In this document: one piece after another, positions 1 to 64,000 of the stretch
Layout: every line of letters begins with the position of its first letter
Numbering within the stretch: the first letter of the stretch is position 1
Virus record (IMG/VR): IMGVR_UViG_3300045988_117710
DNA length: 64,000 nucleotides
Direction: 5' to 3' (one strand)
From: a virus
The notes under the pieces: generated by a model
What the model was told of the DNA's origin: nothing
The model's database searches: none
Seen by the model: the letters and a program-made list of their open reading frames with translations, nothing else
Program-made: the position numbers and the translations under genes

Positions 1-19
1 AAAGAATACAGATATTAAT

Positions 20-421
20 TTGAGTATGTCTTTATTGAAATGGTTTCAGATAGTTCTTTTGGTTAATCTTATATTCTCTCTTAAAGAGGATTATGGGTTT
101 GGTACTTGGATTGTTCTTGCTGTTTTATTAACGGTGGCTGTAGGGCTTAATATATTCCTTACAACTCGAACTTATTTGAAGAATTTAGGTAAGGATAAGA
201 AGCCGAAGGAGAAGAAGGCAGAGAAGAAACCAAGCAAATCTAAAGATGTTAGTTTATCTGTTAAGAAGAATATATCTGCAACTGATTTGAAGTCGAAGTT
301 AGATGATTTGATTTGGGATTGGACAGGTAAAGATGGTGAGGAGAGTTTATGTGTTCCTTATCTAGAAGCTGCTAATACTCAATTAGGTAAGATGTCTGCT
401 GTTAAGACAACATTTCAATAG
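20..421 (+). CDS. hypothetical membrane protein
   Basis: ORF track; two hydrophobic segments then Lys-rich tract KDKKPKEKKAEKKPSKSKD. Confidence 0.4.
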   Translation: MSMSLLKWFQIVLLVNLIFSLKEDYGFGTWIVLAVLLTVAVGLNIFLTTRTYLKNLGKDKKPKEKKAEKKPSKSKDVSLSVKKNISATDLKSKLDDLIWDWTGKDGEESLCVPYLEAANTQLGKMSAVKTTFQ

Positions 422-422
422 T

Positions 423-701
423 TTGTTTCTGAATTCTTATATACCAGAGTCTTTCAAGGATTATTTTGTTGATAGTCCATTAAGTGATGATGAGATTTAT
501 ACTTTATTAGAGTTAATGGATTCTTTATATACTGTTAGACAGTATTCTGATTTAATTTATAATGGTAGTTCTAATATTTCTTTTAATTCTTGTAGTAAGA
601 TAATTAAGAATGAAGAGGAGTATGAGAGAATAAATGAGGTTGTTATTCCTGCTTTGTTGTCAGATATTTATAATTTATTAGGAGGTGGTTCTGATGAGTA
701 A
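423..701 (+). CDS. hypothetical protein
   Basis: ORF track; tightly packed with neighbours on the same strand. Confidence 0.35.
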   Translation: MFLNSYIPESFKDYFVDSPLSDDEIYTLLELMDSLYTVRQYSDLIYNGSSNISFNSCSKIIKNEEEYERINEVVIPALLSDIYNLLGGGSDE

Positions 702-1830
702 AGTTATTGATGTTCAACCAATTACTCAAGATGAAGAGGTTTTGTCTAAAGAGACAAGTGTTGTTAAGGCAACTAATGAATCAACATTTGTTGTTGATCA
801 GCAGTTAGCTAGATTGAATAAGGATGAACTTAAGCAAGTTAAGGAGCTTAAGAAATCTATTAATTTTGATTCTACTGTGGACTTATTACATTATGGTAAT
901 GAGTTAGGTCAAAGGAGAGAAGCATTTTCTGATGCAATTCTTCAGAAGTATAAGAATAAGGATATTACATCTGTTGGAGATACTCTTACTGGGTTGGTTA
1001 CTTCTCTTAAGGAGTATCAAGTTGAAGAGTCTGATGGTTTCTTTTCTAGATTGTTCAGACGTGGTAAGAATAAGATTGAAACCATGAGAATCAAATATGA
1101 TAATGTTAATGAGAATGTTAATAAGGTTGCAGGGAAGTTAGAGAATGAAATTATTACTTTAACTAATGATATTCAGTTATTAGATAAACTTTATAATAAG
1201 AATATTGATGCTTTTAAAGAGCATACTATATTTATTATTGCTGCTAAACAACGTTTAGATGAAGTTAGAAATAATGAGTTAATGGATTTAAGAATTAAGG
1301 CAGAAGAAACTAATTTGCCAGAGGATGCTGAAGAGTATAGAAATTTAGTATCTAAATGTGATACTTTTGAGAAGTATATTTATGATTTAGAGTTATCTAG
1401 GACTTTATGTTTACTTTCTTTACCTAGATTAAAGGCAATTCAAGCTGCAAATGAAGTGTTGGTTCAAAAGATTAGAACCACTATTACTACAACTATTCCT
1501 ATGTGGAAGGATACTATTGCTAATGCTGTTATTGCTGAGAATACTAAGAAGTCTTTATCTATTCAGAATGCTGTTGATGATGCAACTAATCAAATGCTTA
1601 AGAGAATGGCTGATGTTTCTAAAGAAGTTTCAGTTGGAGCTACTAAGGCAAGTCAACGTGGTGTTGTAGATATGGATACTATGAAGTATATGTATGAGAA
1701 AGTTTTAGAAACTGCTAATGAGATGAGACAAATTGAAGAAGAGGGTAGAGCTACTAGAGAGCAAAGTGAACGTGAATTGCTTTCTATGGAGCAAGAATAC
1801 TCTGGTAGTTTGGTGGATTATTCTAAATAG
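685..1830 (+). CDS. TelA-like (toxic anion resistance/KlaA family) protein, putative
   Basis: 381 aa helical protein; segments LLHYGNELGQRREAFS, FFSRLFRRGKNKIE and KLYNKNIDAFKEHTIFIIAAKQRL resemble TelA family conserved blocks as recalled; not verifiable without a search. Confidence 0.4.
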   Translation: MVLMSKVIDVQPITQDEEVLSKETSVVKATNESTFVVDQQLARLNKDELKQVKELKKSINFDSTVDLLHYGNELGQRREAFSDAILQKYKNKDITSVGDTLTGLVTSLKEYQVEESDGFFSRLFRRGKNKIETMRIKYDNVNENVNKVAGKLENEIITLTNDIQLLDKLYNKNIDAFKEHTIFIIAAKQRLDEVRNNELMDLRIKAEETNLPEDAEEYRNLVSKCDTFEKYIYDLELSRTLCLLSLPRLKAIQAANEVLVQKIRTTITTTIPMWKDTIANAVIAENTKKSLSIQNAVDDATNQMLKRMADVSKEVSVGATKASQRGVVDMDTMKYMYEKVLETANEMRQIEEEGRATREQSERELLSMEQEYSGSLVDYSK

Positions 1831-1843
1831 TTCCACCAACTGC

Positions 1844-1852
1844 TCGTATAAT
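1844..1852 (+). promoter_or_regulatory. phage promoter-like motif TCGTATAAT
   Basis: Exact 9-mer about 20 nt upstream of ORF 1871 RBS; preceded by hairpin TTGGTGGA...TCCACCAA. Confidence 0.45.
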
Positions 1853-1870
1853 AATATTGAGGTGATTTAA

Positions 1871-2659
1871 ATGAAACTTATTCGTGATGGTGTATTTGAA
1901 ACTAATTCAAGTAGTACTCATGCTCTTGTTATTCCTCATAAGGTAGATGAAGAGCATTATGAGTTATATGATAGTTTAGACCATGATTATGGTTTTGGTC
2001 GTTGTGAGAGTAAATTAGTTGAATCTTGGGATGAGAAGTTAGCTTATGTCTATTATGTTCTTAAGGATTTCCTAGATTGGAATTCTGCTTCTGAAGATAA
2101 TGATAGAAAGGGTATGGTAACTGCAGAATCTATTATTGAGTTTGAAACTAAGATTAATAATATTTATACTAGTATGGTTGATTCTGGTAAGTTTAATATT
2201 TATCCTGATTCTGAACCAACTCCTCAAGATATTTTTGATTTAATTAATAATAAGAGTACTGAAAGAACTAAGAGTATTTTTCCTAGAGGTGGTTGGAATT
2301 GGGTTGGTGTAGATCATACTGAAGATTTTGCTACTAATGGTTTTGTTATAAGATTATTAGAAGCAGATGAAGAGTTTCTTAAGAGATTTATTTTCAATCG
2401 TGATAGTTATATTACTGTTGGTGGTGATGAGTATCGTGGTTATAATATTAAGACAGTTGGTTTTGAGTCTGATTATGATTGGCATGATACTTATTATGTA
2501 AATGCTAAAGGTGAGAAGATGCCAGAATACGATCCTGATAATATTGATATGGATGAGTGGAGAAGAATTCATGAAGAGTATTGCATTCCACGTGGTGGGT
2601 TCTGGGACAAACTTGCTGAGTATGAGAAGGATAATGATGTTTATCTGAAGGGTAATTAG
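1871..2659 (+). CDS. hypothetical protein, FETNSSSTH-motif family (paralog A)
   Basis: N-terminus MKLIRDGVFETNSSSTH nearly identical to MKLVREAAFETNSSSTH at 52703; Trp/Asp-rich C-terminal half. Confidence 0.5.
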   Translation: MKLIRDGVFETNSSSTHALVIPHKVDEEHYELYDSLDHDYGFGRCESKLVESWDEKLAYVYYVLKDFLDWNSASEDNDRKGMVTAESIIEFETKINNIYTSMVDSGKFNIYPDSEPTPQDIFDLINNKSTERTKSIFPRGGWNWVGVDHTEDFATNGFVIRLLEADEEFLKRFIFNRDSYITVGGDEYRGYNIKTVGFESDYDWHDTYYVNAKGEKMPEYDPDNIDMDEWRRIHEEYCIPRGGFWDKLAEYEKDNDVYLKGN

Positions 2660-2678
2660 AAAGGATTACGGTGATACT

Positions 2679-3875
2679 GTGAAAGAATTTAAAGATATGA
2701 TTATGAAGGAAGCAAAGGAAGAGATGTTAGCTTTACAACATCCTTATGTAGATTCATCTCATTTAATGTTAGCTTTACTTCGTTCTAGTGATTTCGGTGG
2801 TTCAAGAGAGTTTATGATGCGTCATGGTATTTCTTATGAGTTGTTCTATGATACTATAATAGAAGTAATTGGTAAGGGTACGGTAGAGGATAAGAATACT
2901 CCTTATACTCCTGCTCTTAAACAAGTATTGAGTGCTTATACAGGAATGGCAAAGAAGAGACAGAGTGATGATCCTTCGTTAATTATGTTATTATGTTTAC
3001 TTCAGTTCTATGAAGGTGTTGGTATTCGTTTATTGATGAATATCGGTGTTGATATAGATGATTTAATTGAGGACCTTGAAGAGTTATTGGATAATTCTTT
3101 AGATAAGTTACTTAAGAAGTATGGATGTCTTACTGATTTAAATAAAGAAGTTCGTGAGAATAACACAGTGGTTACTGGGTTGGATGAGCAATTACAACAA
3201 TTGTGTAAGTATCTTTTAAAGATTCAGAAACCTAATGTTATTGTTTTAGGTGAACCTGGTGTTGGTAAGACAGCTCTTGTTGAGAAGTTAGCTGTTGCTA
3301 TTAATGAGAAGAAAGTTCCTAAGTTTCTTCAGGATTTAAGAGTTATTCAATTATCTTTAGGTTCTGCAGTTGCTGGTACTAAGTATCGTGGTGAATTTGA
3401 AGAGAAGATTAATGGAATAATTGAAGCGATGACTAAGAAACGTAATGTTATTCTATTTATTGATGAGATTCATATGATGGTAGGTGCTGGTGGAGCCGAA
3501 GGTGCTATTGATGCTTCTAATCTATTTAAACCGGTATTAGCTCGTGGTAAGATTAGAATGATTGGTGCAACTACTAATACAGAGTATAAAGAGTTTGTAT
3601 GTTCTGATAAGGCATTTGCTAGACGTTTCAATACTATTGAGATTCTAGAAACTACTGAAGAAGAGACTATGGCAATTTTATCTAAAGCAAAGGTTAAGCT
3701 TGAGAAACATTATGAGATTAAGCTTACTCATAATGATTTGGTTAAGGTTTATAAGGAAGCTACTCATAGAAGTGGTAGAATGCCAGATGTTGCTTTAGAT
3801 GCTTTAGAGGAATATTGTGTTGACCTTTATTATAATAGAGAGTCAGAGAAGGAAACTGAAGAGGTGAGTGTTTAA
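2679..3875 (+). CDS. Clp-type AAA+ ATPase (Clp_N repeats plus single D1 nucleotide-binding domain)
   Basis: Clp N-domain repeats (HLMLALL, SLIMLLCLL); Walker A GEPGVGKTALVEKLA; Walker B ILFIDEIHMMVGAG; KYRGEFEEK and ARGKIRMIGATT match the ClpA/B/C D1 domain; no second AAA domain. Confidence 0.75.
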   Translation: MKEFKDMIMKEAKEEMLALQHPYVDSSHLMLALLRSSDFGGSREFMMRHGISYELFYDTIIEVIGKGTVEDKNTPYTPALKQVLSAYTGMAKKRQSDDPSLIMLLCLLQFYEGVGIRLLMNIGVDIDDLIEDLEELLDNSLDKLLKKYGCLTDLNKEVRENNTVVTGLDEQLQQLCKYLLKIQKPNVIVLGEPGVGKTALVEKLAVAINEKKVPKFLQDLRVIQLSLGSAVAGTKYRGEFEEKINGIIEAMTKKRNVILFIDEIHMMVGAGGAEGAIDASNLFKPVLARGKIRMIGATTNTEYKEFVCSDKAFARRFNTIEILETTEEETMAILSKAKVKLEKHYEIKLTHNDLVKVYKEATHRSGRMPDVALDALEEYCVDLYYNRESEKETEEVSV

Positions 3876-4525
3876 TGAGTGTTATTATTGCAAAGAAGAT
3901 TAAGAATGGTTTTGTTTTAGCAGGTGATTCTCAAGGTACTGTTGGTACTCATAGAACTACTGTTACTAAGATATTTAAAGCTCCTAAAGAGGAGAATGTA
4001 TTTATTGGTGTGGTTGGTAGATTACGTGATGCTAATATAGTTGCATCTGTAGATAGTATTTTAGATTCCAATGCTATTCGAAGAGGTAACTTGGACGCTA
4101 ATAGTTTAGTTTCTTATACTGTTCCTGAACTTCAGAAGTCTTTAAAGGAACAAGGTGCTTTATCTGTTGATGGTGGATTGCTTTGTTGGAATTCTGAAAT
4201 TATTATTGTTTATAAAGATAAGGCATTCTTAATTGATTCAGACTTTTGTGTTATTGAGATAGATGATTTTGCTGCAATTGGTGCTCCACAGGATTTTGCT
4301 TATGGTGCATATGCAATTCTTAAGAAGTTTAAATCTAAGTTACCTAAGTTGTCTGATTTTGATTTAGTCAAAGAGATTATGAAGATGACTATTGAAGAAA
4401 CTATTCATGTGTTCTATCCTATTTGGATGGTTGATACTAGTACAACTAATGCAGATTTCATAGAATTCAAGGGTTCAATTGTTGAGGAAAAGAAATCTAC
4501 AAAAGATAGTAAGGAAGAGGAATAA
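3875..4525 (+). CDS. hslV: HslV-like Ntn-hydrolase peptidase (proteasome beta-like)
   Basis: N-terminus [24 protein letters not shown] aligns with HslV [41 protein letters not shown] aligns with IAIGSGGPYAQAAARAL; Ser replaces Thr at the nucleophile position; start overlaps the ATPase stop (ATGA). Confidence 0.65.
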   Translation: [216 protein letters not shown]

Positions 4526-4537
4526 CTCTTCCTTTTA

Positions 4538-4549
4538 TCGTATTATAAT
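4538..4549 (+). promoter_or_regulatory. promoter-like motif variant TCGTATTATAAT
   Basis: After terminator hairpin AAGGAAGAG/CTCTTCCTT (4511-4534); upstream of ORF 4564. Confidence 0.4.
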
Positions 4550-4563
4550 GTAGAGGTGATTTT

Positions 4564-5262
4564 ATGAATGAAGTTAAAGACGAATTTCATTTTAGAGATT
4601 TGAAGGCAGATGAGATTACTGTTAAGGCATTTCCAATTGATAATGGCATTTCAGTTATTCTTTATAAAGATGCTAGAGTTGATATGACTATTCTTAATGA
4701 AACTGTAGGTCCTAAGAATTGGACTAGACTTTATCCTCATGGAGCTGCTTATTGTGAAGTATCTATTTGGGATGCTGATAAGAATGCTTGGATAACTAAA
4801 GGTGATTATGGTCAATGTGATTTTGGTACTAATTCAGAGAAAGGAACTGCTTCTGATTCATTCAAGAGAGCATGTTTTAACTGGGGCATAGGAATCGAAT
4901 TATATACTTGCCCTGTCATTTGTATTCCGAAGCATTTTGTGACGACTGTGGCTGCTAAAATGGGCTTAAAAGTGGTTGATGAGCTTTATGTTTCAGAGTT
5001 CAAAGTTAAGGATCATGTTATTACTGATATTTCAGTTGTTAGTAAACTTTCTGGTCAACTTATTTACTGTTTTAAGAATGGAGCAGAGGTTAAAGTAGAA
5101 CCTAAACTTACTTATCAAAATCAATTAAGAGTTTTCATTAGTGGTATTGAGGGATTGACTATTTCAGATGTTGCTCAAGAGTTTAAGCTTAATGGAACTT
5201 CTTCTGAAGATGAATTCAAGTCTGCTTTGGATAAGTTGAAGGAAAGGTATAATGCGAAGTAA
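4564..5262 (+). CDS. Rad52/Sak-like single-strand annealing protein
   Basis: Motif TASDSFKRACFNWGIGIELY matches the Rad52-family signature (SDAxKRA...GIGRYLY). Confidence 0.7.
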   Translation: MNEVKDEFHFRDLKADEITVKAFPIDNGISVILYKDARVDMTILNETVGPKNWTRLYPHGAAYCEVSIWDADKNAWITKGDYGQCDFGTNSEKGTASDSFKRACFNWGIGIELYTCPVICIPKHFVTTVAAKMGLKVVDELYVSEFKVKDHVITDISVVSKLSGQLIYCFKNGAEVKVEPKLTYQNQLRVFISGIEGLTISDVAQEFKLNGTSSEDEFKSALDKLKERYNAK

Positions 5263-5887
5263 TGGTTTAAGAATTGGTGGAAGTGATATTCCTACTTTGT
5301 TAGGTATTAATCCATTCAAGGATTTATATACTTTACTTCTTGAGAAGTGTAAGTTTAAAGAAGTTGTATTTGAAGATAATGATTTTACTTTATATGGGAA
5401 AGCAATTGAACCTTTAATTAGGGATTATCTTAATTCAGAAATGTTTAAGGATAATCCTATTGCTCCTTATGACTTCTGGGAGAATGAATTAGGTTTTGTT
5501 TCTAGGACTGATGGTAAGAATACTAATACTATTGTGGAGATTAAGTCTACATCTGTAACTCATAATACTGCAGATGAATATATGAATTATTTATGTCAAT
5601 TGATATTCTATATTTGGAGGTTGTCATTGAGAGATGGTTTCACTTATCGTGGTGTTCTTGCTATTTATGAGCGACCAAAGGATTTTAGAAATCAGTTACC
5701 TGATAAGGTTGTTTTTGATCCAAGTCGTTTACAAGTGTTTGAAGTAAATTTTGATCGTTATCAAGATAATGTTTTGGTAAGTATTAAGACAGCAATAGAT
5801 AATTTTGATTATTATGCTAATAGACTTAATGAGGATCCATTTCTAACAGAATCAGAGTTATTTGGTACAAATGTTGTCATCGAATAA
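5252..5887 (+). CDS. YqaJ/lambda-Exo-like PD-(D/E)XK recombination exonuclease
   Basis: N-terminal IGGSDIPTLLGINPFK resembles the YqaJ motif IGGSDxxxxxGxSPYK; VEIKST (E-x-K); directly downstream of the annealase. Confidence 0.6.
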   Translation: MRSNGLRIGGSDIPTLLGINPFKDLYTLLLEKCKFKEVVFEDNDFTLYGKAIEPLIRDYLNSEMFKDNPIAPYDFWENELGFVSRTDGKNTNTIVEIKSTSVTHNTADEYMNYLCQLIFYIWRLSLRDGFTYRGVLAIYERPKDFRNQLPDKVVFDPSRLQVFEVNFDRYQDNVLVSIKTAIDNFDYYANRLNEDPFLTESELFGTNVVIE

Positions 5888-5894
5888 CTCTTTT

Positions 5895-5903
5895 TCGTAT
5901 AAT
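5895..5903 (+). promoter_or_regulatory. phage promoter-like motif TCGTATAAT
   Basis: Exact 9-mer after CTCTTTT; possible -35 TTGTCA 18 nt upstream; precedes ORF 5923. Confidence 0.45.
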
Positions 5904-5922
5904 GGATTAGGAGGAGATATTT

Positions 5923-6171
5923 ATGAGTGAAGATGTTAAGTTAACTTATTTAGGGTGTCATTGGTATGAAGGTAATGATAGTTATTGTTATGTGTATATA
6001 GATGAGAATAACAAAGGTTTCTTTATCTATACTAAAGAAGCTGATTCTGATTTAGAAACAGTTTATGTTATGAATGGTGAATCTGTTTCTTATATGTGTG
6101 GTGTTGCAATTGATTCTATTGATTTACAAGCAAGTTTAAATGTAATTGATTATGGTTATTTCAATAATTAG
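5923..6171 (+). CDS. hypothetical protein
   Basis: ORF track; RBS GGAGGAG 7 nt upstream. Confidence 0.4.
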   Translation: MSEDVKLTYLGCHWYEGNDSYCYVYIDENNKGFFIYTKEADSDLETVYVMNGESVSYMCGVAIDSIDLQASLNVIDYGYFNN

Positions 6172-6186
6172 TTGAAAGGATTATTT

Positions 6187-6630
6187 ATGAAGATTATTCT
6201 AGATGAAGATGTTAAGGGTAAAGGTAAGAAAGGTCAGATGATAGAAGTTGCTGATGGTTATGGTTCTTTTCTTATCAGAAGTAAGAAGGCATCTTTAGCT
6301 ACTGAAGGTGTTATCAATAAGTGGAAGAGAATTCATGAAGAAGAAACTTTACAAGATAATTTGATTAGAAAAGAAGCAACTAATCTAAAGAATTTGATTG
6401 AGAAAGAAACATTTACTTTTAAGGTTAAAGCTGAAAATGGTAAGGTGTTTGGTTCTATTACAAGTTCTGATGTTGCAAAGAAACTTAATGAGAAGTATTC
6501 AAATCAAACTATTAAGATTGAGAAGAAGGATATAACTATTCCTAAGACTTCTACTTTAGGTGTTTATCAAGCCAAGGTAGTTCTTTACAAGGATATTGTA
6601 GCTGTGGCTTCTATTAATGTTTCTGAATAA
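6187..6630 (+). CDS. rplI: ribosomal protein bL9 homolog
   Basis: MKIILDEDVKGKGKKGQMIEVADGYGSFLI aligns with E. coli L9 [31 protein letters not shown]; length 147 aa; RBS AAAGGA 6 nt upstream of ATG 6187 (track ORF starts at TTG 6172). Confidence 0.8.
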   Translation: MKIILDEDVKGKGKKGQMIEVADGYGSFLIRSKKASLATEGVINKWKRIHEEETLQDNLIRKEATNLKNLIEKETFTFKVKAENGKVFGSITSSDVAKKLNEKYSNQTIKIEKKDITIPKTSTLGVYQAKVVLYKDIVAVASINVSE

Positions 6631-6639
6631 TATTTAGAG

Positions 6640-6957
6640 GTGATATGTGTGGTATTAGATACTAATGAAAAGGTGTTTTTGGTTACTGTAGGTGATTCTT
6701 TTGTTCAGTTTAGATACAAACCTTTTAAGCAGATGGAGGATATTCTTAATGATTATAATATCCCATTTGTAGAAGGTGACAAGAGATTCAGAAGAAAGAA
6801 TCTTCTTGAGAGTAATGTACAGAAGATGACTAAGTATGTGTTTCCTAGTAATGATGGTAAGAGGTTTAATGTTTTCTTCTTTACCACTGATGCTATTGAC
6901 ACAATATTTAAACATTATGGTGTCCCGTTTGAAAAGGAAGTGAAGATTAATGGATAA
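6640..6957 (+). CDS. hypothetical protein
   Basis: ORF track. Confidence 0.4.
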   Translation: MICVVLDTNEKVFLVTVGDSFVQFRYKPFKQMEDILNDYNIPFVEGDKRFRRKNLLESNVQKMTKYVFPSNDGKRFNVFFFTTDAIDTIFKHYGVPFEKEVKING

Positions 6958-7225
6958 TGAGAAATGTCCTAACCCATTTGGTGTAGAAGGTATTTGTTAT
7001 TCATTTGATCGCTTTGGAGATAGAACTGGTTGTTTGGGGTGTCCTTTAGCAGATACTATTCCTGGTGGTGTATTTGATATGGGAGACCCTTTACCTGGTT
7101 TAACAAGGCAATTGGAAGAACAACATTTAATCAATCTAATTAAACTTGCAGGAAAGTCTGGAGATGAGTTGACTTTATCTTCTCATGACTGTATAATATT
7201 GACTAAACTTATAGGTGGTGATTAG
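6950..7225 (+). CDS. hypothetical protein
   Basis: ORF track; Cys/Gly-containing small protein. Confidence 0.4.
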   Translation: MDNEKCPNPFGVEGICYSFDRFGDRTGCLGCPLADTIPGGVFDMGDPLPGLTRQLEEQHLINLIKLAGKSGDELTLSSHDCIILTKLIGGD

Positions 7226-7517
7226 CTTGGAAGAATTTAAACCAAGAGATTTTTCAACTATTGCTCGTCAGATACAAGATGTTATTGAAAGAGATTGTAC
7301 TTTCAGTAGTTGCAGGAGACGAGAATTAATTAATGAAATTGATAGGTGTATCAAAGATAACTTTTATCGAGCTCCAGAATTAGCTTTCGAGAGTTGGAAT
7401 GATTTAGCAAATGTTCTTAATTCCTATTTAGTCCCAAGTAATTCTAGATGGGAGACAGAGATTATGTGTATCTTTGGTGATTTAGGACCTGTTGATGATT
7501 ATTGGGATGGTGATTAG
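7215..7517 (+). CDS. hypothetical protein
   Basis: ORF track. Confidence 0.4.
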   Translation: MVISLEEFKPRDFSTIARQIQDVIERDCTFSSCRRRELINEIDRCIKDNFYRAPELAFESWNDLANVLNSYLVPSNSRWETEIMCIFGDLGPVDDYWDGD

Positions 7518-7518
7518 T

Positions 7519-8349
7519 ATGGGAAAGGAAAAGAAGAATACTTTAGGAACAAGGATGAAGGAGTATGAAGCTGTTAGTAAGAATCATCTGATGAGAAGAA
7601 CTCCTGTTGTTATAAGATTGGATGGTAAAGCATTTCATACTTTTACTAGAGGTTTAAATAAACCTTTTGATTCTGATTTTGTTACTATGATGCAACAAAC
7701 TATGTTACATTTATGTGAGAATATTCAAGGATGTGTTTTAGGTTATACTCAATCTGATGAGATTACTTTAGTCCTTGTTGATTATCAGAATAGAGATTCT
7801 TGTGCTTGGTTTGATAATCAAGTTCAAAAGATTGCTAGTATTAGTGCTAGTATGGCTACTCTATACTTTAATAGAGAGTTGTCTGAAATGTTGAGAGATT
7901 TAGAAGAGGATTTGGCTGCTGCGGATTATAGTTTACCTCAAGCTCATATGTATGAAACTAATTCAAAGAAGTATGATAAGTGGTATGATAAAGAGTATAG
8001 AGCTGTGTTTGATTCTAGGGTGTTTAATTTACCTCAATATGAAGTTATTAATAATTTGATTTGGAGACAGCAAGATGCAACTAGAAATTCTATTAATAGT
8101 GTTGCTCAAAGTCTTTTCTCACATAAGGAACTTCAAGGTATTAGTAGTAAGGATCTTCAGAATAAGATGTTAACAGAGAGGGATGTCAATTGGAATGATT
8201 ATCCAACACATCTTAAACGTGGTTGTTGTGCGATTAAGGATTCTGAAGGTAAGTGGGTTTTAGATATCAATATTCCTATTTTTACTGAAGATAGAAATTA
8301 TATTGATAGGTTGGTCTTTTTAGAGGATGGTGAAGAGAATGCTATTTAA
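7519..8349 (+). CDS. Thg1-like protein (tRNA-His guanylyltransferase family 3'-5' nucleotidyltransferase)
   Basis: VVIRLDGKAFHTF matches Thg1 VVVRLDGRNFHRF; GYTQSDEITLVL matches AYGQSDEYSFVF; ASISASMATLYF matches ASQFASSYVFYW; start uncertain (7519 or 7555). Confidence 0.75.
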   Translation: MGKEKKNTLGTRMKEYEAVSKNHLMRRTPVVIRLDGKAFHTFTRGLNKPFDSDFVTMMQQTMLHLCENIQGCVLGYTQSDEITLVLVDYQNRDSCAWFDNQVQKIASISASMATLYFNRELSEMLRDLEEDLAAADYSLPQAHMYETNSKKYDKWYDKEYRAVFDSRVFNLPQYEVINNLIWRQQDATRNSINSVAQSLFSHKELQGISSKDLQNKMLTERDVNWNDYPTHLKRGCCAIKDSEGKWVLDINIPIFTEDRNYIDRLVFLEDGEENAI

Positions 8350-8629
8350 GATAGATTATTCTGTATGTGATTATGATTACAAGTTCAAGATTAAGGTTTC
8401 TAGACCATTATTAATGTCTAGAAGAAGATTAGAAAGAAAGTTTCAAAGTCTGTTACAACACTTTCCTAATTTTAGTGTTTACTGGGAAGATGAATGGACT
8501 TATATAATTAATCTTTATTTTGATGGTAAGGGTTGGGATAAGGATAAAGAGGGTAAATCTCATTATTCTAGTGTTTATTGTGATGGTAGTGTTGGTTATA
8601 TAAGTTTTAAGTGGACGGAGGATAGATAG
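8327..8629 (+). CDS. hypothetical protein
   Basis: ORF track; overlaps upstream gene end. Confidence 0.35.
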   Translation: MVKRMLFKIDYSVCDYDYKFKIKVSRPLLMSRRRLERKFQSLLQHFPNFSVYWEDEWTYIINLYFDGKGWDKDKEGKSHYSSVYCDGSVGYISFKWTEDR

Positions 8630-8630
8630 T

Positions 8631-8903
8631 ATGAATGATAGAGATTTAGAATTACTTGCTGAGATGAAATACAATTGTACAAAGCAAGAACATTATGTGG
8701 ATTCTAATGCTATGGATAAGTATATGCTATTGAGAAAGTTAGAGTTTATGGCAAATAGTTATATGCTTTATTTGGCAACTGAAATTGAGATAACTCAATC
8801 AAAGATTAACAGATGTACTGATGAGTCTGCTAAAGTCACTTTAATGAATCATCTAGATACTGTTAAGTCTATTAGAAGAAAATTAGAAGCAGGTGATATT
8901 TAG
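8631..8903 (+). CDS. hypothetical protein
   Basis: ORF track. Confidence 0.35.
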   Translation: MNDRDLELLAEMKYNCTKQEHYVDSNAMDKYMLLRKLEFMANSYMLYLATEIEITQSKINRCTDESAKVTLMNHLDTVKSIRRKLEAGDI

Positions 8904-9388
8904 TGTCTGATTTAACAGAAGTTGCTTTAGTTGATTATCTTAAGAGAAAGATTTCTGATTATGATAATACTATTCAAACACAACAATTAGATTCTTATCA
9001 TGTTTATCATAGAGGAATGTATGTAGCTTATAAGGAAATTCTTTCTATGTTAGATCCTAATGTTGGAGATTCACCTGTTAAGCTTGAGAAGTCTACAAGT
9101 GAACAATTGGTTGAGCAGTTTGATTCTTCTGATGTTCAAGATATTACTATTATGGGCGATATTGTTCATGGATTAGATTTTGAATATAAGAAGTTAGAGG
9201 AAGAGATTAGACTTTTATCTCAAGGCATTAGAAATACTTATGAAGCTGGTCAAGAGATTTTAGCTGAACAACAGGATACTTTACATAAGATTTCTGAAGC
9301 AATTCATGAAGGTAGAAGTATTCATTACATTTATGATATTATTAATAAGAAAGGTGAGATTGTAAGTGAGTTTGAAGAAAGGGATTAA
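8903..9388 (+). CDS. hypothetical protein
   Basis: ORF track. Confidence 0.4.
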   Translation: MSDLTEVALVDYLKRKISDYDNTIQTQQLDSYHVYHRGMYVAYKEILSMLDPNVGDSPVKLEKSTSEQLVEQFDSSDVQDITIMGDIVHGLDFEYKKLEEEIRLLSQGIRNTYEAGQEILAEQQDTLHKISEAIHEGRSIHYIYDIINKKGEIVSEFEERD

Positions 9389-9668
9389 GGGACGTCTTAA
9401 GTTACCATGTAAGGAAGGTACTGTTGATGTTATTAAAGCCAATGCTGATGCTTTTCTAGATGTTGTTGAAACTGAATTTACTTGTTGTGAGTATGATATT
9501 TATGAAGCAGAGTATAATAATGAAGATGTTGTTATAATTGATTATAATATTATGGCTCATACTGTTGCTACTTGTAAGAGTGAGTTATCACATTTCAAGA
9601 AGGAGATTAAGAGATTCTTCAGAGAAAAGCCAGAGAATATTATTAGTATGACTTATGATAAGATTTAA
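9366..9668 (+). CDS. hypothetical protein
   Basis: ORF track; followed by terminator hairpin and promoter motif. Confidence 0.4.
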   Translation: MSLKKGIKGRLKLPCKEGTVDVIKANADAFLDVVETEFTCCEYDIYEAEYNNEDVVIIDYNIMAHTVATCKSELSHFKKEIKRFFREKPENIISMTYDKI

Positions 9669-9704
9669 GAAAGAGAGTTTATAGCTCTCTTTCTTTCGTA
9701 TAAT
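9667..9704 (+). promoter_or_regulatory. terminator hairpin (11-bp stem) immediately followed by TCGTATAAT promoter motif
   Basis: AAGAAAGAGAG loop TTTATAG CTCTCTTTCTT (9667-9695), then TCGTATAAT 9696-9704. Confidence 0.5.
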
Positions 9705-9731
9705 ATTTTAAGGAAATGGTGGTGGATTTGT

Positions 9732-9986
9732 ATGGGAAGAACTTCTTTGTTAGATAAGGAAGCTGGTAGTTTCTTTAATCAGGTTGTTCGGGATGCATAC
9801 AAGGATTTATCTTCTGGTCGTACAGCATATGTATTTAGTTCTGAACAAGTTGACGCTATTTTAGAATTAGTAAAGAAATCTAAATGTTCTTTTACTCGAG
9901 ATGATATTAGTATTAGAGAAGATGATGGGTTTTATTACTTAACGAATACTAAAGGAAAGATGAAGGGTATTAAGAATGAAAAGTAG
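9732..9986 (+). CDS. hypothetical protein
   Basis: ORF track. Confidence 0.4.
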   Translation: MGRTSLLDKEAGSFFNQVVRDAYKDLSSGRTAYVFSSEQVDAILELVKKSKCSFTRDDISIREDDGFYYLTNTKGKMKGIKNEK

Positions 9987-10176
9987 TGAAGAAAGAATTA
10001 AAGATGTGTTGGATTATATCAATGATAAGATTACAAGAAGTTTTAAAGCTGATTATGGTTTGAGTGATGTTCGAAGTGATAGACTCTTTACAGAGACTGT
10101 TATTGAACTTCAAATCATTGCTGATATGTTAGGAGGAAATGAGAATGAGCAAGGAACTGATACAACTAATAAGTGA
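9976..10176 (+). CDS. hypothetical protein
   Basis: ORF track. Confidence 0.35.
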   Translation: MKSSEERIKDVLDYINDKITRSFKADYGLSDVRSDRLFTETVIELQIIADMLGGNENEQGTDTTNK

Positions 10177-10477
10177 TAATCCTGATTTACCTATCTTTGC
10201 ATGGGTTAACGGTGAGGTTTGTGAAGATGATAGCTGTTATTGGTTAGGTAAGTTTAATAGTGCAAGTATTCGTGAGTATGCAGAGCTTGGTTTCTCTTAT
10301 GGTTGGCATGAGACTAATTGGGTTTTCAAAGATGAGACTGAAGATTTAGAAGACTATTTACTTAATACTACAGAGTATTTAGAGCTTTCTGATTCAGAAG
10401 CTGATAAGAAGTTAGAGGATTTCTTAAATGGTTTAGAATATAAGAAAGCAATATTTGTCTTTGTAGATACTGTTTAG
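10139..10477 (+). CDS. hypothetical acidic protein
   Basis: ORF track. Confidence 0.4.
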   Translation: MRMSKELIQLISDNPDLPIFAWVNGEVCEDDSCYWLGKFNSASIREYAELGFSYGWHETNWVFKDETEDLEDYLLNTTEYLELSDSEADKKLEDFLNGLEYKKAIFVFVDTV

Positions 10478-10485
10478 GAGGATTT

Positions 10486-11469
10486 ATGAATGAGATTTAT
10501 GTAGGAGAGTATAGTGCTAAACAAAATTGTTTTAATATTACAACTCTTAAAGAAGCAACTAAGACTAATTTAGATGCTTTGAAGAATGGGAAACATTTAG
10601 ATTATGTTCCTATTTGTTATGGTACTCAGGATGAGGTATTAGATATGTTAAGGGATTTAGATTATCTTAAGAGAGATGAGTCTATTGAGATTGATGGAGA
10701 TGTGGTAGTTCCTAGATCTGTTAGTGTAGACTTTGATGGAGTTATTGCTACTTCAGATAATTATCCTGCAGTAGATGAAGATTCTATTGATATTAACTTT
10801 GTTGAGTATCTTAAGGATTGGCAAAATCAAGGTGGTGTTGTAATTCTTAATACTGCTCGTAGACGTAGTAATGGTACTGTTCAACCTGCTTTGAGAGCTC
10901 TTAAGAGAGTTTGTGATTTTACTCCTGATTATGTTAATCAGAATATTAGAGAGGGTATCAAGAAGTTTGGAGATTGTCGTAAGATAGTTGCTGATTATTT
11001 CATTGATGATAGAAATATTTCTAAAGAAGATTTTATTGAGATGATAGCAAAGGAAACAGGAATACATCATTTAACTATTTCTAATAGTGTTTGTTCTCAA
11101 TGTCCAGATCCTATTTCAAGTTCTTATACTTTTAAGAATTCAGATTCTTTATTAGGATTTTATGCTGATAATGTTTCTTTAGTTGAAGAAAATCAATTTA
11201 AGTATTATACTGATGATATTGCTGCAACACTTAAACAAAAGAATAAAGCATATGGAAATAGTTTCGATAGAGAGATGGATGAGTGGGGTTTACCAGCTCT
11301 ATGTATTAGACTTTCTGATAAGTATTCTCGATTAAAGAACTTAATTAAGAATCCAAATATTGACATGGGCGATGAATCGCTTTATGATACATTAAGGGAT
11401 CTTGCAGGTTATTCTATATTGGGAATGAATTATTTAGATCATCATGTTAAAGGAGATTCAAATGAGTAA
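10486..11469 (+). CDS. HAD-like phosphatase fused to MazG-like nucleoside triphosphate pyrophosphohydrolase
   Basis: N-terminal HAD motifs (VDFDGVIATSD, ILNTAR, YFIDD); C-terminal all-alpha NTP-PPase motif TLKQKNKAYGNSF...DLAGYSIL. Confidence 0.55.
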   Translation: MNEIYVGEYSAKQNCFNITTLKEATKTNLDALKNGKHLDYVPICYGTQDEVLDMLRDLDYLKRDESIEIDGDVVVPRSVSVDFDGVIATSDNYPAVDEDSIDINFVEYLKDWQNQGGVVILNTARRRSNGTVQPALRALKRVCDFTPDYVNQNIREGIKKFGDCRKIVADYFIDDRNISKEDFIEMIAKETGIHHLTISNSVCSQCPDPISSSYTFKNSDSLLGFYADNVSLVEENQFKYYTDDIAATLKQKNKAYGNSFDREMDEWGLPALCIRLSDKYSRLKNLIKNPNIDMGDESLYDTLRDLAGYSILGMNYLDHHVKGDSNE

Positions 11470-11956
11470 GATTAAGATTGAGTATCAATTAGTTGATGAG
11501 GATTCTAAAGCTCCTCAAATGTTTCATAGTGACGATATGTGTTTAGATTTATGTTCTAGAAAAGATATGTTGATTAAGCATAAGGAAGTTTCTTTAGTTC
11601 CATTAGGAATTAAGTTTAATTTTCCTAGAGGTGTTGAAGCAAAGATTTATTCTAGAAGTTCTACACCAATTAAGTTTGGTCTTACAGCATCTAATGGTTC
11701 TGGTTGCATAGATGCTGGTTACAAGGATGAAATTCATTTTGTGTGTAATTCTATCATTGATATGAAACAAGTGTACAAAGGTGATAGAATTGCTCAAATA
11801 GAGTTCTTTAGACATGTTCAGTTGTATGATATAGATAACAACATTGTTAATGCAATTGTTAAGATTCCAAATAATGATATTGAGTTTGTTGAGGTAGAAG
11901 AATTCACTAATTACGGCAATGACCGTGAGGGTGGATTTGGTTCTACAGGAAATTAG
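11462..11956 (+). CDS. dut: dUTP diphosphatase (dUTPase)
   Basis: Motifs GCIDAGYKDE (GxIDxDYRGE) and REGGFGSTGN (RGxxGFGSTG); RBS AAGGAGA 5 nt upstream of ATG 11462 (track ORF starts 11444). Confidence 0.85.
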   Translation: MSKIKIEYQLVDEDSKAPQMFHSDDMCLDLCSRKDMLIKHKEVSLVPLGIKFNFPRGVEAKIYSRSSTPIKFGLTASNGSGCIDAGYKDEIHFVCNSIIDMKQVYKGDRIAQIEFFRHVQLYDIDNNIVNAIVKIPNNDIEFVEVEEFTNYGNDREGGFGSTGN

Positions 11957-11960
11957 ATTT

Positions 11961-11971
11961 TCGTATATAAT
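11961..11971 (+). promoter_or_regulatory. promoter-like motif variant TCGTATATAAT
   Basis: Between dut and ORF 11996. Confidence 0.4.
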
Positions 11972-11995
11972 ATTAGTAAGGAAGAGGTGAGATAG

Positions 11996-12343
11996 ATGAG
12001 TTCAGCAAGAGATAGAAGAGAAGCAGTTTCTGAAGAAAGAAGAGCTCAAAGAAGAGAGTCTTTAGAAAATCTTTTAGATGAATATAAAGATATTTTCAAA
12101 GAGATTTCTGGTGTTATTGTTGCACACATTACTTCTGATGAGGATGAATCTGAAGAGTGTGGATGCAATGATTGTTGTGGTGAATGTTCATGTGGTTCTT
12201 ATAATCCTATTGAAGAAAGAGTTAATGAAAGAGCTTTAGATTCTATTCGTGAGATTGTTAACAGATGGTCAGAGGATCCAGATTATAATTCTGAAGATGC
12301 AATGGATCATGTTTGCAATGTTATCGAGAAGATGGGTAGGTAG
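11996..12343 (+). CDS. hypothetical Cys-rich protein
   Basis: ORF track; ECGCNDCCGECSCGS cluster. Confidence 0.4.
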   Translation: MSSARDRREAVSEERRAQRRESLENLLDEYKDIFKEISGVIVAHITSDEDESEECGCNDCCGECSCGSYNPIEERVNERALDSIREIVNRWSEDPDYNSEDAMDHVCNVIEKMGR

Positions 12344-12345
12344 TT

Positions 12346-12567
12346 ATGCAAGAACCTAGTATTCAAGATTTACTTAAACCTAATTTTACTTTTGGTACTT
12401 TCTTCAAGGTTGATGGTGAGCAAGATATTGTTATTGTTGATTCTGCTAATCGAATGGTTTCATTATCTGTAACTGAAGCTTATAATCTTTTGAAGTATTT
12501 ATCTCAAGTAATTAAGGTAGAAGAGGGTGAGAATAATGAACAAGGAAATACTACAAAACTTGATTAA
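12346..12567 (+). CDS. hypothetical protein
   Basis: ORF track. Confidence 0.35.
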   Translation: MQEPSIQDLLKPNFTFGTFFKVDGEQDIVIVDSANRMVSLSVTEAYNLLKYLSQVIKVEEGENNEQGNTTKLD

Positions 12568-13039
12568 GATTTATAAATTTAAAGGAGTTGACAAGTTCTA
12601 TGATATCGAACCGATATTTAGTTCTGGTCATATTAATACTTTAGCAGAATCTTTTATTGATTCTATTAAAGATTTAGATGTGGATTATATAATTTGTCCA
12701 GAGGCAAGAGGTTTCTTAATTGGATCTGTTGTTTCTAGTAAGTTAGGTATTCCTATGATTATGGTGAGAAAGGTTGGCAAACTTCCTTATGAGAATGAGG
12801 AAGATATAGTAACAGTTTCTTATACAACTGAGTATTCATCTGATACTCTACAGATGAAGAGAGTTGATTTGAATGGCAAGAATGTTTTATTTATTGATGA
12901 TGTTTTTGCTACTGGTGGTACGTTTGATGCTTGTCGTCAATTGGTTGATGACTGTGGTGGAATTTTAGTCGGAGGTATTTGTTTATTATTAGCTGATGGT
13001 TTTAACCGTCCTGATAATATGAGAATAGTTTTAGATTAA
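12527..13039 (+). CDS. apt: adenine phosphoribosyltransferase-like (type I PRTase)
   Basis: PRPP-binding motif VLFIDDVFATGGTFDA; 170 aa as for APRT. Confidence 0.7.
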   Translation: MRIMNKEILQNLIKIYKFKGVDKFYDIEPIFSSGHINTLAESFIDSIKDLDVDYIICPEARGFLIGSVVSSKLGIPMIMVRKVGKLPYENEEDIVTVSYTTEYSSDTLQMKRVDLNGKNVLFIDDVFATGGTFDACRQLVDDCGGILVGGICLLLADGFNRPDNMRIVLD

Positions 13040-13045
13040 AAGGAG

Positions 13046-13252
13046 ATGGTTTCATTGAAGATTATTGTTCAAAACGGTAATGTTGATGCAGCACTTAGAA
13101 AGTTAAAAGCTTCTTTAGGAAACTCTGGTACTATTCAAGCTCTTAAGGAGAAAGAATACTACATTAAACCTGGTGAGAAGAGAAGACTTAAGAAAGAGCA
13201 AGGCATCAAGAACTGGAGAAAACAACAAAGAAAAATGAATAACTATAGATAA
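13046..13252 (+). CDS. rpsU: ribosomal protein bS21 homolog
   Basis: KIIVQNGNVDAALRKLKASL and EKEYYIKPGEKRRLKKEQ align with bS21 ([20 protein letters not shown] and RREFYEKPTTERKRAK); possible true start TTG 13055 with RBS AAAGGAG upstream. Confidence 0.75.
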   Translation: MVSLKIIVQNGNVDAALRKLKASLGNSGTIQALKEKEYYIKPGEKRRLKKEQGIKNWRKQQRKMNNYR

Positions 13253-13379
13253 TTTTAGAGGGTGATAAGTAAGGAAACAGAGAAGTTTAGTATCAATATG
13301 TTTTTATAACTAATGTTATTTGAATGTACCGATCGGCTTTTTGGTTTCCTTCTTTTTCATTATTGGAGGTTGTTATAGA

Positions 13380-13562
13380 ATGAAAAAGTTACGTAGAAGT
13401 ACTAAAGATTATTGTTTTATGGGAGTATGTGGTGGTTTAGCTGAGTATTTCGATATTGATTCTAGTATCGTTCGTCTTATTTGGTTAGCTGCTGTGTTAT
13501 TTTTTGGCTCTGGTATTTTATTATACTTGATTATGTGTTTAGTATTACCGAAGGAGGTGTAA
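13380..13562 (+). CDS. PspC-domain membrane protein
   Basis: [38 protein letters not shown] matches the PspC domain ([20 protein letters not shown]...GGSGILLYI); RBS GGAGG upstream of ATG 13380. Confidence 0.7.
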
Positions 13563-13564
13563 TT

Positions 13565-15796
13565 ATGAAGATACAAAAGAGAAGTGGAAAGATAGTTGAT
13601 TTTGATGAAGTTAAAATTGGTATTGTTTTAGATAAAGCTTTTTCTGACTTTCCAGATATTGAAGCCAAAGATGTGAAGAAAGCCAAGAGTGCTATTATAT
13701 CAGTTATTCGTGAGGAAGCTGCTTTACATCAAGATGATGAACTTTTCTCTGTTGAAGATTGTCAAGATTTAATTCAATCTACCATGCGTAAGTTAGGTTA
13801 TCGTAAGGTTGCTAATAAGTTTAAAGAGGTTCGTGAAGAGAGAGCTTTCAATAGAGAACTTACTGTAGTTTTTGATGCATTGTCTAATAAGGATACTGAA
13901 GAGAAGACAGATAATGCTAATGTTAATGGATATACTCCATCTGGTAGACATCTTCATGTTTCTGAAGAAGTTATTAAGCTTCATTCTATGAGAGAAGTGT
14001 TTAGTAAGGATGTTGTGAAGGCCGTAAAGCGTGGAGATTTCTATATTCATGACAGAGGGTGGACTGGTACTGGTTCTTTAACTTGTTGTCAAATTGACTT
14101 AGAAAAGCTTCTTAAAGGTGGTTTTTCAACTGGTCATGGTTGGTTACGTGAACCATCTAATATTAAGACTGCAATGTTACAAGCTGCAATAGCAATTCAG
14201 TCTAATCAAAATGACCAACATGGTGGTCAATCTGTTTATAATTTTGATTTATATATGGCTCCTTATCTTATGAAGTCTTATAGAAAACATATTTTAGACC
14301 AATTATATTCTTTTGTTAGATATAGTGGTTATGATTTAGAGTTAGATGAAGAATATATTGAACAATATATTAAGGATCCAAATACTATTACTGATTTTAC
14401 TGTAGATGCTGGTGCTAAAGCTCTTTATGAGTGGACTCCAGAAACTAAGAAGAATTTATTTATGAATGTAGATCTTATGGATACTTATGTTAAGATTTGT
14501 ACTGAAGCTCATAGAAAGACTGTTGATGATACAAATCAAGCTGCAGAGTCTATTGTTCACAATTTAAACTCTATGGCATCTCGTGCTGGTAGTCAAGTTC
14601 CATTTAGTTCTATTAACTTTGGTTTAGGTTCTGATGAGGCAAGTAGACAAGTTTCTATTTCTTTACTTAAGGCACAAATGGATGGTTTAGGTAATCATGA
14701 GACACCTATATTCCCAATTCTTATTTATGAGTTAAAGAAAGGTATTAATTTTAATCCTGAAGATCCTAACTATGATATATTCAGATTAGCAATGGAATGT
14801 TCTAGTAAGAGATTATTCCCAACTTATGCTTTTATGGATGCTTCATTTAATTTACCTTTATTCAATCAAGATCCTGTAACATTTAAGAATATTGTTGCTT
14901 ATATGGGTTGTAGAACTCGTTTAGGAACTAATTGTAATGGTAAAGAGGGTTCTGGTTCTAGAGGTAATTTATCATTTAATACTATTAATTTACCTTTATT
15001 AGCATTAGATTCTAAAGGTAATATAGATAAGTTTTATAAGTTGTTACAAAACACTTTAGAGTTATGTGATAAAGCTCTTTTAGAAAGATTTGAATTACAA
15101 TGTCAATTCCAAAAGAGAAATTTCCCAAGTCTTATGGGACAAGGTATTTGGATGGATTCTGATGATTTAGATGATTTTGATGAAGTTCGTTCTGTCCTTA
15201 AGCATGGAAGTTTAGGTATTGGATTTGTTGGTTTAGCTGAATGTCTTAAGGTTCTTACAGGTAAACATCATGGTGAATCTAAAGAAGCTGATAAGTTAGG
15301 TTATGAGATTGTTAAGTATATGAAAGATTATACTGATAGACGTACTAAAGAGATGAAACTTAACTATGCTACTTTAGCAACTCCTGCTGAAACTTTATGT
15401 AAGACAGCATTAGAGCAAACAAGAAGAATCTATGGAGTTATTGAAGGTGTTACTGATAGAGCTTACTTCACTAATTCAATGCATGTTCCTGTTTATTATA
15501 ACATTCATGTAGATGAGAAGATGAAGATTGAAGGAAAGTATCACAAGTTATGTAATGGTGGTCATATTGCATATGTAGAAGTAGATGGAGATATTAGTCA
15601 AAATCTAGATGCTTTCGAAGAGATTCTACATATTATGTCTGATAATGATGTTGGATATGGTGCAATCAATATTCCAATTATAGAGTGTCCTATATGTCAT
15701 CATAGTTTTAGAGGTAGTTCAGATATACACATTTGTCCTAACTGTTCTTACGATGAATTAGTAGGAATAGATATAGATTGTGATTGTGGAAAGTAG
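13565..15796 (+). CDS. nrdD: anaerobic ribonucleoside-triphosphate reductase NrdD (class III), lacking the C-terminal glycyl-radical segment
   Basis: N-terminal ATP cone (MKIQKRSGKIVDFDEV); MGCRTRLG active-site region; C-terminal Zn ribbon CPICHH...CPNCS; no RxxGY motif before the stop at 15796. Confidence 0.85.
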   Translation: MKIQKRSGKIVDFDEVKIGIVLDKAFSDFPDIEAKDVKKAKSAIISVIREEAALHQDDELFSVEDCQDLIQSTMRKLGYRKVANKFKEVREERAFNRELTVVFDALSNKDTEEKTDNANVNGYTPSGRHLHVSEEVIKLHSMREVFSKDVVKAVKRGDFYIHDRGWTGTGSLTCCQIDLEKLLKGGFSTGHGWLREPSNIKTAMLQAAIAIQSNQNDQHGGQSVYNFDLYMAPYLMKSYRKHILDQLYSFVRYSGYDLELDEEYIEQYIKDPNTITDFTVDAGAKALYEWTPETKKNLFMNVDLMDTYVKICTEAHRKTVDDTNQAAESIVHNLNSMASRAGSQVPFSSINFGLGSDEASRQVSISLLKAQMDGLGNHETPIFPILIYELKKGINFNPEDPNYDIFRLAMECSSKRLFPTYAFMDASFNLPLFNQDPVTFKNIVAYMGCRTRLGTNCNGKEGSGSRGNLSFNTINLPLLALDSKGNIDKFYKLLQNTLELCDKALLERFELQCQFQKRNFPSLMGQGIWMDSDDLDDFDEVRSVLKHGSLGIGFVGLAECLKVLTGKHHGESKEADKLGYEIVKYMKDYTDRRTKEMKLNYATLATPAETLCKTALEQTRRIYGVIEGVTDRAYFTNSMHVPVYYNIHVDEKMKIEGKYHKLCNGGHIAYVEVDGDISQNLDAFEEILHIMSDNDVGYGAINIPIIECPICHHSFRGSSDIHICPNCSYDELVGIDIDCDCGK

Positions 15797-15812
15797 TTTA
15801 AGGAGATTTATT

Positions 15813-15968
15813 ATGAGTAACAAAACAGAAAACAAGAAACATATTAATCCTTTATTCAGAAGAATTCAAAGAATTACAGGTTATTTAACTAGTCCTGGTA
15901 GAGAGAATAAGGGTAAGAAAGCAGAGATTGCTGACAGAACTAAGCATACTTCTGTTAAAAATGATTAG
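15813..15968 (+). CDS. stand-alone glycyl-radical peptide (NrdD C-terminal segment as a separate ORF)
   Basis: RIQRITGYLTSPGRENKGKKAEIADRTKH aligns with the NrdD C-terminus RVCGYLGSPDARPFNAGKQEEVKRRVKH; own RBS AAGGAGA 7 nt upstream of ATG 15813; different frame from nrdD. Confidence 0.65.
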   Translation: MSNKTENKKHINPLFRRIQRITGYLTSPGRENKGKKAEIADRTKHTSVKND

Positions 15969-15974
15969 TTTTAG

Positions 15975-16003
15975 TTGACAATTTAGTTCTTTAGTGGTAA
16001 TAT
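15975..16003 (+). promoter_or_regulatory. consensus sigma70-type promoter (TTGACA, 17 nt, TAATAT)
   Basis: TTGACA 15975-15980, 17-nt spacer, TAATAT 15998-16003; lies in a 284-nt ORF-free gap. Confidence 0.55.
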
Positions 16004-16009
16004 AGTGAA

Positions 16010-16150
16010 CACTGTGTGGGATTGGGTTATAGAGTTTCATACAGTTTACAGATATGTATAGAGATATACATATACCACCTATGAGAATGACCAGTAGTAT
16101 TCAGCTGGTATCTATATTTGCAATTTCGAAAGAAATTGCTTTTATTTTGT
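16010..16150 (+). ncRNA. candidate small RNA (about 140 nt) between consensus promoter and intrinsic terminator
   Basis: No ORF; ends at hairpin GCAATTTC-GAAA-GAAATTGC followed by TTTTATTTT (16120-16150). Confidence 0.4.
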
Positions 16151-16178
16151 GAAATATGTTGATTTTTCTTTTGTCTTA

Positions 16179-16187
16179 TCGTATAAT
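16179..16187 (+). promoter_or_regulatory. phage promoter-like motif TCGTATAAT with TTGATT -35-like element
   Basis: TTGATT 16159-16164, 17-nt spacer ending TCG, TATAAT 16182-16187. Confidence 0.5.
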
Positions 16188-16252
16188 ATGTAGCAGAAAG
16201 GGATATACTATGAATATATGTTTAAACATATACTAATAGTTATAGGTGATTT

Positions 16253-16660
16253 ATGAGATGTGTTGATTTTAGTAAAGTACCTGATGGGTGCAAAGAAATT
16301 CTAGAGTCTATTGTTAATGATAGCGAGTCTGTTAGTCTAGGAAACAATATTCAGTTCTTATACTTCTCATTTGATGATTTCAAAATATTATATGAGAATG
16401 GTTTTCTGAATAAGAGTTCTAGACATAATTATTCACCAAGTGTAGAGGAGATTTACAATTATTTCTCTAACAGAGATAAAGATGTACATTTGGAAGGAAG
16501 ACTATATCTTGATGGTTCAGATTTTGGTGTTTCTTTAGATTTCGATACTATTCTAGTTTATGATCCTGATTATAGTGATATAAATTTCATAGTAAAGAAA
16601 CGTCCCGATGAATTTCACATCAATGAAGTAACAAAAATAATGAGAGGATGGTGGGATTAA
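16253..16660 (+). CDS. hypothetical protein
   Basis: ORF track; downstream of promoter motif at 16179. Confidence 0.4.
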   Translation: MRCVDFSKVPDGCKEILESIVNDSESVSLGNNIQFLYFSFDDFKILYENGFLNKSSRHNYSPSVEEIYNYFSNRDKDVHLEGRLYLDGSDFGVSLDFDTILVYDPDYSDINFIVKKRPDEFHINEVTKIMRGWWD

Positions 16661-16944
16661 TGAGTGAGTTTATATTGACTCAAGAGTTGATAGATGAGTA
16701 TCTTCCTAAGAAGGTAGTTTCTAGATATGAGTCTATTAGAAGATCTGGAGTATTTAACATGATTATGGATATGCATCAAGTCATAAGTATTTTATGGCCT
16801 AATGAAGATCCTAGAGATATGTACAAATATTATAGTGCATTACAACAAAGATATTCAGATTTATTATTGATGTATAATATAACTGATGACACTGTTTTAC
16901 CAGAATTTAAATATGAAGGTAAGATAGTTTACAGTTTTGAGTAG
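16648..16944 (+). CDS. hypothetical protein
   Basis: ORF track. Confidence 0.4.
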   Translation: MVGLMSEFILTQELIDEYLPKKVVSRYESIRRSGVFNMIMDMHQVISILWPNEDPRDMYKYYSALQQRYSDLLLMYNITDDTVLPEFKYEGKIVYSFE

Positions 16945-16960
16945 TATTTTATTGTAGCAA

Positions 16961-17176
16961 GTGGGGTGTTTGGTTATGAGTTCTGTAACTGTTTCTAAAG
17001 ATAAAGTTGATACAGTTTTGAGGGATGCTGTAATAAATGATAGAACATATAGAGAGATATTAGTACAACTTTTACAGTTATCAAGTTATCGTGTAGATTC
17101 TATGGAATACATTAAGCTTCTAGCTGTTTATTCTGATAAGCGTTTCTTACGAGAACTTAAGAAAATTATCAAGTAA
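16961..17176 (+). CDS. hypothetical protein
   Basis: ORF track. Confidence 0.35.
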   Translation: MGCLVMSSVTVSKDKVDTVLRDAVINDRTYREILVQLLQLSSYRVDSMEYIKLLAVYSDKRFLRELKKIIK

Positions 17177-17255
17177 TATGTATATTTATTAGGATGTTAT
17201 CAAATTATTATATTTGATGACTTTTTCCATAATGAAGCTACATTTAGGAGGGTTT

Positions 17256-18026
17256 ATGAAGAAGTATATATTCTTTTATCCATATAGGGTTTCTCTAGAG
17301 GATGAGATTTATTTATCTATTAAGTTAGCAAATAAGTTTTATCCTAATTCAGAGTTCTATGTTTATGGTGATAAGATAGATTTGTCAAAGTTTGTTAGTC
17401 AATCTGATGAATTCAATGTTTCTCATAATATTGAACAGGATAGTCAAGATGAGTTAATTAATAGAATTCATAATGTTTATGTTGAACCTTTATACAATAA
17501 GTGGTTAGATGTTAATAATTCTATTCGTCAATTCATTTATGATGTACAAGAACCTTTTATTCTTATGAATGATGATTTCTTTATTTTAGATACTAATACA
17601 GATATTGAGAAACTTTATGTTGGTGATATTGAAACAAGGTTGGATGCAACTATTGTAATTGATAAGGCAACTAATACGATGAGATATTCTAATTATGGAT
17701 TGAATCTTAAAGCTTTTAAGGATTTTGTAGCAGATGTTGATAAGGTTTATTTGAAGCATTCAGAGTTTCATTTACCAATGTACATTCAATATCCATCTAC
17801 TATGCTTACTGCTATTGAGATGTGTAATGATCATTATTTTCCTGCAGTAAGAAGATCTTATTATGTTTATCTAGCTTCTGAACGAGATGGGTTAGAAGTT
17901 ATACCACGTCAGTTTGATGTTAAGTATGCAGAACCTTTTCATAAGATTACTGATAGTTTCTTTTCTACAGATGATGTTTCTTATAATTATTTCAAAGAAG
18001 ATTTATTTAAGATTTTAGAGAAATAA
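17256..18026 (+). CDS. hypothetical protein
   Basis: ORF track (17214) trimmed to ATG 17256 preceded by RBS AGGAGG. Confidence 0.4.
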   Translation: MKKYIFFYPYRVSLEDEIYLSIKLANKFYPNSEFYVYGDKIDLSKFVSQSDEFNVSHNIEQDSQDELINRIHNVYVEPLYNKWLDVNNSIRQFIYDVQEPFILMNDDFFILDTNTDIEKLYVGDIETRLDATIVIDKATNTMRYSNYGLNLKAFKDFVADVDKVYLKHSEFHLPMYIQYPSTMLTAIEMCNDHYFPAVRRSYYVYLASERDGLEVIPRQFDVKYAEPFHKITDSFFSTDDVSYNYFKEDLFKILEK

Positions 18027-18028
18027 TT

Positions 18029-18039
18029 TCGTATATTAT
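18029..18039 (+). promoter_or_regulatory. promoter-like motif variant TCGTATATTAT at head of tRNA/tmRNA island
   Basis: Directly after stop of ORF 17256-18026. Confidence 0.35.
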
Positions 18040-18274
18040 ATTAACAGTTTATTGGTTTTTACTGTTGGATTTACAGCGACGATATTACAACTTAGAAGAC
18101 AAGAGTATAAACTTGATAATTATACAAAGGGGAAGCTGTTGGGAGACCCTGAAACCAATCAAAACAGCGTTTCGAAAGTGTAGTGTCCATATCAGTTATT
18201 GGACGCGATGTGGGCTACACGATTAGATATTGATATTATGGCAAATGGGAGTTCCTTAAAGATTAACATAGGGG

Positions 18275-18357
18275 CCAGATGGTTAGTGGTTCGAGTCCAC
18301 TGTCTCCGACCATTTATTATTTATCGGAGACTAGCTCAATTGGATTAGAGCGTCTGG
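18275..18357 (+). ncRNA. circularly permuted tRNA-like element (3' half, 12-nt linker, 5' half)
   Basis: 18275-18312 reads anticodon-stem 3' strand CCAGA, variable TGGTT, T-arm AGTGG-TTCGAGT-CCACT, acceptor 3' strand GTCTCCG, discriminator A, CCA; after linker TTTATTATTTAT, 18325-18357 reads acceptor 5' strand CGGAGAC (perfect complement), TA, D-arm GCTC-AATTGGATTA-GAGC, G, anticodon-stem 5' strand TCTGG (perfect complement of CCAGA); no contiguous anticodon loop. Confidence 0.5.
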
Positions 18358-18382
18358 GAAATATTACTCCTCGCCTTTATTT

Positions 18383-18768
18383 GGGGATGTTCTGGTTTCG
18401 ACAGTAGGAATGTCATTATGATTGCATGCAGTAGGTTGCTACTTTAAAGGACAAAAACAATAAATGCAAATTTCAAAAACTTTATAGCAAATGTTAAAGC
18501 TTCTTTAGCAAATATGTTTGCTGCTCCAGTTGTAGCTTAGTATAAAACAACTTATCTATAAGAAGATTTACATATGGATGTTCTTATAGATATCGTATAA
18601 ACATATGTAAGACATTGAGGATCCAATAGTCAATGTTTTAATTTATTGGGTAGGTTAAACTTATTGTAGGTGATTAACCTGTAAGATAATAATTACAATC
18701 AAGCATGTGAATGAAATTGTAGGTTGAGTTTTTATTGGACACGAGTTCAATTCTCGTCATCTCCACCA
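18383..18768 (+). ncRNA. ssrA: tmRNA (SsrA), one-piece
   Basis: 5' end GGGGATGTTCTGGTTTCGACAGTAGG matches the tmRNA consensus GGGGCTGATTCTGGATTCGAC; 3' end GGACACGAGTTCAATTCTCGTCATCTCCACCA gives T-arm plus acceptor with a G3-U70 wobble (Ala identity element); internal tag frame GCA AAT GTT AAA GCT TCT TTA GCA AAT ATG TTT GCT GCT CCA GTT GTA GCT TAG. Confidence 0.8.
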
Positions 18769-18769
18769 T

Positions 18770-18843
18770 GCGGGTATCGTTCAGTGGTAGGACCTCTGCC
18801 TTCCAAGCAGACGACGCCGGTTCGAATCCGGCTACCCGCTCCA
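18770..18843 (+). tRNA. tRNA-Gly (anticodon UCC)
   Basis: Manual cloverleaf; anticodon loop CTTCCAA; acceptor GCGGGTA/TACCCGC; encoded CCA. Confidence 0.8.
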
Positions 18844-18847
18844 TTAT

Positions 18848-18921
18848 GGGAGTATAGCCAAGTGGTAAGGCAATGGACTGCAACTCCATGATCGTAGGTT
18901 CAAATCCTACTACTCCCTCCA
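18848..18921 (+). tRNA. tRNA-Cys (anticodon GCA)
   Basis: Manual cloverleaf; loop ACTGCAA; acceptor GGGAGTA/TACTCCC; CCA encoded. Confidence 0.8.
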
Positions 18922-19070
18922 AGGGAAGTACTGTTCTGAAGAACAATTTATATATCTATATAATTCTAAATCCCTGTCATAGAATTATATTAATCGATTA
19001 ACACTGCAGGGTTAATTAGTATGGACAATGCTTTCGAGGTTTTTCATTTTTTACCTCCTTTCTCTTATTT

Positions 19071-19145
19071 GGTCTGTTAGTCTATCGGCTACGACGCTGC
19101 CCTGTCACGGCAGAGGGACGGGGTCAACTCCCGTACAGACCGCCA
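19071..19145 (+). tRNA. tRNA-Asp (anticodon GUC)
   Basis: Manual cloverleaf; loop CTGTCAC; acceptor GGTCTGT/ACAGACC; atypical T-loop GTCAACT. Confidence 0.65.
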
Positions 19146-19150
19146 TTATA

Positions 19151-19223
19151 GGGAAGTAGTTCAATGGTAGAACAGTGGTCTCCAAAACCACGGACGTGGG
19201 TTCGATTCCTACCTTCCCTGCCA
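19151..19223 (+). tRNA. tRNA-Trp (anticodon CCA)
   Basis: Manual cloverleaf; loop CTCCAAA; acceptor GGGAAGT/CTTCCCT. Confidence 0.75.
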
Positions 19224-19234
19224 TTGTGTAATTT

Positions 19235-19287
19235 AAATCAATAAGTTCTCTGAATTTATTGATTTTTTATTTTGGTTGTCGTATAAT
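19235..19287 (+). promoter_or_regulatory. terminator hairpin after tRNA-Trp followed by TTGATT, 17 nt, TATAAT promoter (TCGTATAAT)
   Basis: AAATCAATAA loop TTATTGATTT plus T-run (19235-19270); TTGATT 19259-19264; TCGTATAAT 19279-19287. Confidence 0.5.
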
Positions 19288-19303
19288 GTTTGTAAGGAAG
19301 GTG

Positions 19304-20158
19304 ATGATTGTGGGTAGACCTGCAAAGAAAGAACAACTTATTCAACGTTGTGAAGAACTTAATGTTTTCTATAGTGAGAAGATGACAATTAAGGAATTAG
19401 AAGCACTTATTGCTGATAAGGAAAGAGGAATGGTAGCTCCTGTTGTGATTACTGAAGATATGATGACCCCTTATGAGTATTTTCAAAATGTTAAGGATTC
19501 TATTAAGTCTATGAATGACGATGATCTTACTAAGATGTATACTGCTGCAAGTACTTTAATGGAGAAGTATCAAGTATTTGGTCAAGAGAAGGCAGAGAAG
19601 AGATTAGCATTTCATATCAAGACTATTCTTAAGGAACATGATTTATTACAATTGGGAATTAATAAGTTTGTTTATAAAGATGATATTACTAATTACATAG
19701 ATGTTATTAGTAAGAAGCCAGTTAAAATTATTGAGATGAAGAATTTCCCTAGAGAGATTCCTGATGATATGATTGATGTTGTTACGAAGACTAAAGGTAT
19801 CTTTGATGAGTATTATGTTTTATTTACTGATTACTCTGAAGGTGAATTAGTTAAGGAAGTTGAGAAGGAAAGAGATCCAATTTTATTTGGAGGTTTCTGT
19901 ACTAAGAATAGAGATATTGTTTCTGATAGATTCTATTACTTAGGTGATTGGGTTGATGAGTATTGTGATTTAACTTTAGATAAGCTTATTAAGGAGACTT
20001 CTAAAGATATTGTTAAGACTATTTCTATTCCTACTAATAAGGATAAGTTGATTTCTCAACTTAATGCTTACGAAGAGAAAGGTGATAGGTATATAGTAAA
20101 TACACCTAAGAAAGAACATTTCTTCAGTAAGATTAAGAGAGCTTTTAAGGTTAAGTAG
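19304..20158 (+). CDS. hypothetical protein
   Basis: ORF track (19259) trimmed to ATG 19304 with RBS AAGGAAGG; downstream of promoter motif 19279. Confidence 0.4.
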   Translation: MIVGRPAKKEQLIQRCEELNVFYSEKMTIKELEALIADKERGMVAPVVITEDMMTPYEYFQNVKDSIKSMNDDDLTKMYTAASTLMEKYQVFGQEKAEKRLAFHIKTILKEHDLLQLGINKFVYKDDITNYIDVISKKPVKIIEMKNFPREIPDDMIDVVTKTKGIFDEYYVLFTDYSEGELVKEVEKERDPILFGGFCTKNRDIVSDRFYYLGDWVDEYCDLTLDKLIKETSKDIVKTISIPTNKDKLISQLNAYEEKGDRYIVNTPKKEHFFSKIKRAFKVK

Positions 20159-20159
20159 T

Positions 20160-20723
20160 ATGGCTGTTCCTAGAGATATTGATTTAACTCGTCATCTAGA
20201 TTTTAATAAGGATGAAGTAATAGCCAAGTCTGTTAAGCTTCCAAAGGAAGTTAAGGATACTTCTTATAAGAGATATAATGAGTATGAGAATACTTCCTTT
20301 AGAAGTACTACTAGTTTAACTACTGCACCTGGTTTAGATGATTGGGGTTTAGGTTCTTTTTCAACTAATTTCTCTAGTACAAGTTCTGATTCTTTTAAAC
20401 CTTTTTCTTTAGTTCCTACTATTAAGGTAGAGGAGAGGGTTTGTTGGAGAAAGCTTTATAAGGATCCTAATGTTTTTGAACCTAGGTATACTGCAGATGA
20501 GTGGGTTGAGGTATTTAAGAATAGAAACTTCCCAATGGGTAGTAGGGAAGATAGGATGAAAGTATTTGCAGAAGTTTTGAAGGATAAGTATGATCCTTGG
20601 AAGAATAGATGTGAGAGATGTGGGAAGAAGTTCAATCCTAATAATTGTTTTTCTCATTTCTATGGTTTATGTCAAGATTGTAATATTATTCTAGAAAATC
20701 AAGTTTATTCTGTGAATCTTTAA
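20160..20723 (+). CDS. hypothetical protein with C-terminal Cys cluster
   Basis: ORF track; CERCGKKFNPNNCFSHFYGLCQDCN. Confidence 0.4.
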   Translation: MAVPRDIDLTRHLDFNKDEVIAKSVKLPKEVKDTSYKRYNEYENTSFRSTTSLTTAPGLDDWGLGSFSTNFSSTSSDSFKPFSLVPTIKVEERVCWRKLYKDPNVFEPRYTADEWVEVFKNRNFPMGSREDRMKVFAEVLKDKYDPWKNRCERCGKKFNPNNCFSHFYGLCQDCNIILENQVYSVNL

Positions 20724-20734
20724 GAGGTGATATT

Positions 20735-21025
20735 GTGAAGGATTATCTAGATATAGTTAAGAGATGTAAGGAACAGAATATAGATATTGATGGTTGTCAT
20801 ATTTATATTTATCCTAATAATTTGGATGGGGAGTTTTGTCATAAGGGGACTTTATCACAGGATGGTGAATGGCTTTGTATTCCTTTGAAAAAGTTTGATG
20901 AGTCGTTCGAAATGGATTATTTCGAACCAGTGTGTTACCAAGTTAAAACGTCTTTTAAAACGTATTTAAAGGGTGATTCTCTTTGGTATCTTGTAGAGTG
21001 TTTTGTACTTTATGATAATAATTAA
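20735..21025 (+). CDS. hypothetical protein
   Basis: ORF track; GTG start with RBS AAGAGGTGA. Confidence 0.35.
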   Translation: MKDYLDIVKRCKEQNIDIDGCHIYIYPNNLDGEFCHKGTLSQDGEWLCIPLKKFDESFEMDYFEPVCYQVKTSFKTYLKGDSLWYLVECFVLYDNN

Positions 21026-21030
21026 TTGAG

Positions 21031-21312
21031 GTGATTATAGTGTTGAGTGATACAAATGTTAACTTTATATGTTTTGCAAGTAGGAAGTCTATAAGGAAAT
21101 GGGTAGTTTCTGAAGTTAGATATGATTATGAATGGGATGGATATTGTGTTCATAAGTTAGGTGAGAATGAGTATTGTGAATTTGGAACTCCTTTTGCTGC
21201 TTATAATCATGCAAAGAATATTTCTAATAAGTATAAGAAGAAATACTCTGATGCAGTTGTAATTGTTAAGGAAGTTGGAGTAACAGCGGAGGATCTTGTT
21301 TCGAATGGATAA
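21031..21312 (+). CDS. hypothetical protein
   Basis: ORF track. Confidence 0.35.
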   Translation: MIIVLSDTNVNFICFASRKSIRKWVVSEVRYDYEWDGYCVHKLGENEYCEFGTPFAAYNHAKNISNKYKKKYSDAVVIVKEVGVTAEDLVSNG

Positions 21313-21778
21313 GCCAATTATATTTCTAGATTTTGATGGTGTTGTTGAAACTATTTATTGGGAGAAAGATAAGGACGGTTCTTGGTCTTGGAATGTTCAT
21401 AAGTCTGGGAGAGAAGAACTGAATAATAAACAAGCGATTGGCTGGCTTAATGAGCTTTATAAGAAAGTTCCTTATGACATAGTGGTTTCTAGTACTTGGA
21501 GGATTGGAATGTCTGTTGAAGAGCTTCAAACTCTGATTACTAATTCTGGATTTAATAAAGAAATTAGGGTTTTAGATAAGACTCCTATTCTTTATCAACA
21601 GAGGGGTGTTGAGATTCAGAGATGGATAGATGATAATGATTTTAAAGGGAAGTTCATCATTATAGATGATGATTCTGATATGTGTCATTTACTTCCATTA
21701 CTTGTAAGATGTGATTGTCAGCTTGGTTTTACTATTTATGATTATAATAAAGCATTAAGATTGTTAGATGAATCTTAA
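21296..21778 (+). CDS. HAD-like phosphatase (putative nucleotidase)
   Basis: HAD motifs IIFLDFDGVVET (DxDGV), VVSSTWR, FIIIDDDSD. Confidence 0.5.
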   Translation: MFRMDKPIIFLDFDGVVETIYWEKDKDGSWSWNVHKSGREELNNKQAIGWLNELYKKVPYDIVVSSTWRIGMSVEELQTLITNSGFNKEIRVLDKTPILYQQRGVEIQRWIDDNDFKGKFIIIDDDSDMCHLLPLLVRCDCQLGFTIYDYNKALRLLDES

Positions 21779-21791
21779 GAAAGGATTGTTT

Positions 21792-22019
21792 ATGGATAAG
21801 GTTAATGTTAGAGAGTTGTTTATACTTGCAATGTTTCTTTTGACTACTGTTATTTCTATTGGTCTTTATAATCAGAATATTGGATTAAGAAAGACTATTG
21901 AAGAGAAGGATAAAGAGATTGAAGATTTAACTTTTGATAATTCTCGTTGTAATATGGCTTATGATGAGTTTTATGAATTATTTATGGATTGTGTTTCTTA
22001 TGAGAAGTGTACAGAATAG
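21792..22019 (+). CDS. small membrane protein
   Basis: ORF track (21768) trimmed to ATG 21792 with RBS AAGGA; hydrophobic segment LFILAMFLLTTVISIGLY. Confidence 0.4.
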   Translation: MDKVNVRELFILAMFLLTTVISIGLYNQNIGLRKTIEEKDKEIEDLTFDNSRCNMAYDEFYELFMDCVSYEKCTE

Positions 22020-22020
22020 T

Positions 22021-22029
22021 TCGTATAAT
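22021..22029 (+). promoter_or_regulatory. phage promoter-like motif TCGTATAAT
   Basis: Exact 9-mer 18 nt upstream of ORF 22047. Confidence 0.45.
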
Positions 22030-22046
22030 ATTTATGAGGTGATAAT

Positions 22047-22298
22047 ATGAATGTAAATATTCAATGTGATAAGTGTAAGAATGTATATCCTGGTGATGAT
22101 ATTCTAATGGTTAACAATTTTGGTACTGCAGAACTTGTTGGTGCTATTTGTACTAGTTGTTATAATTCTATTGGTAATTGTGAAGCAGAGTGTTGTGATT
22201 GTTGTGAATCTGATGTTTGTGATGGGCAATTGACTATTGATGATTTCATTGACGATAATGATATTGAGGTTCTAACAGATGTTGACTCTACCTATTAA
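22047..22298 (+). CDS. hypothetical Cys-rich protein
   Basis: ORF track; CDKCKN...CTSCYNSIGNCEAECCDCCESDVCDG; downstream of promoter motif 22021. Confidence 0.4.
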   Translation: MNVNIQCDKCKNVYPGDDILMVNNFGTAELVGAICTSCYNSIGNCEAECCDCCESDVCDGQLTIDDFIDDNDIEVLTDVDSTY

Positions 22299-22617
22299 GA
22301 AGAAATGGTTTGATATGATTCTTTCTGGAGAGAAGAAAGAAGAGTATCGTGAAATTAAACCTTATTATGATTCTAGATTTATAATATTTAAGTCCCAAAG
22401 TGCAAACAATATATTTCAAAGTGCAAATTTATTAACTGGTGAAGTTAATACTTATGAACATTGTCAAGATATTATTTTTAGGAATGGTTATTCTGGTTCT
22501 AGTCCTTGTATTAAGTGTAAGGTTAGTCTATCTCGAGGAGAAGGTAAACCTGAGTGGGGTGCTGAACCTGGTGTTGAGTATTATATCCTTAATATCTTAA
22601 GTGTTGAGAAGTTATAG
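22279..22617 (+). CDS. hypothetical protein, possible ASCH/PUA-like domain
   Basis: KKKWFDMILSGEKKEEYR resembles the ASCH N-terminal motif; weak. Confidence 0.3.
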   Translation: MLTLPIKKKWFDMILSGEKKEEYREIKPYYDSRFIIFKSQSANNIFQSANLLTGEVNTYEHCQDIIFRNGYSGSSPCIKCKVSLSRGEGKPEWGAEPGVEYYILNILSVEKL

Positions 22618-22626
22618 AGGTGTTTT

Positions 22627-22845
22627 ATGAAGTTAGATGAAAATACTTTAATTAGATATACTGTTGAAGATAAGAATGGTGAGATTGTTCAGACGACTTT
22701 TACTTTACAACAAGTTGAAGGTAGTGTTCCTAATTTCTATCAAGCTTTTAAAGATGCTTTAAGAGATTTAGAAGATTTTGATGTTGATAATTCTGAAATT
22801 ATTTCAAGAGAGATTGTGAGTGATTCTGATGAAGAAGATTTATAG
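22627..22845 (+). CDS. hypothetical protein
   Basis: ORF track. Confidence 0.35.
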   Translation: MKLDENTLIRYTVEDKNGEIVQTTFTLQQVEGSVPNFYQAFKDALRDLEDFDVDNSEIISREIVSDSDEEDL

Positions 22846-23281
22846 TAAGTATGACAATATAGGAGATTTAGTAGAAGCTCTTAAGGAAGTTCAAGTTGGT
22901 TCTAAATTCAAGTTCTGGCATGAGAAGAAGAGATATACTTGTATGGGTAGAAGTGAGAACTTTATTATCATTTCTAAACCATTTAATCTGAAAGAAGATT
23001 GTTGTATGTATTCTATTCTTGATCTTACTCAGATGAGATGCAATAGAGATAATCTAGTGTTTGGGATTTATGATTATTCTAATGAAGAAGATTGTAAGGA
23101 TGCATTAGAAGCCCTAGAAAGATCTCTAGTACCATGGGAAGAGAGATTTATTAAGTGTGAACCTGATGAAGATGGAAGAGTAAAACTGATTCCTAAATAT
23201 CCAGAAGCAGACTTTACTTTAGAGATTTCACAACGTGGTGGTGCAAATATTGTTGATGCAATTGAAGAAGTTTATATATAA
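22820..23281 (+). CDS. hypothetical protein
   Basis: ORF track. Confidence 0.4.
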   Translation: MILMKKIYSKYDNIGDLVEALKEVQVGSKFKFWHEKKRYTCMGRSENFIIISKPFNLKEDCCMYSILDLTQMRCNRDNLVFGIYDYSNEEDCKDALEALERSLVPWEERFIKCEPDEDGRVKLIPKYPEADFTLEISQRGGANIVDAIEEVYI

Positions 23282-23287
23282 AATTAG

Positions 23288-23316
23288 TTGACTTTTTATT
23301 TCCTTTGTGTTATATT
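23288..23316 (+). promoter_or_regulatory. sigma70-like promoter (TTGACT, 17 nt, TATATT)
   Basis: TTGACT at 23288-23293, 17-nt spacer, TATATT at 23311-23316. Confidence 0.45.
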
Positions 23317-23349
23317 AAGTTTAGTATATGAGGCATATGAAGTTCCTTG

Positions 23350-23445
23350 GTTAGGTTGTTAACCCGGTAGTCGTAGGTTCGAGTCCTACTCCATACTTCC
23401 GAAAGGTCGGTGGATAGCTCAGTGGATAGAGCACCGTTTACTTCT
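23350..23445 (+). other. two adjacent tRNA-like fragments (3'-type fragment, then 5'-type fragment)
   Basis: 23374-23398 has T-arm GTAGG-TTCGAGT-CCTAC plus acceptor-like TCCATAC but no D-arm upstream; 23407-23436 has acceptor-like CGGTGGA, TA, D-arm GCTC-AGTGGATA-GAGC, then no anticodon or T-arm; acceptor strands only 5/7 complementary. Confidence 0.3.
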
Positions 23446-23519
23446 CGCCTTAATATATTTATAGAACTGAAATATGGACTGTAAAGACTTTTCTTTATAT
23501 ATTATGTTGAGGAGTTTTT

Positions 23520-23972
23520 ATGGAACAGTTTAAAGTTTGTAGTAAGTGCAAAAGAGAATTATCATTAGATTGTTTTAGGTGGAAAAATAAATCTAAGGGT
23601 ATAAGACATTATCGATGCAGAGAGTGTCAAAAGGAATCTGATAAGAAGCTTTATTTGGAAAGTGAGTCAAGACGTCGTACTGTAAGGGGTATAGCAGATT
23701 CACAGAAGCAAAGAAATCTTCAGATTGTAGATGAAGCAAAGAAGTGTGGTTGTTGCAAGTGTGGTGAGATGAGACCATTTGTGTTAGATTTTCATCATGT
23801 TGATCCAACTACAAAGGATAGTGAGATAGCCCATTTGTTAAAGTCTGCTTCAGTTGAGCATTTATTAGATGAGTTATCCAAGTGTGTTGTCTTTTGTGCT
23901 AATTGTCATAGGGAATATCATTATCTTAATAAGACTTTTGGTATTACTATTGATGAGTATCTAAAGAAATAG
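23520..23972 (+). CDS. HNH endonuclease
   Basis: HNH motif region FVLDFHHVDPTTKDS...CVVFCANCHREYH plus N-terminal Zn-ribbon CSKCKRE...CRECQ. Confidence 0.7.
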   Translation: MEQFKVCSKCKRELSLDCFRWKNKSKGIRHYRCRECQKESDKKLYLESESRRRTVRGIADSQKQRNLQIVDEAKKCGCCKCGEMRPFVLDFHHVDPTTKDSEIAHLLKSASVEHLLDELSKCVVFCANCHREYHYLNKTFGITIDEYLKK

Positions 23973-23975
23973 TAT

Positions 23976-24051
23976 GGGCCGATAGCTCAGTTGGTAGAGC
24001 ACGACACTGAAAATGTCGGTGTCGGTGGTTCAATCCCACCTCGGCCCACCA
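23976..24051 (+). tRNA. tRNA-Phe (anticodon GAA)
   Basis: Manual cloverleaf; loop ACTGAAA; acceptor GGGCCGA/TCGGCCC; CCA encoded. Confidence 0.8.
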
Positions 24052-24056
24052 TATAT

Positions 24057-24132
24057 CGCGGAGTGGAGAAGTGGTTATCTCGTCTGGCTCATAACCAGAA
24101 GAGCGTGGGTTCAAATCCCACTTCCGCAACCA
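24057..24132 (+). tRNA. tRNA-Met (anticodon CAU), initiator-like C1-A72 mismatch
   Basis: Manual cloverleaf; loop CTCATAA; acceptor CGCGGAG/TTCCGCA leaves C1 opposite A72, as in bacterial tRNA-fMet; anticodon stem has only two G-C pairs. Confidence 0.65.
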
Positions 24133-24218
24133 TTTTGTTTGTGAAAGCAAACAATCCTGAAACGCCTAACTTAGATCGGAGATCAAGTATTTAGGTAAGT
24201 TGAGAAAGGAGGAAGATT

Positions 24219-24503
24219 ATGGCGAAACCTGTAAATGCGGGTAAACCATGGAGTGTTGAAGATTTAGTTATTCTTGCTAATACAGCACCAACTAAACACA
24301 ATATTTCTTTTCTAGCAAAGTCATTAGGTAGAACTGAGGATGCTGTTTATAGTCAGTATTATTTATTGTTCTGTGCACCTAGTTACTTGAAACAAGCTGA
24401 TGGAAGTATTCTAGAACAACACAAGAGAATTCTTCAAGCAAAGAAGATAGCTGGTTTACACGTTTCTATAACACCTAAAGCAGATTCTTATAAAGTTTCT
24501 TAA
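24219..24503 (+). CDS. Myb/SANT-like HTH DNA-binding protein
   Basis: KPWSVEDLVILANTAPTKHNISFLAKSLGRTEDAVYSQY resembles the Myb/SANT repeat; RBS AAAGGAGG. Confidence 0.4.
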   Translation: MAKPVNAGKPWSVEDLVILANTAPTKHNISFLAKSLGRTEDAVYSQYYLLFCAPSYLKQADGSILEQHKRILQAKKIAGLHVSITPKADSYKVS

Positions 24504-24547
24504 TTTGTTATAGATTATAGGAAAGTCATTAAGACTTTCTGATATGT

Positions 24548-24634
24548 GCCTAGTTGTGATAATTGGTAGTCGGGCGGTCTTGAAAACCGTTGGTCGGAAA
24601 CGGCTTGGGGGTTCGAGTCCCTCACTAGGCGCCA
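24548..24634 (+). tRNA. tRNA-Ser (anticodon UGA), class II
   Basis: Manual fold; loop CTTGAAA; long variable arm; acceptor GCCTAGT/ACTAGGC; CCA encoded. Confidence 0.7.
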
Positions 24635-24660
24635 TTTAATTAGTTCATAGAGGTGAAGAT

Positions 24661-25230
24661 ATGAATAAGACTATAAGTCATTTTAAGACAATTACTAAAC
24701 ATAAGTTTTATGTTATGAAGTTTTGTTTCAAGTGTCATTTATTTAAGAGAGGTTTATTACATGATCTTTCTAAATATAGTCCAATTGAGTTCTGTACTAG
24801 TGTGAAGTATTATACTGGTAATAGAAGTCCTATTGATAATGAGAAAGATGTTAAGGGTTATTCATTAGCTTGGCAACATCATAAAGGTCATAATCCTCAT
24901 CATTGGGAGTATTGGATTGACAATGTTGGTACAAGAACAAACAATGCAGGAAGAATTCCTTATAAGTATGTTGTAGAAATGATTTGTGATTGGCTTGCTG
25001 CTGGTATAGTTTATTCTAAAAAGAATCCTGATTATAATGAACCATATGATGTTCCTGTGAAACATTATAATGCCCATACTCATGAAAGAATATTTCATGA
25101 GGATACACAAGAGTTAATTGAGTTCTTTCTAGATAGAATTGCTAGAGATGGAATTAATGATTTTTGTAGAATTGCAAGAGAAAAGAAACTTTCTATAATT
25201 AAGAATTACCTAAATAAGGAGGTTTCATAA
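24661..25230 (+). CDS. putative HD-domain phosphohydrolase
   Basis: H...HD (KCHLFKRGLLHDLSKY) then His-rich WQHHKGHNPHHWEYW; weak family call. Confidence 0.35.
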   Translation: MNKTISHFKTITKHKFYVMKFCFKCHLFKRGLLHDLSKYSPIEFCTSVKYYTGNRSPIDNEKDVKGYSLAWQHHKGHNPHHWEYWIDNVGTRTNNAGRIPYKYVVEMICDWLAAGIVYSKKNPDYNEPYDVPVKHYNAHTHERIFHEDTQELIEFFLDRIARDGINDFCRIAREKKLSIIKNYLNKEVS

Positions 25231-25232
25231 TT

Positions 25233-25331
25233 ATGGGTTTCTGGTTAATTATATTTGTTTTATTGGATTGGATAAGTTTAGAGTCAGCTGTTGGTCTTTA
25301 TCTTATCTATTTAATTTTTGTAAAGGATTAA
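25233..25331 (+). CDS. small hydrophobic peptide (32 aa)
   Basis: Not in ORF track (short); RBS AAGGAGG 9 nt upstream of ATG 25233; MGFWLIIFVLLDWISLESAVGLYLIYLIFVKD. Confidence 0.35.
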   Translation: MGFWLIIFVLLDWISLESAVGLYLIYLIFVKD

Positions 25332-25347
25332 TATATTGGAGGTATTT

Positions 25348-25521
25348 ATGAGTAAGCACAGTGGATTAGGATATCCATCAAAGAACTTAGTTAAAGAGAT
25401 AAGATATTCTAGAAAAGCTGCTGTTGCTTTCGTAAATAATCATAGGATAAGATATTTTATTTATACTAGATTATCCAAGTATTATGAACACAAACATTAT
25501 AAAGAAATTATGTCTTCGTAG
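25348..25521 (+). CDS. hypothetical small basic protein
   Basis: ORF track (25336) trimmed to ATG 25348 with RBS GGAGG; 3' end overlaps tRNA-Lys by about 10 nt. Confidence 0.3.
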   Translation: MSKHSGLGYPSKNLVKEIRYSRKAAVAFVNNHRIRYFIYTRLSKYYEHKHYKEIMSS

Positions 25522-25587
25522 CTCAGTTGGTAGAGCAACTGACTCTTAATCAGTGGGTCCAGAGTTCGAGTCTCTGCGAGGACACCA
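25512..25587 (+). tRNA. tRNA-Lys (anticodon CUU)
   Basis: Manual cloverleaf; loop CTCTTAA; acceptor GTCTTCG/CGAGGAC (one G-U); CCA encoded. Confidence 0.7.
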
Positions 25588-25590
25588 TAT

Positions 25591-25682
25591 GTCCACTTAC
25601 TCAAGTTGGTGAAGAGGACAGATTGCTAATCTGTTAGATCAGTTTTACTGGTGCGAAGGTTCGAGTCCTTCAGTGGACGCCA
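25591..25682 (+). tRNA. tRNA-Ser (anticodon GCU), class II
   Basis: Manual fold; loop TTGCTAA; long variable arm; acceptor GTCCACT/AGTGGAC. Confidence 0.7.
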
Positions 25683-25700
25683 TTTTGTGTTTATGGCACT

Positions 25701-25776
25701 GCTTCTTTAGCTCAGTCGGTAGAGCGCACGGCTGTTAACCGTTAGGTCGTAGGTTCGAGTCCTACAAGAAGCGCCA
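25701..25776 (+). tRNA. tRNA-Asn (anticodon GUU)
   Basis: Manual cloverleaf; loop CTGTTAA; acceptor GCTTCTT/AAGAAGC. Confidence 0.7.
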
Positions 25777-25786
25777 TTAGTTTTTT

Positions 25787-25870
25787 GGGCAGTTAGCGAA
25801 GCGGTCAAACGCGGCAGACTGTAAATCTGTTCCTTCGGGTTCCGTGGTTCGAATCCACGACTGCCCACCA
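25787..25870 (+). tRNA. tRNA-Tyr (anticodon GUA), class II
   Basis: Manual fold; loop CTGTAAA; long variable arm TCCTTCGGGTTCCG; acceptor GGGCAGT/ACTGCCC. Confidence 0.7.
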
Positions 25871-25873
25871 TTT

Positions 25874-25950
25874 GTCCTTTTAGCTCAGCTGGATAGAGCA
25901 TCGCCCTTCTAAGGCGAGTGTCCTAGGTTCGAATCCTAGAGGGGACGCCA
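25874..25950 (+). tRNA. tRNA-Arg (anticodon UCU)
   Basis: Manual cloverleaf; loop CTTCTAA; acceptor GTCCTTT/AGGGGAC with two G-U pairs. Confidence 0.65.
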
Positions 25951-25956
25951 TAATAT

Positions 25957-26029
25957 CACACTGTATCCAAGTGGTTAAGGAGCCAGATATAGAACTGGTA
26001 ATTCAATGGTTCGAATCCATTCGGTGTGA
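25957..26029 (+). tRNA. atypical tRNA-like gene with noncanonical anticodon arm (identity undetermined; possible pseudogene)
   Basis: Good acceptor (CACACTG/CGGTGTG), D-arm and T-arm AATGG-TTCGAAT-CCATT, but anticodon arm CCAG-ATATAGAA-CTGG is one nt short of 5+7+5 (4-bp stem with 8-nt loop, or 6-nt loop with an A-A mismatch); no encoded CCA. Confidence 0.4.
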
Positions 26030-26076
26030 GTCACTTTCATCTATTTGAAGGCGCAATAGAATAGGTGAAACACTAT

Positions 26077-26151
26077 TGCCCGGTAGCCAAGTGGTAAGGC
26101 ACAAGACTTTGACTCTTGCATGCGCTAGTTCGAATCTAGCCCGGGCAGCCA
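26077..26151 (+). tRNA. tRNA-Gln (anticodon UUG)
   Basis: Manual cloverleaf; loop CTTTGAC; acceptor TGCCCGG/CCGGGCA; CCA encoded. Confidence 0.7.
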
Positions 26152-26182
26152 TTTAATATTTACCGAAAGAAGGTATTGCTAT

Positions 26183-26569
26183 ATGAATAATAGGAAGGTA
26201 ACTAAGTCTACAAAAGTCCATAGAAAGAATCTAATACAAAGTCTGAAGGATGAGGTTAGGATTCTTGATGAACATTATGAGTTTAAGAATGATAAGAAAA
26301 CTACTAAGTATATAATTCATTCTAATATTGGAACTTTTGAAGGTGTTTCTATTTGTCATGATGAAGACAAGTTTGTAGTTTGGAAAGCATTACAGATTTC
26401 AAAGAAGAGAGCACGTAGAGCTTATGATACAGCTGTTAAGGTTTATTTAGATGAACGATATGTTATTCCTATAACAAGATTTATGGATGGTTATATTTCT
26501 GAAGCTGTTGCACTTAAGTATAGTGTAGAGAAGCTTACAGGATACAATAAAGACAATATCGAGAACTAG
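26183..26569 (+). CDS. hypothetical protein
   Basis: ORF track. Confidence 0.4.
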   Translation: MNNRKVTKSTKVHRKNLIQSLKDEVRILDEHYEFKNDKKTTKYIIHSNIGTFEGVSICHDEDKFVVWKALQISKKRARRAYDTAVKVYLDERYVIPITRFMDGYISEAVALKYSVEKLTGYNKDNIEN

Positions 26570-26797
26570 CTATTCTCGTGAAGATACAAACAAGCTTTGA
26601 TGCGTTAGAAAGTTTGGAAGGTTTATCGGAGGGCGAATTGTACCTAGTGCAGTAAACAAGTGAGCCCACATATATGTCCTGATGTCTAGGTAGAGAAAGA
26701 GCGGTTCAATTCCGATAGGGACTTTAGAAAATATACTTATCGACGGATATTTTGTATATTAATATTAAAAGTGTAGGAAGACGTTCTTACATGATTT

Positions 26798-26873
26798 GGG
26801 GGATTAGCTCAGCTGGGAGAGCAACTGCCTTGCACGCAGTAGGTCATCGGTTCGAACCCGATATCCTCCACCA
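26798..26873 (+). tRNA. tRNA-Ala (anticodon UGC)
   Basis: Manual cloverleaf; loop CTTGCAC; acceptor GGGGATT/ATCCTCC with G3-U70 (Ala identity); CCA encoded. Confidence 0.8.
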
Positions 26874-26899
26874 TTTATTATTTAAGGGGTGATAGTATT

Positions 26900-27337
26900 A
26901 TGATTAAATATGTTTTTATTGATATGGATAATACTATTGCTGAGAATTCTACTTGTATGAATATTGAATTCTATAAAGGTTTATATCTTAATAAGCGTCC
27001 TATTAGAATTGTTATTGATGCTTTGTTAAATCTTTATGGTGATTGTTCTTTTATTATTCTTTCTAAAACCGATGGTGGTGAAGATGGTAAGAAAGAGAAG
27101 ATAGAATGGCTTTATAAATATTTTCCTTACACAGATAATATTATTCTAATTGATATTTATGAACGTAAGAGAGATTTTATTGAAGGTTTTCTTTTAGCAA
27201 ATCATGTGGATTCAAGTGAGTGTTTATTAGTAGATGATAAGAAATCGATCTTACAAGATTGTAGTGTTTTGGGTATTAGTGTTAAGTATCCACAACAATT
27301 AATCTGTGATTATGAGAATGCTGACTTGGCGCAATAG
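26900..27337 (+). CDS. HAD-like hydrolase (putative 5'(3')-deoxyribonucleotidase-like)
   Basis: Motif I FIDMDNTIAEN (DxDxT); LLVDDKKS. Confidence 0.45.
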   Translation: MIKYVFIDMDNTIAENSTCMNIEFYKGLYLNKRPIRIVIDALLNLYGDCSFIILSKTDGGEDGKKEKIEWLYKYFPYTDNIILIDIYERKRDFIEGFLLANHVDSSECLLVDDKKSILQDCSVLGISVKYPQQLICDYENADLAQ

Positions 27338-27386
27338 TTTTATATATTATTGGTAGAGTAGATTTTATTTTAAAGGAGCTTTACCA

Positions 27387-27794
27387 ATGAAGAAGAAAAT
27401 ACATTATTGTAGATATTGTAATAAGTTGTTAGAAGAGAGACACAAAGTTTATTGTAATAATAAATGTCAGTCAGATTATCAATATGAACAATATATCAAG
27501 AGATGGAAAGATGGTTTAGAGGATGGATTAAGATGTGAGTATTCTCTATCAAATCATATTCATAGATATATGAGAGAAAAGTATGGGAATAAGTGTAGTA
27601 GATGTGGTTGGTGCGAAGTTAATCCATTTACTGGAAAGGTTCCTTTAGAGATAGATCATATTGATGGTAATTACTTAAATAATAGTGAAGATAATTTGGA
27701 TTTGATTTGTCCTAATTGTCATAGTTTAACTTCTACCTATAGAGCTCTGAATAAGGGAAGAGGTAGGAAAGAGAGAAGGAAGTACGATTTGTAA
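27387..27794 (+). CDS. HNH endonuclease
   Basis: CSRCGWCE...EIDHIDGNYLNNSEDNLDLICPNCHS (HNH with Zn-binding Cys pairs). Confidence 0.7.
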   Translation: MKKKIHYCRYCNKLLEERHKVYCNNKCQSDYQYEQYIKRWKDGLEDGLRCEYSLSNHIHRYMREKYGNKCSRCGWCEVNPFTGKVPLEIDHIDGNYLNNSEDNLDLICPNCHSLTSTYRALNKGRGRKERRKYDL

Positions 27795-27804
27795 TTCTTT
27801 ATTT

Positions 27805-27878
27805 GCCCGGATAGTTAAAAGGTATAACAGATGACTTGTAATCATCTATTGGCCGTTCGATTCGACCTCTGGGCACCA
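27805..27878 (+). tRNA. tRNA-Thr (anticodon UGU)
   Basis: Manual cloverleaf; loop CTTGTAA; acceptor GCCCGGA/TCTGGGC (one G-U); one T-stem mismatch. Confidence 0.6.
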
Positions 27879-27886
27879 TTTGATTT

Positions 27887-27971
27887 GGGAGATTGTCGGA
27901 ACTGGTAGACGAGCGACGCTTAGAACGTCGTGTTGAAAAGCGTATGGGTTCGAGTCCCTTATCTCCCACCA
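27887..27971 (+). tRNA. tRNA-Leu (anticodon UAG), class II
   Basis: Manual fold; loop CTTAGAA; long variable arm; acceptor GGGAGAT/ATCTCCC; CCA encoded. Confidence 0.7.
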
Positions 27972-28163
27972 TTGATTGTGGTTTTTCAAATTTTGGTATT
28001 TACAATGGCTTGTATCGCGGGAAAGTCAATGCCCTAGGGAAGTAAGATGTGGCTGCCAAAAGTTCGTTATACAAGTAAGGTTTGAAATACATCTTAAGTA
28101 TTTTTGCTCTTTGGCTCGGTAAGAGGTTCGAAGGAAGTACTTAATATTAAATCCGAGCAACAT

Positions 28164-28240
28164 GGCCAGTTGGTGAAGCGGTTTAACACGTCGCCCTTTC
28201 ACGGCGATATACATGGGTTCGAATCCCATACTGGTCACCA
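28164..28240 (+). tRNA. tRNA-Glu (anticodon UUC)
   Basis: Manual cloverleaf; loop CTTTCAC; acceptor GGCCAGT/ACTGGTC; CCA encoded. Confidence 0.7.
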
Positions 28241-28774
28241 TAATTAGATTATTAAGCATATCATAGATTTTTGAATAGGTGGTTCTATTCTCATAGGTGG
28301 ATTTATTCCACAACTTATTATGTTGAATCTCAAGATTGTCGTAATTGGGATTCAATACCTAATCTTTTATATGAGAGTGATGACTCATATAAATGTTTAA
28401 TATAGAAATATAGATAACCGCTAATCGTGTCGTAAGCGTTTCCTAGAACGAATAACTAGGTCATTTCAGTTCTTACACAACTGAACTTATCTGTAGGGAG
28501 TTTATATTTTTGTACCTACCTGATACTGGGAGAGAGCCAGAAGTGAAGTGATTGGGCTGCCTGACCGAGCTGAAGGCCCAGATCGTTGTCTATATGGATA
28601 TTGTATGGTAGTTCTATTTATGATGCAGATTATTAGAGAGTGTAAGTTATTTCTAATAGTTATAATAGCAACGACAAGCTGTGAAGTCATACAAGACATA
28701 ATAATGATTATTATTATTATGTTCTTCTGGAATCTATTTAGATTCAGGTATCTTTTAAGATACCACTCCTTTCT

Positions 28775-28863
28775 GGGAGTGTGGCGGAATAGGTAGACGC
28801 AACGGACTTAAAATCCGTTGACCTTCAACGGTCGTGAGAGTTCAAGTCTCTCCACTCCCACCA
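28775..28863 (+). tRNA. tRNA-Leu (anticodon UAA), class II
   Basis: Manual fold; loop CTTAAAA; long variable arm; acceptor GGGAGTG/CACTCCC; CCA encoded. Confidence 0.75.
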
Positions 28864-28882
28864 TTTATTTAGAGGTGCAATT

Positions 28883-29044
28883 ATGGAAGAGAAAGATAAG
28901 AAAGAATTAGTTAGATTATTAGAAGTTTATAAAGAACATCTTTGGGATGATTGTAATTCTGAAAGTAATAATCTTCCTTATGAGTTAGCTCTATTAGAGA
29001 TAGAGGATATTATTAATTATTTAATTAGGGAGATATCTTCATAG
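28883..29044 (+). CDS. hypothetical small protein (53 aa)
   Basis: Not in ORF track (short); RBS AGAGGTG 6 nt upstream of ATG 28883; MEEKDKKELVRLLEVYKEHLWDD... Confidence 0.3.
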   Translation: MEEKDKKELVRLLEVYKEHLWDDCNSESNNLPYELALLEIEDIINYLIREISS

Positions 29045-29049
29045 TATAT

Positions 29050-29126
29050 TGCGATGTAGCTCAAATGGTTAGAGCAGTCGGTTCATACCCGATTGGTTAT
29101 AGGTTCGAGTCCTATCTTCGCGACCA
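29050..29126 (+). tRNA. tRNA with anticodon CAU (elongator Met or lysidine-modified Ile2)
   Basis: Manual cloverleaf; loop TTCATAC; acceptor TGCGATG/CTTCGCG imperfect (one mismatch plus U1-G72). Confidence 0.55.
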
Positions 29127-29202
29127 TTGAATTCTTATGTTATACATAAATTATTAATTCATAACTTACCCAGAGAACTACTTTGTAGCATATCAAAAAC
29201 CG

Positions 29203-29243
29203 GTTAGTATCTTCGGGTGACGGTAAGGGTTATCGATACTAAC
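29203..29243 (+). other. 9-bp perfect inverted repeat with 23-nt loop
   Basis: GTTAGTATC ... GATACTAAC immediately upstream of tRNA-Pro. Confidence 0.4.
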
Positions 29244-29252
29244 AATTTATTT

Positions 29253-29329
29253 CGGGATGTGGCTCAACTTGGTAGAGCACTTGGTTTGGGACCAAGTGGT
29301 TGCAGGTTCAAATCCTGTCATCCCGACCA
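29253..29329 (+). tRNA. tRNA-Pro (anticodon UGG)
   Basis: Manual cloverleaf; loop TTTGGGA; acceptor CGGGATG/CATCCCG; CCA encoded. Confidence 0.75.
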
Positions 29330-29339
29330 TTTTGTAATT

Positions 29340-29545
29340 ATAAGTAGTGGCGGAATACGTAGACGTGGTCAAGAGGTGAACATAGTGGCAGCTCGATTGT
29401 CAGATAACCTTAAACACTTTTCTTAGGCAAACCGTGAATCGAGGAGAGGGAAAGCATAATCTAGACACATAAGGGAAACCTGTGGTACGAAGACCTAAGA
29501 GAAAATATGTTCATGTGAGGTGGAAATCCTCACCTACTTTATTAT
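29340..29545 (+). ncRNA. candidate small RNA beginning with a tRNA-Leu-like 5' fragment and ending at an intrinsic terminator
   Basis: GTGGCGGAATACGTAGACG is homologous to the D-arm region of tRNA-Leu at 28775 (GTGGCGGAATAGGTAGACG) but no anticodon or T-arm follows; about 200 nt without a long ORF; ends at hairpin GTGAGG-TGGAAAT-CCTCAC plus U-tract. Confidence 0.3.
29515..29545 (+). terminator. intrinsic terminator hairpin
   Basis: GTGAGG loop TGGAAAT CCTCAC followed by CTACTTTATT. Confidence 0.5.
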
Positions 29546-29547
29546 AA

Positions 29548-29624
29548 GGACGCTTAGCTCAGTTGGTTAGAGCTCTTGCCTTACAAGCAAGAGGTCATAG
29601 GTTCGAGTCCTATAGCGTCCACCA
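29548..29624 (+). tRNA. tRNA-Val (anticodon UAC)
   Basis: Manual cloverleaf; loop CTTACAA; acceptor GGACGCT/AGCGTCC; CCA encoded. Confidence 0.8.
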
Positions 29625-29628
29625 TTAT

Positions 29629-29692
29629 GTTGGTTAGCCGGTTCGCTAAGCTTTAAAGCATGCTGTTAGTGGTTCAATTCCACTAGCCAACA
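29629..29692 (+). other. truncated tRNA-like element (64 nt; acceptor and T-arm intact, no canonical D or anticodon arm)
   Basis: Acceptor GTTGGTT/AGCCAAC and T-arm AGTGG-TTCAATT-CCACT are clear; the internal 32 nt (palindromic GCTTTAAAGC) cannot form standard D and anticodon arms. Confidence 0.3.
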
Positions 29693-29697
29693 CTTAT

Positions 29698-29774
29698 ACA
29701 GGTATAACTCAGTTGGTTAGAGTACTCGTCTGATACGCGAGATGTCGGTGGTTCGAGTCCACCTACCTGTACCA
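29698..29774 (+). tRNA. tRNA-Ile (anticodon GAU)
   Basis: Manual cloverleaf; loop CTGATAC; acceptor ACAGGTA/TACCTGT; CCA encoded. Confidence 0.75.
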
Positions 29775-29798
29775 TTTGTTTATAACTTCATTCTTATT

Positions 29799-29809
29799 TC
29801 GTATAGTAT
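29799..29809 (+). promoter_or_regulatory. promoter-like motif variant TCGTATAGTAT at start of structural block
   Basis: After tRNA-Ile, preceded by T-rich CATTCTTATT. Confidence 0.35.
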
Positions 29810-29829
29810 ATAAGAAGGGAGATAGTTAT

Positions 29830-30390
29830 ATGGAAAATGAATTAGTTAATTTAAATGAAAGTCCATTTGGAATAGTTACTGATGAAGTTCAAGAAAGTAG
29901 TGTTCCTGTGGTAAACATTGGTTTCTCTGATGAAGTATTAGATGATGCCATTGATTATATGGAAGGGAAAACTCAAAACTTAGAATTTTTAGAGAAGTTC
30001 AAAGCTGATAATAATTCAAAGATTAAAGATTATGCTTTAATTTCTACTGCTACTCAATTAGCAAGAATTCCAAGTTTAATTAAGTATTTAAATAATGTTT
30101 ATTCTTATTTATATGCTACAAGTTCTTTATCTGAAATGGATTCTAAAGATTTAGCTACTTTAGGTAGAAGTTTATCTAGTGAGATTAATTCAATTATGGA
30201 AAGTTCAAGAAAGACTTTAGATACTCTTGAAAGAAGTAGTGGAATCTCTAGTGAGTATAAAGATTTATTAGATAGTTTATTATCACAAACTCCTGAAGAG
30301 TTATCTGCTATGAAAGAATTTCTTGATTCAAGAAAACATACAGATACTGTTGAGGTAACTGATGAGTCAGAAGAAACAACTGAAGATTAA
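29830..30390 (+). CDS. hypothetical acidic protein (first gene of structural block)
   Basis: ORF track (29776) trimmed to ATG 29830 after RBS AGAAGGGAG; downstream of promoter variant TCGTATAGTAT. Confidence 0.4.
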   Translation: MENELVNLNESPFGIVTDEVQESSVPVVNIGFSDEVLDDAIDYMEGKTQNLEFLEKFKADNNSKIKDYALISTATQLARIPSLIKYLNNVYSYLYATSSLSEMDSKDLATLGRSLSSEINSIMESSRKTLDTLERSSGISSEYKDLLDSLLSQTPEELSAMKEFLDSRKHTDTVEVTDESEETTED

Positions 30391-30571
30391 TCAAGATAAG
30401 TTTGATGAAGAGATAGAGAGAATCGAGAGGTATCTGAATATGATTTCTAATCGAAAGATGAGTACTTATGAATGTATTTCTATTTTAGAAGATTTAGGGG
30501 TTATTGAAGATAAGGGTTCTCTAGACAATTTTGAAGTTATTGAAGAATTAAGCAATCATTTTTATAAGTGA
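30362..30571 (+). CDS. hypothetical protein
   Basis: ORF track. Confidence 0.35.
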   Translation: MSQKKQLKINQDKFDEEIERIERYLNMISNRKMSTYECISILEDLGVIEDKGSLDNFEVIEELSNHFYK

Positions 30572-30623
30572 TTGCTTTCTTTTATATATTTAATTAGTAA
30601 TATTATAGTATTTAGGAGTTCTT

Positions 30624-33068
30624 ATGGCTGAAATAGTATTTAGAAGTCTAGTCTCTACTGAATCTGGTGTTGGTGCTACTACCGGTAGGGAGACAGCGAA
30701 ATTTTTCAATGAAAACTTTAGAATAACTAAAGAGAATTTAGAAGCAATCTGGGCTGTTTTACAAGATATGGTTGGCTCAAAGAATATTGAAGGTATTCGA
30801 GTTAAGCCATATTACAATCCAGAAGATACTGAAGAACTTTTAGGTTATTACATGGAGTTTACAGATAATCCTGATTTAACTGTTGAAGAGGATTATCAAA
30901 AGTTATGTATAAGATGGCAAGATATAATTGGATCTCCTTTATTAAATAATGCTTTAGCTCAATTACTTGCAGACAAAGTTGATGTTGATACTTTCCAAGA
31001 GGTATCAAATCAAGTTGATGTTAATACAGCTACTCTAGAAACTTTTGGTGCTAGATTAGATCCTTTAGAAGAATCTCAACTTAAGCAAGACGGTGAGATT
31101 AGAGATTTACAACAATCTACTAAGAGTCTTGAAGAAGATATTCAATTTAAGGTTGACTTATTTAGAGGTGAAGCAAAGATTTATAATGGTAATAATGGTA
31201 CAGATTATATCTTTGGTGATGTTATTGATTCATATCCTGCTGGATCTGGTCAATATATAATGGTTACTGGTGTTGATGAGAATGGTTCTGTAACTGATGC
31301 TTCTTATTTACCAAATGTTGGTGAACCATCTCAAGGTCATATTCTTGTTTCTAATGCAGGTACTGGTTATATAATTGGTGATGTTATTGCTGTTAAGGAA
31401 TATTCAATTGCTGGTCAAGGTACTGGTTATGAAGTTAATGATATTATCAAATCTGGTAATGGAAATTATTATAAGGTTCTTAATGTTGGTGGTGCTGGAG
31501 AAGTTATAAATATTCTTCCAACACAAATTAAAACTGTTAATACGAGTGGTAATGGAGTTGTAATTAATGATTCTGCGGATTCAACTTCTACATATGCTCA
31601 AATTACTGAAGTTAGTCCAGATGGTGGTATAGAAGCTGCAATTGTTGCTGAAGGTCCTAATGTTGATAATCCTACTTTAGGTTCTGATGCTGTTGTATTC
31701 TATACTTATGGTACTGGTGCTCAACTTACTTTCCAAGGTTATAATACTATTATGTTTAGATATAATACTATTGAACCTATTAATGCTGGTGATCCACCTA
31801 AGGGAATTATTTATTCAATTGCTGATGGTGCTCCTGGTACTTGGAAGTCTATGATAGAAAATATACCATTTGCAAATATTATAGGTATTAAGAAGACTAC
31901 AGATTATTCTTATAATACTCTATCAATAACTAATCCAGATGGTGGTGAGTTATTACCTTATGCTTATGGATATAATGCAGGTGATAAAGTAACTCTTAAG
32001 GGTTACAAAGATTTAGAGATTACAATTACTGCAGTAGATGATAATGGTACTCCTACTTCATTTACTCCAGAAACTTTCTATTCTGATAGTGTAATGTCTG
32101 GAATCTATTCTACTGATGTACTTTCTACTAATTGGTTTAACTCAATAATTATTAGTAGTCCTGGTGCTGGTTATGAGGTTGGTGATACTTTCACTTTAGA
32201 AAGTTTTCCTACAACTTCACCAGTGTTTACAGTAACTAGTGTTGATGGTAATGGTGCAATTCAAACTGTTAATCCAACAACATTCTCAACTAGTTCAAAT
32301 ATGGGTGGTTCTTATTATGCTAGTGATATAGCTGGTAGAACTCCTGCAGTTATTTATGTTTCACCAAGTTCTGGTAATGCTGCTTTTGGTTTAAGATTCC
32401 AAGTTGATTCTACTCCTAAGACACAAAATACTGAATTTGATTCATATATAACTGATTTAATCAAAGCTTTAGATGGAAGTTGGAATTCTGATATCGAAGC
32501 ATTTAACTTTGTTCTTAATAAGAGAATTGATGGTAAGGTTGACCAAGTTGACTTTGATCAACATTTAGGTGATTTTGCAAATCCTCATAATGTTACTAAA
32601 GAACAAATTGGTTTAGATGCTGTTGATAATACATCAGATATGGATAAGCCAATTTCTAAAGCAACTTTAGAAAGATTTCAATCTATTGATGCTCAATTAC
32701 AATATTTACCTCGTTCTGTAGCAATATCTAAAGAAGGTTATGATAATTTAGTAACTAATATGTTATACAATTCTGATACTTTCTACTTTGTTACAAGAGG
32801 TAATCCTCCATATAGTGTTTCATTTGCTATTTATAACGGTGGTTATGGATATAAGGTTGATGATACATTTACTATTATTGGTTCTTATAATCCTAACTTT
32901 GAAGGTAAAGTTACAAAGGTAGATGCTAATGGTACTGTAGAAGAGTTTGTTATAACTAATCCATTATCTCAAGTAGACTTTGATATTTCTGGTATGTTCT
33001 CTACAACTTCTAGTGGTACAGGTTATGACTTAGTAATGTTAATAGGTTGTGAATTAATAAGTGGTTAG
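30624..33068 (+). CDS. tail fiber-like structural protein with repeated GxGY-x-VGD-xFT motifs
   Basis: 814 aa; NPHNVTKEQIGLDAVDNTSDMDKPIS motif as in many phage tail fiber proteins; at least four copies of a G(T/A)GY-x-V-x-D-x-(F/I)T repeat. Confidence 0.6.
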   Translation: MAEIVFRSLVSTESGVGATTGRETAKFFNENFRITKENLEAIWAVLQDMVGSKNIEGIRVKPYYNPEDTEELLGYYMEFTDNPDLTVEEDYQKLCIRWQDIIGSPLLNNALAQLLADKVDVDTFQEVSNQVDVNTATLETFGARLDPLEESQLKQDGEIRDLQQSTKSLEEDIQFKVDLFRGEAKIYNGNNGTDYIFGDVIDSYPAGSGQYIMVTGVDENGSVTDASYLPNVGEPSQGHILVSNAGTGYIIGDVIAVKEYSIAGQGTGYEVNDIIKSGNGNYYKVLNVGGAGEVINILPTQIKTVNTSGNGVVINDSADSTSTYAQITEVSPDGGIEAAIVAEGPNVDNPTLGSDAVVFYTYGTGAQLTFQGYNTIMFRYNTIEPINAGDPPKGIIYSIADGAPGTWKSMIENIPFANIIGIKKTTDYSYNTLSITNPDGGELLPYAYGYNAGDKVTLKGYKDLEITITAVDDNGTPTSFTPETFYSDSVMSGIYSTDVLSTNWFNSIIISSPGAGYEVGDTFTLESFPTTSPVFTVTSVDGNGAIQTVNPTTFSTSSNMGGSYYASDIAGRTPAVIYVSPSSGNAAFGLRFQVDSTPKTQNTEFDSYITDLIKALDGSWNSDIEAFNFVLNKRIDGKVDQVDFDQHLGDFANPHNVTKEQIGLDAVDNTSDMDKPISKATLERFQSIDAQLQYLPRSVAISKEGYDNLVTNMLYNSDTFYFVTRGNPPYSVSFAIYNGGYGYKVDDTFTIIGSYNPNFEGKVTKVDANGTVEEFVITNPLSQVDFDISGMFSTTSSGTGYDLVMLIGCELISG

Positions 33069-33077
33069 GAGGTATAA

Positions 33078-35000
33078 ATGAAAGCTTTTCAAACTATTGT
33101 TCCTGAAAATACAATTTCTCAATGGGTTAACGCATTTAACAATAATGCGTTAGCTTCATCTGACCATACTTTCTATCTTGGTGAGATTTTATTTAGTTCT
33201 GTTCTTTATACAGGGAATGAGACTATTGGTAAAAGAAAGATAGATTTTGGTAAGGATATTTCAGTAGATTTTACTAATGTATATCCAGATGATGTTGTTA
33301 TTGATAATTGGTATGTGTATTTCAGAAACACTAATAAGATAGTATTTATTAATGATTTACATTTAGACTTAACAGATCCAACTAAGTATGATAGTTATAC
33401 TACCGATGATTTATACTTTGTATTTCTAAATTCTGATTTAGGATACCGTGTAAGTCATAGTCCTGTTCCTAGAGGAGAGGAAGCAAGACTATTTAGATTT
33501 GTTTGTAATGGTACTACTTTTTCACAAGTAATTGCAACATTTCCTCGTTTTGGTTATTTTGGTTCTAATGGTACTTACGAAGAAGTTCTAGGTTTTGATT
33601 TAAAACCAGTTCCTGCTTTATCTGTAGGTCTTAATGATGGTATTCTTGAGTATGATGGTGTTTCTTTTACTAATCATGTTAGACCAGATAGATTAATTCG
33701 TGAAGCTGAGTATCAAGAAGCATTTAGTGTTGTTAAAGGTGGTAAAGGTTATCGTACTGATGATGTTGTTTATATTGATAGCAATTATGTAGAAGTTACT
33801 GGTGTTAATCTAGATCCTGATGCTTGTAATGCGTGGGTTAGTGGTGAGTCTTATTCTTCTGGTGATGAAGCTTATATCGAAGATTTAGGTTTATATCGTT
33901 CTTTAATTGAAGATAATACAATTAAACCTGGTACAGATGCTAGTGCTTGGACTTTTATTGATTATGTAGGTGTTGTTACTTCTATTATTCGTTCTGAAAG
34001 TTCATCAGTTTCTACTTATGGTACAGGTCTTGAGATTGAATCAATCCAATCATATAAACCATGTAATATAATCTATAATACTAGAGAGAATGGTTTAGAC
34101 TTCGATAGTTCTTCTATTAATATTGATTCTAGTTCATGTTTAGATTACACAAATAATACTTATATTGAAATTCCTTATGGTAAGTTCTCTATTCAAAGAG
34201 TTATGTATGATTATCTTCAAGATACTTTAGTATTTCAATATGGTAATGCTTATTATGATTCTTTAGATGAAGCTGTAGATGCTATCTATTCAGTTGATTA
34301 TCCATTCCCATATGGAACTTATATCTTCCCTGTTCTTGGATTTATGTGTGTTAAGTCTGGATGTACTAATGTTATGGATGAAGAACAATGTAGATTCATT
34401 CAAATTCGTACTAGAACAAGTGATATTCGTGATACTGAATTACTTGCTACAGATGATTATGCAAGAGGTTTAATCGTTGATGCAATGAGATTAATTAAGG
34501 ATTTACAACAACAGATTAATGTACTTAGAGCTGATTTAGATTCTGCTAAGAAAAGATTAAGTGCACATACTTCTGATTATGCAAATCCTCATAGAACAAC
34601 TCCATGGAATTTAGTTAATGGATTCAATAAGGATAGTTGGTTAGATCCTAATACAGGAAATCCATGGAAAGTTGAAGATTTACCTTTACGTGAAGGTTCA
34701 CCTACTAAGGTTTATATTGATAAGGAAGTTGCAAAGATTAATACTACTATAACTAACTTAAAAGATATTTATGTTAAGAAGTCTGGTGATACAATGACTG
34801 GTACTTTAACTATTAATAAGGATTTGGCTTTAGTTGCTAATGGTACTTGTAATTTAGGTAGAGCTGGTATTGTAAGTGCTAACTCAGTTGGTGCAGTTAA
34901 GATTATGCCACAATTTATTGTATGTAATGGTTACTCATTCTTCGTTGGTGCTTTACCTGTAGGTGCTGATGCTAATAAAGCGTATGGTATTATGAAATAA
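33078..35000 (+). CDS. tail fiber protein
   Basis: 640 aa; coiled-coil segment then SAHTSDYANPH and KKSGDTMTGTLTINKDL (tail-fiber hallmark GDTMTGxL). Confidence 0.6.
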   Translation: MKAFQTIVPENTISQWVNAFNNNALASSDHTFYLGEILFSSVLYTGNETIGKRKIDFGKDISVDFTNVYPDDVVIDNWYVYFRNTNKIVFINDLHLDLTDPTKYDSYTTDDLYFVFLNSDLGYRVSHSPVPRGEEARLFRFVCNGTTFSQVIATFPRFGYFGSNGTYEEVLGFDLKPVPALSVGLNDGILEYDGVSFTNHVRPDRLIREAEYQEAFSVVKGGKGYRTDDVVYIDSNYVEVTGVNLDPDACNAWVSGESYSSGDEAYIEDLGLYRSLIEDNTIKPGTDASAWTFIDYVGVVTSIIRSESSSVSTYGTGLEIESIQSYKPCNIIYNTRENGLDFDSSSINIDSSSCLDYTNNTYIEIPYGKFSIQRVMYDYLQDTLVFQYGNAYYDSLDEAVDAIYSVDYPFPYGTYIFPVLGFMCVKSGCTNVMDEEQCRFIQIRTRTSDIRDTELLATDDYARGLIVDAMRLIKDLQQQINVLRADLDSAKKRLSAHTSDYANPHRTTPWNLVNGFNKDSWLDPNTGNPWKVEDLPLREGSPTKVYIDKEVAKINTTITNLKDIYVKKSGDTMTGTLTINKDLALVANGTCNLGRAGIVSANSVGAVKIMPQFIVCNGYSFFVGALPVGADANKAYGIMK

Positions 35001-35009
35001 TAGGGAGGT

Positions 35010-36035
35010 GTGATTATGGCATTATTACCAAATTACTCACCATTTTTTAAGTATAGAGGTTCCCATGATATTTACTCTTTAGGTTATAATACTCACTATT
35101 ATGATTGGACAAAGGGTGAAGGTACTACGGATTATATAGCTCACTTCATATATAATCCGCAGTCCACTAATGGTTCTACTGGTAAGATTATTAAGGGTGA
35201 CTTTTGTTTACATGGTGTTGCTAGTTGGAATACTAAATATGTTGCAGGTTATTCTGCTGAAGGTTCTTGGGGTATTCAAGTTAAGTTATGGTGTCATGAT
35301 AGAAGACTTGGTACAGATCCAACTAAATCAAATCAGTGGGTTGATAGAACTTCTTCATTAAGAATCACTCCTAATAATACTTGTATCAAGATGAATACTT
35401 ATTGGAATACCGAAACATTCCAAAGTGGTAGACCAATATATGGTATTTCTATTCACAAGAATGGAGAACATGTTACTTATGATACTAGTCAGTTAGTTGG
35501 TATGTCTGCTACAGCAATTATTGATAAACTTAAGAGTGAAGGATATCATGGTAATAGAGGTTTTGACCATGATCCATTCTATTTACCTGAACTTGTTGCT
35601 TATCGTTACCAATCTAATAATGGTAGTTGGAGTCCTTCTTCTAGTCACATTACTCCTTTTTATAGAGGTATCGTTAATATTAGTTATAATTCCTATACTC
35701 GTTCTAATACTAAGAAATCAACTGTTGATGGTGGTGGAGGAAATGAGTTAGAGTATAAATTTATCTTTGATAAGAACAATGGAGTTGGGTTAGATTATTT
35801 CAGACTTCAGTTCATTGTTGAAGGTATGAGTTGGTTCTTTCCAGAGAAACCAATATTTGCTGATTATAATAAGATAGACAATCCAATGTTATCAGTTCCT
35901 GATTTTTGTAATAGAAGTGATATTGTTAATTGGCCAGATAGATTCGATGCTATGTCTTATTACTATGATGGTTCTTGGAAGAAGTCTATTCCATTATTTA
36001 AGTTTTATGATGGTAGCAATTGGGTATGTTTTTAA
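35010..36035 (+). CDS. hypothetical structural protein
   Basis: ORF track; sits between tail fiber genes; Trp/Tyr/Asn-rich. Confidence 0.4.
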   Translation: MIMALLPNYSPFFKYRGSHDIYSLGYNTHYYDWTKGEGTTDYIAHFIYNPQSTNGSTGKIIKGDFCLHGVASWNTKYVAGYSAEGSWGIQVKLWCHDRRLGTDPTKSNQWVDRTSSLRITPNNTCIKMNTYWNTETFQSGRPIYGISIHKNGEHVTYDTSQLVGMSATAIIDKLKSEGYHGNRGFDHDPFYLPELVAYRYQSNNGSWSPSSSHITPFYRGIVNISYNSYTRSNTKKSTVDGGGGNELEYKFIFDKNNGVGLDYFRLQFIVEGMSWFFPEKPIFADYNKIDNPMLSVPDFCNRSDIVNWPDRFDAMSYYYDGSWKKSIPLFKFYDGSNWVCF

Positions 36036-36068
36036 TATATTATATAAGAGGCGATAAGGAGAGGTTAT

Positions 36069-39000
36069 ATGGCAATTTATAAGTCAAATATTTTACAAGC
36101 CACTGGTGCTGAAAGAATAACTGTTGCTGATGTAGATAGTGTTTATCTTGAACCTGGTTTACATTTCTTACCTGAAGTCTATACTGTAGTTATAGATGGT
36201 TTGAATAAAGATGTAGCTGTTGAGGGTTCTTCAAAGTTCACTTATGATGCTTGGGCAGTTATTTGTACTAATTCAAACAAAGCCGAACGTGGTGGTTATA
36301 CATCTTCAAGAATTCAGATTTGGATTCCAGTAGGTAATCGTGATAATAGCTCTCCTTACTATTTATCTGATACTAAGAACTATTTCTTTATAAGAATGAG
36401 AAATGGTGATTTACCTGGTGATGGTTGGGGTAGTTTTAGATTATTTGCTAGTGGTGAATCAGTTTCCTATGTAGGTACTGAAGAAGGTTTCTATTTAGTA
36501 GATAATAAAGACTTTAGATATCCTGTTATCCAATCTGATAATAGTAAGGCAGATAAAGTTTCTACTATTGTGGAAACAACTTTTGGTGGTACTAAGTACA
36601 AAGCTGGTGAGATTATACCTACAAGTTCTAAGTTTATTAATGCTCAGATTTTAGGTGTAGATGCTTCTGGTACTCCTACTAGAGTTGCTTTAACTAATAA
36701 GAATGTAACTGCAACTGAAGGTTCTGGTTGTACTATTACTATTGATATGCCAGATTTTAGTTTTATATCTGGTGCTAATTATTCAAAGAATGACATTATT
36801 CCTACAAGTGATGTTAATATAAATGCTAAGGTTTTAGCTGTTGATGAGTTTGGTACTCCTACAGAGTTAGTTCTTACAGAGTCACCAACTACTGCTACTA
36901 ATGGTTCTGGTTGTACAGTAACTATTAATAATTCAATTGTTGAAGTAGATAGATTTGGAAATCTTCGTGAGTCTAAACTTAAAGCATCTTTGATTGATTC
37001 TTACACATTTACTTATCAAGATTCTTATGTGTATGAACTTAATTTCGATGAATCTTATGATGAGTCTGAATTAGCTGCGGCTGGTTCTGATTATGGTTTT
37101 GGTTATACACCATTCTCATTTGAGAATTTTAATTATTCCTTAATTGATAAGTATACTGGTAAGGCAATTGAGAATGCTGAAGTTTCATTTAATACTTCTA
37201 AAGGTCCTTACATTCCTGCAGTTAATCCTGGTTCATTAATTTGGTATGGATTTGTTGATGTTAATGGTAAGGTTACTACAGAAGATGGTACAGGTTATAA
37301 GAATGGAGATAAGTTTACATTTGTTGTAGATGGTAATACTTATAATGGTACTGTTACTGATGCTTCTGCTCATCCTATTAAGATTTCTCATAATATTCCA
37401 TCAGGTCCTAGTGGAGCTCTTTGGAGTTTATCTGAAGGTGCTTATAGTACAACTAATACGAGTGGTACTGGTAAAGGTTTAAGAGTAATTATAACTCATT
37501 CAATTCCTGCACCTAATTATACAATTGATCCTAATCATGAGAATCCTGATATTCCAGATAAATGTTTAGTTTGGTCTGGGGTTAAGGCAATTACTAACGA
37601 GTCTATGACTAAGGTTGGTGTAATATTTATACCATTTACTATTTCATTTGACCAAACAATTAATGGTCAAATAACTCATATAGAAGAACATGGAACTGTT
37701 ACTGTTGTAGGTCTTTATGGTACTAAACCATATTGGATAGCTTCTAACTTTAATACAGTTTCATATAATACAACTTCTGCTGAGGGATGGGAAGTTGGTG
37801 ATGCATTTACAATTAATGTTTTAGGTGTTAAGTATCGTGGTCAAATTCTAGATACAACTACAGATCCTTATAACATTATTACTGATATTCCTCAAAGTTC
37901 TGACAAGAATATGACAGGACAATATATTGCAGTTTCTGATCCTGAAGATGCTGATAAGAAGAACCTAGTAGTTAATATTAACTCTGTTAACTCTCATACT
38001 TATAAGTTAGGTAATTCTTATGTTGATCCTCATGGTGGTTACGATCCTGCATTCTATTCTAACTCTCAAGTTGATATTCTATGTAATCAATTGAAGTTAC
38101 CAAATGGTACTGATTGGAATATTGTTGCTTATTCTGGAATTCATGATAATAGAGAGTTCAAAGAATTAGCAAGAACAACTACTATTAGTAATGATGCTAC
38201 TAAACGTTCTGATTATAAGATTCCAACTGAAGCTGCAATTGGTGATTGGGTAGAATCAAAGCTTGATAGTGATGTTGTTAAGAGTTTAGTTGCTGATTGG
38301 ACAGCAAGTGGTGAACAAATTCATTTAGTATTAAGTTCTGGTAAGGATGCTTCAGTTGTTACTGTTCCTTATGCAAGTTCAACTCAAGATGGTTTAATCA
38401 AGAAAGAGATGTATGACCAAATCAATCTTGACCATACTACTTTAGAGTCATTAAAAGGTTTAGATTCAATTGCTGCTAACTTAGGTAAGAAGAGTGAAAT
38501 TACACAAGCGAAGATGAATCAAGCTTGGGCTGCAGCTGGTAAGGGAAATCCTGTTGAAGGTAATAAGATTATCAATACATCTGAAGGTGATAACCAAGGT
38601 CACAACTGGATGTACTTAAATATGGGTGGAGTTGTTCAATGGTATGACATTGGTTCTGGTAATGTTGCAATTGCTACTAACTCAATGCAAGGTGTTGTAA
38701 TGGGAACTCCTCCAGATACTGAATATGATTACTTATCTGAAGTTGTTAAGCAAACTGGTTCAGCAGTTAACTTTATTAATGAAACTTTAACTACTTCATT
38801 AGCTGGTGCAACTGATTTTGAAGTTGTAGTTGACAATACAGATTCTGAAGGTAATATTACTGCTTATACTCTTAAGTATAAAAATGCAACTCCTCCTAGA
38901 GGTGTTCAAGAATTTATGCTTAGTGGTGTTTCATTTAAGAAGAATCATACAACTCCATTGTATTATACAAATGTTATAGTTTATGATTCGTCTGCTGCAA

Positions 39001-40259
39001 GTGGTTATGTTAATAAGGAATCATTTAAGATTAATGGTATTACTGGTGATTATAATGGTTATGTTATTAACTCATTTGTAAATCCACTTGAATGTATTTC
39101 TAATATTCCTGTTAAGACACCAACTAATATATCTGGTACTTATACAACTACTTCTACAAATGGTACTGGTGCTGGATTAAAGGTTGTTGTAGTATCTACT
39201 CCTTACTATGAAAGTGTAGATTTAAGATTAAATATTACTTCTTGGACTTTACCAAGTAATACAGTACAAATTGCTGATGCTGAAGGTCGTATGACTGTTC
39301 AAGGTGTTGCTACCTTAGCAGACCAAGTTACTTTCTTAAGAGAGAATAAAGCTGATAAAAAAGAGATTACAGTTACAAGTTCAGATTCTTCTATAGTTAT
39401 TACTAAGCCAGAAGGATTTGAAGATGATCCTAAATTTGATTTGAAGTTCAATTTATCTGGTTCAACTCAATGGGTTACATTGACAGGATTAATTGATGGT
39501 TTAACTTCTTCTTGGGATTTAACTAATTACTTCTCTGGTTTATCTACTAATAATACTGAATTCTATTACGGTGATGGTATTTTAATACCTGGTATTGACT
39601 ATACATTTGTAAGTTCAGTTCTAATTAATCAAGGTGGTGCTGGATATAAAGTTGGTGAAGTTGTAATGCTTGATAATGATTCATTACGTTCTGCCAAGGT
39701 TTTAGCTGTAGGTGCTGCTGGTCAAATTACTGATGCTGAAGTTACTACTGCATTACCTACTCCTACTGATGGTACTGGTGCTCAGTTATCTGCTCAATTC
39801 ATATTTACAAGTTTAAAAGAACCTTATATGAATTCTGCTAACAATAGAACATTTATGGCGAAAGCTGTTAAGTTATCATTGATTTCTGAATTATCTGGTG
39901 TGTCTGCTGTAGTAGACCCTACGAATACTATTAACTGTGGTGTTCAAGATAATACAGCAACAATTGGTTTAAATGTTCAAGCTGTGCTTAGAGCAAATAG
40001 TTCTCAACCATGTTATATTAACTTAGCTACTCCAACTCCTTCACCAAATATTGTTACTCAAGGTTCTATTGTTGGATTGTTACAACAGTTAACTAATAAT
40101 GTGGATTATATAATGAAGAATGCTGTATGGAAGTATAATACAAATGCAAATAAGATTGAAATTGCAATCCAAGATGCACCTGTTACTCCTAAAGCAAATA
40201 CTGATATCTTGAAGATTAGACCATCTGATTTAGGTCAAGATGCTAATCCATTAGGATAG
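36069..40259 (+). CDS. very large tail/baseplate-associated protein sharing the GxGY-x-VGD-xFT repeat family
   Basis: 1396 aa; repeats DGTGYKNGDKFTFVV, EGWEVGDAFTINV, GGAGYKVGEVVMLD and paired GSGCT(I/V)TI and TSGTGKGLRVIIT/NGTGAGLKVVVV segments; followed by terminator. Confidence 0.55.
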   Translation: MAIYKSNILQATGAERITVADVDSVYLEPGLHFLPEVYTVVIDGLNKDVAVEGSSKFTYDAWAVICTNSNKAERGGYTSSRIQIWIPVGNRDNSSPYYLSDTKNYFFIRMRNGDLPGDGWGSFRLFASGESVSYVGTEEGFYLVDNKDFRYPVIQSDNSKADKVSTIVETTFGGTKYKAGEIIPTSSKFINAQILGVDASGTPTRVALTNKNVTATEGSGCTITIDMPDFSFISGANYSKNDIIPTSDVNINAKVLAVDEFGTPTELVLTESPTTATNGSGCTVTINNSIVEVDRFGNLRESKLKASLIDSYTFTYQDSYVYELNFDESYDESELAAAGSDYGFGYTPFSFENFNYSLIDKYTGKAIENAEVSFNTSKGPYIPAVNPGSLIWYGFVDVNGKVTTEDGTGYKNGDKFTFVVDGNTYNGTVTDASAHPIKISHNIPSGPSGALWSLSEGAYSTTNTSGTGKGLRVIITHSIPAPNYTIDPNHENPDIPDKCLVWSGVKAITNESMTKVGVIFIPFTISFDQTINGQITHIEEHGTVTVVGLYGTKPYWIASNFNTVSYNTTSAEGWEVGDAFTINVLGVKYRGQILDTTTDPYNIITDIPQSSDKNMTGQYIAVSDPEDADKKNLVVNINSVNSHTYKLGNSYVDPHGGYDPAFYSNSQVDILCNQLKLPNGTDWNIVAYSGIHDNREFKELARTTTISNDATKRSDYKIPTEAAIGDWVESKLDSDVVKSLVADWTASGEQIHLVLSSGKDASVVTVPYASSTQDGLIKKEMYDQINLDHTTLESLKGLDSIAANLGKKSEITQAKMNQAWAAAGKGNPVEGNKIINTSEGDNQGHNWMYLNMGGVVQWYDIGSGNVAIATNSMQGVVMGTPPDTEYDYLSEVVKQTGSAVNFINETLTTSLAGATDFEVVVDNTDSEGNITAYTLKYKNATPPRGVQEFMLSGVSFKKNHTTPLYYTNVIVYDSSAASGYVNKESFKINGITGDYNGYVINSFVNPLECISNIPVKTPTNISGTYTTTSTNGTGAGLKVVVVSTPYYESVDLRLNITSWTLPSNTVQIADAEGRMTVQGVATLADQVTFLRENKADKKEITVTSSDSSIVITKPEGFEDDPKFDLKFNLSGSTQWVTLTGLIDGLTSSWDLTNYFSGLSTNNTEFYYGDGILIPGIDYTFVSSVLINQGGAGYKVGEVVMLDNDSLRSAKVLAVGAAGQITDAEVTTALPTPTDGTGAQLSAQFIFTSLKEPYMNSANNRTFMAKAVKLSLISELSGVSAVVDPTNTINCGVQDNTATIGLNVQAVLRANSSQPCYINLATPTPSPNIVTQGSIVGLLQQLTNNVDYIMKNAVWKYNTNANKIEIAIQDAPVTPKANTDILKIRPSDLGQDANPLG

Positions 40260-40265
40260 GTTATT

Positions 40266-40305
40266 AAGAACAAGTGAAAGCTTGTTCTTTTCTTTTTCGT
40301 ATAAT
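40266..40305 (+). promoter_or_regulatory. terminator hairpin followed by TCGTATAAT promoter motif
   Basis: AAGAACAAG loop TGAAAG CTTGTTCTT plus T-run (40266-40296); TCGTATAAT 40297-40305. Confidence 0.5.
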
Positions 40306-40356
40306 ATTACTAGAGTTATTAATTATCGATGACCACTTCAAAAGGTTTTGGTTGTT

Positions 40357-40365
40357 TCGTATAAT
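40357..40365 (+). promoter_or_regulatory. second tandem TCGTATAAT promoter motif upstream of dam-like gene
   Basis: Exact 9-mer 60 nt after the first copy. Confidence 0.45.
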
Positions 40366-40382
40366 TTAGTGAGGTGTATATT

Positions 40383-41552
40383 ATGTCAGTGACAAAAGCA
40401 AAGTGTATTGGTTATTTAGGTACGAAGACAGGGATTGCGGATCCTATTTTTGCAACATTGGTTCAGAGAGAACAAGATTTAGAGAGTAAGAACTTCTATG
40501 ATTTGTTTGGTGGTGGAGGAAGTATGTCGTCTTTCTTTGCTGAAGCTGGTTGGAATGTTCTTTACAATGAGTTCAATAACAATATTAAGTCTTTATTTGA
40601 GTATGTTGTGTTAGATAAGTTACCTGATTCTTTTTGGACAAAGCCAGAGTGGGTTTCTAGAGAGAAGTTTAAGGATGTTGTAACTAATCAAAGCAAATAT
40701 GATCCTTGGTTTGTAGGTTATTGTCAAGCTTGTTGGTCTTTCTCTGGTACTCAAGATTCTTATATGTATGGTGATTTATATGAAGAGTATAAGAAATTAG
40801 TTCACGATTGTTATGTGTATTGGGAGAATGGTGAACCACAACAGGAAGCTGTAGATGCCTATAATAGACTTAAAGAAGTTATAGCTGGTCTTACTTTCTT
40901 TGGAGAGTCTTTACCATTTGAATCTGATTTACCTTTATTTAGAATGACTAGTTTAACTGAGATTAAGAATTGGGCAAATCAATCTCTTAAGGTTATGGTT
41001 GATATTTGGAATAGACATAATCCAGATAATAAATTTAAGACAGCACAAGAGTTGAATGCTTATCTTAAGAAGAATGCTAAGGGTTCACCAGAAGCACAAG
41101 ATTTCAATGTCCTATATACTTTTGTTCAATCTTTTGGTAGATTGGAGTGGAATTCGAAGTTAGTTTCTTTAGAACCTTTGAGAGGTATGACTAAGAATAC
41201 AACAGGTCAAATTACGTTCAAATGGGGCTCATATGATGAGGTTGATATTCCTGATGGTTCTTTGGTTTATTGTGACCCACCATATGCTAAAACGGCTTCT
41301 TATGCGTCTAATAGTGAGGGTGGATTTGACCATGGTAAGTTCTGGCAATGGGTTCGTGAGAAGTCTAAAACTTGTTCAGTTTATGTTTCTGAAGAGACTG
41401 CTCCAGATGATTTCTATTCTGTATTAGATATTCCTTTAGCAAGAGGTTTAGGTTCTGGTAAAGGTGATGGTACTAAGAAGATTGCCATTGAGAAGTTATT
41501 TGTTCATGAGTCAAAACTCACTGAAAAGGATAGACAAGATTTAGGTTTATAG
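40383..41552 (+). CDS. Dam-family N6-adenine DNA methyltransferase
   Basis: N-terminal GYLGTKTGIADPI (like Dam KWAGGK); motif I LFGGGGS (FxGxG); motif IV DPPY; RBS GTGAGG before ATG 40383 (track ORF starts at GTG 40374). Confidence 0.7.
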   Translation: MSVTKAKCIGYLGTKTGIADPIFATLVQREQDLESKNFYDLFGGGGSMSSFFAEAGWNVLYNEFNNNIKSLFEYVVLDKLPDSFWTKPEWVSREKFKDVVTNQSKYDPWFVGYCQACWSFSGTQDSYMYGDLYEEYKKLVHDCYVYWENGEPQQEAVDAYNRLKEVIAGLTFFGESLPFESDLPLFRMTSLTEIKNWANQSLKVMVDIWNRHNPDNKFKTAQELNAYLKKNAKGSPEAQDFNVLYTFVQSFGRLEWNSKLVSLEPLRGMTKNTTGQITFKWGSYDEVDIPDGSLVYCDPPYAKTASYASNSEGGFDHGKFWQWVREKSKTCSVYVSEETAPDDFYSVLDIPLARGLGSGKGDGTKKIAIEKLFVHESKLTEKDRQDLGL

Positions 41553-41597
41553 TTATATATTACAATAGTATGTTATAATGATATTGGAGGAGATATT

Positions 41598-42347
41598 ATG
41601 AACAAATTGTTTGAAAGTGTTGATAGTTTATTCTCAAGTAATTCTAGTGTTATTTTAGAAGCAGAGTTTATTCCTGCTACTTGGGATGATGCAATTGGTA
41701 CAAGTTATTTAACTGTAATTAATCCAGATATTAATCCTAATGATTTAGAGAAGGTATTAGGTCCTAGTCTTGGTCCTTCTAGTGATGGTAAGAGTGATTA
41801 TAATTGGATTGTTAAGTACAATGATGAAGTGTTTGCTGTATATGATTACAAGGGTGATCGTTGGCATATTGGTGGTGAAACTGATAGTAATGTCAATGGG
41901 TTTATTGAAGCCCTTACTAATGGTTTAAGTTCTTTATCTGAAGATGAAGAATCAAAGAGTGAACGTGGACATAGAGAGTTTTATGATTATATAGTTAATA
42001 CTATTAAGAATGGAGATTCTAAAAATGAGAAGAGACCTTGTACAGTATGTGATTTCTCAAATATAGAAATTGCTCCTTTTAATGAGAGTGATCCTTATTA
42101 TTTCAATATTATTTTCAAGAATATTCCTGATTCTTCAAACAACAAATATGTTGAGTCTTATTTAGTAACTAACTTTATAGAAACTGATGGTTATTACAAA
42201 CCTATCAATTCTATTACTTTGAGTGATGGTTCTTATATTCTTGATGTCGATACAAGAGTAGCTGATGAAACATTTAATACTGTTAAACCTTTTACAGCTA
42301 TTCTAGATGAGATTTATGATATTGTTTATAATAACAATATAGCTTAG
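41598..42347 (+). CDS. hypothetical protein
   Basis: ORF track. Confidence 0.4.
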   Translation: MNKLFESVDSLFSSNSSVILEAEFIPATWDDAIGTSYLTVINPDINPNDLEKVLGPSLGPSSDGKSDYNWIVKYNDEVFAVYDYKGDRWHIGGETDSNVNGFIEALTNGLSSLSEDEESKSERGHREFYDYIVNTIKNGDSKNEKRPCTVCDFSNIEIAPFNESDPYYFNIIFKNIPDSSNNKYVESYLVTNFIETDGYYKPINSITLSDGSYILDVDTRVADETFNTVKPFTAILDEIYDIVYNNNIA

Positions 42348-42364
42348 TAGAATGATAAGGAGGA

Positions 42365-43348
42365 ATGATGAAGTCAGATCAAGAGTTTTTCATTGAGAGA
42401 ATGTATAAATTCTTCAAATCAACTCTAGCTGAAAGTATGACTAAGGATGATCTTGATATCATTATTCATCTTATGTCATATGTTTTAGGTGATATTGATT
42501 TTGAAGCAACTAGAATGAAGTCCTATGTAGCGATTGATTTAACTCCTACTGATAGGATTCAACAATTATCTACGAATGTTGCTTTCCCATGGTCTAATGC
42601 TCTTACACCAGAGCAACAAAGACAATATGTTAAGTTATATCACTTGATTAGAAGAAGACGTGGGACTGTATGGGCAATCGAAAATCTTTGTAAGGTTTTT
42701 GGTCAAGATACAGCTTCTTATTATCAAGCAAGTGATTTACGTTCTGTTAAGCTTTTAGAGTATCCTTACAATTATACTGGAGATGCTCCATGTGATACTT
42801 TAAAGGATGAGAATGGTAAACCAATTCTAGATGAGAATGGTTGTACTATTCCAGATAAATCAAAACCATTAAAGTGGTGTTATTATCAATCAGGAGCACC
42901 TAAGTTTCCTGGTGATATGGTTTTAAGAATTCCACATATGACAACTATTCTTTATAATGAGATAGTTAATACAAAACTTGCTGGTACAAGATTATATTTC
43001 TTATTTTATTTTATGCAAGGTATTTTCCATTGTGCACCTAGTACAACTGGATTAAGTAATAGAAAGTTCTTCTTCGATCCTGCTTATGGTAAGGATTATT
43101 GGAAGATATCAGATTTACAAGCACCGGCTTGGGATAAGACTCCTACATCAATTATTATGTATATGGAGGATTATCAAGTAGGACATTATGTAGATAACTA
43201 TGAGGTTACTGCAAGTCAAATGTTCAAGGTTAAGACAGTTAAGCCATTTGATAAGGGATGGATTTTCCATGAGGTTAATACTCCAAATTATCGTGGTTAT
43301 ATTATTAGTTCTGAACAAATCGTTGATGACGAAGTTTTATATAATTAG
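42365..43348 (+). CDS. hypothetical protein
   Basis: ORF track. Confidence 0.4.
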   Translation: MMKSDQEFFIERMYKFFKSTLAESMTKDDLDIIIHLMSYVLGDIDFEATRMKSYVAIDLTPTDRIQQLSTNVAFPWSNALTPEQQRQYVKLYHLIRRRRGTVWAIENLCKVFGQDTASYYQASDLRSVKLLEYPYNYTGDAPCDTLKDENGKPILDENGCTIPDKSKPLKWCYYQSGAPKFPGDMVLRIPHMTTILYNEIVNTKLAGTRLYFLFYFMQGIFHCAPSTTGLSNRKFFFDPAYGKDYWKISDLQAPAWDKTPTSIIMYMEDYQVGHYVDNYEVTASQMFKVKTVKPFDKGWIFHEVNTPNYRGYIISSEQIVDDEVLYN

Positions 43349-43367
43349 TTTAAGAGGAGAGTAGGTT

Positions 43368-44018
43368 ATGAGTACTTATATCACACCAGAGTTTCCTAAT
43401 GTAATTAAGACACAAGTTATTACATTGAAATCTAGACAAAGAAGAATGGTAGATTTCTATAATTTACCTGGTAGTTTCTATATGGCTTTTGGTAAGCAAA
43501 CTCCATGGAAGTCTGATACTGATCCTAATGTTAGTGATACTAATCCACCAGTACCAGATCCTAATCAACAATATATAAGTGAGTTGATTGGTCTTTGGAG
43601 AATTCAATGGAAGATGTATGCTAAGCCATTAATTAATCCAACTACTGAAGAGAAGAATAATCATATCAAGCCAATTTATAGTGGTGAGCAAATAATTGGT
43701 TATACAGATGGTGTTGAGGAATACAAGGGTGTTTACTATGCTTGTACATTGAATCAAGAGAAGGCACTTAATGAAGGTTATACTTGTGTAATGCTTTATG
43801 CTTATCTTGATAGAGATGATGTGTTCCCTGCAAATGTTACTTTCAGACAAACTGGTTTATATGTTCAATCTACAAAGACAGATTTATATATTCCTGCTAG
43901 TTCTTGGAATAACTATTCTGAAGATGATAAAGGTTATTTAGAGCTTATTTGTAATTGGAGACCTTATACTAGAAGTTCTGAAACAAGCGAAGAGTTCTTT
44001 TCGTTATTCTCATTTTGA
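43368..44018 (+). CDS. hypothetical protein
   Basis: ORF track. Confidence 0.4.
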   Translation: MSTYITPEFPNVIKTQVITLKSRQRRMVDFYNLPGSFYMAFGKQTPWKSDTDPNVSDTNPPVPDPNQQYISELIGLWRIQWKMYAKPLINPTTEEKNNHIKPIYSGEQIIGYTDGVEEYKGVYYACTLNQEKALNEGYTCVMLYAYLDRDDVFPANVTFRQTGLYVQSTKTDLYIPASSWNNYSEDDKGYLELICNWRPYTRSSETSEEFFSLFSF

Positions 44019-44078
44019 TTATACTGGAAAGTATACTCTTTTTACTTTCTAAATTATATATTAATTTAGGAGGTTGTT

Positions 44079-44963
44079 ATGGGAGTGAAAGGAAGAAAGA
44101 TTTTACCAAAGTTAACATTAGAATTACTTAAAGAAGAGAGACCAGATATTGAAATACTAGGAGAATATATTAATAACTATACTAAACTTAAAGTCAGATG
44201 TAGTTGTGGAAACATTTATGAAGCAGCACCATCAACATTAAGGAAAGGCCATAAATGTATGAAGTGCTCTGGTAATAATAAGATAACATTAGATATTGTT
44301 CAAAAAGAACGACCAGATTTATTTATTGTTGAAGTTGTTAATGCCTATAATATTTATTATTTGTGTCCGACTTGTGGTACTAAATGTAAAACTTCATATT
44401 CTTGGTTAACTAATAAAGATGTTTCAAAGAGAACTAAAGGTTGTATTAAATGTCATACTTCAAGACTAGCAAAGTCTAAATTTTCTACTAAAGAGGAGCT
44501 TCAGAAGAAGTGTCCTGATATTGAGATATTAGGAGAGTATGTCGATTCCTATACACCAATTGAGTATAGATGTAGGTGTGGAGAAATTCATAAATCAAAG
44601 CCACAACATTTAACTCAAGGTAAGAGATGTGGACATTGTAAGAGGTATACAGGAGAAGAGGTTATTAAGGATTTTCTTAATAGTAATAGTATTTCTTACA
44701 TTAAACAGTATAGGTTTAAAGATTGTAGAGATAAATTACCTCTACCATTCGATTTCTACTTACCTGACTATAATATGTGTATAGAGTATGATGGACTTCA
44801 GCATTTTGAACAGAGGAAAGGTTGGACAGACTTAAGTGAAGTTCAGTTACATGATTCTATTAAGACAAATTATTGTAAGAGTAACAATATTACTTTATTG
44901 AGGATTTCTTATAGGCAATTAAGTGAAATACAAGATATATTAACAGAAACGTTCAAAAGTTGA
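44079..44963 (+). CDS. putative endonuclease with three N-terminal Zn-ribbon repeats and a C-terminal PD-(D/E)XK-like domain
   Basis: Three repeats of C-x-C-G...L..G..C..C; C-terminal CIEYDGLQHFE...K resembles DUF559/Vsr-like restriction-endonuclease-fold nucleases; terminator overlaps stop. Confidence 0.45.
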   Translation: MGVKGRKILPKLTLELLKEERPDIEILGEYINNYTKLKVRCSCGNIYEAAPSTLRKGHKCMKCSGNNKITLDIVQKERPDLFIVEVVNAYNIYYLCPTCGTKCKTSYSWLTNKDVSKRTKGCIKCHTSRLAKSKFSTKEELQKKCPDIEILGEYVDSYTPIEYRCRCGEIHKSKPQHLTQGKRCGHCKRYTGEEVIKDFLNSNSISYIKQYRFKDCRDKLPLPFDFYLPDYNMCIEYDGLQHFEQRKGWTDLSEVQLHDSIKTNYCKSNNITLLRISYRQLSEIQDILTETFKS

Positions 44964-44986
44964 TTGAAATAATCAACTTTTTTATA
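44956..44986 (+). terminator. intrinsic terminator
   Basis: AAAGTTGATT loop GAAAT AATCAACTTT plus TTTTATAT. Confidence 0.5.
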
Positions 44987-45104
44987 TATTAGATTGAATA
45001 CCGAAGAGACAAGAAATACTTGTTATTCCAAATGGTTGAATTCAAAGTTAAAGAGTTGATTTGATATTCAGTAGATTTATTAATTATAGTATAGGAGAAA
45101 AGAT

Positions 45105-46499
45105 ATGTTAAAAACTAATCTTAACGAAAGTACTTTAATTAAAAAATATTCTCCAATTTTAGAATCAGTTGAAACTGGTTTAAAGAACTTAGGAAGAGAT
45201 GTTGCTGAATTCGATTCTTATAAGAAATATACTTTATCAAGAATCATGGAAAATGCTCAAAACTTAATTGAAACTTATTCAAAAAATAAGGCAATTATGG
45301 AAGCTGGTACTTTCCAAGTAAACAATGTTCCTGCTAAAAACCAATACTTAAAATTAACTGCTGCTGTTTATCCACAATTAGTAGCTGAAAATGTTGCTTC
45401 TGTTCAAGCAATGGAATATAAAGATGCAACTTGCTACTATTTAGGATATACTTATGGAGACAACAGAGGAGAAATCAAAGCTGGTGATTCTATAAGTACA
45501 GTATTCCAAGTTGGCCCAGATTCTGACAAATATGCTGCTTCTACAAGATATGCTTCTGAAGCTATCTCTCAAGAAGAATTAGTTGTTGAAGCTGGTGAAG
45601 CAAAACTTGCTTGGGGACCAGTTATTCCTGGATCAGTTGCTATCGATATTGATGGTACTGGTGCTACAATCGTAACTGATGACGGTTTAGGTGCATTATC
45701 TGACGGTGGTGCTATTGATTATGCTACTGGTACAATTACTGGTGCTACAATCGTTGAAGGTGCTAAAGCTGATTACAAACAAAATCTAGAATATGCCCCT
45801 GCTCAATTACCATCTGTTAGCTTAGATATTAAACCTTTATTCTTACATGCTAAACCTAAAGCATTAAGAACTGCTTATAGCTTAATTGGTGCATTCGATT
45901 TACAACAAACTCAAGGTTTAGATGCACAAAAATTATTAAGCAACTTAGCTACTGACGAATTAAGATGTGAAATCGATGGAGAAATCTTAAATGATATAGC
46001 TTCATTACCTGCTTCTGCTGCAGCTGGTGTAGTTACATGGAATATGGAAGTTCCATTTGGTATCAATAAGAAAGAACATTATGAAAGCTTATACTTCAAA
46101 ATTATTGAAGCTGGTTCAATCATCAAACAAGTTACTCGTAAATACGAAGGTAACAGAGTTATCGCTGGATTCAACGCTAACTATGTATTAAAAACTTTAG
46201 ATGAATTCAAAGCTGCTTCAACAAGAAATAGTGTAGGTCCTGTTGTTTCTGGTACTTTAGCTGGTGACTATACAGTTATCTATAACCCATATATTGGTGA
46301 AGATGATTTCACAGTATTATATCAAGGTCAAACATTTGACACAGCTTATATCTATGGTGTTTATATGCCTATCGTTTCTAGCCAATTCATTATGGATGAT
46401 ACTTTACTAGGACGTCAAGGATATGCTACAGAATACGCTAAATCATTTGTTAACCGTAAATATGTAGTTAAAGGTAAAATTACTCACAACGTTGCTTAA
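45105..46499 (+). CDS. major structural protein, probably major capsid protein
   Basis: 464 aa; codon usage differs from neighbours (prefers AAC, TTC, TAC, GAA, AAA); strong terminator directly downstream; own RBS AGGAGAAAAG. Confidence 0.4.
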   Translation: MLKTNLNESTLIKKYSPILESVETGLKNLGRDVAEFDSYKKYTLSRIMENAQNLIETYSKNKAIMEAGTFQVNNVPAKNQYLKLTAAVYPQLVAENVASVQAMEYKDATCYYLGYTYGDNRGEIKAGDSISTVFQVGPDSDKYAASTRYASEAISQEELVVEAGEAKLAWGPVIPGSVAIDIDGTGATIVTDDGLGALSDGGAIDYATGTITGATIVEGAKADYKQNLEYAPAQLPSVSLDIKPLFLHAKPKALRTAYSLIGAFDLQQTQGLDAQKLLSNLATDELRCEIDGEILNDIASLPASAAAGVVTWNMEVPFGINKKEHYESLYFKIIEAGSIIKQVTRKYEGNRVIAGFNANYVLKTLDEFKAASTRNSVGPVVSGTLAGDYTVIYNPYIGEDDFTVLYQGQTFDTAYIYGVYMPIVSSQFIMDDTLLGRQGYATEYAKSFVNRKYVVKGKITHNVA

Positions 46500-46580
46500 T
46501 TGTTGAGTAAAATATAAGTATCAATAACAAAATTTAATATTTTGGAGAAATATTTTATTAATTATTGCATAAGTAGTATC

Positions 46581-46612
46581 AAGAACACTCTATGAGTGTT
46601 CTTTTTATTTTG
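46581..46612 (+). terminator. strong intrinsic terminator after putative capsid gene
   Basis: AAGAACACTC loop TATG AGTGTTCTT plus TTTTATTTT. Confidence 0.6.
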
Positions 46613-46673
46613 TTATAGTGTTAAGTAGTTATATATTTATATAGTTTAGATAGATTCTAAAGAGGAGGTGTTT

Positions 46674-49600
46674 ATGGCTTCTTATTATAGTAGTGATTCT
46701 TCTGTTAATTTAAAGAATTTTGGAAAGAAGGCCTATTTACAAGCCGATGTATCTTATTCACGTTCTGGTACTACTGGTTATAATGTAACAGTAGCAGTTT
46801 ATCTTAAAACACGTTCTACAAGTACTTCTTGTCCATTCTATTCTTATAGTTGTTATCAATATTGCTCTATTAATGGAGTAGAAAAACGTAATACAAGTAG
46901 TAGTAATCCAAGTTCAAGTTGGAGAGCTCGTGATGGAGTTCATTTGTGGTCTAGTACTCAATTTGTAGATCCGGGTGGACCTGCATATAGTTGTCCTTTT
47001 AGTGTTACTTATCGTGTTCCTTCTGGTACATATACTTTTAGTAGTCAACAAACTTTTTCTATTAGTAATTCAATAACTCTACCAGCTACTTGGGTTGCAC
47101 CAACTCAAACTTTCTTAACTTCAGCTACAAATACTACAACTAATAATACAAGTTCTAGTAGTAGAAGTTTTACTGATAATACCCACGCTTCTGGTAATAC
47201 TAGTTATGTAGGTGATTCTTTTAGTTATACTTGGGATAAGAATGACCAAGCAAATGTAGGTTCAAATGCTAATCCAGGTTCTTATGCTTATTTAGCTAGA
47301 AGTTCTTCTAATACGTCTGGTTCTGTTAATAATCACCCATCTACTGGTACAGATATTCATACTGCATGGGGATGGACTCATGGTGGAGATGATTTATATG
47401 TAGGTGGTTATACTTATACTGCAGTTCCTGCTGATGGTGGTAATTACTTATTAGCTTGTATGTATAAATATTATGCAGATTCTAATGGTAATGCATGTCA
47501 TTTTCATCAAGCAAATGGTCATTATATTCAAGCTATACCAACAATTTCTGCTACATATACTGTTAGGTCTAGAAAGCTTTATAGAAGTTCACCATCAACT
47601 GTAGTAGTTCAGTTATCTGCTATTTCTATTACAACTAATGGTTATAGGATTCATAGACGTAATAGTGATATGGGTATAGTTGAGTTTCATACTTGTACTG
47701 CTAATGGTTTCGCTTCAGCTACTAGAGGTTCTGCCGATAATGGTCAAACTTCAAATTATTCAATGTCAGGTAGAACATATCAACTTGTTTGGAAGAATGC
47801 TGCAGCAAGTAATGTTAGTGCTGGTACTTATACATCTGGAGTTTATTCTAGATATCAAAGTCCTAACTTAACAGCGGCATATACAACTGGACATGATTTA
47901 TATACTGTTTCTAATGCTTTAACTGTTGTTGATGGTTCTTTCTCAAAGATTGCTGCAAAGAACTTTAAGATAACTAATCCATCAAGTCAATATCCAACTT
48001 CTGCTTCAACTATGAATTTCTTATTAGGTTGGGAGTATAATGGTACACATAACAATGTTCGTGGTGATTATAGAATTGAACGTTCAACTGATGGTTCTAC
48101 TTGGGGTGTTGGTGGTATATCTGGTGGTACTGTTTATAAGGATTGGAGAGGATGGACAGTAGATACTGATTTATCTTCTACTGGATGGAGAATTGACCAA
48201 TCTGGCACTACTTATGTTTATGCTGATGTTCCTTTATCAACAACTGGATATTACTATAGGATTTCTTTAATCCCATCTAGTACAGATTCAGCAGGATATC
48301 AAATCTTCGGTGATCCTATTTATTTAGTTTCTGATAAGATTTATCGTGTTATTATTCCTGCAGTACCTAAGGTTAATTATTTAACAAGTATTTTACCTCC
48401 TATTGTTGGTATTGCTAATGATTTCTATTATAAATATCAGAATACATCTAATTGGGGTAACTTCTCACCTAATACTGATTTTGGACATATTAGAAGACAA
48501 TACTATGATGGTTCACATTATGAAGATTTAACAGATACTTCTAATATTACTGCTAGTGGTTATGTAGAAGGTGTATATTCAAAAACTGTTCCGAGTACTT
48601 CTACTGGTTCACTTTCTTTAAGAGTTAAGTCGTCTGTTAAGACAACTAATTGGAGTGATACAGAGTTTACTTCAGCACAATCTAATTATAAGTCTTTAGC
48701 ATTGATTGCTCAGAAGAAGTATTCTATTACAGCTTCTGATGTTGCAATTTCAACTCCATTAGCAACTACTTTATTAAGAAATATTCCATTTACTTTATCT
48801 TTACCTCGTAAAACTATTAATGGTAACTATTTAATTAATTCTGGTAGTATTTATGTAGATGGTACTAAGTCATCTGACTTTAATGATTTATCATATACAC
48901 TTGGTGATGTAGCTGGTTGGGGAACAACTTTTGTAGGTGGTAATACTACTTTAGGTTCTGATGGTGTTTGTACTTCTATATCTGGTGATAGGTCTATTTC
49001 ATTTGCTAATAAGAGTTGGTCTACAGATACTTTAACTAGAGGTGTTCATACTATTAAGGTAGATGTTGAAATTCTTACTTACTTTGATTCTGATGGTGTT
49101 AGAACTATTAATGGTACAAATTACAATTTACCTACTAACCATGTTCTATTTGGTTCTACTGGTGTGTTATCTTCTAATACATTAACTGTTGAGATTGGAG
49201 ATATTCCAGCTGCACCAACTATTAATATTCCAAATCCTCAATTCTTTAATGCAGGTCAAGAAAGAAAGTTAACTTGGACTTTCTCACCTAATGATTGGGG
49301 TGTTAATGATACAACTTATAATAATAGACATTATGATTATGAGTTATATAATCCAGCAGGTACTAAGATTCAATCAGGTACTATTGCTAAAGGAACTACT
49401 TCTCATACATATACATTTACTCCAAGTAATGCTGATTTAGGTTCTTATAAGTTTAGATTACGTCAAGTTAATGTTCTTGGTGTTTCTAATTGGGTTGAGT
49501 CTGAAATAGAAATTCAAAAGGCAATTGAGCCAACTACTTCTACTTTCTCAACTTCTGAAGTAATTGCCTTAGCTGATTGGGATTATTCATTATCAATTAA

Positions 49601-50804
49601 ACCTGGTAATAATGGTTCTTATAAACCAGTAACTACTGCTCCTATTGCTAGATATAAGATTGATGTTGTTCAGTTACCTAAGAACTTATATAATCCATCA
49701 TTTGCAGTATTTGATTCTAATTATATTACTGATGTAGGAAGTGGTTGGTATCATTTAGCTGCTGATAGAACAAGTGCAACTGGTGTAGATTATGCTGATT
49801 TCTGGACAAATTGGAATCAATATTTGAAAGCCAATACAGATTATACTTATGTACTTGAAGTTAGAAATGCTAGTGTTAATAGAAGTTTAATATTTGAATT
49901 AGGAGATACTGCTGCTCCTTCAGCTCAATTCTCTACAAACTTTGAGTTGATTGGTGATTCTGCTGATGAACTTAATGGAACACATTTCTTCTATGTTAAG
50001 ACTAAAGCTGATATGAAATCAACTTTATATAATAAGCATTGTGGTAGAGACTTTGTAACTTTACCTGCAGGATGTAATTATAGTTTAGATTTCAGAATCT
50101 CTATTATTGAAGGACATATTCCTGAAGATGAGTTCACTTATTCTGCTTATAAGAATCCTTATATAACAAATCTTACAGCTTGGACGAATGTAGGTAATGG
50201 TGCAAACATTTCTAGAAACTTAACTCATAACTTAAGTAATTATATTGATGGTTCTTATAGTCTTTATATTCCTTATGAGAGATACTATACAACATTCACT
50301 TCTAAAGAATCTCTTATTACTCAGATTATTCCACCTGAGATTCAAATTACTGATGCTAGTACTATTGAATGGGTTGGTACTGATAAGGCAGAGTTTAACT
50401 TTAAGATGTTTGTAGATATCTTTGGATGGTGTGGAACATGGAATGCTAATGAAAATCCACATACTGGTGGATGTTGGGCTGAGTATTCATTAGATTATGG
50501 TAAGACTTGGACAAGAGCTTATGATAATAAAGCGGATAGAGTTATTGAGATTCCACTTACTTGGTTAGATGAGATTTGGCTTCGTGGTTATGGTGCTAAT
50601 CCTGTTGATACTGATGATAAGTTTACTGTTGGTACAGATTCTAATGGTGATCCTATTAAGGTTGAGATTGTTAAGCATGATATGTATTCTTGTTATAAAG
50701 CATGGTTAGCTGAGAATGGTGGTGCTGAGGATTGGACAAGAAAGATTCATTTATCTCATAACAATACGAAAGAGAAGAAAATTCGCAAGATAACTAAGGA
50801 ATAA
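46674..50804 (+). CDS. very large Ser/Thr/Tyr/Asn-rich fiber or adhesin-like structural protein
   Basis: 1377 aa; low-complexity STYN-rich composition; RBS AAGAGGAGGTG before ATG 46674 (track start GTG 46668). Confidence 0.5.
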   Translation: MASYYSSDSSVNLKNFGKKAYLQADVSYSRSGTTGYNVTVAVYLKTRSTSTSCPFYSYSCYQYCSINGVEKRNTSSSNPSSSWRARDGVHLWSSTQFVDPGGPAYSCPFSVTYRVPSGTYTFSSQQTFSISNSITLPATWVAPTQTFLTSATNTTTNNTSSSSRSFTDNTHASGNTSYVGDSFSYTWDKNDQANVGSNANPGSYAYLARSSSNTSGSVNNHPSTGTDIHTAWGWTHGGDDLYVGGYTYTAVPADGGNYLLACMYKYYADSNGNACHFHQANGHYIQAIPTISATYTVRSRKLYRSSPSTVVVQLSAISITTNGYRIHRRNSDMGIVEFHTCTANGFASATRGSADNGQTSNYSMSGRTYQLVWKNAAASNVSAGTYTSGVYSRYQSPNLTAAYTTGHDLYTVSNALTVVDGSFSKIAAKNFKITNPSSQYPTSASTMNFLLGWEYNGTHNNVRGDYRIERSTDGSTWGVGGISGGTVYKDWRGWTVDTDLSSTGWRIDQSGTTYVYADVPLSTTGYYYRISLIPSSTDSAGYQIFGDPIYLVSDKIYRVIIPAVPKVNYLTSILPPIVGIANDFYYKYQNTSNWGNFSPNTDFGHIRRQYYDGSHYEDLTDTSNITASGYVEGVYSKTVPSTSTGSLSLRVKSSVKTTNWSDTEFTSAQSNYKSLALIAQKKYSITASDVAISTPLATTLLRNIPFTLSLPRKTINGNYLINSGSIYVDGTKSSDFNDLSYTLGDVAGWGTTFVGGNTTLGSDGVCTSISGDRSISFANKSWSTDTLTRGVHTIKVDVEILTYFDSDGVRTINGTNYNLPTNHVLFGSTGVLSSNTLTVEIGDIPAAPTINIPNPQFFNAGQERKLTWTFSPNDWGVNDTTYNNRHYDYELYNPAGTKIQSGTIAKGTTSHTYTFTPSNADLGSYKFRLRQVNVLGVSNWVESEIEIQKAIEPTTSTFSTSEVIALADWDYSLSIKPGNNGSYKPVTTAPIARYKIDVVQLPKNLYNPSFAVFDSNYITDVGSGWYHLAADRTSATGVDYADFWTNWNQYLKANTDYTYVLEVRNASVNRSLIFELGDTAAPSAQFSTNFELIGDSADELNGTHFFYVKTKADMKSTLYNKHCGRDFVTLPAGCNYSLDFRISIIEGHIPEDEFTYSAYKNPYITNLTAWTNVGNGANISRNLTHNLSNYIDGSYSLYIPYERYYTTFTSKESLITQIIPPEIQITDASTIEWVGTDKAEFNFKMFVDIFGWCGTWNANENPHTGGCWAEYSLDYGKTWTRAYDNKADRVIEIPLTWLDEIWLRGYGANPVDTDDKFTVGTDSNGDPIKVEIVKHDMYSCYKAWLAENGGAEDWTRKIHLSHNNTKEKKIRKITKE

Positions 50805-50818
50805 TTATATATTTGATT

Positions 50819-50860
50819 AGAGTACTTTGGGTGTCACCTCCTCAGGGTACTCTTTTATTT
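50819..50860 (+). terminator. intrinsic terminator
   Basis: AGAGTAC ... GTACTCT stem with internal GGTG/CACC hairpin, then TTTTATTTT. Confidence 0.45.
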
Positions 50861-50911
50861 TGACTATTTTTATCTTAATGGTTGATTTTTCTTTTTCTTT
50901 GTCGTATAATA

Positions 50912-50920
50912 CTATCGAGA
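50912..50920 (+). promoter_or_regulatory. phage promoter-like motif TCGTATAAT
   Basis: Exact 9-mer preceded by T-rich tract, upstream of ORF 50922. Confidence 0.45.
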
Positions 50921-50921
50921 G

Positions 50922-51293
50922 GTGATATATGTGAGTAGTTTCGATACAGATAAGATGTATACAGAGTTGAATAGACTTTTAGATACCTATTCATTTTCTG
51001 AATTGATGTGGTTGTTTAGAAATATTACTTATGACCAAATTAAATACTTTTCTGAAGATAGTAAGGGAGTTATTTATGATGGTTCTTATTCTAGGGAAGT
51101 AATAGAACAGGCAACTGATTTTCAACGTAAGATTTCGACTTATGCAGATCTTATGAATCAATCTATTTCAAATCATAGAGAGTTTGATAGGGATTATTTA
51201 AAGCAATATGAGTATGCTGGACCTTATCTTAATATTATCGAGAGTTTGAAAGAGAGAATCAATTTTTTGGAAGGTGTTGAGGAAGATGACTAG
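50922..51293 (+). CDS. hypothetical protein
   Basis: ORF track; GTG start downstream of promoter motif 50912. Confidence 0.4.
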   Translation: MIYVSSFDTDKMYTELNRLLDTYSFSELMWLFRNITYDQIKYFSEDSKGVIYDGSYSREVIEQATDFQRKISTYADLMNQSISNHREFDRDYLKQYEYAGPYLNIIESLKERINFLEGVEEDD

Positions 51294-52488
51294 TGTGGCA
51301 AAGAGTTATCAGTTTACTTTAACTGATAAGTATGTTTCAAGTTGGGGTTATTTAGAAGGTATTCGTGAGTTATTACAGAATGCCTATGATTATGGTAATT
51401 ATGATATTTCTTTTGGTTCTGATTCTATTGTTATTAAGAATTATAATGATAAGATTCAAATTAAAACTTTGTTGATGGGTTATGGGACAAAGACCAATGA
51501 TAAGAATTCTATTGGTGGATTTGGTGAAGGTTTTGTTTTAGCTCTATTGGTTCTATTAAGACAAGGATTTCAAGTTCATATAGAGAATGCTGATGAAGTA
51601 TGGATTCCTTATTTCCAAGAGAGTGAAGAGTTTAATAATGAGAGATTATTCCATATCAATGTTTTAGAGAGTGAAAGTCCAACTGATGATTTGTCTATTA
51701 TTGTAAGTGGTTTTAGTCCTGAACAATTGAATTCTATTCAAGATGAGTTCTTAGGTTTACAAGGAGATTATTCTTCTATTAAGACTTTATATGGTGAAAT
51801 TCTTACTGATCCTAATCAGAAAGGTAAGATGTATGTTGAAGGTTTACCTATTACTACTGATAGAGATTTTGAGTATGGATATAACTTTAAAGCAGAGTAT
51901 GTTATCCTAGATAGAGATAGGAAAGATATTAATCATAAGGAACTTAAGAAGATTACTTCTATGGCAATTGTTCATATGGAGGAAGATAATTTTGATTTTG
52001 TAGATAGTATTGTTGATTCTGGTAAGGAAGATATTTATGCTTTTAATCATAAGGAGATAGAGCTTCCTAAAACTTTTGTTGATAAGTATTCAGACCATTT
52101 AAAGAAGAAGTTTAGTGTTGCTGATACATCAGTTGTTGTTAATAAAACTGATGAGAAGGTTATTAAGGAACTTGAGGATATGGGTGAAGAAGTTGTTACT
52201 GTTGATAGGAAGATTTATGCAGATATTATTAATGAGACTTCTGAATATTCTTATGATAAATATCAACAAGCATCTAAAACTGTTAGTAGTAGAAGTAAGG
52301 TAGATGATGCTTGGATTTATTTTAGAAATAGTACTTATAGTGATTTGTTAGATTGGTTAAAGAAATATGAGTCATTGCTTTCTGAAGAAGCAATTGAAGA
52401 GTATAAGAGTATTATGGAATATAATGAACCTTATTTATTTGAGTTAATTCGTGATGAGGTTTTAGGTGATTCTGATGGGGCGAAATAG
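51274..52488 (+). CDS. GHKL-family ATPase domain protein (Bergerat fold)
   Basis: N-box IRELLQNAYDYG (ELxxNAxD); G-boxes LMGYGTK and IGGFGEGF. Confidence 0.55.
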   Translation: MLRKMTSVAKSYQFTLTDKYVSSWGYLEGIRELLQNAYDYGNYDISFGSDSIVIKNYNDKIQIKTLLMGYGTKTNDKNSIGGFGEGFVLALLVLLRQGFQVHIENADEVWIPYFQESEEFNNERLFHINVLESESPTDDLSIIVSGFSPEQLNSIQDEFLGLQGDYSSIKTLYGEILTDPNQKGKMYVEGLPITTDRDFEYGYNFKAEYVILDRDRKDINHKELKKITSMAIVHMEEDNFDFVDSIVDSGKEDIYAFNHKEIELPKTFVDKYSDHLKKKFSVADTSVVVNKTDEKVIKELEDMGEEVVTVDRKIYADIINETSEYSYDKYQQASKTVSSRSKVDDAWIYFRNSTYSDLLDWLKKYESLLSEEAIEEYKSIMEYNEPYLFELIRDEVLGDSDGAK

Positions 52489-53155
52489 GTTCCCAATTGG
52501 GCTTAAATTTCATCATTTAACGGTTATTGAGTATTTGGGTTCACAGGGTGATAAGAATCGTCACACTCGATATAAATGCCTTTGTGATTGTGGTAAAGAG
52601 GTTATCATTCTTTCTCAACATATTGGTAAGCAGAAGAGTTGTGGGTGTGTTCCTCGAAACAATCATAGATACAAATCGTATAATGTTTCAAAGGAGGATA
52701 GTATGAAATTAGTTCGTGAAGCTGCTTTTGAAACAAATTCAAGTAGTACTCATAGTATTACTATGTGTTCTGGATCTGTTTTCGATGATTGGAAGGATGG
52801 TAAGTTAGTTTTTCTTGAAGATGAGGACAAGTTCTTTGTTAAGGGTAGTCGTGAGTTAAGAGATTGGTATGCTAGGTGTGTTTTACGTTATAAGTGTACT
52901 TATGATTGGGATACTAAATTGTATTCAGATGGATCTGCAACTTATACTGAAGATGAGCTTTTCTGCCAAGAGAGATTAGATTCTGTTTCTGAAGAAGATA
53001 TTTCAGAGTATAGAGAAGATGATTGGTATGCATGTCCACTTTCTTACAGTGAGTGGGTTGACTATCGTGGTGAAGGTTATGAGTTATATGAAGAACGTAA
53101 TACCTTTGATGGTGCAGATGTTGTAGCATTTGGTTACTATGGAAATGATTATTAA
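52466..53155 (+). CDS. FETNSSSTH-motif family protein (paralog B), possibly with N-terminal Zn-ribbon extension
   Basis: Internal ATG 52703 with RBS AAGGAGG gives MKLVREAAFETNSSSTH, matching the N-terminus of ORF 1871; the 79 in-frame residues upstream contain a C-x-C-x-C-G...C-G-C Zn-ribbon like those in ORF 44079. Confidence 0.5.
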   Translation: MILMGRNRFPIGLKFHHLTVIEYLGSQGDKNRHTRYKCLCDCGKEVIILSQHIGKQKSCGCVPRNNHRYKSYNVSKEDSMKLVREAAFETNSSSTHSITMCSGSVFDDWKDGKLVFLEDEDKFFVKGSRELRDWYARCVLRYKCTYDWDTKLYSDGSATYTEDELFCQERLDSVSEEDISEYREDDWYACPLSYSEWVDYRGEGYELYEERNTFDGADVVAFGYYGNDY

Positions 53156-53168
53156 TTTGTTTAATTAA

Positions 53169-53211
53169 AGTCAACAATATTGTTGACTTTTTCTTTTGTT
53201 TATCGTATAAT
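53169..53211 (+). promoter_or_regulatory. palindromic terminator overlapping a full consensus promoter (TTGACT, 17 nt, TATAAT with TCG)
   Basis: GTCAACAAT/ATTGTTGAC palindrome 53169-53188; TTGACT 53183-53188; 17-nt spacer; TCGTATAAT 53203-53211; drives the PARP-like gene. Confidence 0.55.
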
Positions 53212-53236
53212 AGAGACAATGAAAGAGGTAATGTTT

Positions 53237-54496
53237 ATGAAATTTGCAAAGTTAATTATGATTACTGAAGACAATCACAATAAAGAGTATATAATGACTC
53301 AGATTGATTCTTCAACATTTAAAGCTGAATGGGGTAGGGTTGGTTCTAGTTATCAATCAACTACTTATTCTATGTATGAGTGGGATAGTAAGTACAAATC
53401 TAAAGTTAAGAAAGGTTATAAGGATATATCAAATCTAGTTGAGAAGGTTACTGTAGATGGTGATGTTAAGACTTTACCTTATGACTATATTACTAATAAG
53501 TCTGTCAAGGATATTCTTAATAGATTGTATCAATATACTGATTCTTACTTAAAGGAAAACTACTTAGTTAATACTGTAGATGTTTCCAAAGCACAAATTG
53601 ATGAAGCTTATAAGATTATTGATGAGCTTGAAAGATTAGCTTATTCAAGACATTTAGATGTTCGTGAAGTTAATAGAAATTTAATTAAGTTATTTGAAAC
53701 AATTCCAAGACGTATGTCTAGAGTTAAAGATTATTTATGTGATGATTCTATTACTAAAGATAAGGTTGATGAAAAGATTCGTGCTGAGTTAGATATGCTT
53801 AAGACTATGTCAGATGCTGTTGAGTTAAGACTTAAGAAACAAGCTGCAAGTAAGAAGACTACTAAGGTTGAGAAGTTATCTGAATCTGAACAAAAGGATA
53901 AATTACTTGCTGATCTTGGATTAGTTGTAGAGGATGTAACTGATGAGGATATTAAGTTTATTAAGAAACAATTAGGTGAAAGTTCACACTTATTTAAGAA
54001 AGCTTGGAAGATTACTAATCCTGCTACTGAAAAGAGATTTAATGATTTAGTTGCTACTGATGATTTCAAAGGTAAGGAAGTTAAATATTATTGGCATGGT
54101 TCTAGAAATCAAAACTGGTATAATATTATTCAAACAGGATTAACTGCTAATCCTAAGGGTGTTAAGATTACTGGTAAGATGTTTGGTTATGGTATCTATT
54201 TTGCACCTAAAGCAAAGAAGAGTGTTAACTATACTTCTCTTGAAGGTTCTTATTGGGCAAGTGGTAATGATAAGAGTGGGTTCATGGCTTTATTCGAAGT
54301 TGCTATGGGTAATGTGTTAGATGTTTATGATCATCATTACTGGTGTTCAAGAACTAACAAAGAAGAGATGTGGAAACATAACAAGTGTCATACTTTATAT
54401 GCTCACGAAGGTAGAGGTTTCTTATACAATGATGAAGTTATTGCATATGATGATGCACAAGTTAATATTAAATATATAGTGGAGTTGAGTAGATAA
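53237..54496 (+). CDS. PARP-like ADP-ribosyltransferase with N-terminal WGR domain
   Basis: WGR motif FKAEWGRVGS; catalytic signature YYWHGSRNQNWYNIIQTGL (H-G-S), GKMFGYGIYFAPKAKKSVNY, and LYNDEVIAYDDAQVNIKYIV aligning with PARP1 [20 protein letters not shown] (catalytic Glu present); ATG 53237 after RBS AAGAGGT (track ORF 53180). Confidence 0.75.
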   Translation: MKFAKLIMITEDNHNKEYIMTQIDSSTFKAEWGRVGSSYQSTTYSMYEWDSKYKSKVKKGYKDISNLVEKVTVDGDVKTLPYDYITNKSVKDILNRLYQYTDSYLKENYLVNTVDVSKAQIDEAYKIIDELERLAYSRHLDVREVNRNLIKLFETIPRRMSRVKDYLCDDSITKDKVDEKIRAELDMLKTMSDAVELRLKKQAASKKTTKVEKLSESEQKDKLLADLGLVVEDVTDEDIKFIKKQLGESSHLFKKAWKITNPATEKRFNDLVATDDFKGKEVKYYWHGSRNQNWYNIIQTGLTANPKGVKITGKMFGYGIYFAPKAKKSVNYTSLEGSYWASGNDKSGFMALFEVAMGNVLDVYDHHYWCSRTNKEEMWKHNKCHTLYAHEGRGFLYNDEVIAYDDAQVNIKYIVELSR

Positions 54497-54544
54497 TGAA
54501 GAGAGATAAAGCTCTTTAAGTTTGATTAATTTATATATTATTTT

Positions 54545-54630
54545 AGGTGGTTTTAATTCTTTTTCCCACCTGACTTTCTTTTTCTTATTTTTTCCATTGG
54601 GTGGGGTTATCCCACTCTTTTTCGTATAAT
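54545..54630 (+). promoter_or_regulatory. two terminator hairpins followed by TCGTATAAT promoter motif
   Basis: AGGTGG...CCACCT (54545-54571) and GTGGG loop GTTAT CCCAC plus TCTTTTT (54601-54621); TCGTATAAT 54622-54630. Confidence 0.5.
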
Positions 54631-54647
54631 ATAGTAGGAGTGATTTT

Positions 54648-54929
54648 ATGATTTGTTCTAATTGTAAGAAGGACACAGCTCTGATGAATAAGGATTTATG
54701 TTTCGATTGTTTTCTTGCAAGTCAGGGAGAGTTTTCTAATAAGTTGTTTTGTCCTAGTTGTTTGAAAGAGACTACTTGTGTATTTGAGTATTCTGTTCAA
54801 GGGTTTCAGCATCGTAAGATTCATGAAGTATCTGGTGTGGTATATAAGGATTTTGATATCTTTGAAGATTACTATACTTGTCTTGAGTGTGACAAGCAGT
54901 TCACAGTTGTTAGGGAAGAAGAGAGATAG
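54648..54929 (+). CDS. Zn-ribbon protein
   Basis: CSNCKK...CFDC...CPSC...CLECDKQF. Confidence 0.4.
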   Translation: MICSNCKKDTALMNKDLCFDCFLASQGEFSNKLFCPSCLKETTCVFEYSVQGFQHRKIHEVSGVVYKDFDIFEDYYTCLECDKQFTVVREEER

Positions 54930-55609
54930 TGAAATATTGTATTTTGTTTACTTTAGATCATGATTATTTAATCATTGGTTTTGATGGAACAGATTATGTT
55001 GCTTCTATAATTAGGACAGGGTGGAATCCCCATACTCTGTCTGCTATTAACTTTAACTTTTGTAATCCTGTGGATAAGAAGTTAATACCTAGGATTTTTA
55101 AAGACCATTATTGGACAAAGAAGAAGTTTTCAATTACTTTTCCAATTTCTTTTGAAGCGGATAGGAATGTCTACTTAGATAGACGTGGGATTCCTAGGTT
55201 TGATTTATTTGATGGTACTCATAAAGATTTTATAAGGAAGTTAGAACTTACTGGTTTTGATTTCACTTGTTTCAATCGAGAGATTTCCAATAGTGAGTTT
55301 GATGTGAATTTAGATTATTTGTTTTATGGCAAGAGTGTTCAGAGGAAGAGTAATTTGCTTTTGAATCTTTATAGAGAACGAAAGGTGAATTATTGTGTTG
55401 TTACTGATTTCTCTTTGGTTGATACAATTCCTGTTGGGTTTCATTTGGTTGTTTATATTGATTCTATGACTAAAGAGTTTCTAGAGTGGTTTAAGTTGGT
55501 CAAGGAGTCTGGTTCTTTTATTTCAATCATTTATACTTCTGATGATTATTCTATTTTAGATAAGAATCGTGCTATATTAGATAACTACCTAATACTACTG
55601 AAGTGTTAG
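54929..55609 (+). CDS. hypothetical protein
   Basis: ORF track; start overlaps upstream stop. Confidence 0.4.
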   Translation: MKYCILFTLDHDYLIIGFDGTDYVASIIRTGWNPHTLSAINFNFCNPVDKKLIPRIFKDHYWTKKKFSITFPISFEADRNVYLDRRGIPRFDLFDGTHKDFIRKLELTGFDFTCFNREISNSEFDVNLDYLFYGKSVQRKSNLLLNLYRERKVNYCVVTDFSLVDTIPVGFHLVVYIDSMTKEFLEWFKLVKESGSFISIIYTSDDYSILDKNRAILDNYLILLKC

Positions 55610-55769
55610 GTAGTTTTATTTTAATAACTAATACTAAACAATCAATAACATTAATTTTAATAAGGATATTATTAAACAAGAGAAAGACAAAGAGATTATG
55701 AATTCTGAATACAATCTTAAATAGATTATATATTTAATTAGATTATATTAGTGTTATAGGAGTTAGTTT

Positions 55770-56630
55770 ATGGCAAATTATTCAAGAAAAATGTTAGAAC
55801 AAGTTCCTGATCAGTTCGAGTTGAGTACAATCCTAACACCAACTATTAGTAACTTGATTCAAAATTATGCACCACCTAAAACTAGAACTATTAATGGTAA
55901 GTCCTTAGAAAATGATATTTGGTTGACAGCTGCAGACGTTGGAGCGAGAAGCAATGTATGGTTACCAACACCTGAAGAGATAGATACTTATAGATGTGTT
56001 TCACCAGATGGTGTACCTGGAAACTTTGTAGCATTTGGACCAGCAGGAAGCAAGACTTTAGTTGACAGTGGTAGAAACTATGATACTTGGTTACCTGCGA
56101 AGTATCTTCCAGCGAACAATGAAGAAGTACTTCAAGTTAATTCAACTGGTATTGTAAATTCAGTACCTCAAAGTACTTTGAGACAATATGTGTTCGAGTA
56201 TAGTGCAACTAAGAATTATGAGTTGGGTGAGAGCTTCTTTTATGGTAGCGGTACAGAGCTTGGTCTTTATACAACTACAGTTCCTCACTCTGCTGAAACA
56301 TTTAATGCGAGTCATAATAAGTTAATATCTAAAGTTGGTCTTAGTACTAATTTTATGGATTTCACTCTTACGACTCCTGTTAGTAGCAGTGCTTATATTT
56401 TAACTGGTACTCTACAACAACAATTACAAGGTTTATTAAATAATATTAAGAATTTACAAGATAGAGTTGAGTGGTTAGAGAATAATGCAGTCACTACAGA
56501 CAATTTCTCTAGTCCTGGTAAAACTGGATTGGCTTCTGGTAAGGTTAAGTTGAACGTAGGTACAAATCAAATTCAACCACAAACTGGATATTATATTGTA
56601 AGAATAGATCCAAATGAAATCCTATCTTAA
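55770..56630 (+). CDS. hypothetical structural protein
   Basis: ORF track; C-terminal coiled-coil LQQQLQGLLNNIKNLQDRVEWLENN. Confidence 0.4.
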   Translation: MANYSRKMLEQVPDQFELSTILTPTISNLIQNYAPPKTRTINGKSLENDIWLTAADVGARSNVWLPTPEEIDTYRCVSPDGVPGNFVAFGPAGSKTLVDSGRNYDTWLPAKYLPANNEEVLQVNSTGIVNSVPQSTLRQYVFEYSATKNYELGESFFYGSGTELGLYTTTVPHSAETFNASHNKLISKVGLSTNFMDFTLTTPVSSSAYILTGTLQQQLQGLLNNIKNLQDRVEWLENNAVTTDNFSSPGKTGLASGKVKLNVGTNQIQPQTGYYIVRIDPNEILS

Positions 56631-56650
56631 TAGTTAGTGGGAGGTAATTT

Positions 56651-59266
56651 ATGGCTGAGATTGCTTTTAGTGCTACTTATGGTGATGGTTCTCCATCTTA
56701 TAAGGTTTCATACTCTGCCAATGTTTCTATGGCTTCTAATCCTGATGAGGATTATCCTACTGTAGTGTGGGCTGCAGGTAAATTGAAGTTAAAGTGTACC
56801 AAGAAGGATGGTGTGTTGAATGCTGACCCTTATATGATGGTTACTTCTTTTGGTAGAAGTATGTCTATTTCGAATCAAGCAGATGGGTTGGTTAATCCTA
56901 TTGGAAAGACAAAGTGTTGGAAGACATCACATTCTGCTGAAACTACTGTTTCTAAAAAGAACTTTGTTTGTAATGCAAAACCTTTTTATATGAAACAAGG
57001 TTCTTTATTATTTCCTTCTTGTTGGGCTGATACGAAGTTCTGGCGTGAGAAGTTAGGAGTTCAAGTTGGTGGTGCAAGTAAGGCCACTACTAGAACTTCT
57101 GATAGTTTTGAGATTCCTCATTTATGTATGTTTTATAGATATGGTGGAAGTACTTATAGTAGTACTTTCCCTAATACTGATAGAACTTTATATATTTCTA
57201 GTCCTTGGATGTATAAGCTTCAAGGTTCTGGTACTTATGCCGGTTGTCCTGGTACAACCTATGGTACTAGAAAGTTCACATTCAAGATTCCTGTTACAAC
57301 GAATTGTGCTGGGTATTTAATAGTTCATTTCTATGGTATGGATGGTGGATATCAGAGTACAGGTCATTCTGTAAAGATTCAGAAACATATTTCTGCATTG
57401 ACTTCTGGGTTAGTTGAAGTTAGTGGTTCTGCTTATTTTAAGCAAGGTCCTTATAATGTTTATACAGAGTTTTCACCAGATACTAGTACTCGTTTATTCT
57501 CATCTACTCCTGGTACAGTAACTGCATCCAATCCGGGATTTAGTTCATCTAAAGGTAAGGTGTTCTTCTATTATCCCGGTTCACCTTATTCACCTGCAAA
57601 CTCTGCACCTTCATTTAGTGTTACTAACACTACTTCTCAACAAGTTAGTACAGGACAAACAAAGAATGTTTCATTGAGAATTACTCTTAATGATAATGGT
57701 GTTTCTCGTTATTGGCTTAATAAGATGGTTTACAATGTAGACTTATATTGGAATGATGGAACTAAGATTGGTTCTTATACTGTTAATGATTCTGATATGA
57801 ATAATATGAATTCTCACAATACTAATTTTAGTACAACTGTTCAGATTCGTTCAAGTATGAGACAGAAGGATGAATATGTTTATTGGGTTGTATCTGGTTA
57901 TTCAGTAGATACAGCTGGTAAGACAAGATGGGGTACAACAAGAACTTCTGGTAAGGTTAACTTGTTCTGGGCTTACAATGAACCTGCGAAGGTATCATTC
58001 AATAGTGCAAGAATTTCTTCTAGTTCTGGTCCAAACTTTTCTAATAATAAAGCTCAATTATATTATGGTGGAACAACTCTTAACTTTGTTTTACAAGCTA
58101 CAATTAATGCTTGGGGAGATAGACCTGGTACAAGAACTTATGAGTTCTCACTTAATAGAAATGGTTCAGTAGTTAAGTGGTATGGTAGAAATACAACTTC
58201 TGATACTGGTACTAAGTCACATACTTATTCTTATACTGTTCCAGATAACTGGGTTGGTTCATCTGCTAATTTCACTGTTTACAAGCGTTTAGGAGATACT
58301 GAGTATTTAGCTTCTGGTGATCCAAAGAATCCAGCATTGGGTACAAACCGTGCTTCTGGTGGTACTATTAGTTTCTATGAAGTTATTGGTGGTGTATCTG
58401 GTATGATAGATATCAAACCATCTATCTTAATGGTTTCAATTCCATGTTCAGTATCTGGTACAGGATATTATGATAAGCAATCTAGTCAGAAGGTTCGATA
58501 TTATGTTGAAGTTTTTGATATAGATGCTGATAAGGTTGTTAATCAATATGTTCTTGGTAATACATCAGGTGATATTACTAAAGAGATTGCGATAGATTTA
58601 AGTTCATCAGATTTTACGGTTTCTGAACCACATCTATATGAACTTAGACTTAAGGCGGATGTTACAGAGTTACTTGGAAATGTTCATACATATACTTTCT
58701 ATACAACAACTCGTCAATCATTCATGCCACCTCAATATACTTTAACTCAGACAACAGATGAGTTATTACCACCTGTTTCTGATACAAGTTTATTGATTAG
58801 ACAGAAGGCAACGAATACTTATACTTATAAAGTTGATTATGATTTAGCTCTATCTACAAGTATTCTTTATATAGAATATTATTTAGCTTCTAGTCCTAAT
58901 GTTAAGCGTACGAAGACTGTAAATATTCTTCCTGCAGGTTATGCTGGTGGTACTTTCTATGGTCAGTATACTTTCCCTAATCCAAAGGATTTAGATCCTA
59001 GTGATCCTTTGTATGATCCTGAAGGTTTTGCATTAGGTACTAAGGTAACAGCTTGGGTGTCTAGTACATGGAACTTACCTGGTTCTACAAGTGTTTACAG
59101 TAATAGTTCTGGTAAGGTTCAATATAATGTTACTCCTACTAGATACATTTACTTCTTAACTAGAGGTATTGAGAATGAGCAATGGTTAAATACTGTTCAT
59201 AGTGTTACTCCTACTAGAGCAGATAAGAAATCTAAGAAGATATTTGTGGAGACAGATATTAGTTAG
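56651..59266 (+). CDS. large Ser/Thr/Tyr-rich fiber or adhesin-like structural protein
   Basis: 871 aa; low-complexity STY-rich, similar in composition to ORF 46674. Confidence 0.45.
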   Translation: MAEIAFSATYGDGSPSYKVSYSANVSMASNPDEDYPTVVWAAGKLKLKCTKKDGVLNADPYMMVTSFGRSMSISNQADGLVNPIGKTKCWKTSHSAETTVSKKNFVCNAKPFYMKQGSLLFPSCWADTKFWREKLGVQVGGASKATTRTSDSFEIPHLCMFYRYGGSTYSSTFPNTDRTLYISSPWMYKLQGSGTYAGCPGTTYGTRKFTFKIPVTTNCAGYLIVHFYGMDGGYQSTGHSVKIQKHISALTSGLVEVSGSAYFKQGPYNVYTEFSPDTSTRLFSSTPGTVTASNPGFSSSKGKVFFYYPGSPYSPANSAPSFSVTNTTSQQVSTGQTKNVSLRITLNDNGVSRYWLNKMVYNVDLYWNDGTKIGSYTVNDSDMNNMNSHNTNFSTTVQIRSSMRQKDEYVYWVVSGYSVDTAGKTRWGTTRTSGKVNLFWAYNEPAKVSFNSARISSSSGPNFSNNKAQLYYGGTTLNFVLQATINAWGDRPGTRTYEFSLNRNGSVVKWYGRNTTSDTGTKSHTYSYTVPDNWVGSSANFTVYKRLGDTEYLASGDPKNPALGTNRASGGTISFYEVIGGVSGMIDIKPSILMVSIPCSVSGTGYYDKQSSQKVRYYVEVFDIDADKVVNQYVLGNTSGDITKEIAIDLSSSDFTVSEPHLYELRLKADVTELLGNVHTYTFYTTTRQSFMPPQYTLTQTTDELLPPVSDTSLLIRQKATNTYTYKVDYDLALSTSILYIEYYLASSPNVKRTKTVNILPAGYAGGTFYGQYTFPNPKDLDPSDPLYDPEGFALGTKVTAWVSSTWNLPGSTSVYSNSSGKVQYNVTPTRYIYFLTRGIENEQWLNTVHSVTPTRADKKSKKIFVETDIS

Positions 59267-59279
59267 AAAGGAGTACAAA

Positions 59280-59504
59280 ATGTTTGGTTTTGACTTTGAG
59301 GTGATTATCAAAACTTTTTTAACTATTCTTATTGCTTTAGGTATATGTGGGGTATGTTTTATTATATGTGCTTGTAATCTTTCTGCTCAAGAGTCTCGTC
59401 GTGAGGAGAGAAGAGAGATTGAGATGGCAATTAAGAAAGCTGAAGAGGAAGAATTGAGAGAAGAAATCAGAGCTGAGATTTTGAAAGAAATGGAAGACAA
59501 GTAG
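59280..59504 (+). CDS. small membrane protein (possible holin/spanin-like)
   Basis: ORF track (59202) trimmed to ATG 59280 with RBS AAAGGAG; TM segment TFLTILIALGICGVCFIICA then highly charged tail; followed by terminator. Confidence 0.35.
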   Translation: MFGFDFEVIIKTFLTILIALGICGVCFIICACNLSAQESRREERREIEMAIKKAEEEELREEIRAEILKEMEDK

Positions 59505-59586
59505 TTCATTTATCATATATTATTTTAGTGTATGAGTTCTTGGAGGTCTGCTATGATGACATCTCTATTAATTCAATTTATTATTT

Positions 59587-59620
59587 AGGCAAGGATTTTA
59601 GGGAAATCTTTGCCTTTTCT
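59587..59620 (+). terminator. intrinsic terminator
   Basis: 11-bp stem GGCAAGGATTT/AAATCTTTGCC (one G-U) then TTTTCTTTT. Confidence 0.5.
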
Positions 59621-59658
59621 TTTGGTTTATGGTAGTTCTACAGTTTTAGGAGTGCTTT

Positions 59659-60606
59659 ATGGAACAAGAGATATTAAAAGAGTTAGGTGGTAAGTTGAAA
59701 TATCTTATTCGTAAGAAGAAATCATTTCAAGATATTTGTGAAGCTACTGGTCTTAAAGATTATGAGCTTTATGGTGTTGTTCAATTGCTTAAGCAACAAG
59801 GTGAACTTATTGATGTTGTTAATGGTGAGCTAGTTATTCTTAAAACTCCACCTAAGACTTCAGACATTTATACAGTCCCTACTATTTCTGAACATCTTAA
59901 GTTGTTGTTAATTAGTGATACTCATCTATGTAATAAATCTGATAGACTTGATATTCTTCGTTATCTATATGATAAGGCAGAGAAACAAGGTGTTAAGCAT
60001 GTTCTTCATTCTGGAGATTTTACTGATGGTTTATCTAATCGTCCTGAACAGATTTATGAACTTAAAGAACCATCTTATGAAGGTCAAGTTCAATATTGTG
60101 TAGATAAATATCCTAGGTTTAGTGGTAAGACTTATGTTATTCAAGGTAATCATGATGATTGGTGGTTTAAGAGATGTGGTTCAGAGATTGTTAAGGCAAT
60201 TGCTCAACAGAGAGATGATATTGTTTATCTAGGAGCTGATGTTGCTGATCTTCATATTGGTAAGCTTAAGTGTAGATTATTTCATGGTTCTGGCGGCTCT
60301 TCTTATGCAGTGTCTTATAAGATTCAGAAGTATTTAGATTCTATTCCTTTAGAAGAACGTCCTGATATTCTTCAAACAGGACATATTCATCGTGCTTTCT
60401 ATATGCATAATGTATCTACTCATTGTTTTCAAACAGCTTCTTTAGAAGATCCAACTCCATATAGTCGTTCTATGGGATTCCCTAATGATTTATCTTGTTG
60501 GTGGGTTGATGTTGATTTTGATAACAAGGGTAATCCTGTTATGATTCAACCTCAATTAGAAACTTTCCCTACTAAGAGATTAGTTAAATCTCGTTATAAG
60601 GGATAA
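59659..60606 (+). CDS. calcineurin-like metallophosphoesterase
   Basis: LLISDTHL (GDxHG-like), HSGDFTDG (GDxxDRG), IQGNHDDWW (GNHD/E), GHIHR (GH); N-terminal wHTH-like segment. Confidence 0.65.
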   Translation: MEQEILKELGGKLKYLIRKKKSFQDICEATGLKDYELYGVVQLLKQQGELIDVVNGELVILKTPPKTSDIYTVPTISEHLKLLLISDTHLCNKSDRLDILRYLYDKAEKQGVKHVLHSGDFTDGLSNRPEQIYELKEPSYEGQVQYCVDKYPRFSGKTYVIQGNHDDWWFKRCGSEIVKAIAQQRDDIVYLGADVADLHIGKLKCRLFHGSGGSSYAVSYKIQKYLDSIPLEERPDILQTGHIHRAFYMHNVSTHCFQTASLEDPTPYSRSMGFPNDLSCWWVDVDFDNKGNPVMIQPQLETFPTKRLVKSRYKG

Positions 60607-60612
60607 TTATTG

Positions 60613-60641
60613 TTGACTTCTTAATTCTTTTATCGTATAAT
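60613..60641 (+). promoter_or_regulatory. full consensus promoter TTGACT, 17 nt, TATAAT (with TCG)
   Basis: TTGACT 60613-60618; 17-nt spacer; TCGTATAAT 60633-60641. Confidence 0.55.
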
Positions 60642-60666
60642 GTATTTAAGATAGGAGAGGGTAAGA

Positions 60667-61050
60667 ATGGAGAGAGATAAGTCAAATATTCCTTATGATG
60701 CAGATTTGAAGATAACACAATGTACTAGATTATTACATAGTGGGTTGAAGAAGTATAATCCATTATTGTATTCAGAGGTTATGAAGTATGTTAAAAGTAT
60801 GAAGTCAGAGAAGGGAATGCAAGAACACACTTTTAAGCTTTCTGAAGTTGATTCTCATATTCTTGGTGATTTATCTATTCAGCATTTAGGTAGTGTGATT
60901 TATTCTATTAGTTGTAAGGATGTTTTGTATGAGTATACTATAGTAGAACCTGTTGTTTATAAGGGAAGGTTCATTCCTGGTACTAAGTCAGCTCTTACAA
61001 ATAAGATTAAGTTTAAGATTGATTATTTACAAATGTGCGGTAAGCTTTAG
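60667..61050 (+). CDS. hypothetical protein
   Basis: ORF track; downstream of consensus promoter 60613-60641. Confidence 0.4.
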   Translation: MERDKSNIPYDADLKITQCTRLLHSGLKKYNPLLYSEVMKYVKSMKSEKGMQEHTFKLSEVDSHILGDLSIQHLGSVIYSISCKDVLYEYTIVEPVVYKGRFIPGTKSALTNKIKFKIDYLQMCGKL

Positions 61051-61086
61051 GGAGATGTCAAACATCTCTTTTTCTTTTCGTATAAT
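61051..61086 (+). promoter_or_regulatory. terminator hairpin followed by TCGTATAAT promoter motif
   Basis: GGAGATGT loop CAA ACATCTC plus TTTTTCTTT (61051-61077); TCGTATAAT 61078-61086. Confidence 0.5.
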
Positions 61087-61101
61087 ATAGAGGTGATATT
61101 C

Positions 61102-61269
61102 ATGATAGATAAGAGTAAGGTTCTTGATTATATTCAAGAGAGGTTAGATTTTCTAGAGAAGAATGTTGTTACTGATGGTGTTCATTCAGTTCCTATTAAT
61201 GGTCAGGTGATTGCTTTATTGGTTGGCATTAAGGATTATATCAATTCTTTAGAAGATTTATCAAAGTAG
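61102..61269 (+). CDS. hypothetical small protein (55 aa)
   Basis: Not in ORF track (short); RBS AGAGGTGA before ATG 61102; downstream of promoter motif 61078. Confidence 0.3.
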   Translation: MIDKSKVLDYIQERLDFLEKNVVTDGVHSVPINGQVIALLVGIKDYINSLEDLSK

Positions 61270-61302
61270 AATTATTTAGTAGTATTTTTGTAGGAGGTAT
61301 TT

Positions 61303-62979
61303 ATGGAATTTAATTTTGATTTATTAGATTTGTCTGTTCCTGCTTTTACTCTTAAGAAAGAGCAAGTAGATGCAATTAGGTTTTGTTTAGAAAGACCTAA
61401 TGCAGTCATGTCTTTACAGACTGGTTTAGGTAAGACTTGTTCTTCTATTGTTGTTGCAAGAGAGTTGATGAAGCAGTTTAGTAACTTACCATTGCTTAGT
61501 ATATTTATAGTTCCTAATGAAGCTCTTAAAGCTTTCAAGAAGGAGTTTAAGATGATGGGTATTTCTCATTCTACTTGGGAGAGTTCGAAGAAGACCCCAA
61601 GTAAGGGTGCAAGAGTTTTACTTATTACTCATACAGCATTAGTTAAGTATTTTGATGAGGTTCAAACTACTGTTAGAAGATTTAATTGTTTGGCTGTTGT
61701 TGACGAGATTCATAAGTTTAGTAATACAGCAAAGATGACTCAGTCTTTAGCAAAGTTACGCCCTTATTTCAAAAGGTTTTATGGTCTTACTGCTACGACA
61801 GTTAGAAATGATCCTATGTCTTTACATACAATTTGTAATTTGGTTAGACCTGGTTCTTTAGGTACTGAGGTTCAGTTTAAGACAAGATTCTGTACTACAA
61901 AGAAGAAGATGTTTAAGTATACAACCAAGACAGGTTATAAAGGTCAGAAGGAAGTTGTTGAGGTTACAGGATTTAATCCTGATACTCTAGATCAACTTAA
62001 TGCAATTACTGATGATATCATTATCACTCGTAAGCTTGAGTATAATTTAATGCTTCATAGTATTGATATTCCTTTAGAGAATGAAGTTTGGATGAATTAT
62101 AAGAGAGCTGGTGTTGGGGTTCGTCCTGTTAAGACTAAGACTGTTGAGAAGAAGGTTAAGGATTTGACTACTGGTTTGGATAAGATTACTTATGTTGAGG
62201 TTGAGGATAAGGATTCTTTAGCTTCTTGGGCTGTGAAGTTAATTGATTTACAGAAGTGTTTGGATAATTCTTCAGAGTTTTTTCCACAACTCCCATTTAC
62301 TAATAAGGAGCAGTATTTTCTTAATTGGGTGAAGAGGTTGTTTGATGAAGGACATATTCCTATTGTGTATTGTTTCTATTTAGATACGATTGAACGAATC
62401 AAGAGTTTATTATGGAGATATAAGGATCAGCTTCAACTTGAGGATGTATTTGTTATCTCTGGTCAAGTTGAGAAGAAGGAGAGAGCAAAGATTGAGGATA
62501 AGATTGCACCTAGAACGGTTACTATTATTAATCGTGCTGGTACTGTTTCTATTAATCTTCAGAAGGCAGATACTCTTATATTTTATAATATTCCATGGGC
62601 AATTGATGAGTATTTACAAGCAGTTGGTCGTATAACAAGAACTGATACGAAGTTTGATAGTCAACATATTTACTTTCTAGAGTATGAGGGTACTATTGAT
62701 AATTATCGTGTTATTAAGATTAAGAATCATCTTAATGCTGTTGAGCAGATTCAAGGAGATCAGTTAACAAGTTCTGATGGTATTAATTTATCTGCTAATG
62801 GTATGAGGGATGTTAAGAAGTTACTTCTTTGGTGCTTTAAGCAAGATAATCCTGTTACTAAGGATGAGTTACTTGCTAAGATTAGTTCCAAGAAATCAAA
62901 GAAGAGTAAGAAGGTAGAAATTTCTGATGAGAAGAAAGAGATTTTAAATGATATACTAGGAACTGGCAAGGATTCCTAG
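61303..62979 (+). CDS. SNF2/DEAD-like superfamily 2 helicase
   Basis: Walker A LQTGLGKTCS; DExH-like VVDEIHKF; motif VI QAVGRITR. Confidence 0.65.
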   Translation: MEFNFDLLDLSVPAFTLKKEQVDAIRFCLERPNAVMSLQTGLGKTCSSIVVARELMKQFSNLPLLSIFIVPNEALKAFKKEFKMMGISHSTWESSKKTPSKGARVLLITHTALVKYFDEVQTTVRRFNCLAVVDEIHKFSNTAKMTQSLAKLRPYFKRFYGLTATTVRNDPMSLHTICNLVRPGSLGTEVQFKTRFCTTKKKMFKYTTKTGYKGQKEVVEVTGFNPDTLDQLNAITDDIIITRKLEYNLMLHSIDIPLENEVWMNYKRAGVGVRPVKTKTVEKKVKDLTTGLDKITYVEVEDKDSLASWAVKLIDLQKCLDNSSEFFPQLPFTNKEQYFLNWVKRLFDEGHIPIVYCFYLDTIERIKSLLWRYKDQLQLEDVFVISGQVEKKERAKIEDKIAPRTVTIINRAGTVSINLQKADTLIFYNIPWAIDEYLQAVGRITRTDTKFDSQHIYFLEYEGTIDNYRVIKIKNHLNAVEQIQGDQLTSSDGINLSANGMRDVKKLLLWCFKQDNPVTKDELLAKISSKKSKKSKKVEISDEKKEILNDILGTGKDS

Positions 62980-62982
62980 TAT

Positions 62983-62991
62983 TCGTATAAT
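62983..62991 (+). promoter_or_regulatory. phage promoter-like motif TCGTATAAT
   Basis: Exact 9-mer directly after helicase stop, upstream of ORF 63019. Confidence 0.45.
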
Positions 62992-63018
62992 TTAATAGTA
63001 GTATATGAGGAGATTAAT

Positions 63019-63351
63019 ATGATTAGGAGACATGATTTAGATAAGTTAACTAATCTTCTTGAAGGAATTCAGAAGGAAGGAATTAAGATTAATCGTGATG
63101 ATGAGCTCTCTAAAGTATTAACTGATATCAAAGGTTTAAGAACAGCAATTTATTTACAGACTTGTTCTGGTTTAGGGTATTTAGTTGATGGTACTTTTTA
63201 TAAGAGTGAAGAAGATATGATTAATATATTAGAAGGTTTTGATGGTGATATCGATGACTTGGCCACGAAGTTTGGTAGTGTTCAAACCTTTATTAGTACT
63301 GATTACTTATTAGAGTGGTTAGGAAGAATTATAGATGAGAACTTTAAATAG
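63019..63351 (+). CDS. hypothetical protein
   Basis: ORF track; downstream of promoter motif 62983. Confidence 0.4.
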   Translation: MIRRHDLDKLTNLLEGIQKEGIKINRDDELSKVLTDIKGLRTAIYLQTCSGLGYLVDGTFYKSEEDMINILEGFDGDIDDLATKFGSVQTFISTDYLLEWLGRIIDENFK

Positions 63352-64000
63352 TGTTCTTGAAGAGTATCGTGGTAAGAAGGTTTTCTTAATAGATAACCTA
63401 TGGTATATGCATAAATGTTACAGTGTAATGTCTGATTTTCAGAATGCTGATGGTTATAAGACTGGTCATTTATATGGAATGGCGAATTTGATTACTAATA
63501 TTACAACTAATTTTGAAGATGCTTTGATTCTTATTTGTGAGGATTGTGGTTCTTCTGATAGGAAGCAGTTGGATGAGAGTTATAAAGCAAACAGACATCA
63601 AATGTTTAGTTTTCATTCTCTATTTAGTTTCGAACGTAATTTATTTCAAGATGTTCCTAATGTGTTCTTTTGTTATTCTGAAGGGTTTGAAGCTGATGAT
63701 GTATTGTTTTCAGTAAGTAGGATTAAGGATTATGATAATGAGTTTATTATTTTCTCTGGAGATAATGATTTATTACAAGCTTTAGATGATTCTACTAAGA
63801 TTGTTAGGAAGATTGTTGGAGATAGATTTACAATAGAAATTAATCAGGGTGATGATTATTATAACAAGACTTATGAGTCACTTTTACCATCACAGATTCC
63901 TGTGTTTAGAGCAATTGTTGGTGATAAGTCTGATAACTTACAACCTATTATTTATAGGTTTCCTAGAAAGGTTGCTAAGTTGTTTGCAAAGAATTATGAT
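63335..64000 (+). CDS. 5'-3' exonuclease / flap endonuclease (PIN-like), 3'-truncated by window end
   Basis: Open frame from ATG 63335 to window end; motifs FEADDVL and IVGDKSDNL typical of the T4 RNase H / Pol I 5'-nuclease family. Confidence 0.6.
   Translation, partial: MRTLNSVLEEYRGKKVFLIDNLWYMHKCYSVMSDFQNADGYKTGHLYGMANLITNITTNFEDALILICEDCGSSDRKQLDESYKANRHQMFSFHSLFSFERNLFQDVPNVFFCYSEGFEADDVLFSVSRIKDYDNEFIIFSGDNDLLQALDDSTKIVRKIVGDRFTIEINQGDDYYNKTYESLLPSQIPVFRAIVGDKSDNLQPIIYRFPRKVAKLFAKNYD

Follow-up and report, generated by a model that had tools for sequence, protein, structure and literature searches.

Does a large phage of the human microbiome encode a tmRNA of its own, and would that RNA act as a ribosome rescuer or serve some other end? 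The question is raised by positions 18383 to 18768 of the DNA analyzed here, a stretch of 64,000 nucleotides from IMG/VR virus record IMGVR_UViG_3300045988_117710 that is referred to below as the window; the tmRNA, its parts, and the elements directly beside it lie on the plus strand. An earlier note had read these positions as a phage-encoded one-piece tmRNA, and on the sequence evidence outlined below we consider that they probably constitute a functional phage-encoded one-piece tmRNA (ssrA) of the Bacillota type.

The identification itself was borne out. ARAGORN and the Rfam model RF00023 both returned a one-piece tmRNA and agreed on its two ends, giving a gene of 386 nt with an encoded CCA; the RF00023 match extended over the full model (positions 1 to 374 of 374) and scored 98.2 bits against a gathering score of 47 (E = 4e-37). 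The 5' end is tmRNA-like as described (GGGGATGTTCTGGTTTCGAC, also quoted at greater length as GGGGAUGUUCUGGUUUCGAC), and the 3' end likewise (...GGACACGAGTTCAATTCTCGTCATCTCCACCA, also quoted as ...GGACACGAGUUCAAUUCUCGUCAUCUCCACCA). Every testable defining feature of a one-piece tmRNA was present, save a convincing second stem in the first pseudoknot (PK1). A blastn search with the tmRNA against GenBank phages gave no match, and an exact 20-mer scan of IMG/VR found none.

The helices were verified pair by pair (tmRNA numbering plus 18382 gives the window position). The 5' strand of the acceptor stem, GGGGAUG (18383 to 18389), pairs at 7 of 7 positions with CAUCUCC (18758 to 18764; tmRNA positions 376 to 382 with 1 to 7), which is followed by a discriminator A and the CCA that ends at 18768; the third pair is G3·U70, the alanine identity pair and the wobble through which the earlier note had joined the two ends. 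The T-arm, ACGAG-UUCAAUU-CUCGU (18741 to 18757), forms 5 of 5 pairs (359 to 363 with 371 to 375). At the base of helix 2 (18400 to 18410), the conserved UUCGAC element is present together with a tandem G·A/A·G, made by 18400-18401 with 18738-18739, after which come the nine pairs of helix 2a (C20 to A28 with U347 to G355, the latter at 18729 to 18737). Helix 2d joins UUGCAUGC (18422 to 18429) to GCAUGUGA (18703 to 18710) through 8 bp (40 to 47 with 321 to 328). The small PK1 (18430 to 18461) has a clear first stem, AGUAG/CUACU (5 bp), and a weak second stem, GUUG/CAAU, of 4 bp that include one G·U and are without covariation support.

The tag reading frame (18466 to 18540) runs into helix 5, AGUUGU/ACAACU (18528 to 18552), which forms 6 of 6 pairs (146 to 151 with 165 to 170) and whose loop contains the stop. 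Next come three H-type pseudoknots, each perfect, with all stem pairs canonical: PK2 (18553 to 18608; S1 UAUCUAUAAG/CUUAUAGAUA, 10 bp; S2 ACAUAUG/CAUAUGU, 7 bp), PK3 (18611 to 18649; S1 GACAUUGA/UCAAUGUU, 8 bp; S2 CCAAUA/UAUUGG, 6 bp), and PK4 (18652 to 18699; S1 AGGUUAA/UUAACCU, 7 bp; S2 AUUGUA/UACAAU, 6 bp). The pseudoknot region after the tag scored 121, compared with 81.6 ± 11.8 for dinucleotide shuffles, and exceeded all 200 of the 200 shuffles; the fold is therefore far beyond chance. The scorer is noisy in AT-rich RNA, where it misassigned PK4 and reported spurious knots, and it was used for the shuffles and for a coarse survey of relatives.

The tag had previously been read as 17 residues long. 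Its frame and its UAG stop (18538 to 18540) were right; its start was wrong, because the resume codon is the GCA at 18466, 7 codons farther upstream. The encoded tag is ANFKNFIANVKASLANMFAAPVVA, of 24 codons, or 25 residues if the alanine on the charged RNA is included. ARAGORN, the Rfam alignment, and the homologous position in relatives all point to this longer tag. In the Rfam alignment, the consensus AAUAAuUGCaAA falls on AAUAAAUGCAAA with high posterior probability, and the sequence context is an A-rich single strand, AAUAAAU, followed directly by GCA. Relatives with a locatable resume codon have it at tmRNA positions 83 to 87, and that of the window is at position 84; where the tag of a relative was readable, its frame stays open from the resume position onward. 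Between the tags of two of them (L130 and L132), UCU/UCA, AAC/AAU, and CUA/UUA are synonymous differences, and K/R and I/V are replacements. The tag of a close strain (L194) differs from that of the window by a single synonymous substitution, AAC to AAU at codon 5, which falls within the 7 codons that the shorter reading had omitted.

The ending of the tag, VVA instead of the usual LAA, stands as noted earlier, but it does not stand as an oddity of this phage, since similar tags occur in related phages and in Clostridium sp. CAG:710. Related phages have tags of 23 codons (GNILKQFSNKVKSLFTLNSVAFA, GNIFSKIANRVKSLFTANAVALA, and GNIFSRVANKVKSLFSFNSVVYA). The CAG:710 tmRNA, whose locus is directly downstream of RNase R and SmpB (rnr-smpB-ssrA), carries the tag GNKIKEAFASMFNKNAVAFA, and the window tag can be aligned with it (...KASLANMFAAPVVA with ...KEAFASMFNKNAVAFA). 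The window tag and the related tags are long, have a positive mean hydropathy, and lack the acidic residues of the Escherichia coli tag; the long hydrophobic tags of the related phages and of CAG:710 end in a hydrophobic residue, any residue, and Ala. These comparisons suggest that a long hydrophobic tag ending in VVA is probably a trait of the lineage rather than a phage peculiarity. The phage probably acquired its tmRNA gene from the lineage of its host. A genome scan found the same motifs of the tRNA-like domain (TLD) in CAG:710 and also in MAGs of Bacilli and Erysipelotrichaceae.

Other features also bear on the host. Phage genes end in TAG 35 times, in TAA 33 times, and in TGA twice; in the small, overlapping sample of CAG:710-type loci, the corresponding counts were 15, 18, and 0, and the other groups showed conventional usage. 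This bias is only a hint that may tie the phage to the CAG:710 lineage. The proposal that TGA is a sense codon was rejected. By capsid, the closest isolated phages are Listeria phage LIS04, Bacillus phages SP-15 and HSE3, and Streptococcus phage GXN1 (29 to 36% identity), and the nearest capsid and ClpC relatives belong to Bacillota.

The tag also gives rise to the alternative that survives best, namely, that it is a phage-specific signal that either spares proteins from the host protease or routes them to a phage-encoded pair comprising half of a ClpC and a proteasome-like protein (2679 to 4525). The window tag is the most hydrophobic of the set compared, and it ends in PVVA, unlike the nearest tags of bacteria and phages, which have AFA, ALA, or VYA at the end; a Clp_N-plus-AAA protein and a proteasome-family protein are indeed encoded side by side, and the ATPase matches residues 12 to 397 of ClpC (E = 1e-63). 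However, the D2 module is missing from the ATPase, the peptidase was recognized only weakly (Pfam E = 1e-5, with no PDB sequence match), and the IMG/VR viral collection yielded one distant relative of the ATPase and zero relatives of the peptidase. Furthermore, the tmRNA and the protease pair are 14 kb apart, and the support consists of their presence in one genome. We regard a phage-specific signal as unlikely. We give even less credence to a complete disposal circuit in which the 25-residue PVVA tag of the phage would be read by the truncated ClpC (N-domain plus D1) together with the proteasome-like peptidase; if such a circuit did exist, ribosome rescue and amino acid recycling could proceed independently of host proteases during infection.

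How far the RNA is maintained by selection was judged from a tmRNA family that was assembled by scanning viral, metagenome, and genome collections for sequence patterns. Its members have two motifs in common, one 5' (UGGUUUCGACAG) and one in the T-arm (UGGACACGAGUUC); both motifs were requirements of the scan, so their sharing among the recovered sequences is built in. Covariation was assessed by landmark-anchored pair counting in 29 distinct sequences; a MAFFT alignment mis-registered the 5' end and helix 2d. The window tmRNA is about 60% identical to every family member. The G·U at acceptor pair 3 and the tandem G·A are each invariant (29 of 29), and compensatory changes were found in these 29 sequences at acceptor pairs 4 to 6. 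T-stem pairs 1 and 2 show a compensatory double change to G-C/G-C in the CAG:710-type sequences. Pairs 3 to 9 of helix 2a are canonical in all 29 sequences, with up to six pair types at a position; in the window, pairs 6, 8, and 9 are U-A, G·U, and G·U, still canonical; the U-A (pair 6) and the second G·U (pair 9) are not seen in any other family member. Helix 2d keeps its position in relatives but differs in sequence (ACAAGU/ACUUGU, GCAGC/GCUGU, and CUGCAGU/ACUGUAG). According to the coarse survey, relatives have two to four H-type pseudoknots at comparable positions and of unrelated sequence.

The earlier note had suggested a covariance check of the four pseudoknots. The stem changes seen in PK2 to PK4 keep pairing, and S2 of PK1 shows no covariation. 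Since the window tmRNA is only about 60% identical to all other members, the evidence for PK2 to PK4 rests on one close strain, L194, which is 97.2% identical and differs at 11 of the 386 tmRNA positions. All three of its stem substitutions turn an A-U into a G·U pair: A18558 to G in PK2 (yielding G·U), A18633 to G in PK3 (yielding U·G), and A18652 to G in PK4 (yielding G·U). Seven of the remaining substitutions are in loops or linkers, and one is the synonymous change in the tag. The adjacent tRNA-Gly, by comparison, has about 20 differences between the window and this strain. The substitution pattern points to purifying selection for the fold and supports the view that the gene is selected and functional.

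These data also bear on whether the RNA might be mainly a decoy, which would titrate the SmpB of the host or block its trans-translation, rather than a working rescuer. Such a role has been suggested for an RNA of mycobacteriophage DS6A that consists of the TLD only (PMC4131195), and a TLD-only tmRNA-like gene was found in another viral contig (L119). A decoy would also accord with the failure to find a phage smpB in the approximately 82 kb searched of the approximately 179-kb genome: when all six frames of the window were searched by tblastn with the SmpB of CAG:710, the best E value was 1.3, Pfam scans of the window ORFs detected none, and none was present in the precomputed Pfam lists for 8 kb of left flank and about 10 kb of right flank. 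Given this result, the SmpB is presumed to be that of the host. A decoy would have no need, however, of the mRNA-like domain, helix 5, and the three pseudoknots, all of which are intact and maintained, or of a tag frame that is open in the readable relatives and varies by synonymous and conservative changes; we therefore judge it very unlikely that the RNA is a decoy rather than a functional tmRNA.

The genomic setting of the gene is that of a phage. The genome, of about 179 kb, comes from the human microbiome, and the window encodes a T4-type major head protein (45105 to 46499), a tail sheath, baseplate domains, and genes of DNA and nucleotide metabolism, all on one strand; the window showed no integrase. 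The "polymerase" label that PHROG gives to 53180 to 54496 was rejected, as this protein has a PARP-type catalytic domain. The tmRNA lies within a tRNA gene cluster: a tRNA-Gly(UCC) gene (18770 to 18843) begins 2 nt past the tmRNA 3' end, leaving one spacer base, and genes for tRNA-Cys, tRNA-Asp, and tRNA-Trp follow. Given these tRNAs, the tmRNA is part of a tRNA array and is probably cotranscribed and coprocessed with it; in related phage loci, a tRNA is located 1 to 4 nt downstream of the tmRNA. The earlier count of about 22 tRNAs was close, with 23 tRNA genes found by ARAGORN and Rfam between 18770 and 29774, and the genes reported for bL9 (6172 to 6630), bS21 (13046 to 13252), and a Thg1-like enzyme (7492 to 8349) were all confirmed. 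A HAD domain of the "Swiss Army Knife" RNA-repair proteins was also observed (21296 to 21778). The suggestion of extensive manipulation of host translation is a reasonable one from this gene content.

Could the gene nonetheless be a recent capture from the host that is decaying as a pseudogene without a phage role, or host DNA that was misassembled? Relatives with about 65% identity in the neighboring 299-aa gene have no tmRNA within 5 kb of it, and some related loci (L181 and L185) are in MAGs labeled bacterial. From the former result, the tmRNA is not universal in the wider phage group as sampled by these sequences; the 299-aa gene itself is probably mobile and is labeled "transposase" in some phages. 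Against decay or misassembly, at least three assemblies made independently show the same arrangement, in contigs 179 to 182 kb long: exact-protein look-ups located it in samples of the Human Microbiome Project, on separately assembled contigs of 179,133 and 179,328 bp, and a 182-kb contig represents a strain whose neighboring protein is 94% identical. For a 110-aa protein of this lineage, 74 collection blocks have an index entry, stool cohorts among them. In addition, phage tRNAs directly adjoin the gene, its identity to the similar bacterial tmRNAs that were found is only about 60%, and its substitutions show purifying selection. We accordingly see even less chance than for a decoy that this gene is a relic or an artifact.

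Immediately upstream, a separate tRNA-like module (18269 to 18375) ends 7 nt before the tmRNA and is not part of it. The module has the permuted order of Y-RNA/YrlA-like elements, with a T-arm, a 7-bp acceptor-like stem (GUCUCCG/CGGAGAC) whose loop starts with ACCA, and a D-arm; when its two halves were rejoined in silico, a cloverleaf resulted, and strain L194 has one A-U to G·U change in it. This order of T-arm, acceptor-like stem-loop, and D-arm is that of YrlA, as are the 7-bp stem and the outer closing stem (RF02553; PMC4201824); in Mycobacterium smegmatis, RNase P cleaves the YrlA, whose stem is likewise 7 bp long (PMC4201824). Unlike YrlA RNAs, the module scores far below the gathering score of RF02553 (26.9 bits against 69; full model, positions 1 to 114; E = 7e-4), and the middle helix of the model is deleted in its alignment. 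There was no match to the Ro60-binding motif GNCGAAN0-1G in positions 18027 to 18382, no TROVE/Ro60 gene in the window ORFs or in 18 kb of flanks, and no YrlA match in four related phage loci; no paralogue of the module was identified. The label "circularly permuted tRNA gene" was rejected in favor of a YrlA-like topology or a tandem-tRNA remnant. Neighboring tRNAs with complementary acceptor stems are common in the related loci, and two truncated tandem tRNA copies could produce the same picture.

It is scarcely credible that the locus encodes a tmRNA in two pieces (permuted) or represents a fragment left at an integration site (attP), even though RF04321 (tmRNA_permuted) matches positions 18256 to 18507 and temperate phages often carry 3' fragments of ssrA (PMC9004378), because that match, at 45.5 bits, is slightly below the gathering score of 47 and is a chimera in which the upstream T-arm and ACCA are joined to the 5' half of the tmRNA over a 70-nt insert, the complete one-piece gene has its own T-arm and acceptor strand and matches its model at full length, and the window has no recognized integrase.

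Taking the RNA as a complete one-piece tmRNA, the following sequence of events can be envisioned. The tmRNA would be transcribed together with the flanking tRNAs, and host RNase P would generate its 5' end; a second RNase P cut, at the 5' end of tRNA-Gly, and the trimming of one base would expose the encoded CCA. Host alanyl-tRNA synthetase would charge the RNA by way of G3·U70, and host SmpB and EF-Tu would bring it to ribosomes that have stalled on mRNAs that are broken or lack a stop codon. Translation would resume at the GCA at 18466, Ala and the 24 encoded residues would be added, and termination would occur at the UAG. The ribosome would thus be freed, and its product would bear a long, hydrophobic, nonacidic C-terminal tag for an ATP-dependent protease; our guess, by likeness to the long tags of mycoplasmas, is that this protease is most likely Lon. 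The likely benefit to the phage would be added ribosome-rescue capacity while mRNAs and tRNAs are being cut during infection, which fits the accompanying 23 tRNAs, Thg1-like tRNA repair enzyme, RNA-repair HAD protein, bL9, and bS21. The translation-maintenance island that these genes form fits the idea that such phages shield translation from defenses that cut RNA.

The results add a structurally complete phage tmRNA from a common human-associated phage lineage. They also reveal a group of large, Bacillota-type phages whose tmRNAs have long, mutually similar tags, with one bacterial lineage, CAG:710, that has a similar one. Two propositions thereby become testable, namely, that phage tmRNAs merely supplement the ribosome rescue of the host and that uncultured phages can be assigned to hosts by tag similarity and stop-codon bias. 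The current understanding of tmRNA itself is unchanged.

How does this gene compare with known systems? The description of tmRNA as rare in phages was fair, as tmRNAs were found in 402 of 18,146 isolate genomes, or about 2.3% (PMC9004378), yet they are well documented (PMC4131195, PMC7162821). They have been catalogued in the cluster C mycobacteriophages (Bxz1 and relatives) and in Bacillus phage G (PMC4131195), and huge phages carry tmRNAs and also have SmpB among their reported genes (PMC7162821). Like known phage tmRNAs (PMC4131195, PMC7162821, PMC12484599, PMC9004378), the window RNA comes from a complete ssrA on a large phage of lytic type with many tRNAs, and for them as for it, function is read from sequence alone. 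It differs from them in having no GenBank phage match and in its probable host lineage, human-associated Bacillota; the tag of phage G (AKLNITNNELQVA) is much shorter, and unlike in huge phages, no phage SmpB has been found so far in the approximately 82 kb of the approximately 179-kb genome that were covered.

With the bacterial one-piece tmRNAs (RF00023; CAG:710 and the Bacilli and Erysipelotrichaceae MAGs), the window RNA shares the TLD with G3·U70, the tandem G·A, helix 2, a PK1 whose second stem is weak in the window, a tag ORF that stops in the helix 5 loop, and PK2 to PK4. The CAG:710 tag is likewise long, nonacidic, and hydrophobic, and its KEAFASMFNKNAVAFA resembles the KASLANMFAAPVVA of the window. 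In contrast to the CAG:710 ssrA, to which it is about 60% identical, the window gene is in a phage tRNA array and not in an rnr-smpB-ssrA locus; its tag resumes with Ala rather than Gly, has 24 codons rather than 20, and ends in PVVA rather than VAFA.

The long hydrophobic and aromatic ssrA tags of mycoplasmas are Lon degrons, and it is Lon, not ClpXP, that degrades the tagged proteins (PMC8403727, citing Gur and Sauer 2008). The window tag is similar in being about 25 residues long with the charged Ala, in being rich in hydrophobic and aromatic residues, and in having no acidic N-terminal motif of the adaptor type (PMC8403727); it differs in showing no clear sequence homology to the mycoplasma tag and in that the host of the window phage is apparently not a mycoplasma. 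Compared with these systems, the phage tmRNA is a gene of an already known kind, and its long tag does not look like an invention of the phage.

Immediately upstream of the tmRNA gene (18383-18768, plus strand), a permuted tRNA-like element occupies positions 18269-18375 on the same strand. Its parts stand in the order of a tRNA whose halves have been swapped: first the 3' half, made up of the anticodon-stem strand, the T-arm, the acceptor strand and ACCA, and then, 12 nt further on, its 5' counterpart, made up of the acceptor strand, the D-arm and the anticodon-stem strand. The Rfam model for YrlA, a Y RNA-like family, aligned to the element over the model's full length, yet the score of 26.9 bits is below threshold (gathering score, 69). 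No Ro60-binding motif was found in the element, and no TROVE gene was seen in the window or in 18 kb of flanking sequence. The element is kept in L194, a second strain of the same phage, with a single change from A-U to G·U. The element may be a Y-RNA-like tRNA mimic that has diverged, or else the leftover of two tandem tRNAs. Another tRNA gene (25956-26030, plus strand; 44 bits with the Rfam tRNA model) has an anticodon loop of 8 nt; ARAGORN assigned to it a four-base anticodon, atag, ambiguous between Tyr and Leu.

Directly downstream of the tRNA cluster, a 299-aa protein is encoded at 19259-20158 (plus strand). It has thousands of homologues among large Bacillota phages (2,145 at E<=1e-20; loci L001-L080), some of which are annotated as transposases in their records. 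The gene is likely to be mobile; therefore, the loci reached through it are not necessarily close relatives of the phage.

Several other protein genes, all on the plus strand, deserve comment. A truncated ClpC gene (2679-3875; E=1e-63 to residues 12-397 of Bacillus ClpC), which encodes only the N-domain and the D1 AAA module, is followed by a gene for a 216-aa protein assigned to the proteasome/HslV family (3875-4525), the stop codon of the first abutting the start codon of the second. The pair was found in other assemblies too; almost no relatives of it were found in IMG/VR, and the sequence of the 216-aa protein matched no solved structure. NrdD, the anaerobic ribonucleotide reductase, is apparently split (13481-15796 and 15780-15968): approximately the last 30 profile positions, at the glycyl-radical end, lie in the short overlapping ORF, in a different frame. 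NrdD is likewise split in L194, and the arrangement could reflect a frameshift, a split gene or recoding. The 438-aa protein encoded at 53180-54496, labelled "polymerase" in PHROGs, has the catalytic domain of the poly(ADP-ribose) polymerases (PARP; Pfam E=1e-21) and is therefore a candidate ADP-ribosyltransferase, not a DNA polymerase.

Stop codon usage in the window is skewed, with TGA ending 2 of 70 ORFs, TAG 35 and TAA 33. Despite its near-absence as a stop, TGA is not read as a sense codon. TGA-poor stops also occur in the strain relatives (L187, L189, L190 and L194), and the same bias is seen in bacterial loci of the Clostridium sp. CAG:710 type (L151-L182 group; 0 of 33 stops). This shared avoidance may point towards the host.

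Related tmRNAs occur on many human-gut contigs of up to 226 kb (L143-L180 group); their predicted tag, AKKLYHVNNAPAMMAAAAC, has an unusual last residue, Cys, and no smpB was detected within the fetched loci. Two contigs from MAGs labelled Bacilli bacterium and Clostridia bacterium (L181 and L185) carry a tRNA-tmRNA-tRNA array identical in arrangement to that of phage locus L001; they are probably phage contigs binned into MAGs. Finally, the viral contig L119 encodes a mini tmRNA-like gene (9430-9516; GGGGAUGUGAAUGGUUUCGACACG...GGACACGAGUUCGAUUCUCGUCAUCUCCACCA) in which the tag region is absent and the tRNA-like domain stands alone, reminiscent of the RNA of mycobacteriophage DS6A, which likewise consists of this domain only.

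Follow-up and report, generated by a model that had tools for sequence, protein, structure and literature searches.

Do four co-oriented genes set among the structural genes of a phage amount to a functional module? The question arises from 64,000 nucleotides of viral DNA (IMG/VR record IMGVR_UViG_3300045988_117710; hereafter the window), part of an abundant gut phage of about 185 kb. An earlier note, made from the letters alone, described a small ORF (ORF1), a GHKL ATPase (ORF2), a Zn-ribbon/FETNSSSTH protein (ORF3), and a PARP-like enzyme (ORF4), and suggested a conserved-looking module between two promoters, possibly a stress-signalling or anti-defence cassette. The window's ORF list does hold these four ORFs, all on the plus strand, and the GHKL, Zn-ribbon, and PARP assignments are borne out below. 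The block as a whole is probably something else: a piece of a hyperplastic early and accessory region that has been relocated to lie between late structural genes and is made up of three autonomous units, with no dedicated four-gene machine. Its genes would be linked by common history and a common regulatory class within one phage clade, and not by obligatory joint function.

Promoters, hairpins, and transcription units

The gene starts in Table 1 were corrected from SD positions and from the way the genes are called in sister strains of 95% identity. The genome's large ORFs and family-annotated genes all lie on the plus strand; two minus-strand ORFs (52914-53219 and 53731-54069) fall inside plus-strand genes and were taken as spurious.

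The supposed pair of promoters gives way to a more elaborate layout. Four copies of the motif TCGTATAAT lie in the block or at its edges (50902; 52676, inside ORF3; 53203; and 54622), together with three significantly stable, terminator-like hairpins. This implies at least three transcription units. The motif occurs 15 times in the window, always on the plus strand, against 0.43 copies expected by chance, and five copies have TTGAyT at −35. None of the 15 precedes a structural gene; the structural genes on either side of the block (46668 and 55770) carry TTATATATTWA 31-42 nt upstream. A hairpin with a T-run stands directly 5' of the TCGTATAAT promoters at 50902, 53203, and 54622, and likewise at 9696 and 61078. 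The first of these hairpins would mark the end of the late structural gene before it (46668-50804); the 3' arm of the second supplies the −35 element of the PARP promoter; and the promoter beside the third is placed to drive 54648-55609.

These features suggest a model in which each unit would be driven by the phage's sigma-70-like promoter, TTGAyT-N14-TCGTATAAT, with terminator hairpins in between. Unit 1 would comprise ORF1, the GHKL gene, and the Zn-ribbon ORF, whose stop and start codons overlap; unit 2, the FETNSSSTH-family protein of 150 aa, equipped with a −10, SD, and ATG of its own; and unit 3, PARP alone, as a monocistronic message. From their sequence we infer that the block's promoters act early. 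An accessory early-gene role is compatible with both the promoter class and the plasticity of the region.

The terminator-promoter composites have an analogue in the promoter-early stem-loop (PeSL) cassettes of T4-type phages (PMC2839356, PMC4122927), in which a sigma-70-like promoter joined to an upstream terminator stem-loop is likewise repeated before accessory genes in plastic regions; the window phage also shares the gp23-type capsid. However, the sequences differ (here a TCGTATAAT core, with AT-rich stems except at 54599), as do the hosts, that of the window phage apparently being a Firmicute. Nor is the sole indel resolved bounded by promoter/hairpin cassettes: a 590-bp difference at 54510/54517 is a deletion via the microhomology AGAGAT. 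The sister strains keep two genes coupled to PARP, of 127 aa and 77 aa; in the window both are deleted and a seven-codon stub is left.

Table 1. Features of the block and its edges (window coordinates)
Feature	Coordinates	Strand	Description
Terminator-like hairpin with T-run	50819-50853	+	−16.9 kcal/mol, z = −3.0, then UUUUAUUUU
Promoter P1	50882-50910	+	TTGATT-N17-TATAAT, phage-specific TCG extension; TCGTATAAT at 50902
ORF1	50931-51293	+	120 aa; clade-restricted orphan
GHKL (ORF2)	51286-52488	+	400 aa; 8-nt overlap with ORF1
ORF3, long form	52475-53155	+	226 aa
Zn-ribbon module	52475-52651	+	phrog_374 (E = 1.1e-15), BFVD, dN/dS
Embedded −10 and SD	52676-52702	+	TCGTATAAT 52676-52684; SD AAGGAGGA 52691-52698; translated as ORF3 linker
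ORF3, short form (FETNSSSTH-family protein)	52703-53155	+	150 aa; motif, gene calls
Terminator-like hairpin with T-run, ORF3/PARP gap	53167-53190	+	−10.7 kcal/mol, z = −5.0
Promoter P3	53183-53211	+	TTGACT-N17-TATAAT, 11/12 consensus matches, TCG extension
PARP (ORF4)	53237-54496	+	419 aa
Stub MKRDKAL-stop	54496-54519	+	7 codons; remnant of microhomology deletion
Terminator hairpin and next promoter	54599-54630	+	hairpin 54599-54617, z = −2.5; TCGTATAAT 54622-54630

Gene neighbourhoods in related phages

GHKL and PARP genes occur together in the window lineage and in lineages L005 and L024, all of one phage clade (PARPs 68-83% identical), and in these three a FETNSSS-family gene accompanies them. 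The trio is broken in two further lineages of the clade: L012 has a 77%-identical PARP with no GHKL gene within 8 kb, and L029 has a 51%-identical GHKL protein without PARP, followed instead by a ClpN-AAA gene. Beyond the clade, PARP lies within 8 kb at none of 79 other GHKL-family viral loci, and no GHKL gene was found near about a dozen more distant PARP loci. No neighbour family of GHKL recurs in more than 12 of 90 loci, and the distant phage PARPs keep different company: a winged-helix-like partner in 9 of 16, or a Macro domain. Conservation of the module, which the earlier note proposed to judge by homologue neighbourhoods, therefore extends to three lineages of one clade, fails in two, and does not reach unrelated genomes.

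The clade itself might still harbor a real three-part cassette of GHKL, FETNSSS protein, and PARP that moved as a unit; one example would be an ADP-ribosylation system that senses DNA ends, its Zn-ribbon/FETNSSS protein directed to DNA that the GHKL protein would clamp or remodel. The order GHKL, FETNSSS-family gene, (small gene), PARP is the same in the window, L005, and L024, and persists in the last at 49% GHKL identity amid entirely different flanks, so selection for linkage could be at work. Moreover, a FETNSSS-family gene lies one or two genes from PARP in all four independent PARP-carrying lineages of the clade; one of the only two such genes in the 64-kb window falls exactly between GHKL and PARP; and purifying selection acts strongly on the Zn-ribbon part. 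We nevertheless consider the cassette unlikely. Besides the separations in L012 and L029 and the lack of pairing at all 79 GHKL and the dozen or so distant PARP loci, FETNSSS genes occur in several copies in such islands, three to six per 13-17 kb, which makes their adjacency to PARP cheap, and the family's approximately 2,800 clusters far outnumber phage PARPs. PARP is also isolated by a putative terminator hairpin and a separate promoter.

The preferred reading, relocation of an accessory slice, draws on position. In L012, L024, and L029, PARP and/or GHKL lie 1-3.5 kb 3' of Thg1, whose orthologue in the window is at 7492-8349. The block thus appears to have left an early region close to Thg1 for its present place among late structural genes. 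What looks like a tidy "module" can turn out to be a patchwork of accessory genes with separate transcription, which counsels caution in predicting function from neighbourhood.

The family of ORF1 numbers only 13 clusters among 5.8 billion proteins, and profile searches gave no Pfam or other family match. Sister-strain gene calls agree on its length. A homologue lies immediately 5' of GHKL in L029, two small genes separate the pair in L005, and additional small genes are inserted in the L005 region. PADLOC returned no match, and a stress-signalling or anti-defence role would be no more than a candidate.

The GHKL-fold protein and the PARP

ORF2 belongs to family phrog_6077, with a precomputed assignment to PF25856 (MPN635_N). 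Its AF2 model (pLDDT 88.7) matches Hsp90 (7kw7_A; Foldseek E = 1.7e-4, prob 0.99), the ASFV Topo II ATPase (prob 1.0), and Topo VI-B, and on this modeled structure the protein carries the GHKL (Bergerat) fold. The fold is visible through structure and profile only (hhalign to the HSP90 N-domain, 88.5%); sequence-only searches of Pfam and PDB gave no match.

Three strings had been read as GHKL motifs, and all three are in the translation. IRELLQNAYD is the N-box: E32, N36, and D39 (404-aa numbering from 51274) are invariant and align with HSP90 E47, N51, and D54. IGGFGEGF is the G2 box (I-G81-x-F-G84-E85-G86), aligned with IGQFGVGF of HSP90. GYGTK, however, is no G-box in the alignment to the HSP90 N-domain. 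The canonical G1 motif D-x-G-x-G, with its adenine-binding Asp, is absent from ORF2, which reads I-x-N56-x-(N/G). Position 56, opposite HSP90 D93, is Asn in 40 of 47 homologues, Ser in six, and Thr in one; position 58 is N, G, or D.

ORF2 thus shares with the GHKL ATPases (Hsp90, MutL, Topo VI-B, MORC, sacsin) the Bergerat fold and, invariant in its family, the catalytic Glu, the Mg-binding Asn, and the G2 glycine box. It also has a sub-threshold match to the sacsin ATP-binding profile. It departs from them in having Asn or Ser for the adenine-contacting Asp of DxGxG, and its lid is shorter than that of Hsp90. ATP binding and hydrolysis are doubtful because of the Asn at the Asp position, and this active site predicts unusual nucleotide recognition. 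The protein is probably a nucleotide-dependent dimerizing clamp or chaperone with such atypical recognition. Its C-terminal half is helical, without a family match. ORF2 is a further member of an already known GHKL kind, and would represent a widespread, usually solitary phage protein of early and recombination neighbourhoods. More than 100 cultured phages carry this family, for which we know of no role.

ORF4 is the more readily classified. Its catalytic domain scores 77.7 bits to PF00644 (cutoff 26.7) and finds PARP1 structures at E = 1.5e-15. WHGS, GIYFA, and NDE align with the PARP1 triad residues H862, Y896, and E988, and the corresponding H287-Y321-E400 are invariant across 12 phage PARP homologues. 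Upstream lies a WGR domain with a literal WGRVG and with G33, R34, K56, K59, G60, Y61, and D63 invariant among the phage homologues; its Pfam match alone is sub-threshold (13.5 versus 22 bits), and PDB alignments reach into WGR-CAT constructs. The helical regulatory domain has no separate Pfam match; residues 135-383 align with PARP1 catalytic-fragment structures, covering their helical as well as their catalytic part. By sequence, ORF4 is a bona fide WGR-helical-catalytic PARP.

The protein is a further member of an already known PARP kind, and phage PARTs are recognized as a frequent viral ART family (PMC9503650). With PARP1/PARP2-type enzymes (PART family, H-Y-E ART clade) it shares the domain order, WGRVG, the IPRRM helix, and H-Y-E; their zinc fingers and BRCT domain are missing. 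Identity to annotated phage PARPs, among them Cellulophaga phage phi4:1 gp031, is 30-37%, but ORF4 has no winged-helix-like neighbour like that adjoining 9 of 16 other phage PARPs; a single tblastn query found no PARG or Macro partner in the window. Complete WGR-helical-catalytic phage PARPs have been catalogued but, to our knowledge, never characterized.

The PARP would be expressed from a promoter of the host-RNAP type. The enzyme's WGR domain may sense nucleic-acid ends and relieve autoinhibition by the helical domain, whereupon the H-Y-E domain would use NAD+ to ADP-ribosylate host proteins, phage proteins, or nucleic-acid ends, in the service of host takeover, repair, or counter-defence. 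T4 Alt, ModA, and ModB, phage-encoded NAD+-dependent ARTs for host takeover, offer a functional analogy, although Alt and Mod, which lack a WGR sensor, fall in the R-S-E clade, whereas ORF4 combines the H-Y-E clade with a nucleic-acid-end sensor domain.

The analogy could be taken further: PARP might, like Alt, be made late among head genes, loaded into the capsid, and injected as an effector. The window, L005, and L109-112 do all place its gene just 3' of the one for the major capsid protein and of another structural gene, 1,378 aa long. Viral ARTs are enriched in myoviruses, often adjoining head or morphogenesis genes (PMC9503650). Packaging is highly improbable all the same. The promoter is of the TCGTATAAT class of non-structural genes, not the TTATATATTWA of structural genes; a putative terminator would block transcription from upstream; and the L012 and L024 orthologues sit in the non-structural region near Thg1. 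T4 Alt is packaged through a leader, whereas ORF4 has neither leader peptide nor MuF/portal fusion, and alignments with its homologues begin at the first residue of the 419-aa form. As an autonomous unit of promoter, gene, and terminator, with natural variants that keep or lack the two coupled genes, this PARP is a tractable entry point to such enzymes.

The Zn-ribbon and the FETNSSSTH family

ORF3 contains FETNSSSTH, as noted earlier, and a Cys cluster (C38, C40, C42, C59, and C61 in 229-aa numbering). The Cys cluster belongs to an N-terminal Zn-ribbon module of the type found in phage AP2/HNH homing endonucleases (phrog_374), with which it shares the SCGC motif and predicted fold (BFVD matches with prob 1.0 and rmsd of about 2 Å across 53-64 residues). 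ORF3 has neither a nuclease nor an AP2 domain; an in-frame FETNSSSTH-family domain follows instead, a fusion found in this lineage only among about 2,800 family representatives.

Between the two halves lies a linker of low model confidence (pLDDT < 50) whose codons hold the embedded −10 and SD. The −10 stands 18 nt from the ATG, as it does at the paralogue at 1844/1871; the motif is kept in L005 (10202) and L109 (11746); and synonymous divergence falls to 0.09 at the promoter and SD, versus 0.47-0.65 in the flanks. Because the Zn-ribbon ORF is in frame with the FETNSSSTH gene, a long, DNA-binding isoform and a short one are both possible.

Alternatively, the Zn-ribbon half might be a decaying homing-endonuclease remnant, its fusion an annotation artefact, and the 150-aa protein the sole product. 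Modules of this type are usual in HNH/AP2 homing endonucleases, whose nuclease domain is missing here, the internal −10, SD, and ATG are all intact, and gene callers chose the 150-aa form in the sister strains; homing endonucleases are, besides, active in the phage population, where LAGLIDADG insertions interrupt the L109-111 capsid gene. Decay nonetheless seems most improbable. The dN/dS over the Zn-ribbon codons, window versus L005, is 0.07 at saturated dS (1.5), which indicates that this part is translated and constrained. No stop codon cuts the Zn-ribbon frame off from the FETNSSS domain in the window, L005, or L109, and the Zn-ribbon ORF brings an SD of its own (AGGTGA) and a start codon within its 14-nt overlap with the end of the GHKL gene.

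The FETNSSSTH family is the least understood part of the block. Its proteins share an invariant N-terminal tag, M-K-x-x-R-x-x-x-F-E-T-N-S-S-S-T-H; ORF3 also has a C-terminal AFGYYGNDY. The domain adopts a confident predicted fold (pLDDT > 90 at residues 96-229) without a PDB match. At about 2,800 clusters at 50% identity, with no Pfam entry and nothing in the literature, the family marks a large gap in the annotation of phage proteins.

One conjecture, which we regard as quite unlikely, is that the tag marks these small, fast-evolving phage proteins as a site of recognition, processing, or modification by phage enzymes, and that GHKL, PARP, protease, and tagged proteins form one phage-specific post-translational control network for host takeover. 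A candidate handler is the ClpN-AAA and proteasome-like protease encoded beside paralogues in the window and L029. A second candidate is ADP-ribosylation by the adjoining PARP, since the tag's Glu, Ser, Thr, and His are ADP-ribose acceptor types.

Promoter motifs and gene boundaries

On the best reading, the block of four + strand genes was once part of a hyperplastic early accessory region and has been relocated; its genes would be transcribed independently. All four ORFs that the earlier note had described are present, with starts revised here by Shine-Dalgarno positions and the gene calls of sister strains (see the table). The same note had set them between two promoters. Instead, the block contains four copies of the phage promoter -10 motif, TCGTATAAT. 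This motif occurs 15 times in the window, on the + strand only, against 0.43 expected; five of the 15 copies have a -35 TTGAyT; and a terminator-like hairpin-plus-T-run lies upstream of several. These composite terminator-promoter elements have an analogue in the PeSLs (promoter-early stem-loop cassettes) of T4-type phages (PMC2839356, PMC4122927).

None of the 15 copies stands upstream of a structural gene; all precede non-structural genes. A different motif, TTATATATTWA, lies 31-42 nt before structural gene starts, including those on both flanks of the block (46668, 55770), and has four exact copies (30582, 44054, 46629, 55726) where 0.88 are expected. It may represent a late promoter class. 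From the two motifs we infer that the block has promoters of the early, host-RNAP class and forms an island within the late region.

Coordinates of the block and of related features in the window
Feature	Position	Strand	Remarks
ORF1	50931-51293	+	120 aa
GHKL (ORF2)	51286-52488	+	400 aa; 8-nt overlap with ORF1
ORF3	52475-53155	+	226 aa; 14-nt overlap with GHKL
ORF3, alternative internal start	52703	+	150 aa
PARP (ORF4)	53237-54496	+	419 aa
TCGTATAAT	50902	+	before ORF1
TCGTATAAT	52676	+	within ORF3
TCGTATAAT	53203	+	before PARP
TCGTATAAT	54622	+	before next genes
TCGTATAAT, other copies	1844, 5895, 9696, 16179, 19279, 22021, 40297, 40357, 60633, 61078, 62983	+	
Significantly stable hairpin	50819-50853		z = -3.0
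Significantly stable hairpin	53167-53190		z = -5.0
Significantly stable hairpin	54599-54617		z = -2.5
Second FETNSSSTH copy	1871-2659		262 aa; labelled phrog_28997
Sheath-like gene	30624		
Baseplate genes	42365-44018		
Major capsid protein, gp23-type	45105-46499		

ORF1, GHKL and PARP proteins

ORF1 is an orphan: its homologues make up 13 clusters among 5.8 billion proteins, every one from the phage's own clade (the window lineage plus L005, L012, L024, and L029, four of the viral loci compared with it), and a domain search found none. GHKL and PARP belong to already known kinds of protein.

For ORF2, sequence searches (Pfam; PDB by phmmer) and a PDB profile search returned nothing relevant, only spurious DARPin matches, and NCBIfam gave a single below-threshold match, to sacsin ATP-binding. 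The protein falls in phrog_6077, a family of unknown function (PHROGs, E 2.6e-75), and 108 phage records hold homologues, part of them annotated 'histidine kinase-like ATPase'. All metagenomic homologues bear the label PF25856 (MPN635_N), for which precomputed annotation is the sole basis. With 47 homologues as input, AF2 gives a confident model (pLDDT 88.7), and Foldseek matches it to the ATPase domains of Hsp90, Topo VI-B, and ASFV Topo II (probability 0.85-1.0).

A profile alignment pairs ORF2 with the HSP90-alpha N-domain at 88.5% probability, the residue numbers being tentative. Residues E32, N36, and D39 align onto the N-box, as proposed for IRELLQNAYD, and IGGFGEGF, proposed as a G-box, onto the G2 box. 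GYGTK, by contrast, was misassigned as a G-box, because the position of the adenine-binding residue, D93 in the same tentative numbering, is occupied by N56. Among 47 sequences, this position is Asn in 40, Ser in six, and Thr in one. The aligned lid is also shorter than that of Hsp90. The predicted fold, catalytic Glu, and Mg-binding Asn are thus those of a GHKL protein, whereas N56 in place of the adenine-binding Asp makes it doubtful that ATP is recognised in the canonical way.

The description of ORF4 as a PARP-like enzyme holds: it matches PF00644 at 77.7 bits and aligns with PARP1 structures (helical-plus-catalytic; WGR-catalytic) at E about 1e-15. Invariant across 12 phage homologues are three elements: the catalytic residues H287, Y321, and E400; the WGR signature G33, R34, K56, K59, G60, Y61, and D63 (the window reads WGRVG); and the regulatory-domain IPRRM helix. 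ORF4 is read as a complete, nucleic-acid-end-sensing ADP-ribosyltransferase that is probably active. Homologues are encoded by only 15 of 50,697 phage records. In the sections available to us, two viral ADP-ribosylation surveys (PMC9503650, PMC1266365) and a gut jumbo phage survey (PMC11662467) recognise the phage PARP family; the same sections report no function for it. The enzyme might act in host takeover, repair, or counter-defence; PADLOC gave zero matches for the block proteins. That it is instead a packaged effector is very improbable, given the class of its promoter and where the gene lies in relatives.

ORF3 and the FETNSSSTH family

ORF3 is, as claimed, a composite of a Zn-ribbon and a FETNSSSTH domain. 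Residues 9-62 (Cys 38, 40, 42, 59, and 61) match the mid-section of phrog_374 HNH endonucleases, and in predicted structure the ribbon matches the module at the N-terminus of phage proteins of the AP2/HNH homing-endonuclease type (probability 1.0, rmsd about 2 A). Both domains are well modelled by AF2, with pLDDT below 50 for linker and motif. Foldseek searches with this model found only Zn-ribbon matches in BFVD, bar one weak uncharacterised match, and nothing better than E 0.6 in PDB.

Comparison with the 61%-identical L005 orthologue separates the parts. The Zn-ribbon has a dN/dS of 0.07 (dS 1.5), which argues that it is a constrained, translated domain and led us to reject a decaying endonuclease remnant; the FETNSSSTH domain has a dN/dS of 0.52. 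The 18-codon linker is nearly free of synonymous change (pS 0.09, versus 0.47-0.65 on either side), as would fit a DNA signal embedded there. It holds the TCGTATAAT copy at 52676-52684 and a perfect Shine-Dalgarno sequence, AAGGAGGA, 5 nt ahead of the internal ATG; the -10-to-ATG spacing of 18 nt is that of the paralogue at 1844/1871. Two ORF3 isoforms are likely, because the FETNSSSTH unit keeps all signals for independent expression.

The part of ORF3 from M80 on is a member of a family otherwise made up of standalone proteins, 100-170 aa long, with the motif at the start; the fusion architecture is lineage-specific. An exhaustive profile search yielded 2,804 family representatives at 50% clustering (1,482 with E <= 1e-10). 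Pfam, PHROG, NCBIfam, and PADLOC contain no model of the family, PDB no fold match, and a full-text literature search for 'ETNSSS' found no paper. The tag M-K-L-I-R-x-x-[IVT]-F-E-T-N-S-S-S-T-H starts at Met1 in every case, and 23 distinct paralogues share an invariant F-E-T-N-S-S-S-T plus R at -3 (three residues before I/V/T-F-E). This is a large uncharacterised family with a position-fixed, invariant N-terminal tag.

Paralogous genes headed by the tag differ in their C-termini, which are unrelated, and form tandem clusters in related phages (six copies in L007; five in L012; three each in L010, L024, and L029). A T4-style capsid-targeting/protease leader, MKxxRxxxFE, is not supported: the invariance runs on beyond Glu (TNSSSTH); the genes before the capsid gene are for the baseplate, not for a prohead protease; and the capsid protein lacks any [ILVTA]FE site.

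Gene order in relatives and the wider genome

The window comes from a large myophage genome of low GC (~32%); every large ORF and every gene with a family annotation is on the + strand (1-64000). Judged by the capsid protein, its nearest cultured relatives are among the large phages of Firmicutes (Listeria LIS04, Bacillus SP-15, and Streptococcus GXN1; 29-36% identity). By megablast, none of 50,697 phage records matched the block; metagenome assemblies contain sister strains at ~95% nucleotide identity, on contigs of 185-189 kb.

The claim of a conserved module stands in part: GHKL, FETNSSS, and PARP genes occur together in the window, L005, and L024, but GHKL and PARP do not occur together in L012, in L029, or at the loci compared outside the clade. 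In L005 (ORF3 61%, GHKL 83%, and PARP 83% identical to the window) the order is capsid gene, large structural gene, ORF1, two inserted genes, GHKL, Zn-FETNSSS, an 87-aa gene, and PARP. In L024 (GHKL 49%, PARP 68%), with unrelated flanks, it is GHKL, FETNSSS-157, an 80-aa gene, PARP, FETNSSS-141, and a frameshifted FETNSSS gene. L012 (PARP 77%) has PARP between FETNSSS genes and no GHKL within 8 kb; L029 (GHKL 51%) has ORF1, GHKL, ClpN-AAA, a proteasome-like gene, and two FETNSSS genes, without PARP.

Further viral GHKL loci were found by alignment-based search (a single-protein search of viral contigs gave none). PARP is near GHKL-family genes in none of 79 such loci (24-44% identity, +/- 8 kb), and each neighbouring family appears in at most 12 of 90 loci, subsets of which show recombination genes (PD-(D/E)XK exonuclease, SSB, RecU, and AAA_24). 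GHKL is thus a solitary protein that is widespread in phages, and its nucleotide-binding residues are atypical. Neither GHKL nor FETNSSS genes are present at twelve more distant PARP loci. In nine of 16 loci (L003, L013, L015-L020, and L022) PARP is accompanied, mostly at +1, by a protein with a winged-helix-like module of ~65 aa (TTLEIKxELR..W.Q..VS..M...DNGTYRxYS), often with a C-terminal GxFFTxxFxKKDGxxRxM module and with zero matches in Pfam. L019 and L020 (two of the nine, near-identical in sequence) have a Macro domain at -3; tblastn found neither this domain nor the winged-helix partner in the window. In Cellulophaga phages, a CCA-adding enzyme and DNA ligase flank PARP. A functional trio of GHKL, FETNSSS protein, and PARP specific to the clade is unlikely.

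A relocated accessory slice remains the best reading. In L012, L024, and L029 a Thg1 gene lies 1-3.5 kb upstream of PARP and/or GHKL genes; the window orthologue is at 7492-8349. This proximity to Thg1 indicates that the window lineage moved the block into the structural region. Plasticity continues downstream: in sister strains L109-L112, two extra genes (127 aa and 77 aa) are translationally coupled to PARP (L109 13566-14179). The window, without them, retains a 7-codon stub (54496-54519), and has lost both by AGAGAT microhomology deletion. A cassette-mediated origin of this indel is rejected.

The window also encodes anaerobic NrdD and TelA. GC skew is strongly positive throughout 1-64000 (0.07-0.40), with its minimum over the structural genes (44-50 kb). 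Clusters of 23 tRNA genes plus tmRNA occupy 18383-29774, one tRNA (25956-26030, ARAGORN) having a four-base anticodon (atag); tRNA-His is absent despite the Thg1-like enzyme, which is 70-77% identical to the Pfam-annotated Thg1 genes of L012, L024, and L029. Genes with a precomputed PF25185 (Tad3) label lie 2-4 kb 3' of PARP or GHKL in L024 (11336-11869) and L029 (11155-11658).

The window's major capsid gene is unbroken, unlike that of the 95%-identical L109-L111, where two ~1 kb insertions encoding LAGLIDADG homing endonucleases split it (window 45412/45413 and 46363). A Zn-ribbon/CapR-homology gene (44079-44963) is missing from L109 and L111 and present in L110. Directly 3' of tail-fibre-like genes are a calcineurin-like metallophosphoesterase (59659-60606) and a SNF2/DEAD-type helicase (61303-62979), with TCGTATAAT promoters again ahead of units in this region (60633 and 61078). 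A Clp_N + AAA ATPase (2679-3875) is followed immediately by a proteasome/HslV-type subunit (3875-4525; PF00227 at 30.5 bits, cutoff 22.4), and the two resemble an ATP-dependent protease encoded by the phage as a pair of genes. Immediately 5' of this pair is a FETNSSSTH paralogue, and in L029 the pair likewise comes after ORF1-GHKL.

Follow-up and report, generated by a model that had tools for sequence, protein, structure and literature searches.

Gene and transcription signals

At 53237..54496 on the plus strand, the window (the whole stretch of 64,000 nt of viral DNA analysed here) carries a gene for a PARP-type ADP-ribosyltransferase. The reading frame starts with the ATG at 53237, ends with the TAA at 54494-54496, which is included in the range given, and encodes a product of 419 aa. 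The start methionine is identical in the metagenome gene calls and in all homologues. A longer ORF of 438 aa with a TTG start at 53180 was rejected, because the promoter would lie inside it and all homologues begin at the ATG of 53237. By direct reading of the sequence, a ribosome-binding site (GAAAGAGG, 53221-53228, plus strand) is located 8 nt 5' of this ATG.

Further upstream we noticed a terminator-like hairpin on the plus strand (53167..53190), with a 10-bp stem (AAAGTCAACAA/TTGTTGACTTT) and a subsequent T-run. It terminates the preceding transcription unit and extends over the -35 hexamer of a sigma-70/sigma-A-type promoter (53183..53211, plus strand) that is composed of TTGACT (53183-53188), a T-rich spacer of 17 nt and TATAAT (53206-53211). 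The -10 element is of the extended type (TCGTATAAT, 53203-53211). A preliminary description of the locus had given the gene a full consensus promoter of its own. The TTGACT-17-TATAAT arrangement is indeed present, but it agrees with the consensus at 11 of 12 positions, not at all 12. It is also not special to the PARP gene: the extended -10 sequence TCGTATAAT occurs 15 times in the window, on the plus strand every time (0.43 copies expected), and TTGAC-N18-TATAAT was observed three times (0.19 expected). The promoter is genuine, but it belongs to a class of promoters that is general in this phage. On the 3' side of the gene, a second terminator-like hairpin (GGGTGGGG/CCCACTC plus T-run, 54599..54617, plus strand) is directly followed by the next TCGTATAAT promoter (54622-54630). 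Judged by these predicted signals, the PARP gene is its own transcription unit, driven by a host-sigma-type promoter.

Domain architecture of the protein

The protein consists of a WGR domain (aa 1-65, 53237..53431), a helical domain resembling PARP_reg (HD, aa ~85-228, 53489..53920) and an ART or PARP catalytic domain (aa ~229-419, 53921..54493), all encoded on the plus strand. The catalytic domain is recognised by Pfam PF00644 well above the curated threshold (E = 1.3e-21, 77.5 bits, cutoff 26.7). With a profile built from 42 family sequences, the WGR, HD and CAT regions of human PARP2 (7aeo_A) were all covered in one alignment (E = 5e-26). Both profile searches assign the C-terminus to PARP and not to another fold, in agreement with the preliminary description.

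The two N-terminal domains are less obvious, as the Pfam scores of the query stay under the cutoffs for both WGR (13.6 bits, cutoff 22) and PARP_reg (14.3 bits, cutoff 26.8). Despite its score, the WGR domain can be recognised by several means: the family profile aligns with the PARP2 WGR domain from position 15, homologues at 41–44% identity do have Pfam WGR matches, the predicted model folds the region into four beta-strands and one helix, and a set of WGR residues is invariant (see below). The helical domain, which immediately precedes the ART domain, is likewise apparent from alignments, since the profile alignments and a phmmer search (PARP1 chains, E = 1e-15) span the HD of PARP1/PARP2, and the model contains six helices in this region (88-108, 118-135, 142-155, 163-166, 174-204 and 216-227).

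The AlphaFold model as a whole (pLDDT 83.5) found its top matches among PARP1 WGR-CAT chains (E ~1e-20, TMq 0.60–0.68); the best fold matches are PARP1/2 WGR-CAT chains on DNA breaks, and Foldseek matched PARP1 catalytic domains at E ~1e-17. The full length of the protein also matches PHROG 23333 (E = 1e-48), while NCBIfam has no model for it. Sequence, family profile and predicted fold all group the protein with PARP1/PARP2, and we classify it as a PARP1-3-like WGR-HD-CAT enzyme. This bears out the proposal that the phage encodes a PARP-like ADP-ribosyltransferase which has a WGR domain and whose H-Y-E triad is intact.

Active site, conservation and selection

All motifs quoted in the preliminary description were found again, namely the WGR motif FKAEWGRVGS (aa 28-37) and the three catalytic blocks YYWHGSRNQNWYNIIQTGL (aa 284-302), GYGIYFAPKAKKSVNY (aa 317-332) and LYNDEVIAYDDAQVNIKYIV (aa 396-415). 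The triad residues H287, Y321 and E400 align to H862, Y896 and E988 of PARP1. In the 42 homologues (39–86% identity), the residues H287, G288, S289, Y321, K328, S329, Y332 and E400 are invariant, and the same is true for N15, K16, Y18, G33, R34 and G36 of the WGR domain. The motif itself reads W32-G33-R34 in the query and Y-G-R in most relatives.

The last block had been considered almost identical to that of PARP1. This holds for the catalytic glutamate, E400, but not for the position of PARP1 Tyr986, which is occupied by N398 in the ungapped profile alignment, an Asn that is invariant in the family. An alignment of the single sequence instead introduces a gap and pairs Y397 with Tyr986. In PARP1, this tyrosine shapes chain length and branching (PMC7544232). 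Because its equivalent is an invariant Asn, it is uncertain whether the phage enzyme would form polymers or rather mono- or oligo-ADP-ribose.

Comparison with two closely related strains revealed 24 synonymous and 2 non-synonymous differences (strain L001) and 19 synonymous and no non-synonymous differences (strain L008). The resulting dN/dS is ~0.02 between strains, and it amounts to 0.11–0.16 relative to phages whose proteins are 68–77% identical. The PARP gene is under strong purifying selection. The earlier suggestion that the enzyme is probably active is backed by these dN/dS values and by the invariant catalytic residues, and we share it as a prediction from sequence.

Genomic setting in this phage

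The window belongs to a T4-like phage of ~179 kb from human gut metagenomes, the host of which is probably an anaerobic Firmicute. Among deposited phages we found no match at the DNA level, and metagenomes are its only known source. The PARP gene is located between tail-fibre-like and structural genes and not in a replication module; large tail-fibre-like proteins are encoded on both sides, and a Gp23-type capsid gene lies ~7 kb upstream. Adjacent to PARP are an HNH-like gene and a hot spot of indels. For the neighbouring products (123, 404, 229, 93, 226, 286 and 871 aa) Pfam was uninformative, and the ORFs inserted after PARP in the related strains (three in L001, one in L008) have no Pfam match. 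PADLOC returned no match for PARP or its five neighbours, and hence no membership in a defence model.

A search for erasers and related functions, which used precomputed Pfam hits and HMMs of the TARG1-like and ARH proteins encoded near PARP in relatives, covered ~82 kb of the ~179-kb genome (the 64-kb window and ~18 kb of flanks). Within these ~82 kb, we found no macrodomain, ARH, PARG, NAD+ salvage gene or ligase, and thus no co-encoded eraser.

In the relatives with 77% and 68% identity, PARP is found elsewhere, among small accessory genes outside the structural region. Since its position differs between these phages and ours, PARP behaves as a mobile accessory gene, and the context seen in distant relatives may therefore not transfer to this phage.

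The family and its neighbourhoods

The search of phage databases for homologues and their neighbours, which had been suggested as a check, uncovered a very large family. Its members fall into ~500 clusters when grouped at 50% identity with E <= 1e-30, and at least 249 contigs of IMG/VR carry one. A TARG1-like macrodomain often adjoins PARP: it is encoded directly upstream in 71 of 170 loci and lies at most 8 kb away in 66 of 80 IMG/VR loci. It matches human TARG1 (PDB 4j5r) with E = 5e-25 and retains the HKPT and GLDRL motifs. In 15 loci, an NAD+-dependent ligase with a BRCT domain is encoded two genes upstream of PARP, and DnaB, DnaG, Pol III alpha and ERCC4 follow further upstream in related loci. 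Small early or accessory genes, a faintly recognisable ArdA-like anti-restriction gene and Endonuclease VII are also found near PARP in relatives.

Isolated phages show similar arrangements. Cellulophaga phage phi4:1 has an ATP-dependent DNA ligase two genes downstream of PARP, and Klebsiella phage FBKp34 carries a TARG1-like macrodomain 2.4 kb upstream, detected by an HMM match in a gene annotated as 'putative phosphatase'. The small genes flanking PARP in these two phages gave no Pfam match.

Possible role of the phage PARP

We consider it probable that this compact WGR-HD-ART PARP marks nicks or breaks by DNA-gated ADP-ribosylation. Most likely, it acts in phage DNA metabolism, as an ADP-ribosyltransferase that is activated by nicks or breaks. 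The WGR domain would bind a DNA nick or end, as in PARP2/3 and the DNA-dependent Herpetosiphon PARP, and binding would unfold or displace the HD and so open the NAD+ site. The enzyme could then ADP-ribosylate itself and nearby DNA-bound proteins, possibly also the DNA end. The gene neighbourhoods of relatives suggest that the marked nicks and breaks would come from replication of the phage, from recombination or from the breakdown of host DNA, and that marking would coordinate end processing and ligation.

A more far-reaching version of this idea, which we put forward tentatively and regard as doubtful, is that PARP, the TARG1-like macrodomain and the (BRCT-bearing) ligase constitute a minimal viral module that signals strand breaks. 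The WGR-gated PARP would place ADP-ribose at nicks or ends, either on proteins or directly on DNA termini. This would be followed by recruitment of the ligase or of enzymes that process ends, and finally by removal of the ADP-ribose by the macrodomain. The eraser-less clade studied here would represent a one-way variant that caps or flags DNA ends during takeover.

The enzyme could instead be an effector of host takeover or NAD+ draining that is made early from the host-type promoter and has no part in DNA repair. It would modify host proteins, or its hyper-activation by breaks in the host DNA would consume NAD+, so that host metabolism is shut down or NAD+-dependent defences or competing phages are starved of their substrate. 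The -35/-10 promoter of host-sigma type is consistent with this scenario, as is the location of the gene among small early or accessory genes near ArdA-like and Endonuclease VII genes in relatives; viral ARTs are generally seen as conflict effectors (PMC9503650), and with no eraser found in the ~82 kb covered, the modification could be one-way. However, purifying selection on both WGR and HD points to a regulated, DNA-gated activity and not to a toxin that is constitutively active, PARP is accompanied by a TARG1-like eraser, ligase and replication genes in most related phages, and PADLOC defence models do not match, so that we find an effector rather unlikely. Somewhat less likely again is a writer on nucleic-acid ends, which would attach ADP-ribose to the terminal phosphates of DNA breaks as PARP2/PARP3 do in vitro. 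TARG1 reverses phosphate-linked ADP-ribosylation of nucleic acids, and the partner in relatives is a macrodomain of just this type, not PARG. The cap would guard ends or nicks of phage DNA from host exonucleases or block host repair, and in relatives the TARG1-like macrodomain would strip it before ligation by the DNA ligase encoded nearby. In architecture the protein does not differ from the PARP2/3 core, and reversible ADP-ribosylation of DNA and RNA by PARPs has been reviewed (PMC8385414, PMC8883491). The proposal is, however, drawn purely by analogy; the sequence does not separate protein from DNA substrates, and the macrodomain partner is locally absent in this phage. Modification of DNA ends by PARP1-3 has itself been demonstrated mainly in vitro.

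The location among structural genes, ~7 kb from the capsid gene, also brings to mind an effector that is made late, packaged into the virion and injected like T4 Alt, and the genes of viral ARTs frequently lie close to those for morphogenesis, with packaging of their products (PMC9503650). Yet the gene forms a terminator-bounded unit with its own -35/-10 promoter, there is no MuF or portal fusion, the relatives of 68–77% identity have PARP outside the structural region, and the enzyme belongs to the H-Y-E clade and not to the R-S-E clade of Alt/Mod; packaging is therefore very improbable. It is hardly credible that PARP is a horizontally acquired passenger gene that has lost its function and is decaying. 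The position of the gene does vary among related phages, and indels directly adjoin it, but its frame is intact, the catalytic and WGR residues are conserved, and dN/dS is 0.02–0.16. The status of a pseudogene was rejected on the grounds of residue conservation and dN/dS.

Significance

PARP signalling is usually viewed as a eukaryotic DNA-damage system. Of the bacterial PARPs, only two have to our knowledge been assayed in vitro, and we know of no physiological role. An intact WGR-HD-CAT PARP that is maintained by selection is present in T4-like phages that are abundant in the human gut, and our survey places it in a very large phage-borne family, usually accompanied by a TARG1-like eraser and often by ligase and replication genes. 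Klebsiella phage FBKp34 and Cellulophaga phage phi4:1 offer concrete systems for DNA-gated ADP-ribosylation in prokaryotes. If the module interpretation is true, the PARP-XRCC1/ligase logic of eukaryotes would have a counterpart in prokaryotic viruses, from which it may have evolved.

Comparison with known systems

The gene in the window is a member of a large known phage family and does not add a new kind of enzyme. Phage PARP homologues were reported in 2005 and 2014 (Aeh1 and Cellulophaga phi4:1; PMC1266365, PMC4245714), and a 2022 survey counts PARPs as one of the commonest families of viral ARTs (PMC9503650). With such reports, GenBank annotations and a survey in existence, the novelty had been over-estimated in the preliminary description; its remark on characterised phage examples stands, since the literature searched contains no characterised phage PARP of the WGR type. 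Annotated phage PARPs that likewise belong to PHROG 23333 are phi4:1 gp031, vB_KpM_FBKp34 gp111, and those of Xanthomonas phage XacN1, the uncultured phage LR756500 and UniProt A0A8D9PE85. In tblastn searches against annotated phage PARPs the query is 27–37% identical over up to 100% of its length, and its model superimposes on A0A8D9PE85 with a TM of 0.79. The GenBank annotation of the FBKp34 protein names WGR, regulatory and catalytic domains, the same three as in the query. The genomic positions differ, as the gene is found in the structural region in this phage and near the ligase in phi4:1.

T4 Alt, ModA and ModB are likewise NAD+-dependent ARTs that are encoded by a T4-like myovirus and act during infection. 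However, they are arginine-specific mono-ARTs of the R-S-E clade and lack WGR and HD (PMC8120803, PMC9503650). With its H-Y-E motifs and PARP fold, the query is not a member of this group.

Human PARP2/PARP3 and the PARP1 core have the NNNKYY, (W/Y)GRVG and HGS...GIYFA...KS..Y...E motifs in common with the phage protein. Identity is ~20%, and the query lacks the N-terminal tail, zinc fingers and BRCT, and has a shorter WGR-HD linker. We know of no HPF1-type partner in prokaryotes.

Its closest cellular relatives are ~34–43% identical, and some of the corresponding MAG contigs may be binned phage genomes. PARPs of this compact architecture have been reported from bacteria, and two of them showed activity in vitro (PMC5966428, PMC8120803). 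The Herpetosiphon PARP requires DNA and forms long PAR chains, and the C. difficile PARP is active as well (PMC4245714, PMC8120803, PMC5966428). By description, not by direct alignment, the query resembles the enzymes of Herpetosiphon aurantiacus and Clostridioides difficile CD160 in its WGR-(PARP_reg)-PARP_cat order without zinc fingers or BRCT. At 419 aa and with a WGR motif, it also fits the similar size (~400–450 aa) and H-Y-E triad of bacterial PARPs, and the (Y/W)GR motif, mostly YGR across the family, corresponds to their description (PMC5966428). A helical domain that is often missed by Pfam but visible in models is a further common feature (PMC5966428). Unlike the bacterial enzymes, the query comes from a T4-like gut phage of lytic type. 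The eraser differs as well: PARG is the one discussed for bacterial PARPs, whereas relatives in phages have a TARG1-like macrodomain, of which none was found in the ~82 kb covered of this phage.

Identification of the PARP gene

The open reading frame at 53237–54496 (+ strand) comprises 419 codons from ATG to TAA. The existence of the PARP gene asserted in the preliminary description was confirmed, and all peptide motifs quoted there are present in the 419-aa protein. The Met at 53237 is the start in the metagenome gene calls and in every homologue, and a ribosome-binding site (GAAAGAGG) lies 8 nt 5' of its ATG. The longest formal ORF has a TTG start at 53180, which we rejected because the promoter falls inside that stretch and no homologue begins there.

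Pfam recognizes the PARP catalytic domain (E = 1.3e-21), with the PARP_reg and WGR scores falling under threshold. The protein matches PHROG 23333 ('polymerase') end to end (1e-48), and a phmmer search of PDB sequences gives PARP1 (1e-15), the alignment spanning the helical and ART domains. A family profile of 42 homologues (39–86% identical) aligns with human PARP2 (7aeo_A) in a single stretch through the WGR, helical regulatory (HD) and catalytic (CAT) domains (E = 5e-26). The AlphaFold model made from this profile alignment (pLDDT 83.5, pTM 0.76) displays a WGR module of a beta-sheet and a helix (aa 1–65), a disordered linker, six helices (aa 88–227) and the ART domain; its best fold matches in the PDB are PARP1/PARP2 WGR-CAT chains on DNA breaks (E ~1e-20, TMq 0.60–0.68). 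The Pfam, profile and fold matches support the earlier assignment to the PARP-type enzymes.

Across the family, N15, K16, Y18, G33, R34 and G36 are invariant in the WGR domain, and H287-G288-S289, Y321, K328-S329, Y332 and E400 in the catalytic domain (PARP1 equivalents H862, Y896, K903/S904, Y907 and E988). The phage protein has the WGR-HD-CAT architecture and an intact NAD+ site. At the position of PARP1 Tyr986, the ungapped profile alignment shows an invariant Asn (N398). Since Tyr986 changes in PARP1 lead to shorter or re-branched polymer (PMC7544232), the 'poly' in the product of the phage enzyme would not be assured.

Expression signals

The promoter at 53183–53211 (TTGACT, 17 nt, TATAAT) matches 11 of 12 consensus positions, one short of the full consensus previously claimed. 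It is genuine yet of the phage's general type, and thus no special feature of the PARP gene, because its elements recur far above expectation: the window has three copies of TTGAC-N18-TATAAT (0.19 expected) and 15 of the extended -10 element TCGTATAAT, the latter on the + strand only (0.43 expected). Examples of the latter are at 1844, 9696, 16179, 40297, 50902, 52676, 53203, 54622 and 61078 (all +). The copies examined are intergenic, with a start codon 15–40 nt downstream, and only 3 of the 15 sites have TTGAC at -35. A T-rich stretch usually precedes TCGTATAAT, and often a terminator hairpin as well. This element is probably the main promoter -10 element of the phage. A terminator-like hairpin upstream of PARP (53167–53190) overlaps the -35 hexamer, and a further hairpin plus T-run lies 3' of the gene (54599–54617); as predicted from these signals, PARP forms an independent transcription unit.

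The phage and selection on the gene

The gene is identical to that of contig HMPC12-1_SAMN00034694 scaffold_33 (179,133 bp); the sample labels of its metagenome suggest a Human Microbiome Project origin. Further samples, with labels suggesting human-gut cohorts (Zeevi, Hadza), contain near-identical genomes. Judged by its markers, a Gp23-type capsid protein and a gp19-type tail tube, the phage is a T4-like myovirus; its GC content is 32.5%. At 18383–29774, a tmRNA gene precedes 23 tRNA genes, and every one of them is on the + strand; for the tRNA gene at 25956–26030, the predicted anticodon has four bases (atag). Anaerobic ribonucleotide reductase, SpoVS and the ribosomal proteins L9 and S21 suggest an anaerobic Firmicute as host. 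Unusual cellular-type proteins include a ClpA-like AAA ATPase adjoining a proteasome/HslV-like subunit, a Thg1-like tRNA-His guanylyltransferase, L9, S21 and the anaerobic ribonucleotide reductase NrdD (jointly 2679–4525, 6187–6630, 7495–8349, ~13055–13252 and 13565–15796); SAM synthetase, TelA and SpoVS lie at the window edges or just beyond.

Compared with two near strains, the PARP gene shows 24 synonymous and 2 non-synonymous differences (L001) and 19 and 0 (L008), and dN/dS is 0.11–0.16 against relatives at 68–77% identity. By these substitution patterns the gene is under purifying selection and appears to be functional.

A probable mobile accessory locus

In this phage, PARP is surrounded by structural genes, with a 1378-aa tail-fibre-like protein upstream and tail-like proteins of 286 and 871 aa downstream. 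Also upstream is a sacsin-like GHKL ATPase gene (51274–52488, 404 aa), whose GHKL ATP-binding N-terminus matches NCBIfam NF047352 at 3.5e-5 (below cutoff) and Pfam MPN635_N weakly; the protein also matches PHROG 6077, a family with no assigned function. Its homologue lies ~9 kb from PARP in the unrelated phages L006 and L007. The next ORF (52466–53155) appears to be composite, with an N-terminal part similar to an HNH endonuclease (PHROG 374); its C-terminal 150 aa (52703–53155) have their own TCGTATAAT promoter at 52676. In L092, a 77%-identical relative, PARP is flanked by three paralogues of this 150-aa part (5863–6771 and 9743–10225).

The site directly 3' of the PARP stop (54497–54647) is an indel hot spot among ~95%-identical strains. 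The window and near strain L009 have no insert; L008 carries a 123-aa ORF (11260–11631), and L001 carries 1.68 kb (11267–12950) with ORFs of 327, 127 and 77 aa, none with a Pfam match, and a 90-bp stretch repeated from the PARP 3' end. The pattern suggests a mobile cassette. In relatives at 77% and 68% identity, PARP is found at other places, among accessory genes; its behaviour is that of a mobile accessory gene.

Distribution and neighbourhoods of relatives

When 1.84 billion cluster representatives were scanned exhaustively with HMMER, 2,596 matches were obtained at E <= 1e-3, 497 of them reaching E <= 1e-30; the best 150 are nearly all full-length (~390–450 aa). Relatives are encoded on at least 249 IMG/VR viral contigs, many of 80–400 kb, and by at least 150 GTDB species representatives, including Saprospiraceae, Cytophagales, Clostridia, Ruminococcus and Lachnospiraceae. 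Some of these GTDB contigs are probably binned phage genomes. Cellulophaga phi4:1, Klebsiella FBKp34 and Xanthomonas XacN1 are among the deposited phages in which homologues are annotated.

We clustered the neighbours (up to 6 genes per side) at 170 loci, which stand for 62 PARP groups at 70% identity. The commonest phage partner, directly upstream of PARP at 71 loci, is a ~145-aa macrodomain of the TARG1/OARD1 type (E = 5e-25 to human TARG1, PDB 4j5r). At 66 of 80 IMG/VR loci, the macrodomain HMM has a match no more than 8 kb from PARP; it also has one in FBKp34, where gene 105 (L175 1046–1561), 2.4 kb upstream of PARP, scores E = 1.8e-14; this 'putative phosphatase' is probably an ADP-ribose hydrolase instead. 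The gene order in the largest phage group is DnaB, DnaG, PD-(D/E)XK nuclease, Pol III alpha, ERCC4 nuclease, NAD+-dependent ligase with BRCT, macrodomain, PARP. Phage phi4:1 has an ATP-dependent ligase gene two positions downstream of PARP, and ARH-type hydrolases occur at a few loci.

In Bacteroidota, a conserved 98-aa protein downstream of PARP takes the place of the macrodomain (28 loci, 20 PARP groups; Cytophagales and Saprospiraceae, loci L012–L091, e.g. L077 7270–7566 and L033 7257–8201). It has no Pfam match; in a 314-aa relative, a further WGR domain is present (Pfam 6.7e-6). The protein may partner PARP specifically in the cellular branch of the family. None of these partners (macrodomain, ligases, ARH, 98-aa protein) was found in the window and ~18 kb of flanks. 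The tight pairing of PARP with a TARG1-like macrodomain in phages and the ligase linkage there, our most interesting lead, concern the wider family, not the window locus.

Possible function

Because PARP1-3 work in this way and the Herpetosiphon enzyme requires DNA (PMC4245714, PMC8120803), binding of a nick or break by the WGR domain would relieve HD autoinhibition and thereby switch on ADP-ribosylation. Going by the relatives' neighbourhoods, ADP-ribose could be a reversible mark serving phage DNA replication, repair or ligation. Competing explanations are an effector of host takeover or NAD+ draining, and a cap placed on DNA ends by ADP-ribosylation. An effector packaged in the virion is a weakened alternative, given the gene's own promoter and terminator structure and its location outside the structural region in relatives. 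The dN/dS values contradict a decaying passenger gene. That PARP, macrodomain and ligase make up a viral nick-signalling module, of which the window clade would be an eraser-less variant, strikes us as rather unlikely.

Relation to known PARPs

The novelty of the gene had been over-estimated. Phage PARP homologues were reported in 2005 (Aeh1, PMC1266365) and 2014 (Cellulophaga phi4:1, PMC4245714), listed in 2022 with the commonest viral ART families (PMC9503650) and noted in 2024 in jumbo phages of the gut (PMC11662467); our literature search found no paper characterising any phage PARP. For bacterial PARPs, a compact WGR-(reg)-cat layout has been described, including a YGR variant and a helical domain missed by Pfam, and two such compact enzymes are active in vitro (PMC5966428, PMC8120803). 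As both this architecture and phage PARPs were already described, the window gene is not a new kind: the phage PARP and the bacterial PARPs share the compact WGR-(reg)-cat layout.
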